Shown here: piece after piece, positions 1-64,000 of the stretch | Layout of the letters: each line of letters begins with the position of its first letter | Numbering within the stretch: position 1 is the stretch's first letter | Origin: Caenispirillum bisanense | GTDB lineage: Bacteria; Pseudomonadota; Alphaproteobacteria; Rhodospirillales; UBA2165 | Direction of reading: 5' to 3' | Length of the DNA stretch: 64,000 nucleotides | Assembly: GCA_945877815.1 (NCBI GenBank) | Contig: CAMDWJ010000008.1 | Span: 51,936-115,935 of the forward strand | Translations under genes and position numbers: made by a program | Notes under the pieces: model-generated | The model's database searches: none | What the model was told of the DNA's origin: nothing | Seen by the model: only the letters and a program-made list of their open reading frames with translations

Positions 1-255
1 GCCGGTATGCGCCCCGGATGCCTTGGTATGACAATCCTGGCCGCCAACTGTGATTGAGGTGTTCGCCAAGGTGAAGTGGACGACACCGATCAGGGTTGCG
101 GGGGGGCAGAGTAAGAGATCGAAGGGAAGCGGCCCTTGTGCGGCCTCGGCGTCCTGCATCAACCGCATCAGCGTTTCGGCACGCTCGACGCCGTCGTCCC
201 AGAGCCCGTTCATCTTCCAGTTGCCCGCGATCAGCGGACGCCGTCCCTGAGCCAT
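1..255 (-). CDS. tpiA: triosephosphate isomerase, N-terminal part (gene runs off the left edge)
   Basis: Not in the ORF track because there is no stop in the window. Manual reverse-strand translation from the ATG at 255-253 gives MAQGRRPLIAGNWKMNG...LLLCPPATL...VGGQDCHTKASGAHTG, which are typical TIM N-terminal signatures. Confidence 0.85.
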   Translation of the reverse strand, partial: MAQGRRPLIAGNWKMNGLWDDGVERAETLMRLMQDAEAAQGPLPFDLLLCPPATLIGVVHFTLANTSITVGGQDCHTKASGAHTG

Positions 256-378
256 AATTACCTCATATTGTCGTTGTGCATGATGCGGCCCGGCCGCGCC
301 CGGTCAAGCCCCCTGAGTCCAGTTAAATCCAGGCAAAATAAAGCCTAAAGCCTTGATCCCGGCTCAGGCATCGATAGG

Positions 379-2259
379 ATGCGCGTCATGCTAGGAACAT
401 TTCGAGATAAAATCGTCAAGTGGGGCACGCAGCTCCTCTTCCTCCTCATCATGCTGAGCTTCGTCGCCTGGGGCATCGGCGACTATATCGGTTATCGAGG
501 GCCCGGAAGTAACCAGACGGTGGCTACGGTCGGCAGCCGGTCCATCAGTTCGCGCGAATTCCAGCGCGAAATGCAGGATCAGATGGGGCGCATGCGCCAG
601 ATGTTGGGCGAGTCGTTCAATATCGAGCAAGCCCGTGCCATGGGAATCGACGATTCTGTCCTACAGTCGATGATCCAGGACGCGCTCTTCTCCGAAGGGG
701 CCCGCAATTTGGGCCTGGTTGTCGACGATTCGGTGGTTTCGCAGGAAATTCGTGCCGATCCCAGTTTCCAGACCCCATCCGGCGGGTTCGACCGGGTGCA
801 ATTCGACAGCGCCCTTCGGCGAGCCGGCTATAACGAGGCCGCCTACGTCGCTCTGTTGCGCGGTGAATTGCTGCGCCGTCAATATTTAAGCCCGTTGGCA
901 TTCGCCCGCGAAGCCCCGCAGACCCTGGTCGGATTGCTGTACCGATATCGCAATGAAAAGCGCGTCGCGCAGGTCATCATCCTGCCCCACAGCGCGATCA
1001 CAGGGGTGCCAGAAGCGAGCGACGCCGATCTCGTGAGATTCCACGAGGATAACGCTGCCAAATACCGCACCCCTGAGCAACGCGCGCTCACGATCGTGCG
1101 GATGCGGCCCTCCGACATCGTCGACGAGATCGATGTCGCCGATGATCGCATCAAGGAATTCTATGACGAGCATCTGGCCGAGTTCGGTACGCCCGAGCGT
1201 CGCTCGATCGAACAGATCCTGTTGCCCGACGAAAAGACCGCGCGCGAAGTCGCCGAACGCATCGCCAAGGGCGCAGATTTTGCCAAGGTGGCTGCGGAAT
1301 TTGGGGGTGGCACGCTTGGCACACTGGCCAAGCGCGAAGTTCCCATTCCCGAACTCGCGGAAACCGCCTTTACGGTCTTGCCCAGCACGGTCAGCTATCC
1401 TGTGGAATCGCCGCTCGGCTGGCACTTGGTCCGCATCGATGATGTCGTGCCAGCGACACAGAAAGCGCTGCCCGATGTGAGCGAGGAAATCCGCAAGCAT
1501 ATCGCCATGGATAAGGCTGCCGACTCATTGTTCCGCCTCGCCGGACAGTTCGAAGACGAGCTTGGCGGTGGCGCCAGCACCGAGGAAGCCGCCAAGCGGC
1601 TGAAATTGAATGTCCTGAAGATCGACGCCGTGGACAAGGAGGGACGCGATCCTTCGGGCAACAAATATATCGACATGACGCCCGATATCCTGCGGGTTGC
1701 TTTCGAGGTGCCGGCGGGCGGCGATAGCCCGCTCGGCGATCTGCGCGACGGCGGCCACTATCTCGTCCATGTCGATAAGATTACGCCGTCCGCCGTTCGC
1801 CCGTTCGACGAGGTTAAGGATCGCGTGCGCGACGATTGGCGTGCCGACCAACAGGCGCAGCGCGCCGAAAAAATCGCGTTGGAGATCGCTGCAGATATCA
1901 AATCCGGCAAAATTCTAGCCGATATAGCGAGCGCGCGCGGTGCCAAACTTGCGACGACCCAGCCCTTCACCCGTACGGGCCTCGGGTTGGATGCGCCGCT
2001 CCCGGGAGCGCTGATTTCGTCACTGTTCAAAAGTGCTCCCGGCACGCCCGAGAGCGCTGCCTCGAACGACGCCCATGCCGTCGGCGTCGTCTCGCAGGTG
2101 ATCGCAGCCGATCCGGTCGCCGACGAAGACGGCGCTAGCCGGTTGAAAGATGAAATCGCCTCGGCCTTGTCGAACGATCTGTCGGTGGGACTTGCCGCCG
2201 CGCTCCGCGATAAGTTGAAAGTATCGATCGATCGGGCAGCCGTCGACAGCGCCTTCTGA
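379..2259 (+). CDS. ppiD: PpiD/SurA-N family periplasmic chaperone / peptidyl-prolyl isomerase
   Basis: 626-aa ORF. It has an N-terminal membrane anchor (LLFLLIMLSFVAWGIGDY), a long chaperone-like region and a parvulin-like segment (SPLGWHLVRIDDV). It lies between tpiA and trpE, as I recall for Rhizobiales. Confidence 0.7.
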   Translation: MRVMLGTFRDKIVKWGTQLLFLLIMLSFVAWGIGDYIGYRGPGSNQTVATVGSRSISSREFQREMQDQMGRMRQMLGESFNIEQARAMGIDDSVLQSMIQDALFSEGARNLGLVVDDSVVSQEIRADPSFQTPSGGFDRVQFDSALRRAGYNEAAYVALLRGELLRRQYLSPLAFAREAPQTLVGLLYRYRNEKRVAQVIILPHSAITGVPEASDADLVRFHEDNAAKYRTPEQRALTIVRMRPSDIVDEIDVADDRIKEFYDEHLAEFGTPERRSIEQILLPDEKTAREVAERIAKGADFAKVAAEFGGGTLGTLAKREVPIPELAETAFTVLPSTVSYPVESPLGWHLVRIDDVVPATQKALPDVSEEIRKHIAMDKAADSLFRLAGQFEDELGGGASTEEAAKRLKLNVLKIDAVDKEGRDPSGNKYIDMTPDILRVAFEVPAGGDSPLGDLRDGGHYLVHVDKITPSAVRPFDEVKDRVRDDWRADQQAQRAEKIALEIAADIKSGKILADIASARGAKLATTQPFTRTGLGLDAPLPGALISSLFKSAPGTPESAASNDAHAVGVVSQVIAADPVADEDGASRLKDEIASALSNDLSVGLAAALRDKLKVSIDRAAVDSAF

Positions 2260-2261
2260 TC

Positions 2262-3779
2262 ATGCGTGCGACACCTGAGTTGGCGTCCTTTGCGCCGATC
2301 TACGACGCAGGAAAACCTCAGGTCGTCGCGAGCACGTTGATCTCCGATCTGGAGACGCCGGTATCGGCCATGATGAAGCTGGTCGGCGGCGAGCCACTCA
2401 GCTTTCTTTTGGAATCGGTGGAGGGCGGCAAGATCCGCGGACGCTATTCCTTCCTCGGCATGCGTCCGGATCTGATCTGGCGATGCTATGGCAATCACGC
2501 CGAAATCAATCGCAATGCACTGTCCGACCCAAAAAAATTCGAGCCCTGCCCCGTCGGCCAGGTGGATGGCACGCTCGCTTCTTTTCGCGCCATCTTAGCG
2601 GAATCGCGTATCGAGATGCCGGACGGTCTGCCGCCGATGGCCGCGGGATTGGTCGGCTATCTCGGCTACGACGCCGTGCGCCTTGCCGAAAAAATTCCGG
2701 ACACCAATCCGGATCCGATCGGCGCTCCTGACGGCCAGTTCATCCGCCCGACAATCATCGCTGTGTTTGATACGATTGAAGACGAGGTGACGATCGTGAC
2801 ACCCGTGTGGCCACGCATGGGTATTTCCGCCGAGCAGGCCTACGAAGCTGCATTGTCGCGTCTCGGCAAGGTGCTCGACGATTTCGATCGCGCCGTGCCG
2901 CATTTGCAGATCGCAACCGAACTCGCCGATCTTCCCGAACCCGTCTCCAACATGACCTCGGAGATGTTTATGGACGTCGTGCGCAAGGCCAAGGACTACG
3001 TGCTCGCGGGCGACGTTTTCCAGGTCGTGCTGTCGCAGCGCTATTCGGTGCCGTTCGATCTGCCGCCGCTCGCACTTTACCGCGCGCTTCGCCGCATCAA
3101 TCCATCGCCCTTCCTGTTCTTCCAGGATTTCGGCGATTTCTCGATCATCGGTTCGAGCCCAGAGCTTCTGGTTCGTTTGCGCGAGGGCAAGGTGACGATC
3201 CGCCCGCTGGCCGGCACCCGCCCGCGCGGCAAGAATGCCGCCGACGATAAGCGCTTGGTCGACGATTTGTTGTCGGATCCGAAGGAATTAGCCGAGCATC
3301 TCATGCTGCTCGACCTCGGACGCAACGATGTCGGGCGCGTTTCGCAGGTCGGCACAGTCAACGTCACCGAACAGATGGTCGTCGAATTCTATTCGCACGT
3401 CATGCACATCGTCTCCAATGTCGAAGGCGAGATCGATCCGAAGTGGGATGCCATCGATGCCCTGCTCGCCGGTTTCCCTGCGGGTACGGTCTCGGGCGCG
3501 CCCAAGGTGCGGGCGATGGAAATCATCGACGAGTTGGAAACCGTGCGGCGGGGTATCTATGCCGGCTGTATCGGCTATTTCGGCGCCGACGGCGATATGG
3601 ATACATGCATTGCGCTGCGTACCGGCGTGCTCAAGGATAAGGTGCTCTATGTCCAGGCAGGCGCCGGCATCGTAGCCGACAGCGATCCGGCTTCCGAGAA
3701 CCTGGAATGCCGCAACAAGGCCATGGCCCTGGTCCGCGCCGCCCAAGAAGCGGTGCGCTATTCCCAGAACCGAAATTGA
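2262..3779 (+). CDS. trpE: anthranilate synthase component I
   Basis: 505 aa with chorismate-binding enzyme motifs (SPELLVRL, AGTRPRG, LLDLGRNDVGRV, GAPKVRAMEIIDELE, RGIYAGCIGYF). It starts 3 nt after the ppiD stop. Confidence 0.95.
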   Translation: MRATPELASFAPIYDAGKPQVVASTLISDLETPVSAMMKLVGGEPLSFLLESVEGGKIRGRYSFLGMRPDLIWRCYGNHAEINRNALSDPKKFEPCPVGQVDGTLASFRAILAESRIEMPDGLPPMAAGLVGYLGYDAVRLAEKIPDTNPDPIGAPDGQFIRPTIIAVFDTIEDEVTIVTPVWPRMGISAEQAYEAALSRLGKVLDDFDRAVPHLQIATELADLPEPVSNMTSEMFMDVVRKAKDYVLAGDVFQVVLSQRYSVPFDLPPLALYRALRRINPSPFLFFQDFGDFSIIGSSPELLVRLREGKVTIRPLAGTRPRGKNAADDKRLVDDLLSDPKELAEHLMLLDLGRNDVGRVSQVGTVNVTEQMVVEFYSHVMHIVSNVEGEIDPKWDAIDALLAGFPAGTVSGAPKVRAMEIIDELETVRRGIYAGCIGYFGADGDMDTCIALRTGVLKDKVLYVQAGAGIVADSDPASENLECRNKAMALVRAAQEAVRYSQNRN

Positions 3780-3789
3780 CGCCATAGGC

Positions 3790-4096
3790 GTCATACGCGG
3801 ACTTGTTCCACTGCTGTCCGGTTTAAATTAAGCCGTCATGCCCGTACTTGTTACGGGCATCCACGGTCGAAAGCGCAAGAGCGCGAAAAGACCGTTGGAG
3901 CGCGGATACCCAGTTTTGCCCTGCATGATCCGATGGTCGAATCGTGGATGGCCGTAACAAGTACGGCCATGACGAACCTATTTTCGGAGTTCGAGTCTCA
4001 GCCGGTTCTATCATGCAAAAATATAAGAAGAGGAAGGCTTTGTTCCGGTTCGAAACATTTTAAACCGGAAAGCAGTGGGCCAAGCCCGGTCATGAC
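3790..4096. repeat. composite nested palindromic (MITE-like) element
   Basis: The outer ends are GTCAT.../...ATGAC. There is a 20-bp inverted pair at 3808-3827 (CCACTGCTGTCCGGTTTAAA) and 4059-4078 (TTTAAACCGGAAAGCAGTGG), 19/20 complementary. An inner 139-bp unit has 31-nt hairpin arms at 3835-3865 and 3943-3973. Confidence 0.8.
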
Positions 4097-4150
4097 GGCC
4101 CTCAATGTTTGCGCTAATCTGCAGTCTCAATAAAAAACAGGGATGCAATC

Positions 4151-4678
4151 ATGGCCAAGGCAGCAACAGCGCGTGCGCTGGGCGAGACCGCAAAGGTCGA
4201 ACCGGCGCTGAAACTCAAATTCCTTTCGCATGGTACGTTGGAATCGGCCGATCTCGATCGCACGCGCGATTTCTATGAACAGTTCCTCGGCCTCGAAGTC
4301 CTGCGCACCAGTCCGGTTTCGCTGATGATCCGGCTCGGCGGCACCAATACGATCGCGGTGGTGCGCAACCTGAAGAAAACCCACGAAATGCCCATGCTCA
4401 ACCACAATGGTCTCGACGTCGAAACACAGGAAGAAGTCGACGCCGCCTATGCGACGGTGATGGAGCAGCAAGATAAGTGGGGCATAAGCGAGATCACCAA
4501 ACCGCTCCTTCAGCACGGGACCTACAGCTTCTTCTTCAAGGATATGGACAAGAACTGGTGGGAGATCCTCACCAATCCGCAGGACGGCTATTCATGGCTG
4601 TTCGAGCAGGGCGGCGATCTGCAGGGCAAAGGACATCAGGACAGGAAATTCGGCAGGCCCGGCGTCAAGATCGACTAG
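4151..4678 (+). CDS. VOC (glyoxalase/bleomycin-resistance/dioxygenase fold) family protein
   Basis: 175-aa ORF with an AGGGA-type RBS before the ATG. It shows a VOC-like pattern (FLSHGTLESADLDRTRDFYEQFLGLEV ... YSFFFKDMDKNWWEI). The family call is by eye only. Confidence 0.55.
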   Translation: MAKAATARALGETAKVEPALKLKFLSHGTLESADLDRTRDFYEQFLGLEVLRTSPVSLMIRLGGTNTIAVVRNLKKTHEMPMLNHNGLDVETQEEVDAAYATVMEQQDKWGISEITKPLLQHGTYSFFFKDMDKNWWEILTNPQDGYSWLFEQGGDLQGKGHQDRKFGRPGVKID

Positions 4679-5794
4679 TTACCGCCGCGCGCTGAGCGCG
4701 CTTCGCGCGATATTGTCCTTCACGATCGCCGAGACAGGCACAAAGACGAAGCCGCGCGCCTTGGCATCGGGAATCCAACGCGCCAAGGCATCGATCGTGC
4801 CGTCGCGCGGATGGCCGATGGCGGTGGCGGCGCCGCGCGCGCGCGCGATCCGTTCCAACTCAGCCAATTGGCGGCCGACCGCGCTGGTCGTCGGTTCGTT
4901 ATCGAGAAACACGTCGCGCTCGGCGAACGGCAGTTGAAGACCGCGCGAAACCTCGCCGCCTACGGTATTGGGCCCGGTTCGAGAATCCAGGAACAACAGA
5001 CCGCGCCGTTTGATTTCACCCAACATGACCTGCATCGCCGCGCGGTCGGCGGTAAAAAGACTGCCCATGTGGTTGTTGACGCCGACATAGCCGTCGAATT
5101 TACCGAGCACGCGCGTCAGACGCGCCAGGATCTCGTCGGGCTCGATATCGCGTAACAGCACATCGGGGCCGGGATCCATCGAGCGGCTCGTGGCTTCCAT
5201 GGCAACATGCACCATCAATTCGTGCCCGGCGGCCGATGCCGCGCGCACCTGCGGGGTCAATCCCTCGCCGTAGGTCAGGAAAGAAATCGTGAGCGGCCCA
5301 GGCAACGCGATAATGCGCGCCGTACGATGATGATCGAGCCCTGCATCGTCGATGACGATAGCCACGCGTGGACCTGTTTCTACCGGAACTGACTTCGCGT
5401 ATTTCTGCCACGGCAAGGCTCCACTCGGCGCCGGCGGCAATTGAACGCGAGGCGTTGGAGGTGCGGCAACGGTTGCGGGCGGTTGTGGCGCCGGATCGAT
5501 CGCCGGTTCCATCGCTTCGGGCTCGTCGCGCAGCACGACCGGTTCTGCAGGTGGGGGTTTACGCGCCGGCAGTTCGCTCGCAACGATATCGGTGAATTGT
5601 TGCGACGCGTCGGTCGCCACGGCAAAGACCGCCACGGCGGCGGCAACCACAAATGTGAGTCCGACAAACGCCCCCATCCCGAGCTGGACGGCGCGTCGTG
5701 ACACGAGGCCCTTAAACTGCGCAAGCGCCGTCGGCTTAGCGCGCTTTTTCGCCGTCGCTTTTTTGCGTTTAGGTTTCGCCATGCCTGAATCCAC
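4679..5794 (-). CDS. divergent polysaccharide deacetylase (YibQ-like) family protein
   Basis: 371 aa from GTG 5794, with an alternative ATG at 5782. It has a Lys-rich N-terminus, one TM helix and a Pro-rich linker. The core then carries VAIVIDDAG, GVNNHMGS, FLDSRT and AIGHP, as in YibQ/PF04748-type proteins. Confidence 0.7.
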   Translation of the reverse strand: MDSGMAKPKRKKATAKKRAKPTALAQFKGLVSRRAVQLGMGAFVGLTFVVAAAVAVFAVATDASQQFTDIVASELPARKPPPAEPVVLRDEPEAMEPAIDPAPQPPATVAAPPTPRVQLPPAPSGALPWQKYAKSVPVETGPRVAIVIDDAGLDHHRTARIIALPGPLTISFLTYGEGLTPQVRAASAAGHELMVHVAMEATSRSMDPGPDVLLRDIEPDEILARLTRVLGKFDGYVGVNNHMGSLFTADRAAMQVMLGEIKRRGLLFLDSRTGPNTVGGEVSRGLQLPFAERDVFLDNEPTTSAVGRQLAELERIARARGAATAIGHPRDGTIDALARWIPDAKARGFVFVPVSAIVKDNIARSALSARR

Positions 5795-5873
5795 GATCTG
5801 CGGCCAAGCTATGTCGCCGACCTTTCCCAGGAGTTAACGTTTATCGCGATTCGCCGGATGGCAAACCCGTTCG

Positions 5874-8162
5874 TTAAAGTTTAGCCCTTTTCAGGCGGAG
5901 CGCGTTGCCAATCACCGAGACGGACGACAGGCTCATGGCCGCACTTGCAATCATCGGCGACAACAAAAGTCCGAACACCGGATAAAGCATGCCCGCAGCC
6001 AGCGGAACGCCGAGCGAATTGTAAATGAAGGCGAAGAACAGGTTCTGGCGGATATTACGCATCGTCTGACGCGACAAGCGACGCGCCCGCAGAATTCCCC
6101 GCAAATCGCCCTTCACCAGCGTAACGTGTGCGCTTTCCATCGCGATATCTGTTCCGGTGCCCATGGCGATTCCGACATCGGCCATGGCGAGGGCGGGCGC
6201 ATCGTTGACACCATCGCCGGCCATCGCAACCACGCGGCCTTCCGCTTTGAGTTTGGCGACCAAAGCACTTTTGTCGGCCGGCATGACCCCTGCCACGATC
6301 CGATCGATGCCGAGCTGCGCGGCGACGCTGCGTGCCGTTATCTCGGCATCACCGGTCGCCATGATGATTTCGACCCCGTCGTCGCGCAGGCCCTGGATCG
6401 CTTCGCGTGTCGTTTCCTTGATCGGATCGGCGATGGCGAGCATGCCGGCCATCGTGCCGCCAAGACCAATATAGATCACCGTCTTGCCGCGCTGTTGCAG
6501 GTCCGCCGCGCGCGCGTCTTCTTCCGTGCCGGCCCCGACGTAAGAACCTTTGCCGATGCGAACGCTCCGACCCTCCACGCTTCCTTGCACACCGGAACCG
6601 GTATCGGAGACGAAATCCGAGACAGTTGGGATCGCCAATCCACGCGCTTCGGCAGCCGCGACGACGGCGGCGGCCAAAGGATGTCCACTCGCGCGCTCCA
6701 AACCGGCGGCGAGGCGCAGAAGATCGTTCTCTTCGATCGTGCCCATCGCGATGACATCCGTAACCTTCGGTTTGCCTTCGGTCAGCGTTCCCGTCTTATC
6801 GACGATCAGCGTGTTGACCTGTTCCAGCCGTTCGAGCGCGGCTGCATTGCGCACCAACACTCCCATGCGGGCACCCTCGCCCGTTCCCACCATGATCGAC
6901 ATGGGCGTGGCCAACCCAAGCGCACAAGGACACGCGATGATTAGCACCGCGACGGCATTGACCAGGGCATGCGCCAATTTTGGATCGGGTCCGACCAGCG
7001 CCCAGACGACGAAGGTCGCGACCGCCACGAGCACGACCGCCGGAACAAACCAGGCGGAAACTTTGTCGACAAGACGTTGAACGGGTGCTTGGCTGCGTTG
7101 TGCTTCGGCGACAAGGCGGACGATCTGCGCCAACAAGGTATCGCTGCCCACCCGCTTCGCCGTCATGACGAAGCTGCCGTCTTGATTGAGCGTACCGCCG
7201 GTCACCTTGTCGCCCGCGCGCTTTGCGAGCGGAAGCGACTCACCTGTAATCATGGATTCATCGAGCGTCGCCGATCCTTCGGCGATTGTGCCGTCGACTG
7301 GAACGGTATCGCCCGGACGAACGCGCAAACGATCCGCCTTTGCGACCAATTCCAGTAGCACGTCGCGCTCGCTGCCGTCAGCTTCGAGTTTGCGCGCGGT
7401 TTTAGGCGCGAGATCGAGCAGCGCGCGGATGGCGCCGCTGGTTTCCGCGCGGGCTTTCAGTTCAAGCATCTGGCCCAACAGGACCAGTGTCGTGATGACG
7501 GCGGCGGCTTCGAAATAGACGCTGATTTCGCCGTGATGGTCGCGAAATGCCGGCGGGAACAGATCGGGTGCCAGCAACGCGACGAGACTGTAGATATAGG
7601 CGACGCCGACCCCGAGTCCGATCAAGGTAAACATATTTGGACTGCGATTGAGGACCGAAGACCAAGCGCGCACGAAGAAGGGCCAAGCACCCCATGCGAC
7701 GACCGGTGTTGCGAGCACAAATTGAATCCAGGCCGTGCCGGCGACCTCGCCCATCGCCAAAATCAAAGTCGGCAGGGCCAGTACCAAGGAAATCCAGAAT
7801 CGGAAACGCATCGCGCGCAGTTCGCTGTCGTCTCCGGCCCCGGTGGCGACCGGTTCCACCGGCTCCAACGCCATGCCGCATTTCGGACAAAATCCAGGGC
7901 CGACCTGCCGCACTTCGGGATGCATCGGGCAGGTATAGATGGCATCAGAATTTGCCGGCGCGCTCGATGGGGCTTGGCCGTGCGCGTGCCCCGCATGATC
8001 GGGCCCGTGATCATGCTTGTGCAAATAGATTTCTGGCGCCGCTTCGAACTTGGACTTGCATCTCGGATTGCAGAAAACATACTCCGTGCCGCCATGCGTA
8101 AGGCGATGTTTTGCGGTCTCGGTTTCAACCTGCATGCCGCAGACGGGATCGGTGACTTTCAT
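5874..8162 (-). CDS. copA: copper-translocating P1B-type ATPase
   Basis: Motifs present are CPC ([13 protein letters not shown]), DKTGTLT and GDGVNDAP. The N-terminus has DPVCGM...FCNPRC (YHS/TRASH-like), a His-rich stretch and CPMHPE...CPKCGM. The track start 8201 is a TTG lying on the predicted -10 box, so ATG 8162 ([10 protein letters not shown]) is preferred. Confidence 0.9.
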
Positions 8163-8199
8163 CGAGGTTCCAATATTTCGGTCAATTGATTGCTTGTGC

Positions 8200-8227
8200 A
8201 ATATACCATGGGGGGGTATAGTATCAA
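8200..8227 (-). promoter_or_regulatory. candidate copA promoter with embedded palindromic operator
   Basis: The gene-sense sequence reads TTGATA-ctatacccccccatgg-TATATT, a 16-bp spacer. A perfect dyad TATACC-N7-GGTATA at 8202-8220 is centred on a G7/C7 run (8210-8216). The site lies about 35 nt upstream of ATG 8162. Confidence 0.45.
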
Positions 8228-8251
8228 GTCAAAACCAGTGGCGCACGGGGC

Positions 8252-8618
8252 ATGACGTGTTTCACAAAACTTAGGCTATCTCCATTATCGCCCTTCTGAT
8301 CGCGCTGTACTCCATTGGTATCGCCCAGACCACTGGGCACGGACATGACGCCGGTCAAGCCGCCTCTGACGCCAGCAAAGTCTCGCCGAAGCCAATGCCA
8401 AAATGCACAAGGACATGACCATCTCATTCAGTGACAATACCGATATCGATTTTGTGCGCGGCATGATCCCGCATCACCAGGGCGCGGTGGACATGGCCCG
8501 GGTCGTGCTGCAACACGGCAAGGACACCGAGGTGCGCAAGCTCGCCACCGAAGTTATCAAGGCGCAGGAGCAGGAAATCGCCTAGATGACCGAGTGGCTG
8601 AAGAAGAACACGACGTAG
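8252..8618 (+). pseudogene. DUF305-family (copper-associated) gene with two frameshifts and an in-frame TAG
   Basis: Frame 2 gives MTCFTKLR from ATG 8252. Frame 1 gives [35 protein letters not shown]. Frame 0 gives [13 protein letters not shown]...[26 protein letters not shown]...AQEQEIA. A TAG follows at 8583-8585, then MTEWLKKNTT and a stop at 8616-8618. The pieces join into one DUF305-like protein. Confidence 0.6.
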
Positions 8619-8720
8619 AGGTCCCCTGCCCGTGGCGTCTTCCTTGACGCCCCCCGCCCGGACCGGCACTTTGCCGCGGCCCCTATGAGCGTAGAGGTTT
8701 GGGGACGTTGAGGTAAGCGC

Positions 8721-9311
8721 ATGCTTCTGTTGATCGATAATTACGACAGTTTTACCTACAACCTGTGGCATTACTTCGGTGAGCTCGGGGTCGAGGTCGA
8801 GGTCGCGCGCAACGACGCTCTGACGGTCGCCGAAGCCCTCGCCCGGCGTCCCGAAGCGATCATCATTTCGCCCGGTCCCTGCGATCCGGACAAGGCCGGC
8901 ATCTGTCTCGATCTGATCGCGGCGGCCTCCGGCAAGATCCCGATCTTCGGCGTGTGCCTCGGCTTCCAGGCCATCGGCCAATCCATGGGCATTCCCGTGG
9001 TCCGCGCACCCGAGCCGATGCACGGCAAGCTGTCCACCATGCGCCACACGGGGACCGGTATCTTTCGCGGCGTCCCCAATCCCTTCAAGGCGACGCGCTA
9101 CCATTCGCTTATGCTCGAACGGATCAAGGATTGGCCCGCCGATCTGGAGATCACCTGCGAGACCGAGGACGGCATCGTGATGGGTATTCAGCATCGCAAA
9201 CATCCAATCGCGGCGGTGCAGTTCCATCCCGAAAGCATCGCGTCCGAGCATGGCCATACCTTGATCGCCAATTTCCTCGACATGGCGAACTGCAAGCGGA
9301 AAGCCGCATGA
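8721..9311 (+). CDS. trpG: anthranilate synthase component II (glutamine amidotransferase; possibly shared with PabA function)
   Basis: 196-aa class-I GATase with the GVCLG nucleophile elbow and HPES. It has an ATGA overlap with trpD. Confidence 0.9.
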
Positions 9312-10345
9312 GCAACGATATGGGCGATATGAAGGCGCTGCTCGGCCTCGTCGCCAAGGGCGACCGCCTGAGCGAGGAGCAATCCGAGGCCGCCTTCAAC
9401 ATCATCATGTCGGGCGATGCGACGCCGGCACAGATTGGCGGCTTCCTGATGGCGCTGCGCGTGCGCGGCGAAACGGTACTCGAAATCACGGGCGCCGCGC
9501 GGGCCATGCGCGCCAAATGCCTGTATGTGATCGCGCCGAAAGGTGCGATCGACATCGTCGGCACCGGCGGCGATGGCACCGGCACGTTCAATATTTCGAC
9601 CGGTGCCGCCATTGTGACGGCCGCCTGCGGTGTCCCGATCGCCAAACATGGCAACAGAGCACTTTCGTCGCGCTCAGGTGCGGCCGATACGCTCGCAGCT
9701 CTCGGCCTCAACAACGATGCCGATTTCGCCAATATCGAACGTTCGATCCGTGAAGCCGGCATCGGCTTCCTGATGGCGCCGCGCCATCACAGCGCCATGC
9801 GTCACGTGGGGCCGGCTCGAGTGGAACTCGGGACCCGTACCGTCTTCAATCTGCTCGGCCCGATCTGCAATCCGGCCGGCGTGACCCGCCAGATGACCGG
9901 CGTCTTCGCCAAGGAATGGGTGCAGCCAATTGCCGAAACCTTGGGTCGGCTCGGCAGCGAAGCGGCTTGGGTCGTTCATGGATCCGACGGGTCTGACGAA
10001 ATCACAACGACCGGACCGACCTTCGTCGCCGAACTGAAAGACGGTAAGGTCCGTACCTTCGAGATCACGCCCGAAGATGCCGGTTTGCCGCGCGTGAAGC
10101 CGGCCGACCTCAAGGGAGGCGATGCCGACTACAATGCGGCCGCCATCCATAAGATGGTCGCGGGCGAGCAAGGTCCTTATCGCGACGTCGTTTTGATGAA
10201 TGCCGCCGCCGCACTCATCGTCGCGGAGAAAGCCGAGGACCTGAGGGACGGTGTCCGTGTCGCAAGCGACGCCATCGCCTTGGGTGCGGCGCGCAAAACG
10301 CTCGAACGCATGGTAGCGATCTCGCGGGCGGGAGCAGGCGAATGA
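9308..10345 (+). CDS. trpD: anthranilate phosphoribosyltransferase
   Basis: The start is set at ATG 9308 ([12 protein letters not shown]...), overlapping the trpG stop. Motifs include [21 protein letters not shown] and KHGNRA. The track ORF from 8954 is an out-of-context extension inside trpG. Confidence 0.95.
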
Positions 10346-11141
10346 GCGACGTCCTCGACAAGATCAACGCCGACAAGCTGGCATTTGTCGCGGCGCGCAA
10401 ACGCAAGGTGTCCGAATGCGCGCTGATGGAAACCGCCATCATGCAATCGCCGACACGCGGTTTCGCCGACGCCTTGCAGCGTGCCGCGAGCAGCGGCTTT
10501 GGGCTGATCGCCGAGATCAAGAAGGCCTCGCCCTCAGGTGGCATGATCCGCCCGGAGTTCGATCCGCCCGCGCTGGCCCGCGCCTACGAGCGCGGCGGTG
10601 CCGCGTGCCTGTCGATCCTGACCGACGTGCCCTATTTCCAGGGCGAAGATGCGCACCTGATCGCCGCGCGCGCCGCCTGCACCCTGCCGGTGCTGCGCAA
10701 GGATTTCATGCTTGAGCCCTATCAGATCATCGAGGCGCGCGCGATCGGCGCCGATTGCATCTTGCTCATCATGGCCTCCCTCGATGACGTACGGGCGAAG
10801 GAACTGAAGGCCGCGGCCGAAGGGCTCGGCATGGATGTCCTGATCGAAGTCCACGACGCGCCGGAATTGGAGCGTGCGCTGAAACTGTCGCCTAAGCTGC
10901 TCGGCATCAACAACCGCAATCTCAAAACGCTGGTCACCGATCTTGCGACCACCGAAACTCTGGCGCCGATGGTGCCCAAGGATGTGATGATGGTCTGCGA
11001 ATCCGGTCTCAAGAACCACGCGGATCTTGTCCGCATGGCCGCCGTCGGCGCGCGGTGTTTCCTGGTAGGCGAGTCCTTGATGCGCCAGCCCGATGTCGAG
11101 CACGCCACGCGCGCGCTGCTTAATCCGGCGAAGGTTTCGGC

Positions 11142-11145
<4 letters not shown>
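10342..11145 (+). CDS. trpC: indole-3-glycerol-phosphate synthase
   Basis: 267 aa with motifs [21 protein letters not shown] and INNRNL. It has an ATGA overlap with trpD. Confidence 0.95.
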
Positions 11146-11615
<470 letters not shown>

Positions 11616-11647
11616 CGATGGGTGCTAGGCTTATTCCAAAAGAGACC

Positions 11648-11737
11648 GTCATGGCCGCACTCGTTGCTGCCATTAACGAGTCTTTTTGCGGGGACGAGCT
11701 TTCGTTCGTGGATGCCCCGAACAAGTCGGGGCATGAC
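11648..11737. repeat. nested-palindrome intergenic repeat (GTCA...TGAC family), degenerate left arm
   Basis: The arms are GTCATGGCCGCACTCGTTGCTGCCATTAACG (11648-11678) and CGTGGATGCCCCGAACAAGTCGGGGCATGAC (11707-11737), in the moaC-moeA spacer. Confidence 0.7.
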
Positions 11738-11781
11738 GAGCTGTTTTGCTCAAGGACGATATAGTGGACGCCCCTCCCCGC

Positions 11782-12996
11782 ATGATCCCGGTCGCCGAGG
11801 CTCAAGCCAATGTGCTGAGTGGCGTGTCGCGGCTCGTCTCCGAAGATATCAGCGTCGCTGATTCCCTCGGCCGCGTTCTCGCCGAAGATGTCGCCTCGCG
11901 TATTACCCAGCCGCCGGTCGCGGTTTCCTCGATGGACGGCTTTGCGGTGCGCGCCGACGACGTTGCGACCGTTCCGGTCTCGTTGCGGCTGATCGGCGAA
12001 TCCTCGGCCGGGCGTGGGTTCTCCGGATCGATGGCCAAGGGAGAGACCGTGCGCATCTTTACTGGTGCCCCTCTCCCCGATGGCGCCGACGCCATCGTGA
12101 TCCAGGAAGATACAAGCGTGAGCGGCGATCAAATCACGATGACGGAATCCTCGGGCGCCGGTCGCTACGTTCGCCCCGCCGGACTCGACTTTGCGCACGG
12201 GCAGGTTCTCCTGAAGGCCGGCAAGCGGATCAATTCGCGCGATGTCGCCTTGATCGCCGGCATGAACGTTCCCTGGATCAAGGTCGCGCGTCGCCCCCGC
12301 GTCGCGATCTTGTCGACCGGCAACGAGCTGGTCATGCCGGGCGAAGACATGGGGCCGCACCAAATCATCAGTTCCAATTCCCTCGGACTTGCAGCCTTCG
12401 TCACGGCGGCGGGCGGCATTGCCGTCAATCTGGGCATCGCCATCGACGAGCCGGGTGCCTTGCGCGAAAAGCTCGCCGGTATCCAGGGCATGGACATGCT
12501 GGTGACGATCGGCGGCGCCTCGGTTGGCGACTATGATCTGGTTAAACAGGTCGCTGCGGCCGAAGGGCTCGATATCACCTTCAGCCAGGTTGCTATGCGC
12601 CCGGGCAAGCCGCTGATCTTCGGAAAAATCCTGGGCGTGCCGATGCTCGGCCTACCCGGCAATCCGGTTTCCGCCGGCGTGTGCGCCGCGCTCTATCTCA
12701 AGCCCGCCATCGACGTGATGCTCGGCGCCAAGACAGCCCAGACCGCAGGCGTCGTGACCGAAACCGCCATCCTAGGTCGCGACATCCCCGAGAACGACCG
12801 GCGCCAGGATTATCTGCGCTCGAAGCTCGACTTGTCGGCCGCCGGCGAGCTCACGGCAACGCCATTCGCGAAACAGGATTCGTCGATGTTGGCGCTGTTC
12901 TCTCAGGCCGATTGTCTGGTCGTACGCGCACCCAACGCCCCCGCCGCAAAACAAGGCGAACGCGTGCCCTTTATCCGCCTCGATCCCGGGGCGTAA
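11782..12996 (+). CDS. moeA: molybdopterin molybdenumtransferase
   Basis: 404 aa from ATG 11782 (MIPVAEAQANVL...). The track start 11746 is a TTG inside the repeat. MoeA motifs are SSMDGFAVR, TGAPLPDGADAIV and GGASVGDYD. Confidence 0.9.
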   Translation: MIPVAEAQANVLSGVSRLVSEDISVADSLGRVLAEDVASRITQPPVAVSSMDGFAVRADDVATVPVSLRLIGESSAGRGFSGSMAKGETVRIFTGAPLPDGADAIVIQEDTSVSGDQITMTESSGAGRYVRPAGLDFAHGQVLLKAGKRINSRDVALIAGMNVPWIKVARRPRVAILSTGNELVMPGEDMGPHQIISSNSLGLAAFVTAAGGIAVNLGIAIDEPGALREKLAGIQGMDMLVTIGGASVGDYDLVKQVAAAEGLDITFSQVAMRPGKPLIFGKILGVPMLGLPGNPVSAGVCAALYLKPAIDVMLGAKTAQTAGVVTETAILGRDIPENDRRQDYLRSKLDLSAAGELTATPFAKQDSSMLALFSQADCLVVRAPNAPAAKQGERVPFIRLDPGA

Positions 12997-13046
12997 GTCG
13001 CGCGAACCCGGCGACTAGGCGACCCAACACCTGCTGGTGCTCGTGC

Positions 13047-13093
13047 GATTGCGGCGCTGACGCGCGCTTTCCTCTATGCTCAGCGCCGCAATC
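13047..13093 (+). terminator. perfect 14-bp stem / 19-nt loop hairpin downstream of moeA (no U-tract)
   Basis: The arms are GATTGCGGCGCTGA (13047-13060) and TCAGCGCCGCAATC (13080-13093). The hairpin starts 50 nt after the moeA stop. Its function as a terminator is uncertain. Confidence 0.3.
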
Positions 13094-13198
13094 AGCGCGG
13101 CCTGCAATTTGATCGCTCGGCCAACCGTCTATCGCAGATATTTTTAATCCTCACTTATGGGCTCACAGGGTGAAAAAAGCCCTCTTGACGCCATTTGA

Positions 13199-13213
13199 GA
13201 ACCAAACTAGAAC
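13199..13213 (+). promoter_or_regulatory. LexA operator (alphaproteobacterial SOS box)
   Basis: A perfect GAAC-caaacta-GAAC lies just downstream of a TTGACG -35-like hexamer (13185-13190) and 90 nt upstream of the lexA ATG. A second near-match, GTTC-N7-GTTG, is at 13261-13275. Confidence 0.7.
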
Positions 13214-13302
13214 ATGCGTTATCGTTTTTGTTTTGTTCTATATCTGGTGGCTGATTGAATGTTCTTCGAATGTTGGCCGCTTTTGAGGAAATGGAGCCTG
13301 GG

Positions 13303-13998
13303 ATGCTAACCAAAAAGCAGTACGAATTGCTGCTCTTCATCGACAATCGTTTGAAGGAATCGGGTGTATCGCCTTCGTTCGACGAGATGAAGGACGCACT
13401 GGATCTGAAGTCGAAATCCGGCATTCACCGTCTGATCACCGGACTCGAGGAACGCGGCTTCATCCGCCGCCTGGCCCACAAGGCCCGGGCCCTCGAAGTC
13501 CTACGCCTACCCGAAAACCAGCAAGACAGCACCCTCGCCTCGACCAAATCCGGGCTGGGAGCTAATGTCGTAAGGGGCGCCTTCGACCGCCGTCCGCGCG
13601 CCGTCGCCGCCAACGATGCGACGGAGATTCCGCTGCTCGGCAAAATCGCGGCCGGCACACCGATCGAGGCGTTGCGAGATCATTCCCAATCCATTGGCAT
13701 TCCGCCCGACATGATCGGACGTGGCGAGCATTACGCCCTGACCATCGAAGGCGATTCAATGATCGAGGCCGGTATTTTCGATGGCGACACCGTGGTCATT
13801 CAACGCTGCGATACGGCCGATAATGGCACCATTGTCGTGGCGCTCGTCGACGGTAACGAAGCGACCCTTAAACGCATCCGCCGCAAGGGCGACTCCATCG
13901 CCTTGGAGCCCGCCAACAAGGACTATGAAACACGCATCTTCGGCCCCGACCGCGTCAATGTGCAGGGCCGTCTCGTCGGTTTGCTTCGCAAGTATTAA
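13303..13998 (+). CDS. lexA: SOS repressor LexA
   Basis: 231 aa from ATG 13303 ([29 protein letters not shown]); in-frame alternatives are at 13291 and 13255. The C-terminal S24 peptidase carries GDSM and TLKR. Confidence 0.95.
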
Positions 13999-16175
13999 TC
14001 CCGCTCCACTTCTGAATCCTGAACCTCGGGCGAGTCCTCCTCGTCCGAGGTTTCCGTTTCAGGGGTAGCCCGCTCCCGCGTCCGGCTCGATCCCGGATGG
14101 ATCACCCAAGGCCGCGTCCCACGAACGCCTTTCACGCTCTCGATTTTCACGCCGTCTTTCTCGATCCAGATCGCATGAGTGCCGCCGCGCCATAGATCGA
14201 AACGATCGACGAGAACCTTGGCGCTCGGGCAGCGCCGACCCGGCACTGGCACTGCGGTGACGACGATGCTGGCCGTTCGGCAATCATCGATCAGCGCCGC
14301 GCGTTCCGTTGTGAAGGCGACGATCTCCCCTTTCGCTTCCCACACACAGCCGGCCGTGTCGCAGCGTAGATCCTTGCCGCGGTTCGTTCGCGGCCAGCTT
14401 TCCTCCTCGCCGACATCGTATCCCGCGCGCCGCAGCCATATCTCGCGCTCGAAACGCGCGCCGGTGCGCGACGAAACCATCATGCGCCCATCGCCGCTCA
14501 TGAAAGCAAACAGGCGCGCGTTGCCGTCGGCTAGGATATCGGGCGGCACGGCGAAAGATGCGAGGATGATCCCGGCGATGACAGCGACCGCGCCGAGACG
14601 GCGCCAACGGCCGCGCCACAGGCATATCCATAATCCGCCGATAACCATAGCCAGCAAGGCCGACGGCGGCATGGCGGCGATAGTCGTCACCGCCCAGTCG
14701 GCCGAGGCGATCTTGGCCGCCGACGCATTGATGACGTCGATCCCCCACCCCATCGGTACGAGGCCTAGATCTTCCAAACCGAACGGCATCAGGACCATGC
14801 CGATAACGGCGGCCGGCATGACCCAAACGCTCGACAGCGGCACGGCGATCAGGTTGCCGAAAAAACCGTAAAGTGCAACGCGATTGAAGTGATAGACCGA
14901 GAACGGCGCCGTCGCGACGGTCGCGATCACCGTGGTCAAGGCAACAGCTGCGACATAGAGCGAGATGCGGCGCGTGAGCCCCTTGTCCTTGCCACGCGCG
15001 AAGTCCTGTCCCCAGACTTCGTAGGCGGCGATTAGCGCAACGACGGCCGCGAAGGACATCTGGAAGCTCGCGTTTAGCAAGGCTTCGGGCTGGAACGCCA
15101 GAATGATCGTGGCGGCGATCGCAACGAAGCGCATCGAGATGCCCTGCCGATCGACAAGTATCGCGGCAAGCACCAGTCCCATCATTAGGAACGAACGTTG
15201 GGTCGGAACGGTGGCGCCGGCCAGCAGCGTATAGAACAAGGCGCCGCAAAGTGCCACGATCGCCGCCAACTTCTTGATCGGATAGCGCAACGCGACAGCC
15301 GGAACGAGGGCCAGACCGGCCCGCACGAGTGCGAATATCAGTCCCGCCACGAGTCCGATATGCATGCCCGAGATGGAAAGCAGGTGATAGATGCCGGAAT
15401 TACGGTAGGCTTCGTTGACCTCTTCGGGGATGGCGCCGCGATCGCCGGTGATCAATGCCGCCGCAACAGCGCCGGGGGTGCCACCGATCGAGTCACGGAT
15501 GCGCGTCGTCAGACGTTCGCGAAAACTTTCCCAACGATGCGCCAGCGTCAGCTGATCGTCGCCGTCCGCGACGATGCGTGTCCGGCCCATGGCAAAACCG
15601 GTCGCGCCGATTTCCTGAAAATAATAATGGAACTGGAAATCGTAGGCGCCCGGCATAGCGGGCGGTGGCGGTGGCGAAATCCGTGCCCTCACCTGTAGCC
15701 AAACGCCCGGCAACAGATCGACCGCCTTGCCCCGCAGGCGCAATCGAATGCGCTCGGGTGTCGCGTGCGCCTCCAGGGCGCCGATGCGGACCTTTTCCAG
15801 GATTACGCGCGTTCCACCCGCCAATTGTTCGACTGACGCGACGCGCCCCGAAACGGTCGTCGAGGTCACGGCGCGTTCGAGGACGACATGCCCGACGCTG
15901 AAGGTGCGCCATTGCGCAAGGGCGAAGCCGCCCGCGACCAAGCCAAACGCGATCGTCACCAGCAATAGATAATCTCGCCGGCGTCCGAGAATACCGCAAC
16001 CGATCGCAATTAGGATTGCCATCGGCCCGATCCAGATCGGCGGCTCGGTCCGCAAAGTGAAATACAGCCCGATACCGACGCCGAGACCGACCGGCGACCA
16101 CAATAGCCAGCGCGCGCGCTCGGCCGCCAGGCTTGCGCTCATCCAAGTTACGACATGCGTCAGGATTGACGCCAC
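13995..16175 (-). CDS. comEC: ComEC/Rec2 family DNA-uptake channel protein
   Basis: 726-aa polytopic membrane protein with a ComEC core ([16 protein letters not shown]) and a C-terminal soluble domain. It is convergent with lexA and overlaps it by 4 nt. Confidence 0.8.
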
Positions 16176-16226
16176 GCTCCATCGTCCGGTTATTGACGTT
16201 AGGAAACATTAGCTTAGTTTAGCACC

Positions 16227-17630
16227 ATGGTCGTCACCCGTTTCGCCCCTTCGCCCACCGGTTTCCTTCACATCGGCGGCGCGCGCACCGCACTGTTCAA
16301 CTGGCTTTTCGCCAAACATCACGGCGGAAAATTCCTGTTGCGTATCGAAGATACGGATCGGGCACGCTCGACCCAGGCTGCGGTTGACGCAATCTATGGC
16401 GGCCTTAAGTGGCTGGAACTCGATTGGGACGGCGAAGCGGTCTCGCAATTCGAGCGGCGCGGCCGCCACGCCGAGGTCGCCCACAAGCTCCTCGCTGAGG
16501 GCAAAGCCTATCATTGCTATTGCACGCCCGAAGAGCTTACAGCGATGCGCGAGGAGGCCAAGCGCGCCGGCCGGCCCATGATGTATGACGGTCGTTGGCG
16601 CGACCGCGACCCGGCAGACGCCCCCGTCGGCATTGCTCCGGTCGTGCGTTTTAAAGCGCCGCGCGGCGGCTCCACGGCAATCGAGGATAGAATTCAAGGC
16701 CGGGTCGAGGTCGCCAACGACCAGCTCGACGATATGGTCCTGTTGCGTGCGGACGGGACCCCCACCTATATGCTGGCTGTCGTCGTCGACGATCACGATA
16801 TGGCGGTCACTCATGTCATACGAGGCGACGACCATCTGACCAACACCTTCCGCCAAGTGCAGCTATACCTCGCTTCGGGCTGGGATTTGCCGGTTTTCGG
16901 CCATTTACCTCTATTGCACGGCGCGGACGGAGCCAAGCTATCCAAACGGCACGGCGCCCAGAATGTCGAGGATTACCGCGATATGGGTATCCTGCCGGAA
17001 GCCATGTGCAATTACCTGTTGCGGCTCGGCTGGGGCCACGGCGATGACGAGATCATCGACCAGGCACAAGCGGTCGAGTGGTTCGATCTGGACGCCGTGG
17101 GCCGGGCCCCTTCGCGCTTCGATATGGACAAGTTGCTAAACCTGAACGCCCATTACCTACGTCAGGCAGACCCGGCTCGGCTCGCGCGTCTGGTATTGCC
17201 TGAACTGGCAAAACGGCTGCCGACAGGAACCTCGTCAGCAGCCGAAGAACGGCTGATCAAGGGGCTCAATAGTTTAACAGAACGCTCAAAGAATATATTA
17301 GAACTTGCTGAAAATGCTATGTTTTATGCAATGCAAAGGCCCATTCCAATAAACGATAAAGGTCGGAAATTACTTGACGGCGAAGGCCGCCCCGTGGTCG
17401 AGTCGTTGCGGTCTGCATTGGAGCAGATTTCCGACTGGTCTCAAGGGGTTATCGAAGAGCAGGTCCGCCAACTGGCGGTCGAACGCGACGTCAAGCTCGG
17501 AACGGTCGCTCAGCCCCTGCGGGCGGCTCTGACCGGCTCCGACAAGTCGCCGGGCATCTTCGAAGTCATGGAGGTTCTGGGTCGGGATGAGACGCTGGGG
17601 CGGATCGACGACGCAATTGCCCTAACGTGA
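16227..17630 (+). CDS. gltX: glutamate--tRNA ligase
   Basis: 467-aa class I aaRS with the HIGG signature (FLHIGGARTALFNW) and KLSKR (AKLSKRHG). Confidence 0.95.
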   Translation: MVVTRFAPSPTGFLHIGGARTALFNWLFAKHHGGKFLLRIEDTDRARSTQAAVDAIYGGLKWLELDWDGEAVSQFERRGRHAEVAHKLLAEGKAYHCYCTPEELTAMREEAKRAGRPMMYDGRWRDRDPADAPVGIAPVVRFKAPRGGSTAIEDRIQGRVEVANDQLDDMVLLRADGTPTYMLAVVVDDHDMAVTHVIRGDDHLTNTFRQVQLYLASGWDLPVFGHLPLLHGADGAKLSKRHGAQNVEDYRDMGILPEAMCNYLLRLGWGHGDDEIIDQAQAVEWFDLDAVGRAPSRFDMDKLLNLNAHYLRQADPARLARLVLPELAKRLPTGTSSAAEERLIKGLNSLTERSKNILELAENAMFYAMQRPIPINDKGRKLLDGEGRPVVESLRSALEQISDWSQGVIEEQVRQLAVERDVKLGTVAQPLRAALTGSDKSPGIFEVMEVLGRDETLGRIDDAIALT

Positions 17631-17720
17631 CATGCAAGCGGACCGAGCGTTACCTTGACAGAACGTCCGTCAAATCGTTACTGCCGCGTCGGTGCGGCAA
17701 CAGTACCTGGGGGATCAGAC

Positions 17721-19049
17721 ATGGCAGAAGCAAAAGCGAAAACCAACCAGCAAACCGTCACCCTTCTCGATAACGAAAGCGGTAAGAAATACGATCTGCC
17801 GGTTATGGCTGGCTCGGTCGGCCCCAAGGTCATCGACGTTCGGCGCCTCTATGGCGATACCGGCTATTTTACCTACGATCCGGGCTTCACCTCGACCGGC
17901 AGCTGCGAATCCGCCATCACCTATATCGACGGCGACGAAGGCATCCTGCTCTATCGTGGCTATCGCATTCAGGATCTCGCCGAGCATTCAGATTATATGG
18001 AGACCTGCTATCTGCTGTTGTTTGGCGAACTGCCGACAGCCGAGCAGAAGACCAAGTTCGTGCACGATGTGACCTATCACACGATGCTGCAGGAACAGAT
18101 CAACAGCTTCTACAGCGGTTTCCGCCGAGACTCCCATCCGATGGCCGTGATGTGCGGTGTCGTCGGCGGCTTGGCAGCCTTCTACCACGACAGCCTGGAC
18201 ATCACGAACCAACGCCACCGCACCGTCGCATCCTATCGACTGATCGCGAAAATGCCGACGATCGCCGCCCAAGCCTACAAATATTCGGTCGGTCAGCCGT
18301 TCGTCTACCCGCAGAACGAACTCAGCTACGCCGAGAACTTCCTGCACATGATGTTCGCGACGCCGGCAGAGAAGTACAAGGTCAGCCCGACGATGGCCAA
18401 GGCCATGGATCGCATCCTGATCCTGCACGCCGACCACGAACAGAATGCCTCGACATCGACGGTGCGCCTCGCCGGTTCGTCCGGCGCCAACCCCTTCGCC
18501 TGTATCGCGGCCGGCATCGCGTCCTTATGGGGCCCCGCGCACGGCGGTGCCAACGAAGCCGTGCTCGATATGCTCAATCAGATCGGCGATAAATCGAAGA
18601 TCCCGGAATACATCAAGAAGGCGAAGGACAAGGACGACTCGTTCCGCTTGATGGGCTTCGGTCATCGCGTCTACAAGAACTTCGACCCGCGCGCTAAGGT
18701 CATGCAGCAGACCTGCCACGAGGTTCTGGGCGAACTCGGCATCAAGAACGAACCGTTGCTCGAACTCGCCATGGAACTCGAACGGATCGCGCTTGAGGAC
18801 GATTATTTCGTCGAGCGTAAGCTGTACCCGAATGTCGATTTCTATTCGGGCATCATCTTCCGCGCCATGGGTATTCCGACCAGCATGTTCACGGCGCTGT
18901 TCGCCGTCGCGCGTACCGTCGGCTGGATCTCGCAATGGAATGAAATGATCGAGGATCCGCAGATGAAGATCGGCCGTCCGCGCCAGCTCTATACGGGTGC
19001 GACCGAACGCGATTATGTCCCGGAAGCCAAGCGCAAGGTGAAAGCCTAA
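17721..19049 (+). CDS. gltA: citrate synthase
   Basis: 442 aa from ATG 17721 ([28 protein letters not shown]). Motifs are [10 protein letters not shown] and [14 protein letters not shown]. The track start 17655 adds an implausible leader. Confidence 0.95.
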
Positions 19050-19055
19050 TCCAAA

Positions 19056-20246
19056 TCAGGCCGGTTCCTTGGAACCGGCCTTTTTTATGACGTCGAGTAC
19101 AATTCGAGCCGCGGCGATAGAGGGTGCTATTCCGTCGGGGGCAAGCTGCGCCAATGCCTGCTTGGAGCGCATGCGCTGATATTGAACCGCATCTTGGTCG
19201 GACAGGAGTTGCTCCGCCGCCGCCGCAATCCGCTCGGGACGGCAATTCTCAAGCAGAAGTTCCGGTAGAATTTCCTCATCGAGCAACAGGTTCACGAGAC
19301 TTGTGTATTTGAGTTTCACAAGACGCCGGGCAAGCCATCCGGTGATTGGGTTCATCCGGTAGACGATCACGCTCGGGGTTCCGGCCATCGCCAATTCAAG
19401 CGCGACGGTGCCAGACGCAGCAATTGCCACGTCGGCCGCCGCGAAGGCATCGAATTTCGCCGCCTCTCCCGTGACCATCAACGGCGGCTGCGGCCAGGTT
19501 GCCAACATCGCGCGCAGTGGCGCTGCGATGTGGGCTACGGTCGGCACGACAAGCGTTAGATTGTCATGACTGTGTTCCATCAGCCCGATGGTTTTGCGCA
19601 GGATCGGCACCAATCTCGAAATTTCGCTCATGCGGCTCCCCGGGAGCAGGCAAACGAGTTTGTCGTCGGCCGAGATTCCATGTCGGGTACGGAAGCCGGA
19701 GCCATCGCCTTTGTCCGCGCCGCTTTCGATCACCGGATGGCCGACGAAATCGGCCGGCAATCCTTCGGCCGTGAAATAAGGCGGCTCGAAGGGCAGCAAG
19801 GTCATGACACGATCCAAGAAAGCGGCCATTTTGCGCGCGCGGTGAGCCTTCCAGGCCCAAACCGATGGCGCCACGTAATGGATCAAGGGAATTCCTCGTC
19901 CCCGCAATAGATTGGCGACCCTGAGCGAAAAATCCGGCGCATCGATCGTGACCAACGCGGCGGGATGTGAGCGCTCTATATCCTCGGCCGTTTCGCGAAT
20001 GCGGCGCAGCAGACGCGGCAGACGCGGCAAAACTTCGGCCAATCCCATGACTGCAAGCTCGGCGATGGGGAAACGGCTTTGGAGCCCCACTTCGGCCATA
20101 ACCTCGCCGCCGATGCCGCGAAAACGGATGCGTCCGTCGGTTTCGGCGATAAGCGCAGCCATGAGCCGCGCACCAAGTCGGTCTCCCGACGGTTCTCCCG
20201 CCACGAGATAGATCAGCGGCGTATCTGGTTCAGGCTCGCTGGGCAT
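19056..20246 (-). CDS. lpxB: lipid-A-disaccharide synthase
   Basis: 396 aa from ATG 20246 (MPSEPEPDTPLIYLVAGEPSGD). The track start 20318 lies inside lpxI. It has the GT19 pattern and overlaps lpxI by 17 nt. Confidence 0.9.
   Translation of the reverse strand: MPSEPEPDTPLIYLVAGEPSGDRLGARLMAALIAETDGRIRFRGIGGEVMAEVGLQSRFPIAELAVMGLAEVLPRLPRLLRRIRETAEDIERSHPAALVTIDAPDFSLRVANLLRGRGIPLIHYVAPSVWAWKAHRARKMAAFLDRVMTLLPFEPPYFTAEGLPADFVGHPVIESGADKGDGSGFRTRHGISADDKLVCLLPGSRMSEISRLVPILRKTIGLMEHSHDNLTLVVPTVAHIAAPLRAMLATWPQPPLMVTGEAAKFDAFAAADVAIAASGTVALELAMAGTPSVIVYRMNPITGWLARRLVKLKYTSLVNLLLDEEILPELLLENCRPERIAAAAEQLLSDQDAVQYQRMRSKQALAQLAPDGIAPSIAAARIVLDVIKKAGSKEPA
19059..19086 (+). terminator. rho-independent terminator of gltA
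   Basis: The structure is GGCCGGTTC-cttg-GAACCGGCC followed by TTTTTT (19081-19086). It starts 10 nt after the gltA TAA and lies inside the last codons of convergent lpxB. Confidence 0.7.
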
Positions 20247-21054
20247 CGACGCCAACGACAAATATCCCGGCTTCGTCGGCCGCGCGTACCACCTCGGGAA
20301 AATCGACCACCAACGCATTTCCGGCTTCTACCGCGATGCCCGTAAGTCCGAGTTTCACGGCGAGCCTGACCGTATCGGGCCCAATGGACGGAAGATCGAT
20401 GCGCATATCCTGCTGTGGCTTGCGCATCTTGACGAGAACGCCGCCGCCGCCGGCCAACAAGCCGGCACTTTGCATTAACATTGCGTCGGTGCCGTCCGGT
20501 CCTTCGCGGGCGATGACCGCACCGCTTCGCACGAGGACGGCTTGCCCGAGATCGCGGGCACCCAAGTCACGGGCCGCCTTCATGCCCTCCGTCACGTCGC
20601 GCGCACCGGCGGAATCAGGTGACACACGTCCAAAAGCACCTGCAGGTGCCAAGAGCCCTTCCATCACCTCTTGAATTCCGCAAACACGGAATCCTTTCCC
20701 TTCGAGCACTTTCGCGACGGCGCGCAACAACGCATCATCCCCACCTAAAAAACACCGCCAAATTCCGGCAAGAATCCGCAGGCCCTGCCAATCGGGCCGA
20801 AGGTCGCGCAATCGCGGCCGCTTAATCCAGCCAACCATGACGAGATCGCGCGCAACATTGGCTCGCAGCGCATTTATGATTGAGCCGGCGGCGCCGAGAC
20901 GGAACCAGCCGTGTGGTGCATCCCGCACCGTATCGACGTCGCAATGTCCGTTGAAAGCGACCACAAAGTACGGTCGTCCCGTCGCGCGGCAATGTTCGAT
21001 AAGCCGGGCGGGTAAAATCCCTCCCCCGGCAAGTATGCCGAGCTTAGGCTGCAT
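20230..21054 (-). CDS. lpxI: UDP-2,3-diacylglucosamine diphosphatase LpxI (DUF1009)
   Basis: 274 aa starting [15 protein letters not shown]..., located between lpxA and lpxB as in alphaproteobacteria. Confidence 0.85.
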   Translation of the reverse strand: MQPKLGILAGGGILPARLIEHCRATGRPYFVVAFNGHCDVDTVRDAPHGWFRLGAAGSIINALRANVARDLVMVGWIKRPRLRDLRPDWQGLRILAGIWRCFLGGDDALLRAVAKVLEGKGFRVCGIQEVMEGLLAPAGAFGRVSPDSAGARDVTEGMKAARDLGARDLGQAVLVRSGAVIAREGPDGTDAMLMQSAGLLAGGGGVLVKMRKPQQDMRIDLPSIGPDTVRLAVKLGLTGIAVEAGNALVVDFPEVVRAADEAGIFVVGVDAQRA

Positions 21055-21844
21055 CCTCTAGCAGAGGCTGGCAGATCGATCGGTTGGATTCTCCGCCCAT
21101 AAACTGAACGATCTCCATCACCGGCTCGACGGTGGTGAAGAGATCGGCAACGTCAGCAAGACGCTCGGCCTGCGTGCCTTCCTGGGCGAAGATCAGCCGA
21201 TAGGCGCGTCGTAGATCGTGAATCACATCGCGCGAGAAATTGCGCCGTTTGAGCCCGACCAGATTGAGCCCAGCCAGATGTGCCCGATTGCCGACTACCG
21301 ACCCATACGGGATGACGTCGGCCTCGACGCCCGACATGCCGCCGATCATCGCGTGGCGGCCGATGCGAACGAATTGATGGACAGCCGAGAGCCCGCCGAT
21401 GATCGCCCAATCGCCGATCTGGACATGGCCACCCAGGGTCGCATTGTTCACCAAGATCACGTTATCGCCGATGACACAATCATGCGCGACATGTGCGCTC
21501 ATCATCAGCAGGCAGTTGTCGCCGACACGGGTCAGCATGCCGCCGCCCTCGGTGCCGGGATTTACCGTCACATGCTCGCGCAAGATAGTGTTGCGGCCAA
21601 TCTCTAGACGGGACGGCTCGCCGTGATATTTCAGGTCTTGCGGCTGATGGCCGACCGAGGCGAACGGAAAGACCAAAGAGTTCTCGCCGATCTTGGTGCG
21701 TCCGGTCACGACGACATGAGACAGCAACTTAACGCCGGTCTCGATCACGACATGAGAGCCAATAACGCAATATGGGCCGATGGTAGCGCCTTCGGCGATT
21801 TCCGCGCCGCGCTCGACGACAGCTGTCGGGTGAATATCGGTCAT
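21044..21844 (-). CDS. lpxA: acyl-ACP--UDP-N-acetylglucosamine O-acyltransferase
   Basis: 266 aa from ATG 21844 ([16 protein letters not shown]), with an ATGA overlap onto the fabZ stop. It has hexapeptide repeats plus the LpxA C-terminal helical domain. Confidence 0.95.
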
Positions 21845-22308
21845 GGCGTACCGATCATTGCTGTGAATGTGGATTCGGCGACAATGGCGCCGTCGACCCT
21901 GGCGACGCCGCTGAATTTCCACACATTGCCGCGCTTCTGCTTCTTCTCGACATGAAGCTTGATCGTGTCGCCAGGTACAACTGGCTTTCGGAACCGCGCA
22001 CCTTCGACGGACATGAAATAAACGAGCTTTCCCTGATCCTCATCGCCTAAGGAATAGGCTACGAGCGCGCCTGCGGTTTGCGCCAGGGACTCGATTATCA
22101 AGACGCCGGGCATGATAGGTTGAGTGGGAAAATGTCCAAGAAAAAACGGCTCGTTCGCTGTTACGTTCTTGATACCGACGGCGCTCTCACCCACCACGAT
22201 CTCGGTCAAGCGATCGACAAGCAGAAACGGATAGCGATGCGGGATAAGCCGCTTAATATGTTCAATATCAAGCGTCGCGGGACCGCCGGATCGTGCTTCG
22301 GAGTCCAT
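21841..22308 (-). CDS. fabZ: 3-hydroxyacyl-ACP dehydratase
   Basis: 155 aa with motifs [24 protein letters not shown] and ESLAQ. Confidence 0.95.
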
Positions 22309-22311
22309 GAT

Positions 22312-23334
22312 CTAACGACCTTCCTTCGATTTGCGCAGCCGGTTCAAGAATGCAAGATTGCGCCAATGTTCACGCGATTCCATCGCAGGCGTGCCGGCGA
22401 CCGATACTCTGGCCGCTATATCATGGGTAACGCCGCTCTGCGCTGAAATACGCGCACCGTCACCAATGGTCAGATGTCCGATCAACCCGGCCTGTCCACC
22501 AATCATCACGTAATCACCGAGCGTGGTGCTTCCCGATATTCCAACTTGCCCAGTAATCAGGCATCCTTTTCCTATGATAACGTTATGTGCGATGTGCACC
22601 AAATTATCAATCTTGGTACCGTCTCCAACGACAGTATCGGGTGCGGCCCCTCTATCGATCGCGGAATTCGCGCCGATCTCGACATCATTACCGATGATCA
22701 CTCTGCCGAGTTGCGGAACTTTCGTGTGAATTCTGCCGGGCGCGAAGCCAAATCCGTCCTGTCCGATACGCACCCCCGGATGAAGGATGACACGGTCACC
22801 GACATCACAGTGGGTTAGAGTGCAATTGGATCCTATCGCGCAATTGGCGCCGATTCGCACTCCGTCGCCGATGACAGTGTTCGCGCCGATTGATGTTCCG
22901 AATCCGATCTCACATTCCTCGCCGACGACGACACCCGGCGCGATGGCTGCGCCGGTCGCGATACGGCTGGTGACAGCGATTGAAGCACTGGTGGCTATCG
23001 CGGGCGTGCGCCTCATAACCGGATAAAAGGCCTGAGCCACGAGTGCATAACTGCGATAGGGAGTCTTCGTGATCAACAGCGCCGCTGAGGCGGGCGCGCG
23101 CTCGACAAGATCGGGCGCCGTCAAAATCACCCCAGCGCGCGATGCTACAAAATCGGAAACATAGCGGCGATTATCGATGAAGCTGACATCCTCGGCTTCA
23201 GCGACCGTCAATGCCTTCACGTCGGAATACAATTTTCCGGAATCGCCACTGCCACCGATTTCAGCTTCTGCGATCCGCGAAAGATCTTTCAGACTGAATG
23301 GACCCGCTTTATCGAAGAAACGGGCATCCGCCAT
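22312..23334 (-). CDS. lpxD: UDP-3-O-acylglucosamine N-acyltransferase
   Basis: 340 aa with the LpxD N-terminal domain followed by a long left-handed beta-helix of hexapeptide repeats. Confidence 0.95.
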
Positions 23335-23337
23335 GGA

Positions 23338-23985
23338 CTATTTCTTTTTCGGTTCCGATGATTTTGCGGCTGCCGGAGCCTTTGCCTTGGTGGCCTGGGA
23401 CTTTTCCGCCTGCACGATATCATTGGGTATTTGAAATTTCGGCGCATTCTTGTTTATGCGTTCGAGGAGAAATTTCGTGATATCGAGAAAATCCGCAACT
23501 GTCAGGACCTGGCTGCGTCGCAAGATGAGCGTGAATTGCTGCTCCTTGGTGATATCCACCAAAGCCTTGTTCAGTTCCGTATTGAACGCATTGCGAACAT
23601 AGATACGGACACGATTAAAATGATCGTTCCGATCTTGAATATTCTTCTGAAAGCTCAGCTCGCGCTCGCGAAATTTGCGGACCTCTTGTTCAAACGCATC
23701 GGGCGCCATAAGCACCTTTTGACGCTGCAAATCCTCATTCGCTTTGCGCAACGAGGCTTCTTCCTGTTTCACTTCTTCGGAAAGCTTCATCCGCAACTGA
23801 TTGATCTGCGCGGTGATGTCCTTATTCATCAATGACTCGCGCTCAATCTCTTCGACGTCGACGACGCCAAATTTTACGACGCGCGTTTGATCTTGTGCAA
23901 AAGCGGATGGCGAAAGCAGCAAAGCAGATAGCAGGAGTACAGCACCGAAGGCACGCACGGCGGATACGAGGAATAAGGGTTTCAT
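23338..23985 (-). CDS. skp: OmpH/Skp family periplasmic chaperone
   Basis: 215 aa with a signal peptide ending AFAQ and a Lys/Glu/Gln-rich coiled-coil body. It sits between bamA and lpxD. Confidence 0.8.
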   Translation of the reverse strand: MKPLFLVSAVRAFGAVLLLSALLLSPSAFAQDQTRVVKFGVVDVEEIERESLMNKDITAQINQLRMKLSEEVKQEEASLRKANEDLQRQKVLMAPDAFEQEVRKFRERELSFQKNIQDRNDHFNRVRIYVRNAFNTELNKALVDITKEQQFTLILRRSQVLTVADFLDITKFLLERINKNAPKFQIPNDIVQAEKSQATKAKAPAAAKSSEPKKK

Positions 23986-23987
23986 GC

Positions 23988-26267
23988 TTAAAATCTGGTT
24001 CCAAAGTTGACGCGCAGAAGTTCAGCCTTGTCGAAATCTTCTTTTACGATCGGCACGCCAATATCGATGCTGATCGGCCCGAATGGGGAGGCCCAGCCCA
24101 CGCCGAAACCAGCCGATGCGCGAATGGCTCCTGAATCAGACACGGTGGGATTGGATGGGTTAACGCCCCCGGCACTGCCGAAATCCGTGAACAAGCGTCC
24201 GGAAATTCCGAGTTCCTCAGGCAATCCCAACGGAACCTTCAACTCTACGGAACCGTTGTAAACCCATTCACCACCCAGCGAGTCCTTGGTGGCCAAATCG
24301 CGAGGACCTGCGCCGGCCGACTTGAAGGCTCGCAGCGTTTCTCCGCCAAGGAAGAAGCGGTCTCCGATATTTACGTCTTCGCCAAGGCCCAAAATATAAC
24401 CCGTACGCCCATTGATCGACAGGATGTATTGCGGTGCCAAGGGATAGAACTGCGAGGCGCTAAGGACCGTACGTAAGTAGTGCACCGTGCCGCCAAGTCC
24501 AGCAACGTCGTTCGCGACGCGACCAATGAACCCTTCGGTCGGATTGATCTTACTATCGCGCCGGTCATAGGTAGTTACTTGCCCGACTTCGGAAACGTAG
24601 CGTTCGCCTTCCTGCTGTCGGACCAATGCGGACGCACCAGCGCGAACATTGTCGATTTCGCGATATCGGAAGCCATATTTGAGATTTTGACGCCAATATT
24701 CGCTCAACTGGTATCCGAGGCGCGCGGCCGAACCAGTTTCCCGCGTATCGTAGGAACGGCTGCTTTGAAGATCGCTCCTCGTATGGAAGACGTCGACACC
24801 GGCAGAAAGTTCCCGGTCCATGAAATATGGCTCTGTGAAGGACGAGCTGATCTGCGTCCGTTCGCCGGCAATCGTGGCATTGGCCGAAAGCGTTTGCCCG
24901 CGTCCCAACAGATTTCGTTCGCGAACCCCAACATCGAGCAAAGGCCCTTGGTCGGTCGCGTAACCAACACCGAGCGAGAGCGAGCCGGTCGATTTTTCCT
25001 CGACCTCGACCTTGACGACCGATTTGTCGGGGGCATTGCCAGGCACGTTCTGCACATCGACCTTGCCGAAGAAATCGAGATCTCGGATGCGCTGACGCGA
25101 ACGGCGAACCTTGGCCGCGTTGAACGCGTCGCCCTCGACCAATTGCACTTCGCGACGGATCACCTTGTCGATCGTTCGTACATTGCCCGAAATGTCGATC
25201 CTCTCGACGAAGACTCGCGGCCCTTCATTGATATCGTACGTTAAATCGACTGTTTGGGCCTCGCGGTTGCGATTGACGCGAGGACGCACCTCGACGAAGG
25301 CATATCCGCGCGTGCCGACTTCGTCCGCCAGCTTGGTTTGGGCGGCGTCAACGGCATCGCTATTGTACCAATCGCCCTTACTGAACTTCACTGTCGGCAG
25401 CAAATCGTCGCGGCTCAATCCGCGCAATCCAACGGCAACGTCGATATTGCCGAACTTGTAGCGTGGACCTTCGTCGACAGTGAACGTCAAAAAGAATTTG
25501 GTGCGATCTGCGGTAAGCTCGGCGACCGCGGATTCGACACGCACGTCGGCATAGCCTTCTTTGAGATAAAAGCGTCGCAGCAATTCACGATCGAAGGTCA
25601 CCCGATCAGGATCGTAGATGTCGTAGTTCGATAAGATTCGATAAAATGCGGCCTCCTTGGTTTTAACGACATCCCGGAGGTCGGAATCACTCATCACCTT
25701 GTTGCCGACGAAGCGGATTTTCTCGACCTTCGTCAGTGCGCCTTCGTCGATTTCAAAGACAAGGTCGGCGCGATTCTGATCGAGTTGAATGATTTTCGGC
25801 TCGACGGTCGCCGCGAAACGGCCGTTGACGCGATATACGTCGAGAATACGCTTAACGTCATTCTGCACTTTGGTACGCGTGAAGACGACTCGAGGACGCA
25901 ACGACACCTCGGCCAACAATGTCGCCTCTTCGACGCGCTTATTGCCCTCGAAAGCGATGCGGTTGATCACCGGATTTTCGACGACGTTCACGACCAGAGC
26001 GCGGCCGTTACGGGTGATCGTCACGTCGGCAAACAGGCCTGTTGCGAACAGGCTTTTCAGAGATTGATCGATCCGGCGCGGATCGAAGGGGTCGCCTTCC
26101 TGCAAAAGCAGATAGGAGCGTACGGTTTCGCGTTCGACGCGTTGGGTCCCCTGGACGACGACCTCGCCCACCGTGTCGGAGGCACCTTGCTGCGCGAACG
26201 CATCCAAGGGCCGCACCAGGACGAGAGCCACCAGAACCACTAACCACAGGATGCGTACGCCCAACAA
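23988..26267 (-). CDS. bamA: outer membrane protein assembly factor BamA
   Basis: 759 aa with a signal peptide, POTRA repeats and a C-terminal beta-barrel ending ...RVNFGTRF. The track start is a TTG. Confidence 0.95.
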   Translation of the reverse strand: MLGVRILWLVVLVALVLVRPLDAFAQQGASDTVGEVVVQGTQRVERETVRSYLLLQEGDPFDPRRIDQSLKSLFATGLFADVTITRNGRALVVNVVENPVINRIAFEGNKRVEEATLLAEVSLRPRVVFTRTKVQNDVKRILDVYRVNGRFAATVEPKIIQLDQNRADLVFEIDEGALTKVEKIRFVGNKVMSDSDLRDVVKTKEAAFYRILSNYDIYDPDRVTFDRELLRRFYLKEGYADVRVESAVAELTADRTKFFLTFTVDEGPRYKFGNIDVAVGLRGLSRDDLLPTVKFSKGDWYNSDAVDAAQTKLADEVGTRGYAFVEVRPRVNRNREAQTVDLTYDINEGPRVFVERIDISGNVRTIDKVIRREVQLVEGDAFNAAKVRRSRQRIRDLDFFGKVDVQNVPGNAPDKSVVKVEVEEKSTGSLSLGVGYATDQGPLLDVGVRERNLLGRGQTLSANATIAGERTQISSSFTEPYFMDRELSAGVDVFHTRSDLQSSRSYDTRETGSAARLGYQLSEYWRQNLKYGFRYREIDNVRAGASALVRQQEGERYVSEVGQVTTYDRRDSKINPTEGFIGRVANDVAGLGGTVHYLRTVLSASQFYPLAPQYILSINGRTGYILGLGEDVNIGDRFFLGGETLRAFKSAGAGPRDLATKDSLGGEWVYNGSVELKVPLGLPEELGISGRLFTDFGSAGGVNPSNPTVSDSGAIRASAGFGVGWASPFGPISIDIGVPIVKEDFDKAELLRVNFGTRF

Positions 26268-26291
26268 AACTCCCCCCGCGAATCCAATGGG

Positions 26292-27470
26292 TTAGGTCAA
26301 TAGGTTAGCAATAAACTCGAAAAACTTAAGATGCACAAGATCATTCCACGTGGCGAACACGAATAGCGCCAGAACCAACACTAATCCCAAGCGGAAACCG
26401 TACTCCTGGGCACGCGCTCCCAGCGGGCGTCCGCGAATCGCCTCGATTGCATAAAAGGCAAGATGCCCTCCGTCGAGCAACGGTACGGGAAACAGATTGA
26501 TCAAACCTAAATTTATCGACAGCACAGCCAAAAATGTGACGTAGTTCGCAATCCCCAATTCGGCGACCTGGCCCGACATCTGGGCGATCCGCAAAATCCC
26601 CCCGACTTCCTCGGCCGATTGCGTGCCGACGACGACATCGCGGATATAAGCGAGGATGCGGACAGTCACAACATAGGTACGCTCTATTCCCATCCAAATG
26701 GCTTGATGGGGCGCCTGACGAACATATTCTATCGGACCGGGATCCGCCGTCACACCCAACTGACCGCGGGTTATCTTGCCGCCGGACCGTTCCGAAATCT
26801 CGCGGGCGCTCGGAACGACGGTTAAACGAAGTTCGGAACCGTCACGAACCAAAGTCAGGGGCAACGACATCGCCGGACTAGCTTGAACAATCCGCTGAAG
26901 ATCTGAAAAAAGTGTGATCTTTTCGTCGCCGGCGACAACAACGCGATCACCGACTTTGAGACCGGCCTTTTCGGCAGCGCTACCCGGCGCGATGCTCCCG
27001 ATGATAGCCGGCAAGGGTGCGGTCGTATCCGTCTGAGGCATGCCGACGGCCATAAACAATATGGCGAAGGCGATGATCGCAAAAATATAGTTTACCAATG
27101 GGCCAGCGACAACGATTGCCGCGCGCTGGGCGATCGATTTGTGGTGGAATGAAACGGCGACTTCTTCGGGGGTCAGTGGTCGTTGATCTTTAGTCACTTC
27201 GTCGGCGATGGTTTCGCTTTCACCGAACATTTTGACATAGCCGCCCAATGGAATAGCGCATATCTTCCAGCGGGTTCCTGCCCGATCTGTCCAACCTTTG
27301 AGTTCCGTGCCGAAGCCGATCGAGAAAACCTCGACGCGTACGCCGTTCCAACGAGCGACCAAATAGTGGCCGAGTTCGTGAACGAAGACGAGAACGCTCA
27401 ACGCCACCAAGAACGGGACGCCGATCTCCCAGATAAAGCTAACGTTCGACATGAATGACGACGCTTCCAT
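26292..27470 (-). CDS. rseP: RIP zinc metalloprotease RseP
   Basis: It carries HELGHY in the first TM, a PDZ region and the LNLFPVPLLDGGH motif. The start is taken at ATG 27470, with an alternative at 27452. The track start 27578 overlaps dxr. Confidence 0.9.
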   Translation of the reverse strand: MEASSFMSNVSFIWEIGVPFLVALSVLVFVHELGHYLVARWNGVRVEVFSIGFGTELKGWTDRAGTRWKICAIPLGGYVKMFGESETIADEVTKDQRPLTPEEVAVSFHHKSIAQRAAIVVAGPLVNYIFAIIAFAILFMAVGMPQTDTTAPLPAIIGSIAPGSAAEKAGLKVGDRVVVAGDEKITLFSDLQRIVQASPAMSLPLTLVRDGSELRLTVVPSAREISERSGGKITRGQLGVTADPGPIEYVRQAPHQAIWMGIERTYVVTVRILAYIRDVVVGTQSAEEVGGILRIAQMSGQVAELGIANYVTFLAVLSINLGLINLFPVPLLDGGHLAFYAIEAIRGRPLGARAQEYGFRLGLVLVLALFVFATWNDLVHLKFFEFIANLLT

Positions 27471-27505
27471 AATTTGTCCGATACTCGATCTCGAAATAAG
27501 GACGA

Positions 27506-28702
27506 CTAAACGGCGGCAATGATATCCACAGCGAGGCGCCGGGCAGTCGCGTCGATACCAGCCACATCCTCGATACAAACGGGGGCACTCTCATTCGACC
27601 GACTTAGGGCATCCTCGACGACACGCGCGATCTCGAGGAACTTGAGTCCTCCGCTTAAGAAACGCGCTACGGCGACTTCGTTCGCCGCGTTCAGAACGAT
27701 CGGCGCCGCCCCGCCCGCGCGCAAGGCTTCCCTGGCTATCCGCAAAGCCGGAAAGCGGGTCATGTCTGGTGCCTCGAAGGTAAGATTGCCGATCGCTGCA
27801 AAATCCAGGCGGCGTGAGGGGGTCGGCATGCGTTTAGGCCAACCCAATGCGAATGAGATCGGAGTTCGCATGTCTGGGGTCCCCATCTGCGCCAGAACCG
27901 ATCCGTCAAGATAGGCCACCATACTGTGTACGACCGATTGCGGATGCACCAGGATTTCGATCTGATCTTCTGTTACAGGAAATAGGTAATAGGCCTCGAT
28001 CAATTCAAGGCCCTTATTCATCATTGTTGCCGAATCGACCGAAATTTTGGCGCCCATATCCCAATTTGGATGCGCAACGGCCTGGGCCGGTGTCACATGG
28101 ATCATCTGGTCGCGATCCAACGAACGGAACGGCCCTCCGGACGCAGTCAGGATCAATTTCTCGACCGACTGATCTTCGGCGAAATCGAAAACTTGGAAAA
28201 TTGCATTGTGTTCGGAATCAACGGGGATAAGCCGGCCGCCACCTTTTTCGACTTCCGAAATCAAGAAATCGCCGGCACAAACTAGGCATTCCTTGTTCGC
28301 GAGCCCGACAATCGCACCGCGCCGCGCCGCCGTAAGTGTCGGCTCCAAACCGGCAATGCCGACAATGGCAGCCATAACAAAATCGGTCGGACAGGCAGCT
28401 GCGTCCGCTAAAGCCGATGCCCCGGCCGCAACCTCCACACCCGTACCCGCCAATCCGTCTTTCAAGGTCGCGTACTTTTCCTCAGCTGCGATAACCGCCA
28501 ACTTCGGCCTGAAGGCGCGGGCCTGCGCGATCAGCAGATCGACATTGACATGACCGGTCAGTACGTCGACGTGGAAACTGTCCGGAGAACGTTCGATCAG
28601 ATCGAGGGTGTTACGGCCAACGGAACCGGTCGATCCGAGAATCGTGACCGAGCGAGTCTTGGATTCGCCAGACGGCATCGGACGCCCGAGTTTCATTTCC
28701 AT
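27506..28702 (-). CDS. dxr: 1-deoxy-D-xylulose-5-phosphate reductoisomerase
   Basis: 398 aa from ATG 28702, with an alternative at 28696. Motifs are ILGSTGSVG, DSEHNAIFQ and HPNWDMG. The start overlaps the cdsA end. Confidence 0.95.
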   Translation of the reverse strand: MEMKLGRPMPSGESKTRSVTILGSTGSVGRNTLDLIERSPDSFHVDVLTGHVNVDLLIAQARAFRPKLAVIAAEEKYATLKDGLAGTGVEVAAGASALADAAACPTDFVMAAIVGIAGLEPTLTAARRGAIVGLANKECLVCAGDFLISEVEKGGGRLIPVDSEHNAIFQVFDFAEDQSVEKLILTASGGPFRSLDRDQMIHVTPAQAVAHPNWDMGAKISVDSATMMNKGLELIEAYYLFPVTEDQIEILVHPQSVVHSMVAYLDGSVLAQMGTPDMRTPISFALGWPKRMPTPSRRLDFAAIGNLTFEAPDMTRFPALRIAREALRAGGAAPIVLNAANEVAVARFLSGGLKFLEIARVVEDALSRSNESAPVCIEDVAGIDATARRLAVDIIAAV

Positions 28703-29370
28703 GGCATGCTCCCCCCATGAGCCAGCCAATGGCTCGCCGCTGCAACGGGCGAAGCCAGCAGTACGCCATCGATACGATCCAGGATTCCGCCATGTCCCGG
28801 AATCAAATTTCCGGAGTCTTTGACGTCGAAACGTCGCTTCCACCATGACTCAACCAAATCGCCGATTTGCGATACGACGGAAATAACACCCGCCATCCCC
28901 AGCAGAACAATACTGGAATACGACAAATCCATGGCGCTGCCGGTCAGAAATCCGGCCGCAATGGCGCAGATAGCGCCACCGATTGCGCCCGACCAGGTTT
29001 TTTTCGGGCTAATCGCCGGCGCGAGCTTAGGACCGCCAACCGCACGGCCGATCAGATAGGCTCCGATATCCGTCGCCCAAACGACCGCAAAAAACGCAAC
29101 AACTAACCCGCGTCCCTGCTCGGCGTCGGCGCGCAGGACCAAAAGGCCGGCGCAGGCGACACCTACATAGAGAAGTCCGACCAGCGGCCAGGCAATACGA
29201 CCTGTGGCAGTCGTTTGGATATGACCATTCGCATTCGATACGCGGTACAATTCGACGACGGCGATCACGCCAATGACGAATACCATCGCATCAAAATAAG
29301 GCCAGCCGAACCAGATCGCGGCCAAAGCCGGAGGCGCTAGTACAATGGTCGAGATGAAACGAAGTAACAT
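28693..29370 (-). CDS. cdsA: phosphatidate cytidylyltransferase
   Basis: 225-aa polytopic protein with the CTP-transferase signature SxxKRxxxxKDxGxxxPGHGGxxDRxD (SWWKRRFDVKDSGNLIPGHGGILDRID). Confidence 0.85.
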   Translation of the reverse strand: MLLRFISTIVLAPPALAAIWFGWPYFDAMVFVIGVIAVVELYRVSNANGHIQTTATGRIAWPLVGLLYVGVACAGLLVLRADAEQGRGLVVAFFAVVWATDIGAYLIGRAVGGPKLAPAISPKKTWSGAIGGAICAIAAGFLTGSAMDLSYSSIVLLGMAGVISVVSQIGDLVESWWKRRFDVKDSGNLIPGHGGILDRIDGVLLASPVAAASHWLAHGGSMPWK

Positions 29371-29380
29371 CTATGCCGTC

Positions 29381-30112
29381 CTAAGTGCCGCCGAAGCGCC
29401 GTTCCCGGCGGTGAAACTCGGATACAACCTGAGCGAAATCCCGTTCCGAAAAATCAGGCCATAAGGTCTCAAGAAAAACGAACTCCGTATAGGCCATCTG
29501 CCACAACAGGAAATTGCTAATTCTCTGCTCGCCGCTCGTACGCAAGATGAGATCCGGGTCCGGAATCCCGACGGTGTCCAAACGCGCTGCGACCGCGCCT
29601 TCATCAATATCCGCGATGGACATCTTTCCATCCGCTATGTCGCGTGCAACGCGCCGCACCGCCTTTGCGATTTCCGCCCGTCCGCCATAACTGAGCGCCA
29701 CGACCAGATCGAGCTGTTGGTTCTTCGCGGTAAAGGACTCTGCGTCTTCGATCAATTTGATGATATCGGGACTGAGATCCGACCGTTCGCCGATTACGCG
29801 CAGCCGCACCCCATTTTTGTGAAGCTCCGCGATTTCGCTTTGCAGATAACGCCGAAGCAGCCCCATTAGGTCGTCGACTTCCTGGACAGGCCGTTTCCAG
29901 TTTTCGGAGGAAAAACTGTACAGAGTTAGATATCGGACGCCGTACTTAATTGCGCAACTCACAGCAGTGCGCACGGCATCGGCCCCTCGACGATGACCTT
30001 CTATACGGGGAAGGCCACGCGATTTCGCCCAGCGACCGTTGCCATCCATGATGATGGCGAGATGGATCGGAGCAGACGATCCGTCATCGGCATGTGAGGG
30101 GAGCGAAGTCAT
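29381..30112 (-). CDS. uppS: di-trans,poly-cis-undecaprenyl-diphosphate synthase
   Basis: 243 aa with motifs HLAIIMDGNGRWA, LTLYSFSSENW and RTSGEQRISNFLLWQ. Confidence 0.95.
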   Translation of the reverse strand: MTSLPSHADDGSSAPIHLAIIMDGNGRWAKSRGLPRIEGHRRGADAVRTAVSCAIKYGVRYLTLYSFSSENWKRPVQEVDDLMGLLRRYLQSEIAELHKNGVRLRVIGERSDLSPDIIKLIEDAESFTAKNQQLDLVVALSYGGRAEIAKAVRRVARDIADGKMSIADIDEGAVAARLDTVGIPDPDLILRTSGEQRISNFLLWQMAYTEFVFLETLWPDFSERDFAQVVSEFHRRERRFGGT

Positions 30113-30115
30113 TCA

Positions 30116-30676
30116 TCAAACCTGTAGTATGTCTTTCTCCTTGTGGGCGAAGGCATCGTCCAATTTGTTGACGTATTGGTCAGTCATATCCTGGACTTCC
30201 TTCGTCAACTTTTTGCCGTCGTCCTGCGAAATCTTGCCTTCTTTTTCGAGTCGTTTCAGTTCGTCCAGCCCGTGACGACGTACATTGCGGATAGCAACTT
30301 TAGCCTCTTCGTTATAGCGGCTTGCGATCTTGGTGATCTCCTTGCGCCGGTCTTCCGTCAAAGGCGGGATGGGCACGCGCACCAGTTGTCCGTCGGATTG
30401 GGGATTGAGCCCCAGATTGGATTCACGGATCGCCTTTTCGACGTGGGAAATCAGAGCGCGATCCCAAACTTGAACGGTCAATAAACGCGGTTCCGGAACC
30501 CCCACAGTACCGACCTGCGTGATCGGCATTTTTTGTCCGTAAGCGTCGACCATCAGATGTTCCAGCAAATTGGCCGAGGCACGGCCGGTCCGCAGACCGG
30601 CGAATTCCCGATGAAGAACCTCGAGTGCGCCGTCCATTCGACGTTTCATATCGGTACGTGTTGCGTCGAATTCCAT
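30116..30676 (-). CDS. frr: ribosome recycling factor
   Basis: 186 aa with typical RRF sequence (LRTGRA...LLE...V.AYG...P..Q ... IRN.RR). Confidence 0.95.
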
Positions 30677-30678
30677 CT

Positions 30679-31410
30679 CTAAGCCTCTCCCAACTCGCGA
30701 ATGATCGTCGATTTGCCACGGCCCGCCACGACCTCGGCAAATGCGCCGGGCGTGTGAATTGAAAAGACGAGAATGGGAATTCCGTTTTCGCGGGCGAGAG
30801 AAATTGCCGAGGCATCCATGACTTCGAGATCGTTCGTCAGCACGTCTTTATACGAAAGCTCTTCGTAGCGTTTCGCGTCCTTTACTTTTTTTGGATCGGC
30901 ACTATAGACCCCGTCGACTTGCGTCCCCTTCATCAGTGCGTCGCACCCCATTTCTGCGGCCCGTAACGCCGCAGCGGTATCGGTCGTGAAATAGGGGTTT
31001 CCGGTTCCGGCTGCGAAAATGACAACCCGGCCCTTTTGCAAATGTCGCACCGCGCGGCGGCGAATATAGGGTTCGCAAACGGATGCCATCGGGATCGCCG
31101 AAAGGACGCGTGTCTCGACATCGATGCTTTCGAGCACCGATTGGACGCCGAGCGCATTGATCACCGTCGCCAGCATTCCCATATGGTCGGCACTGGCGCG
31201 TTCTATGCCTGTCGCCATGCCGGACAGGCCGCGGAAAATATTACCGCCGCCGATGACAAGGCAAATTTCGACTCCCATGTCGCGCACGACGCGGACTTCA
31301 TGGGCGATTCGCTCCATCGCCTGCGATTCGAATCCGAATTGCTTGGCGCCCATCAGGCCTTCGCCCGACAATTTCAGCAATACGCGGCGATAGATCGGTT
31401 TTTCGGCCAT
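30679..31410 (-). CDS. pyrH: UMP kinase
   Basis: It starts [11 protein letters not shown] and carries IGGGNIFRG and [19 protein letters not shown] 31410 is preferred over the GTG at 31419. Confidence 0.95.
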
Positions 31411-31598
31411 GCCGTCCACTTCAGATTAACGTCCCTGCCGCGCCCCACTGGAGCACGACGCCATGCACGCAGACCACATCGGCCAGCCCGTCACGGCACC
31501 GTTAACGCAATATTCTACACGATTCCGCACGTCGTCGACCCCGAGATTTAACGGGGAATCGGGGCATTTCCCAGATATTCCGTCGACCGTGCGAAAGG

Positions 31599-32519
31599 CT
31601 AGGCCCCGGCTGCGGCCGCAACCTCTGCCGCGAAATCCTCATGTTTCTTTTCGATGCCTTCGCCGAGCGCAAAACGGCGGAATCCGGCGACTGTTACCGG
31701 CGCGCCGAGGTCCTTAGCAGCCTTGGTGACTGCATCGGCGACCTTGGTTTCGCCGTCGATGACGTAGGTTTGCTCCAGCAGGCAGACTTCCTCATAATAC
31801 TTGCGAAGCCGGCCTTCGACCATCTTTTCGATGATGTTTTCGGGACGCCCCGAGGAGCGCGCCATCTCGATCTGAAGGTTCTTTTCACGTTCCAGATCCG
31901 CCACGTTGACGTCAGCCCGCGACAAAGCCGTCGGATTGGCCGCCGCCACATGCATGGCCAGCTGCTTGCCGAGGGCTTCGAGCGTCGCTGCGTCTCCTTT
32001 GGATTCGAGCGCCACGAGGACGCCAATCTTGCCAAGACCCGGCTTCAAAGCACTGTGCATGTAGGACACGACAACGCCGGAACCAACCGACAGGACCGAC
32101 GCACGGCGCAGATTCATGTTCTCGCCGATGGTAGCAATCAGCGTCGTCAGCGTTTCGCTGACGGTTGCCGCACCGATCTTGGCAATCTTCAGGGCTTCGA
32201 TATCTTCACCCGTACTTATCGTCAGATCCGTCACCTGCTGGACGAAGGCCTGGAATTGGTCGTTGCGCGCAACGAAGTCCGTCTCGGCATTTACCTCGAC
32301 GATGGCGCCTTTGGTCCCGTTGGTCACGACGCCCACCAGACCTTCCGACGCGGTGCGTCCGGATTTCTTCGCCGCAGAGGCTAGGCCTTGCTTGCGCAGC
32401 CAATCCACAGCCGCTTCCACATCGCCGTCGTTGGTCGCCAGTGCCTTCTTGCAATCCATCATGCCGGCGCCGGTTTTTTCGCGCAGATCTTTGACCAGCG
32501 CAGCTGTAATTTCCGCCAT
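31599..32519 (-). CDS. tsf: elongation factor Ts
   Basis: 306 aa starting [27 protein letters not shown]. Confidence 0.95.
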
Positions 32520-32549
32520 TTTCTTATCTCCGCTTGGTCCGACGAGGAA

Positions 32550-33353
32550 TTAGGCCGTAGCCGCAGCCTCAGCTTCCGCAGGCACCGCGACAGCCGACTC
32601 GATTTCGGCCGGCAATTCTTCGTGCGCGTCTTCGCGTGCACCGATATCGCCGCCGGACACCGTGATTTCGGACTGGATGCCCGACAACACTGAACCCGCG
32701 ATCATCTCGCAATATAGGTTGATCGCACGGATCGAGTCGTCGTTGCCCGGAACCGGATAGGTGATGCCTTCCGGGCTGGAATTCGAATCGAGGATCGCGA
32801 CGACCGGGATACCGAGCTTATTGGCTTCGGCCACGGCAATCGATTCTTTATTGGTATCGATGATGAAGACCACGTCGGGCAGACCGCCCATTTCCTTGAT
32901 ACCGCCGAGAGCGCGTTCGAGCTTGTCACGCTCGCGGGTCAGGCTCAGCAGCTCTTTCTTGGTGATGCCGATATTGCCCTGCGCCAATTGCTCTTCCAGC
33001 GTCTTCAAACGGCGGATCGAATTCGAAATCGTCTTCCAGTTGGTGAGCATGCCACCGAGCCAACGATGATTGACGTAATACTGGCCGCACTTCAGGGCAG
33101 CATCGGCGATCGGTTGGCTCGCCTGGCGTTTGGTGCCGACCCAAAGAACGCGGCCGCCGCCGGCCACGATGTCGTGGACTGCCTGCATGGCGCGATAAAG
33201 CATAGGTACGGATTGCTGAAGATCGATGATGTGTACGCCCTGGCGCACGCCAAAGATGTATTGCTCCATCTTCGGGTTCCAACGACGGGTAACATGTCCG
33301 AAATGCGCGCCGGACTCGAGAAGTTGGCGCATGGTAAAAGTTGGCAAAGCCAT
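32550..33353 (-). CDS. rpsB: 30S ribosomal protein S2
   Basis: 267 aa with [17 protein letters not shown] and an acidic/Ala-rich C-terminal tail. Confidence 0.95.
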
Positions 33354-33365
33354 TGTTTGTCCTTT

Positions 33366-33414
33366 CTCCGGTTGAACCTCCGCGGGCGAGAGTTTCCGTC
33401 TGGAAACACCGGAG
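33366..33414 (-). promoter_or_regulatory. possible structured rpsB 5' leader (SD-sequestering helix)
   Basis: The mRNA sense is CUCCGG-UGUUUCC-AGAC-GGAAAC-...-CCGGAG, followed by AAAGGACAAACA-AUG. The outer 3' strand overlaps the GGAG of the RBS. This is structure by eye only. Confidence 0.25.
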
Positions 33415-33531
33415 CGATGCCGACGGATTTACGTCGTCACCGCAGAGCCCGCGTGTGGGATTTAACGGAGCCTTATGTACTTAGAAAACATGGGAATAGC
33501 AAGGCCGTCCCAGGCACGATAGAACCGTTTC

Positions 33532-35148
33532 ATGAGCGATTATGACGCAGCGATCATCGGTGGGGGGCACAATGGGCTGGTCTGTGCCGCCTATCTAGCC
33601 GCCGCTGGCCTCAAAGTCGTCGTCTTGGAACGCCGCGCGGTGGTCGGCGGCGCGGCGGTGACCGAGGAATTTTACCCCGGATTTCGCAATTCCACGGCTT
33701 CCTACACCGTATCATTGTTGAATCCCAAGGTTTTGCACGATTTGGACCTGGCCGGACATGGCCTGCGCATTGTCGAACGCCCTTTGCAGAACTTCCTCCC
33801 TCTGCCCGACGGCCGCTATCTGAAGGTCGGCGCCGGACGGACCCGGGCCGAGGTCGCCAAATTCTCCACCAAGGATGCAACGCGTCTAGACGCCTATTCC
33901 GGGCGTCTGGAGGCCGTGGCCGACGTTCTTCGCGCCTTGGTTCTGGAAACGCCGCCCAACATGACCGAGGGCCATCCCGTCGCGGCGATCCTGGAATTGA
34001 TCAAGGCCGGCAGGCTGGGCAACCGCCTGCGCCGCCTGGGGCTCGAAGGACAGCGCGATTTGGTCACCCTGTTCACCGCTTCGGCCGGCGATTACCTAGA
34101 CAGCTGGTTCGAGAGCGACCCCATCAAGGCCGTTTTGGGGTTCGACGGCATCGTCGGCAATTACGCGAGCCCTTATAGCCCCGGTTCGGCCTATATCCTG
34201 CTACATCATTGTTTTGGCGAGATAAACGGCAAGAAGGGCATCTGGGCCCATGCGATCGGCGGCATGGGCGCGATCACCCAGGCCATGGCCAAAGCCGCCA
34301 TGGCGCGCGGTGTTGACATCCGCCTTTCCACCGCCGTGCGCGAGGTGATCGTCGAAAAAGGCCGCGCGGTCGGGGTCGCAACCGAAAGCGGCGAACGCAT
34401 CCGCGCCAGTGCGGTGATCTCGAATTTGAACCCAAAACTGCTGTTTTCGCGACTTATAGACCCTGCGAACCTGATTGAGGATTTCCAAAAGCGTATTGAG
34501 AATTGGCGGAACGGCTCTGGAAGCTTCCGCATGAACGTGGCCCTTTCGGAGCTGCCCGACTTCACCGCCCTGCCCGGCCGCGATCTAGCCGGGCATCACG
34601 CCTCGGGCATCATCATCGCCCCCGATCTCAATTATATGGAGCAAGCTTATTTCGATGCGCGCACGCATGGGTGGTCGCGCAAGCCCATTGTCGAGATGAT
34701 GATTTCGTCAACCATCGACGATACGCTGGCACCGAAAGGGCAACATGTGGCGAGCCTGTTTTGCCAGCACGTGGCGCCCCATCTGCCCAACGGTGAATCG
34801 TGGGACGATCACCGCGACGAAGTCGCCGATCTGATGATCGACACAATCGATGCCTATGCGCCCAACTTCAAAGCTTCGGTGCTGGGACGACAAGTCCTGA
34901 GCCCGCTCGATCTGGAGCGCACCTTCGGCTTGATCGACGGCGACATTTTCCACGGCAAGCTCGATCTCGGCCAGATGTTCTCGTCACGGCCTCTGCTCGG
35001 ACATGCCGATTATCGCGGACCGATCCCCGGGCTCTATATGTGCGGCTCAGGCACGCATCCCGGCGGCGGCGTGACGGGCGCGCCTGGGCACAATGCGGCA
35101 AGAGAAATATTGAGGGATTACAAAAAATCTCGTCATGCGCGGACGTGA
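33532..35148 (+). CDS. phytoene desaturase (CrtI)-like NAD(P)/FAD-dependent oxidoreductase
   Basis: 538 aa with an N-terminal dinucleotide fold (DAAIIGGGHNGLVCAAYLAAAGLKVVVLE) and a C-terminal GSGTHPGGGVTGAPG. The last codons and the stop lie in a repeat arm. Confidence 0.75.
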   Translation: MSDYDAAIIGGGHNGLVCAAYLAAAGLKVVVLERRAVVGGAAVTEEFYPGFRNSTASYTVSLLNPKVLHDLDLAGHGLRIVERPLQNFLPLPDGRYLKVGAGRTRAEVAKFSTKDATRLDAYSGRLEAVADVLRALVLETPPNMTEGHPVAAILELIKAGRLGNRLRRLGLEGQRDLVTLFTASAGDYLDSWFESDPIKAVLGFDGIVGNYASPYSPGSAYILLHHCFGEINGKKGIWAHAIGGMGAITQAMAKAAMARGVDIRLSTAVREVIVEKGRAVGVATESGERIRASAVISNLNPKLLFSRLIDPANLIEDFQKRIENWRNGSGSFRMNVALSELPDFTALPGRDLAGHHASGIIIAPDLNYMEQAYFDARTHGWSRKPIVEMMISSTIDDTLAPKGQHVASLFCQHVAPHLPNGESWDDHRDEVADLMIDTIDAYAPNFKASVLGRQVLSPLDLERTFGLIDGDIFHGKLDLGQMFSSRPLLGHADYRGPIPGLYMCGSGTHPGGGVTGAPGHNAAREILRDYKKSRHART

Positions 35149-35222
35149 TCCGAAACCCTCATCCTGAGCCTGTCGAAGGATTGGCAGCGGCACCCCTATG
35201 CTTCGACAAGCTCAGCACGAGG
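35132..35222. repeat. solo GTCATG arm plus a second inverted-repeat family; probable bidirectional terminator region
   Basis: The solo arm is GTCATGCGCGGACGTGATCCG (35132-35152). The inverted repeat is CCTCATCCTGAGCCTGTCGAAGG (35157-35179) and CTTCGACAAGCTCAGCACGAGG (35201-35222), 19/22 complementary. It lies between convergent gene ends. Confidence 0.7.
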
Positions 35223-35241
35223 AACTTAAAAAAGCTAATCC

Positions 35242-38200
35242 CTAAATCCGTCTGACGTCCACGACGCCGGAGATTGCCTTCACCGCCTGGGCCATGGCGG
35301 GCGAGACTTCGTATTTCTGCGGCAGGCGCACTTCTATCTCGGTGACCTCGTCGACGCGGGTCACCAAGATGACCTCGCCCCTGCCCTTTTTCTCGCGCGA
35401 CAGAACCTGCTGCAATGAGGTGAGCGGCTTCTCGTCATCGATGAATATCTTGAGCAGAGCGGTCGTTCCCGCCGATGCCTTGTCCAAGGCCTCGATTCCG
35501 ATGGCGGTGATGCGTTTGGTTTCGCCCTGGACCTGAAGCCCGGCCTTGATGAGGACCGCCTTGCCCGGAACCAAAAGCTCGCGCGCTTGCGTCAGGACTT
35601 CGGAAAAGACAGTGATTTCATACTGGCCGCTGGAATCCGAAAGCTGGACGAAGGCGTATTTGTTGCCCTTCTGCGAGGTGCGTTCGCGCTTACCCTCGAC
35701 GACCCCGGCCAGCCGCACAGCCGCATCGGAGCGCATTTGCGAGACCTCGTCGTAGGTTTTGACACGCAGGCGCTGAAGCTCGGCCTCGTAGACATCAAGC
35801 GGATGCGACGACAGATGGAACCCGATCGCGCCGAATTCCTCGCGCAATTTGTCCATCGGCAGCCAATCGGCCACATCAGGCAGAACGATGCCCTTGAGCT
35901 GCGCGCTCTCGCCGCCGAACAATCCGATCTGCGCGCTGTCGCGTTCCTCGCGCGCCATATTCGCATGGCGAAGGATAGCTTCGATTCCGTCGAATATCTG
36001 TTTGCGATTGATGGCAATACCGTCGAAGGCGCCCGAGCGCACAAGATTTTCGAGCTGCCGTTTGTTCACCGATTTGGAATCGAGGCGCCGGGCGAAATCG
36101 GAAATATCCTTGAAGGGGCCCTTCTTGGTTCGCTCCGCAACGACGCCCGCCATGGCGCCGGCTCCGACATTCTTCACGGCAGCCAACGCATAGCGGATGG
36201 CCCCGGAACCGTCGGCTAGATTTTCCACCTTGAAGGTAACGTCCGAGCGGTTGATGTCGGGCGGCAGCAAGCTAATTCCGAGTCGCTTCAATTCGAGCCG
36301 CATCTGGCCGAGCTTGTCGGTCGAATGCATATCCAGCGTCATGGTCGCGGCCATGAATTCGACCGGATAGTTCGCCTTCAAATACGCCGTCTGATAGGCG
36401 ACCAGCGCATAGGCGGCGGCGTGCGACTTGTTGAAGCCGTAGCCCGCGAACTTCGCCATCTGATCGAAGATGTCGGAGGCTTTGCCTTCGGGCACGCCAC
36501 GCGCGACCGAACCTTCGACGAAGGATTTGCGCTGCGCATCCATCTCGGCCTTGATCTTCTTGCCCATCGCGCGGCGCAACAGATCGGCGCCACCGAGCGT
36601 ATAGCCCGCCATCTCCTGCGCGATCTGCATGACCTGTTCCTGATAGATCATGATCCCGTGCGTTTCCTTCAGGATCTGCTCCAGGGTCGGATACAGGTAA
36701 TCGGGCACCTCCTGCCCGTGCTTGCGCCGAATATAGGAAGGAATGTTGTCCATCGGGCCCGGACGATAGAGCGACACCATGGCGATGATGTCTTCGAACT
36801 TGTCGGGCTTCAGGCCGCGCAACATGTCGCGCATGCCGGTACTTTCCAACTGGAACACCCCGGTTGTGTCCCCGCTCGCCATCAGCTCGTAACTTTTGCG
36901 GTCATCGAGCGGAAGCTTATCGATATCGATGGGTACGCCGCGTTCGCGCAGGATATCGACCGCGACCTTGAGCACGGTCAGCGTCTTGAGACCGAGGAAG
37001 TCGAACTTCACCAGCCCCGCCGCTTCGACCCATTTCATCGAATATTGGGTGACCGCCGTGCCGGAGCGTGGATCGAAATAAAGCGGGACCAGTTCGGTCA
37101 GATCGCGGTCGCCGATGACGACACCCGCCGCGTGGGTCGATGCGTGGCGATAAAGCCCTTCGAGCTTGCCCGCGATGGTCACCAGATGCTTGACCGCCTC
37201 GTCCTTGGCGATCTCCTCGCGCAACAAAGGCTCGCCATTGATCGCCTGTTGCAGGGTGACGGGTGCGGCCGGATTGTTGGGCACCAGCTTGCAGATGCGG
37301 TCGACCTGCGGATAGGGCATCTGCAAGACGCGGCCAACATCGCGCAGAGCCGCGCGCGGCTGTAACGTTCCGAAGGTGATGATCTGCGCGACGCGCCCGG
37401 CGCCATATTTCTGTTGAACATAGTGGATCACTTCGTCGCGACGATCCTGGCAGAAATCGACGTCGAAGTCGGGCATCGACACGCGTTCCGGATTGAGGAA
37501 ACGTTCGAACAACAAGCCCCAGCGCAAGGGATCGAGATCCGTGATGGTGGTCGCCCAGGCAACCACCGAGCCGGCACCCGAACCGCGCCCGGGTCCCACC
37601 GGGATGCCTTGTGCCTTCGCCCAGCGGATGAAATCGGCAACGATCAGGAAGTAGCCCGGAAATCCCATCTGGGCGATGACATCGAGTTCGTAGACAAGAC
37701 GGTCGCGATAGGGTTTGGCGGCTTGCTCGCGTTCCTCGTCGGTCATCTCAGATGTGAAGACCTGAACAGCCAAGCGATCTTCCAGCCCTTCGCGGGCGAG
37801 ATCGGCCAATGCCTCGGCATCGCTGCGGGAATCGCCCTCCTGTTTCGGCGCGGGGGGGAGCAAGGGTTTGCGCGTTTCCGCCATCACGGCGCAGCGCCGC
37901 GCGATCGCCAAGGTATTATCGATCGCCTCCGGCAGATCGGCGAACAGGGCACGCATCTCTTGGGCGGATTTGAAACGATGGTCCGGCGTCATGCGGCGGC
38001 GGCCTGTTTGGCCGACGTAAGATCCCTCGGCGATGCAGATCAGCGCATCGTGCGCCTCGTACATGCCTTCGTTGGAAAAAAAACATTCGTTGGTGGCGAC
38101 AAGCGGCAGGGCGTGCGCATAGGCGAGTTCGACGAGCTTGCCTTCGATCGCGCGCTCGGATGGCAGTCCGTGACGCATCACTTCGATATAAAGACTTCCA

Positions 38201-38739
38201 GGGAATGTGGCCTTGAGACGGCCGAGCAATTCCTCAGCATGATCCATCTGGCCATCCGCGATCAATCGCCCCAGCCCACCGGACGGGCCGCCGGTCAGCG
38301 CGATCAAGCCCTCGCCCCGTCCCTCCAAGGCCTCCATCGACAAGGACGGCACGCCCGTGGCACCCGCATTGACGTGCATTTCGCTGACCAATTTGAGCAG
38401 CGTGGCATAGCCGACCTGATTCTGCGCGAGAACGACCAACTGGTCGGGCTTGGCCATCGGGCCATTCGCAATTTTAGCATTGTCTTCGCCGCGCCAGCGA
38501 AACGGTTCGATGGCCAATTGGCAGCCGATGATCGGCTGTACCCCCGCCTTCGCGCAATATTCCGAAAATTCGAGCGCGCCAAACAGATTGCCGGTATCGG
38601 TCATGGCGACCGCCGGCATCGCGGCATCCTCGCATAGTTTGACGAGGTCCTTGATCTTGATCGCCCCTTCGAGGAGCGAATAAGCGGTGTGGACGCGGAG
38701 ATGAACGAAATCAGTGTGTGACATCAGCCACGATTCCAT
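35242..38739 (-). CDS. dnaE: DNA polymerase III subunit alpha
   Basis: 1165 aa with a PHP domain (FVHLRVHTAYSLLEGA), polymerase core (GFPGYFLIVADFI, PDFDVDF) and an OB fold. An alternative ATG is at 38724. Confidence 0.95.
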   Translation of the reverse strand: MESWLMSHTDFVHLRVHTAYSLLEGAIKIKDLVKLCEDAAMPAVAMTDTGNLFGALEFSEYCAKAGVQPIIGCQLAIEPFRWRGEDNAKIANGPMAKPDQLVVLAQNQVGYATLLKLVSEMHVNAGATGVPSLSMEALEGRGEGLIALTGGPSGGLGRLIADGQMDHAEELLGRLKATFPGSLYIEVMRHGLPSERAIEGKLVELAYAHALPLVATNECFFSNEGMYEAHDALICIAEGSYVGQTGRRRMTPDHRFKSAQEMRALFADLPEAIDNTLAIARRCAVMAETRKPLLPPAPKQEGDSRSDAEALADLAREGLEDRLAVQVFTSEMTDEEREQAAKPYRDRLVYELDVIAQMGFPGYFLIVADFIRWAKAQGIPVGPGRGSGAGSVVAWATTITDLDPLRWGLLFERFLNPERVSMPDFDVDFCQDRRDEVIHYVQQKYGAGRVAQIITFGTLQPRAALRDVGRVLQMPYPQVDRICKLVPNNPAAPVTLQQAINGEPLLREEIAKDEAVKHLVTIAGKLEGLYRHASTHAAGVVIGDRDLTELVPLYFDPRSGTAVTQYSMKWVEAAGLVKFDFLGLKTLTVLKVAVDILRERGVPIDIDKLPLDDRKSYELMASGDTTGVFQLESTGMRDMLRGLKPDKFEDIIAMVSLYRPGPMDNIPSYIRRKHGQEVPDYLYPTLEQILKETHGIMIYQEQVMQIAQEMAGYTLGGADLLRRAMGKKIKAEMDAQRKSFVEGSVARGVPEGKASDIFDQMAKFAGYGFNKSHAAAYALVAYQTAYLKANYPVEFMAATMTLDMHSTDKLGQMRLELKRLGISLLPPDINRSDVTFKVENLADGSGAIRYALAAVKNVGAGAMAGVVAERTKKGPFKDISDFARRLDSKSVNKRQLENLVRSGAFDGIAINRKQIFDGIEAILRHANMAREERDSAQIGLFGGESAQLKGIVLPDVADWLPMDKLREEFGAIGFHLSSHPLDVYEAELQRLRVKTYDEVSQMRSDAAVRLAGVVEGKRERTSQKGNKYAFVQLSDSSGQYEITVFSEVLTQARELLVPGKAVLIKAGLQVQGETKRITAIGIEALDKASAGTTALLKIFIDDEKPLTSLQQVLSREKKGRGEVILVTRVDEVTEIEVRLPQKYEVSPAMAQAVKAISGVVDVRRI

Positions 38740-38772
38740 AGACTCGGGCGATTGTCACCTCATGAAGGCGCC

Positions 38773-38834
38773 GTCACCCCCGCGCAGGCGGGGGTCCAGA
38801 GAAAAGCCTGGATTCCCGCCTTCGCGGGAATGAC
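38773..38834. repeat. nested-palindrome intergenic repeat (variant of the GTCA...TGAC family)
   Basis: The arms are GTCACCCCCGCGCAGGCGGGGGTCCAG and CTGGATTCCCGCCTTCGCGGGAATGAC. It sits directly upstream of dnaE. Confidence 0.75.
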
Positions 38835-38856
38835 GTATAAAATTAACGTGCTTACA

Positions 38857-38915
38857 CCATATCGGCCGAATGTTGCGACCGCAGGTGAAATTGGCCGTAT
38901 CCTTCGAATCGCCCG
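38857..38915 (+). repeat. direct repeat copy A flanking the SBP gene
   Basis: It shares an identical 18-nt block (GTTGCGACCGCAGGTGAA) and an identical 10-nt block (ATCCTTCGAA) with 40875-40933, in the same orientation. Confidence 0.8.
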
Positions 38916-39213
38916 TCCCTTTATATTTGGCGATTCAGTGTATTGTGTGTGATTCACACCTGGTGAGCCAAAACGGTAATTTTTACGACCCAAAATATTC
39001 TTCGCTGACGACAAATTGATTGGTAACTATAATTTTACGGAGGAGACTCAATCGGGAAAATTGAGCTTCTTTAATAACGCCCGTGAATTCCATCGCGGTG
39101 CATAACAGGTAGCCATTCGCGAAAGGACAACAAAGATGGGCGTTACGTATTGTGTGAATGACAAAACTCAGCCGACCGGCCAACACGCGGTCCAACCGGT
39201 CGGGGGCAACGAC

Positions 39214-40788
39214 ATGCTCTCGGACCGCAAATCCCTCAGTGTTTACTTAAGCCTGAAAAAAATTCTTCTTCTCGCGGCCGTGGCCGCAGCCGCCACGGCA
39301 TTCGCCTCGCCGGTTCTTGCACAAAAGGCCAAGGACACGCTCCGTTTTCCCATCCTGGATGGTGAAACGATTCTGGACCAGTATCTGTCGCCGGGCGCCT
39401 TCCATTACACCTGGGGGCCCGCGGTGTATGACAGCCTCGTCGGGTTCGATCCGAAGAAGGGCGAGTTCCTTCCGTTCCTGGCCAAGTCCTGGTCGCAACC
39501 GAGTCCGACGACCTACGAATACGTGCTGCGCGAGGATATCAAATGGCATGACGGCCAAGCCTTCGATGCCGACGATGTCGTCTACACGCTGAATTACCTG
39601 ACCGATCCGAAGGTCAACCTTCGTTACAAGGCACAATGGACCTGGATCCAGTCGGTGGAGAAATTGGGGGCATACAAGGTCCGCATCACGGCCAAGAAAC
39701 CGGTGGCCGATGGCCTGATGTGGATGTCCAACAGCACCACGATTTTCCCCGAGCATCTGCATGCTCCGCTCGAGAACAAACAAGATTTCGGCGCGCGGCC
39801 CATCGGGACCGGTCCTTACAAGGTCACGAAGCTCGATAAGAATGCCGGTATCTTTCTGGACAAGAACCCGAACTTCGTCGCCACACCCGCGAAAAGCGCG
39901 GCAACGATCGGCAAGGTGATCGGTGAACCGATCCCGGACGCCGGGACACTCGTGGCGGCCCTATTGGTGGGCAAAGCCGATCTGGCGTTCGACGTTCCGG
40001 TCGACCAAGCCGCCGAGCTTCGCGCCAGCGGCCGCTTCGAAAGCACGCTGGCGCCGGCAGCCGTCGCCTATAGCTTCGTCGGTTTCCCGACGGCGGCATG
40101 GCCGAATGCGAAGCCTATCACCGATCCGCGCGTGCGCCTCGCGATTGCCATGGCGATCGACACCAAGGCTCTGATCGATGTGCAATATGGTGAGCTTGGT
40201 CGCTCGATCAAACCGTCCGATGGGCTGTGTTCCAAGGAACAGCTGGGTTGCGGCTTTACAAAGTTGAAACCAGCATACGATCCGGCGGGCGCCAAGAAAC
40301 TGCTGGCCGAGGCAGGTTATGCTGACGGATTCGACATCATCATCAGTACCCATCCGACGTCGGTCGTACCCGCGACCGCCGTTTCGGGTATGTTGCGCGC
40401 CGTTGGCATTCGCGCGAGCGTGCAGCCGCATCAGATCGTCCAGCGCGTCCAACTGGTCAACTCAGGCAAGGTCCAGATCGGCTTTTACGGGTGGAGCGGC
40501 GGCGCACTCTTCGAGACATCGGGCAATATCGTGCGGCATGTCGGCAGCAAGGAATATGACGATCCAACCCTGACCGAGATGGCGAACGCGACCTTCGGCA
40601 TCATGAACGATGCGGAGCGACGCAAGGAAGTCGCGAAGGTATTCGATTATATCCACGATAAGGCTTATGCCTTCCCGATGGTGCCGTTACGCTCGATCTA
40701 CACCCATACAAAAGAAGTGAAGCTCGACGTTACAGATGAGATTCGCGAATCCCAACTGCCCAGCGTCCATGAGTTCGCCTGGAAGTAA
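39214..40788 (+). CDS. ABC transporter substrate-binding protein (family 5, peptide/nickel/opine type), orphan
   Basis: 524 aa from ATG 39214, with a signal peptide (KKILLLAAVAAAATAFASPVLAQ). The body is family-5 SBP-like (YKVTKLDKNAGIFLDKNPNF). There are no adjacent permease or ATPase genes. Confidence 0.8.
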   Translation: MLSDRKSLSVYLSLKKILLLAAVAAAATAFASPVLAQKAKDTLRFPILDGETILDQYLSPGAFHYTWGPAVYDSLVGFDPKKGEFLPFLAKSWSQPSPTTYEYVLREDIKWHDGQAFDADDVVYTLNYLTDPKVNLRYKAQWTWIQSVEKLGAYKVRITAKKPVADGLMWMSNSTTIFPEHLHAPLENKQDFGARPIGTGPYKVTKLDKNAGIFLDKNPNFVATPAKSAATIGKVIGEPIPDAGTLVAALLVGKADLAFDVPVDQAAELRASGRFESTLAPAAVAYSFVGFPTAAWPNAKPITDPRVRLAIAMAIDTKALIDVQYGELGRSIKPSDGLCSKEQLGCGFTKLKPAYDPAGAKKLLAEAGYADGFDIIISTHPTSVVPATAVSGMLRAVGIRASVQPHQIVQRVQLVNSGKVQIGFYGWSGGALFETSGNIVRHVGSKEYDDPTLTEMANATFGIMNDAERRKEVAKVFDYIHDKAYAFPMVPLRSIYTHTKEVKLDVTDEIRESQLPSVHEFAWK

Positions 40789-40805
40789 GTCGGAATGCGT
40801 TTTCG

Positions 40806-40840
40806 GGGCGCCGATCTCGATGGTCGGCGCCCTTTTACTT
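40806..40840 (+). terminator. rho-independent terminator of the SBP gene
   Basis: The structure is GGGCGCCGA-tctcgatgg-TCGGCGCCC followed by TTTTACTTTCTT. It starts 18 nt after the stop. Confidence 0.7.
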
Positions 40841-40874
40841 TCTTCACCCGGCGCCTCGCGTCAACAAACCTCCG

Positions 40875-40933
40875 CCATATTGGCGGTATCGTTGCGACCG
40901 CAGGTGAAGCTGGCAGCATCCTTCGAACGCCCG
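40875..40933 (+). repeat. direct repeat copy B flanking the SBP gene
   Basis: See copy A. This copy ends 5 nt before the lolD stop codon. Confidence 0.8.
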
Positions 40934-40937
40934 ACGT

Positions 40938-41629
<692 letters not shown>

Positions 41630-41633
<4 letters not shown>

Positions 41634-42871
41634 TCGTAACGCAGCGCTTCGACGGGATCGAGACGCGCCGCGCGCCACGATGGATAGATCGTCGCCAGGA
41701 ACGACAAGCCCAAACCCATCGCCACGACGATGACGACTTCGTTCCAATCGACGATCGCGGGCAGCTTCGACAAGAAATAGATTTCCGCCTGAAACACATT
41801 GGTCCCGCTCAAACGTTCGACACCTTGGCGGATGGTTTCGATATTCACCGAGAACAACACGCCGAGCAGAAGGCCCGCGAAGGTTCCGATCACGCCGACG
41901 CTGGCGCCCGACAACAGGAAGATGCGCATAACCATGCCGCGCGTCGCCCCCATGGTGCGCAGGATGGCAATATCGCGGCCCTTGTCCTTCACCAACATGA
42001 TGAGGCTGGAGATGATATTGAAGGCAGCCACCACGATGATCAGGGTCAGGATCAGGAACATGACATTGCGTTCGACCTGGATCGCGGTGAAGAAGCTCGA
42101 ATTGGATTGCTGCCAATCGAATATATTGCGCGCGCCGGTCGCTACGCGGATCGCTTCGCCGCGTCTCTTCGCATTATCCGGGTGATCGACCGTCACATCC
42201 AAATAGTTGACCCCGTCGGGAACCTGGAAATAGATCTGCGCGGCCTCGAGCGGCATATAGATGAAACGCGAATCGTATTCGTACATGCCGACGCTGAAGA
42301 TCGCGGCCACGCGATAGGCCTTCATGCGCGGCACGGTGCCGAACGCGGTCACATTGCCCTTGGGCGAAATCAGGTTGATCGGATCGCCGACACGGACGTT
42401 CATGGTGCGCGCCAGCTTGTCGCCGACCAGGATCGCGTCAGTCCCGTGGAAGTCGGCGATGTTTCCGATGATGATGTTGTCGGCGAGGATCGGGCGTTTG
42501 GCGATATCTTCCGGTTTCAATCCGCGAACCATGACGCCGGTCGCCTGATTGTTGGCGCTCGCCATCACCTGACCTTCGATCGTCGGCGTGACAGCGACAA
42601 CGCCCGGAACGGCCTGAACGCGCCGCGCCAGCTCGTCGTAATTCGACAGCGATTGCGTATCGCCATAGACGCTGAGATGCCCGTTCACGCCGAGAATCCG
42701 GCTCAGCAATTCATGGCGGAATCCGTTCATCACGGACATGACGATAATGAGTGTGGCGACACCGAGCGCGATGCCCAGCAGCGAGAACCAGGCAATGACG
42801 GAAATGAACCCTTCCTGGCGGCGCGAGCGCAGATACCGCATCGCCACCATTCGTTCGAAAGCCGAAAACAT
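41630..42871 (-). CDS. lolC: lipoprotein-releasing ABC transporter permease (LolC/E family)
   Basis: 413 aa from ATG 42871 ([15 protein letters not shown]); the track TTG start is 6 nt upstream. It has a MacB/FtsX-type topology with a large periplasmic loop. Confidence 0.9.
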
Positions 42872-42891
42872 TTTCAAACCCTTCTTTGGTC

Positions 42892-43002
42892 GTCATGCGC
42901 GGACTTGATCCGCGCATCCACGCCGAGGCGCGTCCGCGCCGATAAGAATCTTTTCGCGCTATCGCGCTTTTCGTGGATGGCCGGGTCAAGCCCGGCCATG
43001 AC
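42892..43002. repeat. nested-palindrome intergenic repeat (archetypal copy)
   Basis: The arms are GTCATGCGCGGACTTGATCCGCGCATCCACG (42892-42922) and CGTGGATGGCCGGGTCAAGCCCGGCCATGAC (42972-43002). Each arm is itself a hairpin. It lies in the lolC-proS spacer. Confidence 0.8.
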
Positions 43003-43018
43003 GATTTTCTTGAGCATC

Positions 43019-44572
43019 CTAATAAGACCTAGCAACGAGTATTTCCTCGACACCGGGTTTACCCGTGAAGAGGCACGCAGAGTGGCTGGGTGGCTGGGCG
43101 AGCGGCGCATTGCGGATGGTAATCTTGAGCGATGCAAGCTCCGCCTCGACCTTCTCCAACTCAGGCCCCGTCGGGCGGCACCACGAAACCCGGACCCAAC
43201 CCGGATTATTGTCGCCACCCGCATCTTCGTCATCCGCCACGCTGGCTCCGAAGAAGGCCTTCAGATCGGCCAGGGTTTTGACACCGTCGTGGATGCGGCT
43301 GGTCATTTTTTCGCGCGCTTCGTTCAGCATGCCGTTCTGCATCTCATCGAGGATGCCGCCAACGGCAGCAACAAACTCGTCCTTGGCCATCGCCGTGGCG
43401 CTGGCCTTTTCACCGTTATAGAGGCGATCACGGCGCAGGAAACTCACTTGTCCGTTACTGGCCTCGCGCCCGCCGATCTCGACGATCAAGGGCACGCCCT
43501 TGCGGACCAGATCCCAGCGCTTGGCGCTGGCGTTCTTGTCCTTGGTGTCCACGCCGACGCGAAGGACGGCACCGCAGGCCATTTGTTTGCGAAGTTGTTG
43601 TTGCAGCGCGTTGCAATAGGCGATCAATTCGGCATCGGCAGGCTCCCCCCGCAGGCGTGGCACGATAACGATCTGCTTCGGCGCCAGCGCGGGCGGAAGG
43701 CGAAGTCCATCATCGTCGCCATGGGTCATGATCAAACCGCCGATCAGACGGGTCGAAACGCCCCAGCTTGTCGTATGGGCGAATTTCTCGGTTCCGTCGG
43801 CGGCCTGGAATTTGATGAGCTGCGCCTCGGAAAAGTGGGTGCCGAGGTAATGCGAGGTTCCGGCCTGCAAGGCCTTGCCGTCCTGCATCATCGCCTCGAT
43901 GGAAAAGGTATTGTCCGCACCTGGGAAGCGCTCGTTCGCTGTTTTTTCGCCGGCGACCACCGGCATAGCCATCTCCGTCTCGACGAATTCGCGATAGACT
44001 TCGAGCATGCGCATGGTCTCGGCGAAGGCATCGTCGCGATCTACATGGGCGGTATGACCTTCCTGCCAAAGGAACTCGGCCGTGCGCAGAAATAGGCGCG
44101 TGCGCATTTCCCAGCGCACCACATTCGCCCACTGGTTGATCAGGATCGGCAGATCGCGATAGGAGCTGATCCAATTGCGGAAGGAATCCGCGATGATGGT
44201 TTCCGAGGTCGGGCGCACGATTAAAGGTTCGGTCAGCTTCGCATCCGGATCGGGCACCAGCTCGCCGTCGATCATCTTGAGGCGATGATGGGTGACGACC
44301 GCCATCTCCTTGGCGAAGCCTTCGACATGCTCGGCTTCCTTGGCGATGAAGCTCAGCGGAATGAACAGCGGGAAATAGCAATTTTCGTGACCGGTCTCCT
44401 TGAAGCGCCGATCGAGCCCCTGCTGGATCAGCTCCCAAATACCGTAGCCCCACGGCCGGATGACCATGCAGCCGCGCACCGCCGAATTTTCGGCCAGGTC
44501 GGCTTCGCGCACGACTTCCTGGTACCAGGCGCTGAAATTGGCGGACCGGGATATTTTCAGCGCTCTTTGCAT
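43019..44572 (-). CDS. proS: proline--tRNA ligase, archaeal/eukaryote-like architecture
   Basis: 517 aa. It carries FSAWYQEVVREADLAENSAVRGCMVIRPWGYGIWE and GHENCYFPLFIP...EAEHVEGF. It has no INS editing insertion, and the protein ends in ...ARSY with a C-terminal Tyr. Confidence 0.9.
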   Translation of the reverse strand: MQRALKISRSANFSAWYQEVVREADLAENSAVRGCMVIRPWGYGIWELIQQGLDRRFKETGHENCYFPLFIPLSFIAKEAEHVEGFAKEMAVVTHHRLKMIDGELVPDPDAKLTEPLIVRPTSETIIADSFRNWISSYRDLPILINQWANVVRWEMRTRLFLRTAEFLWQEGHTAHVDRDDAFAETMRMLEVYREFVETEMAMPVVAGEKTANERFPGADNTFSIEAMMQDGKALQAGTSHYLGTHFSEAQLIKFQAADGTEKFAHTTSWGVSTRLIGGLIMTHGDDDGLRLPPALAPKQIVIVPRLRGEPADAELIAYCNALQQQLRKQMACGAVLRVGVDTKDKNASAKRWDLVRKGVPLIVEIGGREASNGQVSFLRRDRLYNGEKASATAMAKDEFVAAVGGILDEMQNGMLNEAREKMTSRIHDGVKTLADLKAFFGASVADDEDAGGDNNPGWVRVSWCRPTGPELEKVEAELASLKITIRNAPLAQPPSHSACLFTGKPGVEEILVARSY

Positions 44573-44641
44573 GAGGACTTCCGCTTGGTGGGATTGGCGC
44601 CGGACTGTCCGGGGCCGTGAGCGCGCGAGAGTACGGGGCGT

Positions 44642-46282
44642 CTAGCGGCCGCTCAAGACCCGTTGGCACTGGGCCTGGAATTCAGCGGAGGCTTGCTCAT
44701 CGAGCGGCTGATCGTTGAAGGTCAGCTTGCCCGTCTTGAGGTCGAATTTGACGGTCCGGGCGCTGCCTTCGGGGACGCCGCCGGGAATCGGCGTTGCCGC
44801 GACTGCATTGGACGCCGCCACGGCGGTGGTATTGCCCGATACGGGGATGCCAACGGCCTCGACCGCATCGCCGGCCGTCGCGGCGGTCGCTTGTCCAGCC
44901 GTCAGCAAGGCAGCCTTGTCAGTATCGTTGCCTGCCGCCGTTATCGCGAGGCTTGCAACTGTAGCCGCCGACTGGACGGCCGATGTCGCGAGAGATGAAA
45001 TCTGAGCCGGCGTGCCGGCTGATGCCGCCGCAACTGCCCGGGCCTGCGCAAGATCGGCTGCGGTCCGGATCGCCACGCTATCGGCTTGGGCCTGGGCATA
45101 GGTTGACGCTGCGGTCGTCGCCGTTGCCCGGGCGGTGTTCCTCGTATCGCGCTTAGTCGCATTCAGGAGATCGGCATCGAGCGCGGTCTGCGCAGCCGTC
45201 AGGGCCGTAGTGGCGGTCGTCGAGGCGGTTTTCGCCGTTGCCTCGATGGTCGCTGCGGATTTCGCCGTCAACTCGGCCTGCAGCGCCGCTGCCTGCGCCG
45301 CCGAAATCGCCGCCGCGCGGAACCCGGACGCATTGGTCGCCCCCGCAACGGCGGCCTGCGACACTGTCTTGGCGGCACTGAGCGCCGCCGAATCCGTGTT
45401 CTGCCCCGCCGTCAGCAAGGTCGCCTTGGCGGCATCCGTGCCGGCCGCCGTCTTTGCCAGCGCGGCGGCCCGGGCCGCCGCCAGCACAGCCGCATTGGAT
45501 TGGGCAGCGATAGCGTCGGCCGTGCCCGCCGTCCCCGCCGCCGTGGCTGCGGCGCGCGCGGCATCGGCAGCGGCATCGATAGCCAGTGTATCGGCCTGGG
45601 CCTGGGCGTAAGTCGCGGCAGCGGTCGCCGCCGTTGCCCGGGCTGTGTTGCGGGTGTCGCGTTTGGTCGTATTCAACGGATCTGCGTCGAGCGCGGTCTG
45701 CGCCGTGGTCAGCGCGGTTTCCGCTGTCGTCTTGGCCGTCAACGCGGCCGTTTCAATCGTCGTGGCCGCAGTCGCGGCCGCTTCCGCCGATGTGGCGACG
45801 GTGCCGGCGGCGGTGGCGGCGGTTTTCGCCTTCTCGGCGGCGATGGCCGCCGCACTTGCCGCGTTGGCGCTCGCATTCTGCGTCGCCCCCATATATTTGG
45901 CGAAGTCGATCTTCACATCCATGGTGATGACGTCTGGCAGCTTGATCTGCGGCGAGCCGGCGAGATCGGCAGGTGCTACCTTGCGCCCGCGTGCATCGAC
46001 ACCCGGTTTGTATTCCACATTGGCCGCCGGTTGATGGGCGACGGCCCTACGGCAATCGGCGGCGCTGATCTTCACTTGCGTCGGTTTGACTTGCGGCGGC
46101 GGGATGATCGCGATGGCGGGTTCTTCGGGTGGACGAACCTGAACCGGCGTTCGTGCCGGCGGTTGGGCGATTGCCGGCCCCTCGCCGGCCCACACTACCG
46201 AATGGAAGGTTATCGGGGCGCATGCGAAGAACGACCCGGCAAGGATTGCCGCACCCGAGACCAGAGCGCGCGATTGGCGCAT
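44642..46282 (-). CDS. hypothetical secreted Ala/Thr-rich repeat protein
   Basis: 546 aa from ATG 46282, with GAGGA 8 nt upstream. It has a signal-like N-terminus, a Pro-rich linker and non-repetitive end modules. The Ala/Thr core of about 340 aa shows 170-aa periodicity. Third codon positions are GC-rich, as in neighbouring genes. Confidence 0.6.
   Translation of the reverse strand: MRQSRALVSGAAILAGSFFACAPITFHSVVWAGEGPAIAQPPARTPVQVRPPEEPAIAIIPPPQVKPTQVKISAADCRRAVAHQPAANVEYKPGVDARGRKVAPADLAGSPQIKLPDVITMDVKIDFAKYMGATQNASANAASAAAIAAEKAKTAATAAGTVATSAEAAATAATTIETAALTAKTTAETALTTAQTALDADPLNTTKRDTRNTARATAATAAATYAQAQADTLAIDAAADAARAAATAAGTAGTADAIAAQSNAAVLAAARAAALAKTAAGTDAAKATLLTAGQNTDSAALSAAKTVSQAAVAGATNASGFRAAAISAAQAAALQAELTAKSAATIEATAKTASTTATTALTAAQTALDADLLNATKRDTRNTARATATTAASTYAQAQADSVAIRTAADLAQARAVAAASAGTPAQISSLATSAVQSAATVASLAITAAGNDTDKAALLTAGQATAATAGDAVEAVGIPVSGNTTAVAASNAVAATPIPGGVPEGSARTVKFDLKTGKLTFNDQPLDEQASAEFQAQCQRVLSGR
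44888..45787. repeat. in-frame tandem duplication, period 510 bp (two about 390-bp well-conserved cores)
   Basis: The cores are 45398-45787 and 44888-45277. For example, ATCTGCGTCGAGCGCGGT at 45680-45697 matches ATCGGCATCGAGCGCGGT at 45170-45187, and the TKRDTRNTAR coding block is present in both. Confidence 0.85.
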
Positions 46283-46293
46283 CGCGCCCGTCC

Positions 46294-46854
46294 TCAATCG
46301 GCGTCGCCGGTTCTTCCAGGATTACGCATCCAGGCCGGCCCGCTTTCGGCGATACGCCGATAGATCGGGCACTGGACCGTGTGCGCGCCTGGGAGATAAC
46401 CGATGCTCATCAAGAATTCTCCGACAACTTCCTTACCCATGAATGCGAAGGTCGAGCGGAACAGCTTACACCATTCCATGCGCGACATGGGATGGTGCGC
46501 TTCGATCCATTGTCCGAACCCGCCATGGCTATGACGCAATTCCTGGACCACTTTCGCGTTATGGATGGTAGCCTCGATTTTGCGCCGATTGCGGATAATC
46601 AGGGGATCGTTGAGTAGACGTTCGATATCGGTAGCATCGAAAGCCGCTACGCGGTCCACCTTAAAGTTCTCGAATGCGAGCGCGAACGCCGGACGTTTCT
46701 TCAAAATGATGAGCCAGGACAATCCGGCCTGGAAGATCTCGAGCGTCAAACGCTCGAACAGCACGGACTCGTCGTCGACGGGAAATCCATATTCGGAATC
46801 GTGATACGGCGCGTGAACCTGATGGCCCGGAGCAGTCTCGCAATAAGAAGTCAT
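46294..46854 (-). CDS. tag: DNA-3-methyladenine glycosylase I
   Basis: 186 aa from ATG 46854, with GGGAGA upstream; the track TTG start is at 46866. It carries YHDSEYGFPV.DES.LFERLTLEIFQAGLSWLIILKKR and a Tag-like C-terminus. Confidence 0.8.
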   Translation of the reverse strand: MTSYCETAPGHQVHAPYHDSEYGFPVDDESVLFERLTLEIFQAGLSWLIILKKRPAFALAFENFKVDRVAAFDATDIERLLNDPLIIRNRRKIEATIHNAKVVQELRHSHGGFGQWIEAHHPMSRMEWCKLFRSTFAFMGKEVVGEFLMSIGYLPGAHTVQCPIYRRIAESGPAWMRNPGRTGDAD

Positions 46855-46959
46855 GTTATCTCCCAAAGCCCCCGGGAGGTCTCCCTGGGTATGCAGATAA
46901 CCAATCAGATCGGTTTAGGACAATGCAAAAGTGCGACCCCGCCTTGCGGAATCGTTATC

Positions 46960-47190
46960 TCAACGAAAGGTGATGAGGTCGTACACGTAAATCAAATAAA
47001 TAATGCCCCAGACAACCAGGGCAACAAGTGTGTTGATCGCCAGCTTCAGTCCGATATTGGATTTTCTGGGCGCGCCACGATCGTTGCCGACATTGATGTC
47101 GTCGTCGCGCTGGATGCCGAACGGCAAGACCATGAACAGCGTGATCCACCAGACCACGAAATAAACCGCCAGATTGGTTATCCATCCCAT
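46960..47190 (-). CDS. DUF1467 family small membrane protein
   Basis: 76 aa with two TM helices (MGWITNLAVYFVVWWITLFMVLPFG...). It occupies the usual alphaproteobacterial position downstream of the nuo cluster, by my recollection. Confidence 0.75.
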   Translation of the reverse strand: MGWITNLAVYFVVWWITLFMVLPFGIQRDDDINVGNDRGAPRKSNIGLKLAINTLVALVVWGIIYLIYVYDLITFR

Positions 47191-47219
47191 CGGTTTTCTC
47201 CCGCCTTACAAGCGCCCGC

Positions 47220-48890
47220 CTACAAGCGAACGACGTGAATACTCGTCATGGGCTGCTTGCCGTGCGTATCGCGCAAAGACCGCCGAACCGCGCGCCGCGC
47301 CGACTCCCCCAAGGCCTCGTCGTCGCGGCGATCGGCGCGCGACAATACGTCCAAGGCGTCCTCGATATCGTCGGCCAGTCGTTCGCGCACCGCGACGGCC
47401 TCGGCGTCGTCCGCCAAGCCGTGCAACGCGATCTGTGGCTCATCCACCATCTTACCCTCGTCGTCGACGACCAAGGTCACAACAACGGCGCCGCCATTCA
47501 GGACGCGCGACCGTTCCTTCAGAACTTGCCCGCCGATTGGCACCAGGCGCCGTCCGTCGACTGCCAGGCGTCCGACCGGGACCTCGTCGACGATCTCGGG
47601 AAGCCCAGGCGCAATGCGTGCCATGGCGCCGTTATGCATCATCAGCGCCTCGGGCACCTGGCAGGCCTGGGCGATTTCAATGTGCTTGGCCAGATGCCGC
47701 GGCTCGCCATGGACGGGAATTGCGATGCGCGGGCGGATCAGCTGATACATGCGGATCAATTCATCCTGCGCCGGATGGCCGGACACATGGACCTCGTCGT
47801 CGTTGGTTGAGATGACGTGAAGGCCACGCTGCACCAGCTTGTTGTGGATGCGGCCAATAGCAAGCTCGTTGCCCGGGATGATCCGCGACGAGAAGATGAC
47901 GCTGTCGCCGGGCTCCAGAGCCACCAGCTTGTGATCGCCCTCGGCAATACGCGAGAGCGCCGCGCGCGGCTCTCCCTGACTGCCCGTGCAGATATAGAGA
48001 ATTTCTTTGCGAGGGATTTGATGCGCCTGTTCGGGCGCCAGGAACTTCGGAAGATCGGTCAGATAGCCGGTCTCGCGGGCCGCCGAATCCATGCGCCATA
48101 GCGAGCTGCCGACGAGGCAGACCGCGCGCCCGTTGGCGGTTGCAGCATGATAGATGGTCTTCAGGCGTGCGACGTTCGAGGCGAAACAGGTCACCGCAAC
48201 CCGGTCCTTACATGCGGCGATCAGATCGGTCAGGTTCTGCAGCAGCGACGCCTCGGACCCAGATGTGCCCGGCACGAAGACATTGGTGGAATCGCCAACC
48301 AGGGCCAGGACGTTTTCGTCGCCGATCTCGCGCAATTGATCGAAGTCCACAACCGGGCCAAGCACCGGATCGGGATCGAACTTCCAATCGCCCGTGTGAA
48401 AGACGGTTCCGAACGGCGTGCGCAGAACGATCGCGTTGGGTTCGGGCATGGAATGGTTCAGGGTCACGAATTCGAGCGCGAACGGCCCGATATCGAATTT
48501 CGCGTTCATCGGCAATTCGATGATTTCGACCTTTACCGGCTTGGTGTCGTAGGCAAGCTTGCGCCGCAGCAATGCCGCCGTGAAGGGCGACGCGTAAACC
48601 GGGCAACGCAGCTTATCCCACAGATATGGGACAGCGCCTAGATGGTCCTCATGGCCGTGCGTCAACACGATGCCGAGCAACCGGTCGCGGTTCTTTTCCA
48701 TATACTGGACGTCCGGAACGATCACTTCGATCGACGGCGTGGTGTCGTCGCCGAAGGTGATGCCGAGATCGATCATCAGCCAGTCCGCGTCGCCCGGTGT
48801 ACCGTAGCCGTAGCAATTCACGTTCATGCCGATTTCTTCGGTCCCGCCAAGCGGAAGGAAGAGCAGTTGCGGCTCGGGTTTAAGTGTCAT
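47220..48890 (-). CDS. rnj: ribonuclease J (beta-CASP metallo-beta-lactamase family)
   Basis: 556 aa with the MBL motif LTHGHEDHLG plus beta-CASP and C-terminal domains. Confidence 0.85.
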   Translation of the reverse strand: MTLKPEPQLLFLPLGGTEEIGMNVNCYGYGTPGDADWLMIDLGITFGDDTTPSIEVIVPDVQYMEKNRDRLLGIVLTHGHEDHLGAVPYLWDKLRCPVYASPFTAALLRRKLAYDTKPVKVEIIELPMNAKFDIGPFALEFVTLNHSMPEPNAIVLRTPFGTVFHTGDWKFDPDPVLGPVVDFDQLREIGDENVLALVGDSTNVFVPGTSGSEASLLQNLTDLIAACKDRVAVTCFASNVARLKTIYHAATANGRAVCLVGSSLWRMDSAARETGYLTDLPKFLAPEQAHQIPRKEILYICTGSQGEPRAALSRIAEGDHKLVALEPGDSVIFSSRIIPGNELAIGRIHNKLVQRGLHVISTNDDEVHVSGHPAQDELIRMYQLIRPRIAIPVHGEPRHLAKHIEIAQACQVPEALMMHNGAMARIAPGLPEIVDEVPVGRLAVDGRRLVPIGGQVLKERSRVLNGGAVVVTLVVDDEGKMVDEPQIALHGLADDAEAVAVRERLADDIEDALDVLSRADRRDDEALGESARRAVRRSLRDTHGKQPMTSIHVVRL

Positions 48891-48893
48891 GCG

Positions 48894-49688
48894 TCAGGCT
48901 TGCTGCAACGGCGTAAGCGGACGGTTGCGGCGATGTATGGCATAAAGGCCGCGCAAGGTCAGATCGAGATCGCTATGGTCGATGACATCGGTCGTCTCGT
49001 CGAACATCGGGGCAAGGCCGCCGGTTGCGATCACCGTGAAGGGGGCCCCGAATTCCTTTTCTATCCGCTTCGCGATGCCCTCGATGATGCTGACATGCCC
49101 CCAAAAGATGCCGGATTTCATGGCGCCCACGGTGCTGGTACCGATGATCTTGTCGGGCTTTTCAACGGCCACTCGCGGCAACTGCGCGGCTCCCATATGC
49201 AATGCTTCCAATGAAAGATTCAGGCCGGGATAAATCACGCCTCCGCGATAGTTGCCTTCGCCATCGACGACGTCGAAGGTAGTGGCGGTGCCGAAATCCA
49301 GAACCAGCAAGGCACCCTTATAGCTCAGATGCGCGGCAACAGCGTTACACAATCGGTCGGCGCCCACCTCGCGCGGATTGTCGAGCATCACCTTGATACC
49401 GAGATCGAGCGCCGGATCGCCGACCACCAAAGGCTCGCAACTGAAATACTTGCGGCATAGGCCTTTCAGGTTGATCAGATTGGCAGGAACGACCGTCGCA
49501 ATGATGGCGCAATCGACCTTGGTGCGGTCCACGCCATCCACGTCCATGAGTTGTCGTAGCCAGATTCCGAATTCGTCGGCCGTGCGGTTGACGTTGGTCG
49601 CCGCGCGCCATTGCCCGGCAATGGTGCCGTCATCGCGGAAAATGGCAAATACGATGTTGGTATTGCCGGAATCGATCGCGAGCATCAT
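48894..49688 (-). CDS. coaX: type III pantothenate kinase
   Basis: 264 aa with MLAIDSGNTN, DFGTATTFD and an ATGG segment. Confidence 0.9.
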   Translation of the reverse strand: MMLAIDSGNTNIVFAIFRDDGTIAGQWRAATNVNRTADEFGIWLRQLMDVDGVDRTKVDCAIIATVVPANLINLKGLCRKYFSCEPLVVGDPALDLGIKVMLDNPREVGADRLCNAVAAHLSYKGALLVLDFGTATTFDVVDGEGNYRGGVIYPGLNLSLEALHMGAAQLPRVAVEKPDKIIGTSTVGAMKSGIFWGHVSIIEGIAKRIEKEFGAPFTVIATGGLAPMFDETTDVIDHSDLDLTLRGLYAIHRRNRPLTPLQQA

Positions 49689-50452
49689 GTGGAAGACACC
49701 TTGGTCGTCGGTAGCGCGAAATATACATCACCTGCGGCAATGCGATGCAACGCCCCATCTTCCCCGTCCAACAACAGAGTGCCGTCGCGATCGAGTTCGC
49801 GAAAGGTCCCGTCCACGGTCGCCGACGGCAAATGAACGCTCAAGCGCGTGCCCTTCGGATGAGCACGCGCGAGCCAAGCCTGACGGATCGGTTCGAACCC
49901 TTGGTCACGCCAGCGTCGATGCCAACCATCAAGTCGGTGGCAGAAAACGCCCAATGCGTCGGATGCGGAAACCGTCACGCCCCTTGCCGCCACAACCGAC
50001 GTCGCCGGAAACGGCGTATCTTCGGGAAAGTGCGCCAGATTAATTCCGCAACCGATCACGAGCCAAGCTCCGTTGCCGCCCGCCTCCAGGAGAATACCGG
50101 CAACCTTGCATTCTTGAATGAGAATATCGTTCGGCCATTTCAAGGTGACCTGCGTTGCCGGCGCCAACGCCTCGATTGCCTCTGCTGCCGCGAGGGCCGC
50201 GACGAAACCGAGTGTCGCTAAGGCGGGCGCCGCCTTTGCCGGACGAAGAAGGATCGAGCAATAAAGATTGCCGGGCGGCGAGCGCCAGCTTCGATCCTGC
50301 CGGCCGCGCCCTTTGGTCTGCGTCGTCGCCCAGACAACGGCACCCTCGGCAACACCCTCCGCCGCAAGGCGTTTGGCTTCGTCGTTGGTGCTGCCGATTG
50401 TATCGAATGCCGTCAGCCGGTATCCCGGCGGTAGGCTGGCCGGCAAGGTCAT
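49685..50452 (-). CDS. birA: biotin--[acetyl-CoA-carboxylase] ligase (no N-terminal HTH)
   Basis: 255 aa with motifs TQTKGRGRQDRSW and KWPNDIL. It has ATGA overlaps with nuoN and coaX. Confidence 0.85.
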   Translation of the reverse strand: MTLPASLPPGYRLTAFDTIGSTNDEAKRLAAEGVAEGAVVWATTQTKGRGRQDRSWRSPPGNLYCSILLRPAKAAPALATLGFVAALAAAEAIEALAPATQVTLKWPNDILIQECKVAGILLEAGGNGAWLVIGCGINLAHFPEDTPFPATSVVAARGVTVSASDALGVFCHRLDGWHRRWRDQGFEPIRQAWLARAHPKGTRLSVHLPSATVDGTFRELDRDGTLLLDGEDGALHRIAAGDVYFALPTTKVSST

Positions 50453-51927
50453 CCGCCCAGCAGCGAAGTCGTCGCCTTGGCAGCACTTGTCAGCAACGGC
50501 GTCGGGAAGACGATGAAGAAGGTCACAAAGACGAAGGAGACAAACAGGACCGTCTTCATTTCCATGCTGATTGGCCCGTCAAAGGCTTCGTCCGGGGCAT
50601 CGAAATACATCACCTTCACGATGCGGATGTAGTAAAAGGCCGCAATCACGCTGGCGAGCACGCCGATGATGGCGAGGCCGAAAAGCTCTGCCTGAACAGC
50701 CGACTGGAAGATGTAAAGCTTGCCGAGGAATCCTGCGAAGGGAGGAATACCGGCCATCGAAAACATGAAGACGCCGAGCGCCAGGGCCATCATCGGATTA
50801 GTCTTGGACAGACCGGCAAGACCATCGATCTCCTCGACCATCCGTCCGCCGCGCCGCATCGTCAGGATCACGGCGAAGGTCCCGAGGTTCATGAAGACGT
50901 AGATCGCGAGAAAGATCAGCATGTTTCGGATACCGTCCGCGCGCACGGCGGCATCCGCCGTCTCGCCGGCGACGGCCAGCCCAATCAACGCGTACCCCAT
51001 ATTACCGATCGACGAATAGGCCATCAGGCGCTTGATGTTGCGCTGATTGATCGCGGCAACCGCGCCGAGCACCATTGATGCAATCGCGATAAAGACGACG
51101 ATCTGCTGCCATTGGCCGCCGAGATCGCCGAACGGGCCGACCATCACGCGGATGAATAGACCCATCGCCGCGATCTTGGGTGCGACGGCGAACAAAGCCG
51201 TCACGGGTGTCGGCGCCCCTTCGTAGACGTCCGGGGTCCACATATGGAACGGCACAGCGGATACCTTGAAGGCGAGCCCCGCCATGATGAAGACCAGACC
51301 GACGATCACCCCGATTGGTGCACCGCCGGAAGCCTTGAACAAATCGGCCAAGGCCGAGAATCCGGTTGCCCCGGCAAAGCCGTAGACCAGGGACATGCCG
51401 TACAGCAGCATGCCAGAGGCAAGCGCACCCAGAACGAAGTATTTCAAGCCCGCTTCGGGCGAGCGTGTGCCGTCGCGCTGGAACGACGCAATGACATAGA
51501 GCGCAAGGCTCTGCAATTCGAGACCGAGATAAAGCGCAATGAAATCGTTGGCCGACACCATCATGATCATGCCAAGCGTGGCCAGGACGATCAAAATCGG
51601 GAATTCAAATCGGTCGATGTCGTGACGCGCGAGGTAATCGCGCGCCATGAAAATCACGGCGGCCGCCGACACCAAGATCAGAACCTTCATGAAGACTGCG
51701 AAGCCGTCCAGAATGAACACGCCGCCGAACGCCGTCCGGCTGCCGTTATTCAACGCCATTACGATGACTGCGGCGATGATCAACGCGGCGATGCAGCCGT
51801 AGCTAACCGTGCGCGCAGCTTTTGCGTCAGATAGGAACGTGCCCAGGACCAGCAAGGCCATGGCAGCACCGGCCAGAAACATCTCGGGTGCGGCGATTGC
51901 GAAATTGGGAACGGCGGCAATGGGCAT
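50449..51927 (-). CDS. nuoN: NADH-quinone oxidoreductase subunit N
   Basis: 492-aa polytopic antiporter-like subunit at the last position of the nuo operon. Confidence 0.95.
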   Translation of the reverse strand: MPIAAVPNFAIAAPEMFLAGAAMALLVLGTFLSDAKAARTVSYGCIAALIIAAVIVMALNNGSRTAFGGVFILDGFAVFMKVLILVSAAAVIFMARDYLARHDIDRFEFPILIVLATLGMIMMVSANDFIALYLGLELQSLALYVIASFQRDGTRSPEAGLKYFVLGALASGMLLYGMSLVYGFAGATGFSALADLFKASGGAPIGVIVGLVFIMAGLAFKVSAVPFHMWTPDVYEGAPTPVTALFAVAPKIAAMGLFIRVMVGPFGDLGGQWQQIVVFIAIASMVLGAVAAINQRNIKRLMAYSSIGNMGYALIGLAVAGETADAAVRADGIRNMLIFLAIYVFMNLGTFAVILTMRRGGRMVEEIDGLAGLSKTNPMMALALGVFMFSMAGIPPFAGFLGKLYIFQSAVQAELFGLAIIGVLASVIAAFYYIRIVKVMYFDAPDEAFDGPISMEMKTVLFVSFVFVTFFIVFPTPLLTSAAKATTSLLGG

Positions 51928-51936
51928 GTGTCGCTC

Positions 51937-53454
51937 CTAACGCGCTGCTAACGCCGTCGCGCTGTGCGCGGCGATCGCCGAATGATAGCGTTCGAGCAGA
52001 TTGTCGACCGAAACATGCATCACCTCCAGGAACGGCTGCGGATAGATGCCCATCCAGAAGACGAGAATGAGTAGCGGTGCGAAAACCGCGATCTCGCGCG
52101 GAGACAGATCTAGGATGTCCTTGAGCGAGTCCTTGGTCAGTGGCCCGAAGATCACCCGGCGATAAAGATAGAGCATATAAGCAGCACCCAGGATCAAACC
52201 CGTTGCGGCAAAGGCAGCCACCCAGCTGTTCGCCTTGAACAGCCCGATCAAGACCAGGACTTCGCCGACAAACCCGCTGGTGCCCGGCAGGCCGACCGAA
52301 GCCATCATGAAGACCATGAAGATCAGAGCATAGACGGGCATGCGATGAACGAGCCCGCCATAGGTCGCGATCTCGCGGCTATGCATGCGGTCATAAACCA
52401 CGCCGACGACAAGGAACAAGGCGGCCGACACGAACCCGTGCGACAGCATATGGATGATCGCGCCCTCCACCGCCTGCGTGTTGGCGGCAAAGGCGCCCAG
52501 CGTCACGAAGGCCATGTGCGCCACGGAGGAATAAGCGATCAGCTTTTTCATATCCTCTTGCGCCAAAGCGACCAGCGAGGTGTAAATCACCGCAACGATG
52601 CTGAGCGTATAGATGAGCGGCGTGAATTCGAGCGAGGCGAGCGGAAACATCGGCAACGAAAAGCGCAGGAAGCCGTAACCGCCAAATTTCAGCAACACAC
52701 CGGCCAGGATGACAGAGCCGGCCGTCGGTGCCTCGACATGCGCATCTGGCAGCCAGGTGTGAACCGGCCACATCGGCACCTTGACCGCGAAGGACGCGAA
52801 AAAAGCCAGCCACAACCAGGTTTGCAAGGACGGTGCGAAATCGAAATTGAGCAGCCGCGTCATGTCCGACGTGCCGGCCTCGAACATCATCATGAGGATC
52901 GCGAGCAGCATCAAGACAGAACCGGCCAGCGTATAGAGGAAGAACTTGAAGGCCGCGTAGTTGCGTCGCGGCCCGCCCCATACGCCGATGATCAGATACA
53001 TCGGGATCAACACGCCTTCGAAGAAGACGTAGAAGAGCACGATATCGAGCGCCGCGAACATGCCCACCATCAAAGTTTCGAGCACGAGGAAGGCAACCAT
53101 GTATTCCTTCACACGCTCGTGAATCGATTCCCAGCTCGCCAGGATGCAAACCACGGTGAGCAGTGTCGAAAGCAGGACGAAGAAAAGAGAAATGCCGTCG
53201 ATGCCGACGTGATAGGCAAGATCGAGCCCCGGAACCCAAACCGATTTTTCGACGAGCTGGAAGTCGGACGTGCGTACGTCGAAATTCACCCAAAGCCCCA
53301 ACGAGACCAGGAAGGTGATGCACGACACCCAGAGCGCCACGGCGCGTGCGTCGCGCGACACCTGCTCGGGTGTGCCGCGGCTGAACAACAAAATGAACAG
53401 CGCGCCGATCAGCGGCAGAAAAATGACGACCGAAAGCCAGGGGAAATTCGTCAC
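51937..53454 (-). CDS. nuoM: NADH-quinone oxidoreductase subunit M
   Basis: 505-aa antiporter-like subunit (WLPDAHVEAPTAGSV). Confidence 0.95.
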   Translation of the reverse strand: MTNFPWLSVVIFLPLIGALFILLFSRGTPEQVSRDARAVALWVSCITFLVSLGLWVNFDVRTSDFQLVEKSVWVPGLDLAYHVGIDGISLFFVLLSTLLTVVCILASWESIHERVKEYMVAFLVLETLMVGMFAALDIVLFYVFFEGVLIPMYLIIGVWGGPRRNYAAFKFFLYTLAGSVLMLLAILMMMFEAGTSDMTRLLNFDFAPSLQTWLWLAFFASFAVKVPMWPVHTWLPDAHVEAPTAGSVILAGVLLKFGGYGFLRFSLPMFPLASLEFTPLIYTLSIVAVIYTSLVALAQEDMKKLIAYSSVAHMAFVTLGAFAANTQAVEGAIIHMLSHGFVSAALFLVVGVVYDRMHSREIATYGGLVHRMPVYALIFMVFMMASVGLPGTSGFVGEVLVLIGLFKANSWVAAFAATGLILGAAYMLYLYRRVIFGPLTKDSLKDILDLSPREIAVFAPLLILVFWMGIYPQPFLEVMHVSVDNLLERYHSAIAAHSATALAAR

Positions 53455-53457
53455 GCC

Positions 53458-55413
53458 CTACCGTCCCGTCATCAAAAGCCAAGTGATCAACGCCGCCACA
53501 CCGAGCAGCATCGCAAAGGCATAGTGGTACAAATATCCGCTTTGCAGCGCGCCCGCGCGCCGCGACAGCATTTGGATGGCGGCAGAAACCCCGTCCGGGC
53601 CAAGCCCGTCGATAATCGCCACGTCACCCTTTTTCCATAGGTTCCGACCGAGCCAAAAGGCCGGACGCACGAACAGCCGGTCGTACAATTCGTCGAAATA
53701 CCACTTATTAAGCAAGAATCGGTACAGCGCGGGGAAGGCCCCTGCGATCTTGGGCGGCAGATCGGGCCGGAACATATAGAGGAAATAGGCGAGCGCAATG
53801 CCGACGGCCCCGACCACCAGGGGCGAGAGTTTGACCCACAGCGGCACATGATGGGCGTTTTCGAGAGCCTGATGGCTCGGCAGCATAAACAGCGCCTTGC
53901 CCCAGAACGCGTCGTAATTATCGCCGACAAAATAGCTGACCGTCGTGAAGCCGACGAAGATCGCGCCGGTCGCGAGCACGCCGAGTGGAATGAGCATCAC
54001 CTTCGGCGATTCGTGAACATGCGCCAGAGTCTTTTCGTCTGCGCGCGAGGTACCGTGGAAGGTCATGATGATCAGGCGCCAGGAATAGAACGCGGTCAGA
54101 AACGCTGCCGCCAATCCCATCCAATAGGCGTATTGGCCGACGCCGGTGTGGGCGGCATAGGCGACTTCGAGGATCATGTCCTTGGAATAGAAACCGGCGA
54201 AGGGCCAGATGCCAGCCAAGGCCAGCGAGCCGATCCACATCATGACGTAGGTCACCGGGATCAGTTTGTAGATTCCGCCCATCTTGCGCATGTCCTGCTC
54301 GTCGGACATCGCATGGATTACCGAGCCGGCACCAAGAAACAGCAGCGCCTTGAAGAAAGCGTGGGTGATCAGATGGAAGATGCCTGCGGAATAGGCCGAA
54401 ACACCCAGCGCGAAAAACATGTAACCCAGCTGGCTACAGGTCGAATAGGCGATCACGCGTTTGATATCGTTCTGTACGCAGCCGACCGTGGCGGCAAAGA
54501 TCGCTGTCGAAGCGCCAACGATGGTCACGACCGTCAAAGCGGTGTCGGACCATTCGAACAGAGGCGAGCAGCGCGCGACCATGAAGACGCCGGCCGTCAC
54601 CATCGTCGCCGCATGGATCAGTGCGGAAACGGGCGTCGGCCCCTCCATCGCATCCGGCAACCATGTATGAAGGCCCAACTGAGCCGATTTGCCCATGGCG
54701 CCCACGAACAGCAGCAGGCAGATGACTGTCAGCGCGTGGAATTCGCCGCCGAATACCTTCATCATCGCCGTCGCCTTTTGCGGCGCCAGTGCGAAAATCG
54801 TATCAAAGCTGATGGAGTCGAACAGAACATAGGTCGCGAAGATGCCAAGCGCGAAGCCGAAATCGCCAACGCGGTTGACCACGAAGGCTTTGATCGCCGC
54901 CGCATTGGCCGATGGGCGGTCGAACCAGAAACCGATCAGCAGGTAAGACGCGACGCCCACCCCTTCCCATCCGAAGAACAACTGCAGCAGGTTATTGGCC
55001 GTCACCAGCATGAGCATGAAGAAGGTGAATAGGCTCAAATAGGCCATGAAACGCGGCACCGACGCATCGTGATGCATGTAGCCGACCGAATAGACGTGGA
55101 TCATCGACGACACCACGGTGACCATCAGCACCATCACGAGGGACAGCGTGTCGGCACGGAGAGCCCAGGAAATTTCTAAGGTGCCGGAATCAACCCAGGT
55201 GAAGATCTCGACCGAACCGGTATGGCCGTTGACCAAGATATTCGTGAATGCGGCAAGCGCAGCGATCGCAGCCAGCAGCATCGCACCGCAGGTTACGAGC
55301 TGGGCGGCCAGATCAATCTTGTGATCGTGATGGTGATCGCCCGTGCGCGCAAAGCTGAGCACACCCGCGATGATCGCGCCGATAAGCGGAAGGAAGACGG
55401 CGGCGGCGTACAT
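53458..55413 (-). CDS. nuoL: NADH-quinone oxidoreductase subunit L
   Basis: 651-aa antiporter-like subunit with a C-terminal lateral helix region (WLPDAMEGPTPVSALIHAATMV). Confidence 0.95.
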   Translation of the reverse strand: MYAAAVFLPLIGAIIAGVLSFARTGDHHHDHKIDLAAQLVTCGAMLLAAIAALAAFTNILVNGHTGSVEIFTWVDSGTLEISWALRADTLSLVMVLMVTVVSSMIHVYSVGYMHHDASVPRFMAYLSLFTFFMLMLVTANNLLQLFFGWEGVGVASYLLIGFWFDRPSANAAAIKAFVVNRVGDFGFALGIFATYVLFDSISFDTIFALAPQKATAMMKVFGGEFHALTVICLLLFVGAMGKSAQLGLHTWLPDAMEGPTPVSALIHAATMVTAGVFMVARCSPLFEWSDTALTVVTIVGASTAIFAATVGCVQNDIKRVIAYSTCSQLGYMFFALGVSAYSAGIFHLITHAFFKALLFLGAGSVIHAMSDEQDMRKMGGIYKLIPVTYVMMWIGSLALAGIWPFAGFYSKDMILEVAYAAHTGVGQYAYWMGLAAAFLTAFYSWRLIIMTFHGTSRADEKTLAHVHESPKVMLIPLGVLATGAIFVGFTTVSYFVGDNYDAFWGKALFMLPSHQALENAHHVPLWVKLSPLVVGAVGIALAYFLYMFRPDLPPKIAGAFPALYRFLLNKWYFDELYDRLFVRPAFWLGRNLWKKGDVAIIDGLGPDGVSAAIQMLSRRAGALQSGYLYHYAFAMLLGVAALITWLLMTGR

Positions 55414-55414
55414 C

Positions 55415-55726
55415 TCAACCCTTCATCACGTTAATGTCGTCGACATAGATCGATCCGCGATTGCGGAAATAGACGACGAGAATGGCGAGCCCGATGGCGG
55501 CTTCGGCGGCGGCCACGGTAAGCACGAACAGGGAGAAGACCTGCCCGACGAGATCTCCGAGGTTGGCCGAGAAAGCGACCAAGTTGATATTGACCGACAG
55601 CAGCAGCAGTTCGATCGACATCAGGATGATGATGACGTTCTTGCGGTTCACGAAGATGCCGAACACGCCAAGCGTGAACAGGATCGCGGCAAGGGTCAAA
55701 TAATGAGCGAGCCCGATTTCCAGCAT
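55415..55726 (-). CDS. nuoK: NADH-quinone oxidoreductase subunit K
   Basis: 103 aa with three TM helices. It has a TAATG overlap with nuoJ. Confidence 0.95.
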
Positions 55727-56340
55727 TACACCCCGCTCCCCGTCTGCACCTTGCGCACCTCGACGCTGTCGCTCGGCCGGCGTGCGATCTGCTCGCTGAT
55801 ATTCTGCCTGCGAACGCCGGTGCGCTTGCGATGGGTAAGCACGATGGCGCCGATCATCGCAACCAGCAGGATCATCCCCGCCGCCTGGAAGAAATAGACA
55901 TAGTGCGTATAGATGATTTGACCGAGCGCGTGCGTGTTGCTCAAGGTCTCCGGTGTCGGCATGGGCGACACGAGTCGCGTTCCGGCTTGGGGCGAAATCG
56001 CAAATCCGCCCAGAACCAGCAGCAGTTCCGCCAGGAAGATGAGTGCGACGAGCCCGCCCAGCGGCAGATATTGCAAGAAGCCCTGGCGTAGTTCGGTGAA
56101 GGAGATATCGAGCATCATTACGACGAACAAGAACAGCACGGCGACCGCCCCGACATAGACGACGACCAGGATCATCGCCAGGAATTCCGCGCCCAACAGC
56201 ACGAATAGTCCGGCCGAATTGAAGAAGGCGAGAATGAGGAATAGAACCGAATGCACCGGATTCTTGGCCGAAATCACCATCACGGCCGCTCCGACCAGGA
56301 CGATGGCGAACATATAAAAGGCGAGCGAAGCGACGATCAT
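55726..56340 (-). CDS. nuoJ: NADH-quinone oxidoreductase subunit J
   Basis: 204 aa from ATG 56340 ([17 protein letters not shown]), with an ATGA overlap onto nuoI. The track ORF is extended upstream out of context. Confidence 0.9.
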
Positions 56341-56825
56341 CGACTGCCTGCCTTCGCTTCTAGCCGGGCCGCGAGTTCGATTTCCCAGCGATCGCCATTG
56401 GCGAGAAGCTTGTCCTTGTCGTAGAGCAGCTCTTCGCGCGTTTCGGTCGCGAATTCGAAATTGGGGCCTTCGACGATCGCGTCTACCGGGCAGGCTTCCT
56501 CGCACAGACCGCAATAAATGCACTTCACCATATCGATGTCGTAGCGCGTCGTGCGCCGGCTGCCGTCGTCGCGTGGCTCGGCCTCGATGGTGATCGCCTG
56601 GGCCGGACAGATCGCCTCGCAAAGCTTACAGGCGATGCAGCGTTCTTCGCCGTTCGGATAGCGCCGCAGGGCATGCTCGCCGCGAAAGCGCGACGACAAG
56701 GGCCCTTTCTCGAAGGGATAATTGAGCGTCACCTTCGGTTTGAAGAAATATTTGAGCGTAAGCGCCATGCCCGAAACCAATTCGGACAAGAACATCGTGC
56801 GGGCGCTGCGATCCAGATAAGTCAT
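56337..56825 (-). CDS. nuoI: NADH-quinone oxidoreductase subunit I
   Basis: 162 aa from ATG 56825 ([15 protein letters not shown]). It has two 4Fe-4S ferredoxin motifs ([12 protein letters not shown] and [12 protein letters not shown]). Confidence 0.95.
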
Positions 56826-57859
56826 CACGGCCTCCCCAACGGATGGATGTCGAATGCGATGACGGCACCCGACACGAGCACCACACCCAGGAGCGACAGC
56901 GGCAGGAATACCTTCCAGCCGAGACGCATCAACTGATCGTAGCGATAACGCGGGAACGTCGCGCGTATCCAAACAAAGATGAACAGGCAAAAGGCGATCT
57001 TGAGCGCGAACCAGATGGGTCCCGGCAGCCAGTTGAATGGCGCCACATTGAACGGCGGCAGCCAGCCGCCGAGAAACAGGATCGTCGTCATACCCGACAT
57101 CAGGATCATGTTCGCGTATTCGCCGAGGAAAAAGAGCGCGAAGGTCATCGCCGAATATTCGACGTTATAACCCGACACGAGTTCGGCTTCGGCTTCGGGC
57201 AAATCGAACGGATGGCGATTGGTTTCGGCCAGTGTGGAGATGAAGAAGATCACCGCCATCGGGAATAGCGGAATGACGAACCACATCGATTTTTCCTGCG
57301 CGTGGACGATGTCCGACAGGTTGAGCGAGCCGGCGAGCAGAAGCACGGTGATGATAACGAACCCCATCGAAACTTCGTAGGACACCATCTGCGCGGCGGA
57401 TCGCAGGCCGCCCAGGAAGGCATACTTGGAATTACTGGCCCATCCCGACATCAAGATGCCGTAAACGCCAAGCGAGGAGACGGCAAACAGGTACAAAATA
57501 CCGACATTGATATTGGACAGCACCAACCCCTCGCCCAGCGGAATCACGGCCCAGGCTATCAGAGCTAATGTGAACGTGAGCACGGGCGCGATGACGAACA
57601 CGACGCGGTTGGCGCCGGTCGGGATGATGGTTTCCTTGAAGAACAGTTTCAGGCCATCGGCGATCGGCTGCAACAGCCCATAGGGGCCGACCACGTTCGG
57701 GCCACGACGCAATTGCATCGCCGCGATGACCTTGCGTTCGAAATAAGTGAGATAGGCGACCGACAGCAACAGCGGAACCGTTATCGCCAGGATCTTCATG
57801 ACGATCCAAACGGTGGGCCAGCCGTATCCAGCCCAGAATTCGGCCAAGGTACTAGCCAT
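56825..57859 (-). CDS. nuoH: NADH-quinone oxidoreductase subunit H
   Basis: 344 aa from ATG 57859 ([14 protein letters not shown]), carrying [17 protein letters not shown]. It overlaps nuoG by 8 nt. Confidence 0.95.
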
Positions 57860-59915
57860 GCGTGCCGGTCCTCGGAACGCCCTGGCCAAGAATTTCGGCG
57901 ACACACTTGGCCATCGTGACGGACGCACGGCCGATCGCGTCGGTCATGTAGAAATTGGCGATCGGATAGGTGAAATCCTGATTGGCCAGATCGCCAGCTT
58001 TACCGAACGCTCCCCAAGCCGCCGGCGCGATAGCATCGACGCCACTCAGAGTCGGACACGCCTTGGTCATCTTAACCTGCAAGGCATCCAGGTTATCGAA
58101 TGGAAGTTTGCGACCGAGCCGTTCTGAAAGCGCGCGCAGGATCGTCCAATCCTCACGCGCATCGCCGAGCGGGAAAGTGGCGCGTTGCGCCCTTTGGACA
58201 CGGCCTTCGGTATTGACGTATGTGCCGTCCTTTTCCGTATAAGCGGCACCCGGCAGGATCACATCGGCGCGCGCGGCGCCGGCATCGCCGTGATGGCCCT
58301 GATAGATCACAAAGGCTTTGCCGAGGCGCTTCATATCGATTTCGTCAGCGCCCAATAGATAGACGACCTCGATTGCGCCCGACGATGTACCTTCGAGAAT
58401 GGAATCGGTGCCGCGACCGCCCGCCCCCGGCAGGAATCCCAGATCGAGACCGCCGACGCGCGATGCCGCGCGATGCAGCACGTTGAAACCGTTCCAGCCA
58501 TCCTTGATCAGGCCACAAGTCTCTGCGACCGCGCGCGCCGAGGCCAAGATCGCTGCACCATCGGCGCGCGTGAGCGCACCGGTGCCGATGATCAGCATCG
58601 GCTTTTGCGCCTGCTTCAGAGTCTCGGCAAAGGCATGTGAACCCGCTGCAATTTGCGACAGGATCGCGGGATTCGAACCAAGATTTTGATGCTTATAGGT
58701 AAGGTCAGCTTCGGGCCCGACAATCGCGATCTTCACCTTGCCCGTCAGAAAGCGTTTACGGATGCGCGCGTTCAGCACAGCCGCTTCGAGGCGCGGGTTG
58801 GTTCCGACCAGAAGAATCGCGTCGGCCTGCTCGATGCCGGCCACGGTCGAATTGAACAAATAGCCCGAGCGTGCCCCCTCGCCCACGGCAGATCCATCCT
58901 GGCGGCAATCAAGGTTCTGCGATCCCAGCGACGTCATCAGGCTTTTGAGCGCGAACATTGACTCGCAATCGGCGAGATCTCCGGCGATAGCCGCGAGCTT
59001 CTTACCCTCGAGACCTTTCAGTTTCGCGGTGATCGCGGCGAAGGCCTCGTCCCAACTCGCAGGGCGCAATTTACCGTCGTGCCGCACATAGGGCTTGTCG
59101 AGGCGCTGCCGCAGCAATCCGTCATAGGAGAAACGCGCCTTATCGGAAATCCATTCCTCGTTCACGTCCTCGTTGACGCGCGGCAGGACGCGCAGGATCT
59201 CCGATCCGCGCGCATCGACGCGGATATTGGAGCCGAGTGCGTCGGTCACATCGATGGATTCGGTTTTTTTGAGCTCCCACGGGCGCGCAACGAAAGCATA
59301 CGGCTTCGAAGTGAGCGCGCCGACCGGGCACAGATCGATGATATTGCCGGACAGTTCCGAGGACAGTGCCTTTTCGACGTAGGTGCCGATCTCCATGGTC
59401 TCGCCACGACCCGTCGCGCCCAATTCCGGAACACCCGCAACTTCGGTCGCGAAGCGTACACAGCGCGTGCAATGGATGCAGCGCGTCATGATCGTTTTGA
59501 CCAGGGGACCCAAATTCTTGTCGTCGACCGCGCGTTTGGTTTCTAGATAGCGCGAGCGATCGAAGCCATAGCCCATCGCTTGATCCTGAAGATCGCATTC
59601 TCCGCCCTGATCGCAGATCGGGCAATCGAGCGGATGGTTGATCAACAGGAATTCCATGACGCCGTGGCGCGCCTTCTTCACCATCTCGGAATCGGTCTTG
59701 ATCTTCATGCCCTCGCCGACCGGCATGGCACAGGACGCGATCGGCTTCGGCGCCTTTTCCATCTCGACCAGGCACATGCGGCAATTGCCCGCGACAGAAA
59801 GGCGTTCGTGATAGCAAAAGCGCGGAATTTCCTTGCCTGCGAGTTCGCAGGCCTGAAGGACTGTCAGTCCGGGCTCAACATCGAGTTCAATATCGTCGAT
59901 TGTGATCTTGGGCAT
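57852..59915 (-). CDS. nuoG: NADH-quinone oxidoreductase subunit G
   Basis: 687 aa with N-terminal 2Fe-2S and 4Fe-4S cysteine clusters ([36 protein letters not shown]). Confidence 0.95.
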
Positions 59916-59920
59916 GCTGA

Positions 59921-61213
59921 TTACTCCGCCGCCGCCCGAGGCGCACGCGCCTTGGCAAGTTCGATGCGCCGTTCAAGTTCGGGGCGGAAATGACGGATCA
60001 ATCCCTGGATCGGCCAGGCCGCCGCATCGCCGAGCGCGCAAATGGTATGTCCCTCGACCTGACGCGTGACTTGCTCAAGCAGATCGATTTCGCGCGTGGA
60101 TGCATCACCGGCAACCATCCGCGTCATCATCCGCGCCATCCAGCCCGTGCCTTCGCGACAGGGCGTGCATTGGCCACAGCTCTCATGTTTGTAGAAGTGC
60201 GAGAGGCACGCGATGGCTGCGACAATATCCGTCGATTTGTCCATCACCATGACGGCGGCCGTACCGAGACCAGAACGCACTTCGCGCAAGCTGTCGAAAT
60301 CCATCAACACGCTGTCGCAGATCGATTTCGGCAAGACCGGCACAGAAGCGCCGCCCGGAATAATGGCGAGAAGATTATCCCATCCGCCGCGTACGCCGCC
60401 CGCATGGCGCTCGACGAGCTCGCGCAGAGGAATGCTCATTTCTTCCTCGACCGTGCAGGGGTGGTTCACATGGCCGGAAATATTGAACAGCTTGGTGCCT
60501 GTATTGTTCGGCCGGCCGATGCCCGCGAACCATGCGCCGCCACGGCGCAATATCTCGGGAGCGACCGCGATGGATTCGACATTATTAACCGTCGTCGGGC
60601 AACCATAGAGGCCGGAGTTAGCTGGGAACGGTGGCTTTAGGCGCGGTTGGCCCTTCTTGCCTTCCAGGCTTTCGATCAGCGCGGTTTCCTCGCCGCAGAT
60701 ATAGGCGCCGGCGCCGCGATGCACATAAAGGTCAAAATCCCAGCCCGTGCCGCACGCGTTCTTGCCGATCAGTCCATTGTCGTAGGCCTCGTCGACGGCG
60801 CGCTGCAGCGCTTGGGTCTCGCGAAAGAATTCGCCGCGCACATAAATATAGGCGGCGTGCGCCCCCATCGCGAAGCTCGCGATCAGGCAACCTTCGACCA
60901 GCTTATGCGGCTCGTGGCGCAGGATTTCGCGGTCCTTGCAGGTGCCCGGTTCGCCTTCGTCGGCGTTGACGACAAGGTAATGTGGGCGCGCGCCGATCTC
61001 CTTCGGCATGAACGACCATTTGAGGCCGGTACCGAATCCCGCGCCGCCTCGACCGCGCAAGCCGGACGCTTTCATCTCGTCAATGATCTTGTCGCGACCG
61101 CGTTCGAGAATTTCCTTGGTGCCGTCCCAATCGCCGCGTGCGCGCGCGCCTGCCAGAAACGGATCGTGTAGGCCGTAGATATTGGTAAAGATCCGGTCTT
61201 TATCTTTAAGCAT
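59921..61213 (-). CDS. nuoF: NADH-quinone oxidoreductase subunit F
   Basis: 430 aa from ATG 61213 ([14 protein letters not shown]). Motifs are [13 protein letters not shown] and [12 protein letters not shown]. Confidence 0.95.
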
Positions 61214-61833
61214 CAGGCGCCTCGCCCCTTCGTGGGTTCGGTGAGCGACGTAAGCCCGCCTGCCGGCTCGCAAGTTTTTCGGCCGATCTGTGATCCCGTT
61301 TTCGGAGTATGGCCGAGCTTCAATTCGCTTACGATCGAAGCGGCACTCGTCTCGTCCAGATCTTCGTAATAATCGTCGTTAATCTGCATCATCGGTGCGT
61401 TGACGCAGGCACCCAAACATTCGGCGTGCGACAAGGTGAACATGCCGTCCTTGCTGGTTTCGCCGAGCACTGTACCCGTGGCCTTTTCGCAGGCCGACAC
61501 GATCTGTTCCGAACCCCGCAGCCAACACGGCAGATTGGTACAAATCTGCACATGATGCCGCCCGACCGGCTTGGTGTTGTACATCGTATAGAAGGTCGCA
61601 ACTTCATAAACGCGGATCGCGGGCATATCGAGAAGCTCAGCAACGTAATCCATGGCGGCGCGCGGCAGCCAATTCGCGTGCTGGCGTTGCGCAAGATCGA
61701 GCAGAGGCATGACAGCGCTGGCCTGCCGTCCGCTCGGATATTTCGCGATGATCGCCTGGGCGAGCCTCATATTATCCGCCGTGAAGGCAAAGGGACCCGT
61801 CTCGACCGGCGCGGAACCGGCGGTCGTACTCAT
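61213..61833 (-). CDS. nuoE: NADH-quinone oxidoreductase subunit E
   Basis: 206 aa from ATG 61833 ([17 protein letters not shown]). Its 2Fe-2S ligands are in CTNLPC ... CLGAC. Confidence 0.9.
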
Positions 61834-63008
61834 CGATCGATCTCCCCGAAGACAATATCGAGCGAACCAATATTGGCGACGACATCGGCGAGCATGTGCC
61901 CGCGCGACATCATGTCGAGCGCCTGCAAATGCGCAAATCCGGGCGCGCGGATCTTGCACCGATAAGGCTTGTTGCTGCCGTCGGCGATCAAATATACGCC
62001 GAACTCGCCCTTCGGCGCCTCAACCACCGTATAGGTGCTGCCGGCGGGGACGTGATAGCCCTCGGTATAAAGCTTGAAATGATGGATTAGCGCTTCCATC
62101 GAATGCTTCATTTCGCCGCGCTTCGGCGGCGTAAATTTGTTGTCGTCGACCGAAACGGCGCCGGGCGGCATTTGCGCCACGCATTGCTTGATGATCTTCA
62201 GAGATTCCCGCATCTCATAGACGCGCACGAGGTAGCGATCGTAACAGTCGCCGTTCTTACCGATGGGAATGTCGAAATCCATCTTGTCGTACACGTCGTA
62301 GGGCTGCGACTTACGCAGATCCCAAGCGAACCCGGACGCGCGCAGGTTCGGTCCTGAAAACCCCCAATCGACCGCCTCGTCGGGCGTTACGATGCCAATA
62401 TTGACCGTGCGTTGCTTGAAGATACGGTTCTCGGTCAACAGAGATTCAAGATCGTCGATGAACGTTGGAAAATCGTCGGCCCAGATGGCGATATCGTCGA
62501 GCAATTTCTGCGGCACATCGGCCGCGACACCACCGGGACGGAAATAAGCCATATGCAAACGCGCGCCCGATGCACGCTCGCAGAATTCCATGAGCAATTC
62601 GCGATGCTCGAAACCCCACAACATCGGCGTCATCGCGCCCACATCCATCGCGTAGGCGGTAATGTTGAGGATGTGGTTCAGAATACGTCCGATTTCGGCA
62701 TAGAGAACACGCAAATACATCGCGCGCGGCGGCGCCTTGATGCCGGCAAGTTTTTCGACCGCCAACGCAAAGGCATGTTCCTGGTTTTGCGGCGCCACGT
62801 AATCGAGGCGGTCGAAATAGGGAACCGCCTGAAGATAGCTCTTATATTCAATTAGCTTTTCGGTGCCGCGATGCAGCAGGCCGATATGCGGATCGGCGCG
62901 ATCGATGATCTCGCCGTCCAGTTCGAGCACCAGACGCAAAACGCCATGCGCGGCGGGATGCTGCGGGCCGAAATTGAGGGTGAAGTTCTTGATCTGGGTT
63001 TCGGTCAC
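61830..63008 (-). CDS. nuoD: NADH-quinone oxidoreductase subunit D
   Basis: 392 aa with [14 protein letters not shown]. Its GTG start overlaps the nuoC stop. Confidence 0.95.
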
Positions 63009-63658
63009 GAGCCTGCTACCTTAGCCGGACCGGGTGCCGCCGGCGGCACGTCCTGTGTTGCCTTCTCGTCACCCGGAAGTTGGCGTGTGATTCCTTCCCA
63101 TGGCGAGAGGAAATCGAAGGTCCGGAATTCCTGGGTGAGTTTCACCGGCTCGTACACGACGCGTTTTTGCTCGTCGTCGTAACGGACTTCGACATAGCCG
63201 GTCAGCGGGAAATCCTTACGCAACGGATGCCCCTCGAAACCGTAGTCGGTGAGGATGCGGCGCAGGTCGGGATGGTTCGAGAAGAAGATGCCGAACAGAT
63301 CCCATGCCTCGCGTTCGAACCATGATGCGGCGCTGTAGAGTTCGGCAACCGACGGAACCGGCGTCTCTTCGTCCGTTTCGACGACGACGCGAACACGCAT
63401 ATTTCCGGTCAAGCTGAGCAGATTGTAGACAACATCGAAGCGCCGTTCGCGCTCGGGAAAATCGACACCGGCAATGTCCATCAACTGCTTGAAATGGCAA
63501 TTCGGATCGTCGCGCAGCAGCGCCAACACCTTGACGATCCGGTCGCGTTCGACCCTCAACGTCAATTCGCCATTCTTCACCTTGGCATCGACGAGTGCCG
63601 GACCGATTCTATCGGTTACGTACTCGAGCAGGTCTCCAATCGAATCGACGTCCGCCAT
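63005..63658 (-). CDS. nuoC: NADH-quinone oxidoreductase subunit C
   Basis: 217 aa from ATG 63658 ([14 protein letters not shown]), carrying ERE.WD.FGI.F..HPDLRR. It has a short Pro/Ala-rich C-terminal tail. Confidence 0.9.
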
Positions 63659-63688
63659 ACTACCCCAATGGACACCCACCCCCGCCGC

Positions 63689-64000
63689 TTAGCGCCAGAG
63701 CGTGCCGGTCCTCCGGATTTTTCGTTGCAATTGCAAGATGCCATAGACGAGCGCTTCCGCCGTCGGCGGGCATCCTGGAACATATATGTCGACCGGGACG
63801 ACGCGGTCGCATCCCCGAACAACTGAATAGGAATAATGATAGTAACCGCCGCCGTTGGCACACGATCCCATCGAGATCACGTAACGCGGCTCGGCCATTT
63901 GGTCGTAGACCTTGCGAAAGGCCGGCGCCATTTTGTTGGTCAGGGTGCCCGCAACGATGATGACGTCCGATTGACGCGGGCTCGGTCGCGGCACCACACC
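63689..64000 (-). CDS. nuoB: NADH-quinone oxidoreductase subunit B, C-terminal part (gene continues past the right edge)
   Basis: It contains ...[34 protein letters not shown]..., and the frame is open to the window end. Confidence 0.9.

Follow-up and report, generated by a model that had tools for sequence, protein, structure and literature searches.

The gene at 44642..46282 on the minus strand of the window (the whole 64,000-nucleotide stretch of DNA analysed here) probably encodes an exported protein consisting of a core domain with two Cys residues and, inserted in one loop of that domain, two helical units of old origin. The ORF itself runs from 46297 to 44642 on the minus strand and specifies 551 aa when counted from a TTG at 46297, or 546 aa and a stop codon when counted from the ATG at 46282. 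A Shine-Dalgarno-like GAGGA (46291..46295, minus strand), read directly in the sequence, precedes this ATG by 8 nt; both starts and the GAGGA were as given in the initial annotation. Two residue numberings are in use; below, residues are counted from the ATG unless the 551-aa (TTG) numbering is named, Cys82 and Cys544 of the latter being Cys77 and Cys539 of the former. The gene upstream is tag (46294..46866, minus strand; DNA-3-methyladenine glycosylase I, Pfam PF03352), whose TGA stop (46294-46296) stands 11 nt ahead of the ATG and shares bases with the GAGGA; the same arrangement of tag and the studied gene (X) was found at loci L001, L081 and L082. On the other side, 69 nt past the stop of X, lies proS (43019..44572, minus strand; assigned by Pfam and synteny), encoding a 517-aa prolyl-tRNA synthetase with a ProRS-C_1 tail, and lolCDE is two genes downstream of X. 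A promoter and terminator scan gave counts not above those of shuffles, and found no terminator-like site between tag, X and proS. The GC3 of the ORF was 0.75, and an exact look-up of the 551-aa product gave no identical record. The ORF is a real gene in this frame, in line with the earlier claim: homologues were found, and dN/dS was <1, being 0.28 over the whole CDS relative to the orthologue in the Rhodospirillaceae MAG RE-9nov16-338 (CANIGJ010000018.1; L001).

A homology search indexed by words and made with the full-length protein yielded 6 relatives only, because Ala-rich words swamped it. The family was exposed when profiles were used: an N-half profile retrieved 663 proteins (E down to 1e-38), most of them 105-160 aa long with the N and C halves adjacent, and an exhaustive profile search retrieved 2,047 cluster representatives, 1,512 of them at E<=1e-10. 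The terminal parts of the protein thus have conserved homologues, including orthologues that lack the Ala/Thr-rich middle, for which the initial annotation had proposed a search. That annotation recognised no family, a fair statement with respect to curated families; the protein nevertheless belongs to a large unnamed one, of about 2,000 members when counted as clusters at 50% identity, for which no curated database holds a model. Most members have 130-160 aa with the two halves directly joined. Neither Pfam nor NCBIfam gave a family at E<=1 for the window protein, both gave noise only for 77 family members, and a sequence profile search of the PDB gave no match at E<=10. The family is confined to Rhodospirillales-type Alphaproteobacteria and is uncharacterised, every member being called "hypothetical protein" at its source. 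Among its culturable carriers are Magnetospira sp. QH-2, Thalassobaculum litoreum, Niveispirillum irakense and Azospirillum sp.

The N-terminal half of the core domain (aa 71-130; 45893..46072, minus strand) was delimited by invariant columns in alignments A1, A3 and A4 and by AF2 models. Its invariant Cys77 (codon 46052-46054) lies in a helix, and this half also includes a conserved loop, NVEYKPGVDARGRKVAPADL, and strand beta1 (ITMDVKI); identity to the L001 counterpart is 78%. The C-terminal half (aa 501-546; 44645..44782, minus strand), delimited by conserved alignment columns and AF2 models and 76% identical to L001, contains beta2 and beta3 (RTVKFDLK, LTF), an NDQPL motif and, in its C-terminal helix, the second invariant Cys, Cys539 (codon 44666-44668). 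The window protein has both family motifs, D-C-R-R..(A)DV(A/E)YKPGVD.RG..VAPAD...I.LPDV..(F)D in the N half, with invariant or nearly invariant columns (A1/A4) at D76, C77, V89, Y91, K92, G94, D96, G99, V102, A105 and P116, and G.V.(F/Y)(D/N)...G.(L/M)TFN(G/D)QPL.......C in the C half, with conserved columns (A4) at G509, V511, N523, G524 and C539; a 144-aa member (P0028), ending ...QAECQRVLSGR, has almost the same tail. Exactly two Cys were present in the mature part of 206 of the 210 complete members, and the window protein likewise has two, behind its putative signal peptide. Typical relatives are the exported hypothetical proteins of ~135 aa from Rhodospirillales, such as those of Magnetospira sp. 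QH-2 (WP_148560914.1 / CCQ73903.1) and MBL8806589.1. They share with the window protein the motifs of both halves, the Cys pair, the signal peptide and a place in the gene order rnj-[DUF1467]-[tag]-X-proS-lolE, but the window protein differs from most members in having a 370-aa helical insertion and a Pro-rich linker.

The AF2 model of a short form shows helix, loop, three strands and helix (pLDDT 71.6), and in the full-length model the sole strands lie at 118-124 in the N half and at 507-514 and 520-522 in the C half, so that the sheet must combine the two halves; confidence for the core was moderate (pLDDT about 60-85). We concluded that the N and C "modules" are two halves of one domain of ~105 aa and not separate domains. 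A Foldseek search of the PDB with the core model gave no significant match (best E 0.61).

In front of the core domain, residues 1-32 (46187..46282, minus strand; MRQSR, a hydrophobic core, and VWA/GE) have the sequence of a Sec signal peptide of the signal peptidase I type. As a hydrophobic leader is also seen in 218 of 227 family members, the export signal proposed initially appears well founded, and the protein is most likely Sec-exported and periplasmic. The signal peptide is followed by a Pro-rich, lineage-specific linker (aa 33-70; 46073..46186, minus strand), the least conserved part of the protein (AF2 pLDDT <50). Residues 41-75 in the 551-aa numbering contain 11 Pro, in accord with the Pro-rich stretch described there, and linker and signal peptide together are 47% identical to L001.

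Between the two halves lies the Ala/Thr-rich insertion (aa 131-500; 44783..45892, minus strand), which takes the place of the beta1-beta2 loop of ~9-13 residues in short family members. The internal duplication claimed within it is genuine. Residues 171-300 and 341-470 (551-aa numbering) align without gaps at an offset of 170 with 85/130 identities (~65%), whereas 500 shuffles of the insert that kept its composition gave, for the highest-scoring 130-residue window at any offset, a mean of 40.3 identities (sd 2.1, maximum 50); the repeat is therefore far above what low complexity alone yields. The aligned parts are aa 166-295 (45398..45787, minus strand) within a full 170-aa unit 1 at 45278-45787, and aa 336-465 (44888..45277, minus strand) within unit 2 at 44768-45277. 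The shared blocks were found where they had been described, TALDAD at 45680-45697 and 45170-45187 and, in the 551-aa numbering, TKRDTRNTAR starting at 211 and 381, TYAQAQAD at 229 and 399, and LLTAGQ at 294 and 464. Finer sub-repeats inside the unit were sought, and other offsets were not above shuffles.

DNA identity between the copies is 66% (74, 81 and 43% by codon position), their longest exact match spans 17 nt, and dS is about 1.28. The duplication is, by these sequence measures, old and not "fairly recent" as had been supposed, because third positions are only 43% identical, dS is about 1.3, and a relative with just 65% identity has the two copies in collinear order. The divergence also bears on whether one unit was expanded in assembly, or the ORF is a chance frame in GC-rich DNA. 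Several long ORFs on the opposite strand do overlap the gene, as is usual for DNA of 66% GC, and TRF did not report the repeat, a miss that follows from its longest period of 500. Copies with 66% DNA identity and no exact run above 17 nt could not have been confused by an assembler, however, two units also occur in the independent L001 assembly, and a chance frame would not have hundreds of homologues or a dN/dS of 0.28; we consider either form of artefact to have practically no chance of being correct.

The same results bear on the reading of the initial annotation as a whole, a fibrous spacer linking two independent terminal modules, with a recent duplication and a repeat number variable between strains. 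The region is indeed predicted to be helical, the repeat is real, and the number of units varies among orthologues. However, in about 2,000 relatives the modules invariably occur together and side by side, as contiguous halves of one domain, both models contain a single beta-sheet, and the dS value and the conservation of both copies in L001 speak against recent duplication. We regard this spacer as improbable and prefer a loop insertion, which must exit and re-enter the core domain at one point.

The insertion is extreme in composition, with 39% Ala and 17% Thr (together 57%) and only 13% charged residues. The 27 Ala counted previously among residues 141-200 (551-aa numbering) were all found, but the aromatics of the region number three, F326 in addition to Y230 and Y400, and not two. 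AF2 predicts the insertion to be all-helical, in line with the helical middle proposed earlier, with eight helices and hairpins at pLDDT 84-97, although the alignment over the insert was 7 sequences deep and AF2 readily gives helices for Ala-rich sequence. Unit 1 is predicted to form a long hairpin, H137-200 / H205-251 (pLDDT 90-97), plus H255-279 and H283-314, and unit 2 a hairpin, H318-370 / H375-421 (pLDDT 84-90), plus H425-449 and H453-478. At the predicted hairpin tip of unit 1 is the motif TALDADPLN (45671..45697, minus strand), with the counterpart TALDADLLN at 45161-45187 in unit 2, and a motif (A/E)-D-P-x-N/D is also found at the hairpin tip of long forms in other lineages. Thr/Ser showed a periodicity of 3.4 residues, over the 95% level of shuffles; that of Ala was 3.6 with a power of 1.14, below the mean maximum of shuffles (1.24).

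Such a composition could instead be that of a low-complexity linker that is intrinsically disordered and perhaps a substrate for O-glycosylation, with the model helices as artefacts. The shallow alignment of the insert, pLDDT <50 at 288-297 and 475-504, and the wholesale change of composition among the inserts that other lineages have at this site (40-370 aa, related inserts not being Ala-rich) would all agree with disorder. Conservation, in contrast, is position-specific: the insert is 65% identical to that of L001 with a dN/dS of 0.24, the N half having 0.21 and proS 0.11, and the two copies have kept 65% identity despite saturated synonymous sites. From these ratios the insert is judged to be under purifying selection, and the helical periodicity of Thr/Ser, the tip motif common to several lineages and the high pLDDT of the hairpins add to the case against disorder, which we think unlikely to be the explanation, though somewhat less so than the fibrous spacer. 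Folded helical units are thus our preferred reading of the insertion.

Comparison with known helical proteins gave likenesses of a general kind. In a Foldseek search of the PDB, the full model came closest to the periplasmic sensor domain of TorS (3o1h/3o1i), itself a duplicated four-helix bundle, and to trypanosome GARP (2y44) and factor H receptor (6xz6). All are long antiparallel helical bundles outside the cytoplasm, but the matches were generic and not significant (E >= 0.28, TM <= 0.3), and these bundles are autonomous domains, not loop insertions, and have no sequence similarity to the window protein. Ala-rich, Thr-containing long helices folded as hairpins are known from "Alacoil" antiparallel coiled coils and from Maxi, a type I antifreeze protein. 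The window insert resembles both in being predicted to form such hairpins, without homology. Helices of the type I antifreeze or Maxi kind were rejected, since the 11-residue (3.67) Thr periodicity was not among the top periods of the power spectrum and the Thr peak was at 3.4; for an Alacoil, in which Ala takes a fixed heptad core position in antiparallel helix pairs, antiparallel hairpins are predicted here and the Ala periodicity of 3.6 is within shuffle level. A literature search on Ala-rich periplasmic helical-hairpin proteins in Alphaproteobacteria found nothing relevant.

A third Cys, at position 26 in the 551-aa numbering (Cys21, in the sequence FFAC), lies within the signal peptide, the other two being those at 82 and 544 noted previously, and it suggested a tether or ruler like Braun lipoprotein (Lpp), anchored by this Cys, whose helices would set the distance between membranes or from membrane to peptidoglycan. 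Predicted helices of 7-9 nm, an insert length that varies in evolution and the nearby lolCDE genes would suit such a function. FFAC is a poor lipobox, however, and neither the closest orthologue, L001, nor most homologues have its Cys; because this residue is not conserved in L001, a lipobox is unlikely, and the lipoprotein reading was dropped. Moreover, the helices are predicted to be antiparallel hairpins inside a loop and not a parallel coiled coil, and, as most members have no insert, a ruler cannot be the core function of the family. We therefore hold an Lpp-like ruler to be very improbable.

At the orthologous locus DUF1467-tag-X-proS-lolE there are no units in L082, one in L081 and two in both the window and L001. 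The initial annotation had expected copy number to vary between strains; such variation was found at one and the same locus between related species or genera, not between strains. The single-unit proteins have 42-45% similarity to either window unit, the latter being 65% identical to each other, and an independent duplication was found in another lineage. Among 80 family loci, 59 have at least one neighbour of the rnj/(DUF1467)/(tag)...proS/lolE set, where the window gene is also placed. The genes of this conserved neighbourhood are unrelated housekeeping genes, from which no hint of function is gained. If the proposed explanation holds, a family in such a conserved housekeeping setting probably belongs to the ordinary envelope biology of Rhodospirillales. 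A clade with inserts of ~150 aa (L005, L008) has a different context, in which no functional clue was seen and ORF picking in the GC-rich DNA was unreliable.

We propose, as the likely explanation, that the ancestral form had ~105 mature residues, comprising a Cys helix, a long conserved loop (ADVAYKPGVDVRGxxVAPADL), a small beta-sheet and a Cys-bearing C-terminal helix, and that the two invariant Cys may form a disulfide stapling both helices together. The beta1-beta2 loop would then have grown into the 370-residue all-helical Ala/Thr insertion of two tandem ~170-aa units, each presumably one long antiparallel hairpin (helices of about 50-64 and 47 residues, 7-9 nm) with two shorter helices. 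As the antiparallel helices in each unit are even in number, a unit begins and ends at one place, and whole units could therefore be gained or lost in the hairpin loop with the core undisturbed, in keeping with the unit numbers of 0, 1 and 2 among the orthologues and with the independent duplication elsewhere. In the window lineage the duplication is old, with purifying selection keeping both copies. The working part may be the conserved core, which would bind a partner in the envelope, probably by way of the invariant loop; the helical insert may serve as an accessory, a rigid projection or spacer with a length tuned by evolution. As to function, our best guess is that a periplasmic binding domain bears the insert as a rigid helical projection. 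A bolder version, in which a "telescopic" stalk in one beta-hairpin loop, 0 to about 370 residues long through gain and loss of whole four-helix units, tunes the reach of the protein in the periplasm, the window protein being the longest known, is a long shot, if a slightly better one than disorder; such a stalk would serve, for example, as a distance sensor or as a spacer between envelope layers.

If the proposed explanation is correct, the protein is a clean natural case of protein growth, in which a compact domain tolerated a loop insertion and self-closing helical units were then duplicated or lost whole, with orthologues of 0, 1 and 2 units for comparison. It would also show that a sequence of low-complexity appearance (57% Ala+Thr) can be conserved position by position under purifying selection. 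The practical payoff will be modest until a function is found.

The L001 orthologue matches the window protein in its two-unit architecture, to which it is collinear with 65% identity, and in its identical neighbours. Within each genome, however, the copies share residues that differ between the genomes, with TARAAD and TLRD in both L001 copies where both window copies have TALDAD and TKRD, a pattern that may reflect some gene conversion inside either genome.

On comparison of sequences, the product of gene X (minus-strand ORF, 44642-46282, 546 aa) looks exported and belongs to a large family without a name; in this protein the core is split by an old, selected and duplicated helical insertion. 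The ORF listing gave the gene as 44642..46297 (minus strand), 551 aa from a TTG; a GAGGA at 46291-46295 on the minus strand, with an 8-nt spacer to ATG 46282, shares bases with the TGA stop codon of tag, the gene upstream. Because homologues exist and dN/dS against the closest relative was 0.28 overall (0.21 in the half N-terminal to the Ala/Thr-rich insert, 0.24 in the insert and 0.11 in the adjoining proS), the frame is judged to be translated. Several long opposite-strand ORFs (129-287 aa; 45135-46363, plus strand) overlap gene X; they are Arg/Gly/Ala-rich, without support, and are typical antisense artefacts of GC-rich, Ala-codon-rich DNA. Recounting in the 551-aa numbering reproduced the initial annotation for TALDAD (45680-45697 and 45170-45187), TKRDTRNTAR (residues 211 and 381), TYAQAQAD (229 and 399), LLTAGQ (294 and 464), the 27 Ala in residues 141-200, and C82 and C544; the Ala/Thr region holds three aromatics, Y230, F326 and Y400, rather than the two reported.

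A full-length search returned six relatives of 322-501 aa. All six share an N-terminal block, DCRR...ADVAYKPGVDVRG..VAPAD...LPDV..FDV.ID..YLG, and a C-terminal one, G.V.F.I.TG.LTFNGQPL.......C, and they differ in how long the Ala/Thr-rich middle is. When the N block was used as a profile (A2), 663 proteins were found, mostly only 105-160 aa long; in these short members the signal peptide is followed by the N block and then the C block, with about 10-15 residues between the two. An example is P0028, 144 aa (...KLPDVISLDVKIDLSKYATIPSGLSPEASAGTVKFDLRSGKLTFNDQPLDDEAAYELQAECQRVLSGR), whose N block is about 70% identical to that of the window protein and whose ending is identical. Searched exhaustively with a profile, 1.84 billion cluster representatives yielded 2,047 matches at E<=1e-3, of which 1,512 reached E<=1e-10; among the matches listed, most were 130-160 aa and the longer ones aligned in two stretches, as expected of an insert. 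The initial annotation had pictured two terminal modules joined by a spacer; because short relatives carry the N and C blocks nearly adjacent, the alignments instead indicate that the modules together make up a single small domain, half each, into which the Ala/Thr region has been inserted. Exactly two Cys occur in the mature part of 206 of 210 complete family members and a hydrophobic N-terminal leader in 218 of 227, in agreement with the export signal proposed earlier; together these are the signature of an exported domain with a presumed disulfide bond. Pfam and NCBIfam have no model for the family, a PDB sequence search found no relative, and the database names are all "hypothetical protein" (e.g., WP_148560914.1, Magnetospira sp. 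QH-2). The family is undescribed but otherwise one of ordinary-looking small exported proteins; what is new here is the duplicated helical loop insertion. The case is instructive for evolution and draws attention to a family that lacks a model, with no functional surprise yet.

The two copies of the roughly 170-aa unit, at an offset of 170 aa, are identical at 85 of 130 residues; when the insert (39% Ala, 17% Thr) was shuffled 500 times, the best 130-residue window across all offsets averaged 40.3 identities (sd 2.1, maximum 50). Composition therefore does not account for the repeat, and the 510-bp duplication noticed in the initial annotation is real; TRF did not report it, only because its longest period was 500. 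Could the assembler have made it? The copies are 66% identical in DNA (74/81/43% at the three codon positions), their longest exact run is 17 nt and their dS is 1.28; copies this diverged are neither created nor collapsed by an assembler. The same architecture, with both copies, was present in the independent assembly of L001, a locus in a Rhodospirillaceae MAG (CANIGJ010000018.1) whose protein aligns collinearly with that of the window, with 8 gaps in 547 columns and 65% identity. An artefact, which had been raised for checking, is thus ruled out. On the aligned 130-aa segments, identity between genomes was 0.70 for the first copies (W1-L1, W for window and L for L001) and 0.61 for the second (W2-L2), within genomes 0.65 for W1-W2 and 0.59 for L1-L2, and 0.58 for both W1-L2 and W2-L1. 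Because of these values, we place the duplication, by sequence identity, before the split of the window and L001 organisms; rather than "fairly recent", as first described, it is old, as the dS, the third positions and the sharing of both copies with L001 attest. Locally, copies agree within a genome and differ between genomes, both window copies (45161-45697) reading TALDAD...TKRDTRNTAR and both L001 copies TARAAD...TLRD/TLRE, which suggests that the old copies have occasionally undergone local gene conversion.

When one genome per species was scanned, 184 stretches proved to encode relatives, and the best 80 of the 184 loci, kept for comparison, were nearly all from Alphaproteobacteria of the Rhodospirillales type (Tagaea, Thalassobaculum, Nisaea, Thalassospira, Niveispirillum, Azospirillum, Oleisolibacter, Magnetovibrio). 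Counted between the DC motif and the stop codon, about 60 of these best 80 loci measured 103-133 aa (no insert) and about 15 measured 243-275 aa (one unit), with L005 at 389 aa, L001 at 469 and the window protein at 470. In an NJ tree on the concatenated halves, which is only indicative, L001 (two units), P0001 (one) and P0028/P0038 (none) formed a small clade together with the window protein, adjoining the clade with most other insert-bearing members. Zero, one and two units were all found at one locus: L082 reads DUF1467-tag-X, with X of 144 aa and no unit, an orthologue of the insert-free kind that the initial annotation had proposed seeking; L081 reads nuoN-birA-coaX-rnj-DUF1467-tag-X-proS-lolE-lolD, with one unit; and the window and L001 have the L081 gene order with two. 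Single-unit proteins resembled window unit 1 and window unit 2 to the same degree (42-45%), whereas these two units are 65% identical to each other, and the duplication therefore occurred in the window/L001 lineage; P0004 and L005 have a duplication that arose independently, the halves of which are 42% identical. Since the long forms have both the insert start (AAAASAAAIAADKA) and the (A/E)DPxN/D tip motif in common, the sequences favour a single origin of the unit followed by losses. At the same site in other lineages, P0196, P0215 and P0249 have inserts of 40-80 aa, and helical-looking inserts are Ala/Glu/Arg/Gln-rich in P0225 and P0247 and Ser/Thr/Gln/Asn/Leu-rich in P0273 and P0280; the conserved trait is therefore a helical insert in this loop and not Ala/Thr richness per se, which in the window protein may come largely from genomic GC content rather than function.

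The predicted model of P0028 (77-sequence alignment, mean pLDDT 71.6) begins with a helix at 37-45, where the first Cys lies, and continues with a conserved loop that is long and irregular, strands at 81-89, 103-112 and 118-120, and a helix at 127-141 that has the second Cys. In the window-protein model (84 sequences, mean pLDDT 71.2) the only strands, 118-124 in the N half and 507-514/520-522 in the C half, are split between the halves, so the sheet must pair strands of both; comparison with P0028 showed that the insert takes the place of the beta1-beta2 loop, ATIPSGLSP in P0028. Residues 137-478 were all helical, in line with the helical middle first proposed. Unit 1 comprised a hairpin, H137-200/H205-251 (pLDDT 90-97, turn at DADPLN), and H255-279 and H283-314; unit 2 comprised H318-370/H375-421 (pLDDT 84-90, turn at DADLLN) and H425-449 and H453-478. 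Each unit is thus modelled as one long hairpin (7-9 nm at 0.15 nm/residue) plus two shorter helices, and the Thr/Ser periodicity of 3.4 residues, above the shuffle 95% level, fits a Thr-rich helix face. With its antiparallel helices even in number, a unit would start and end at the same point and so could be inserted, duplicated or deleted in a hairpin loop without straining the core, which would explain the nature of the repeat unit. Neither the core nor the full model had a significant structural neighbour; the full model came closest to elongated helical bundles of a generic kind, among them the TorS periplasmic sensor and trypanosome GARP (E >= 0.28). Alacoil, Maxi and type I antifreeze proteins, and Lpp are candidate likenesses, each with a defining feature. 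The insert may or may not be of the Alacoil kind, its Ala periodicity lying within the shuffle level; the antifreeze likeness was rejected for lack of an 11-residue Thr periodicity, and that to Lpp because there was no conserved lipobox and antiparallel hairpins, not a parallel coiled coil, were predicted.

We propose that the core is periplasmic and disulfide-stapled, and that the invariant loop ADVAYKPGVDVRGxxVAPADL, as the best-conserved element and one present in all forms, would be the functional surface, probably partner-binding. The insert would be an accessory rigid projection, presumably dispensable for core function since close orthologues do without it. The conserved neighbours birA, coaX, rnj, tag, proS and lolCDE are unrelated housekeeping genes and do not hint at a function. 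Gene X follows tag by 11 nt and precedes proS by 69 nt, a spacing that suggests co-transcription; a promoter/terminator scan gave nothing above chance. Prolyl-tRNA synthetase (ProRS; 43019-44572, minus strand) is of a 517-519-aa type whose C-terminal domain is ProRS-C_1, also found in L001 (5525-7078) and L081 (6547-8106). By tblastn (E<1e-10) the window ProRS matched only L001 among the 80 family loci; L081, outside that set, has the same 519-aa type by Pfam annotation. Most of the 80 loci have a gap of about 1.4 kb between X and lolE, where proS would fit, and the window clade may have a ProRS type different from that of other Rhodospirillales at the same position.

In L081 (5001-6506), tag and gene X form a single 501-aa ORF (P0001); at the junction (about 5500-5560) the Tag C-terminus (...KPAW) runs directly into the hydrophobic core of the X signal peptide, and no stop, RBS or ATG intervenes. 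Either the fusion or deletion is real, in which case X there would be without its normal N-terminal signal, or the MAG is in error. Between rnj and tag in the window, at the DUF1467 position of L081/L082, lies a small membrane-protein ORF of 76 aa (MGWITNLAVYFVVWWITLFMVLPFG...; 46960-47190, minus strand). A clade with a single insert of about 150 aa (L006, L008-L010, L015, L017, L020, L021, L027, L031, L033, L036, L039, L071) had no match to six window neighbours within 4 kb, and so lies outside the rnj-tag-proS-lolE neighbourhood; it represents a relocated gene or paralogues. The family gene also occurred on MAG contigs labelled non-Rhodospirillales, L057, L060, L065 (Marinimicrobia), L075 (Hydrogenophaga) and L073 (Rhizobium sp. 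Q54); the first three have a typical Rhodospirillales neighbourhood (rnj, coaX, lolE), L073 and L075 a tag match only, and all five are probably mis-binned. Elsewhere in the window, 22001-32000 has a G+C of 0.53-0.57, versus about 0.60 in the remainder, and may represent either a horizontal acquisition or another class of genes.
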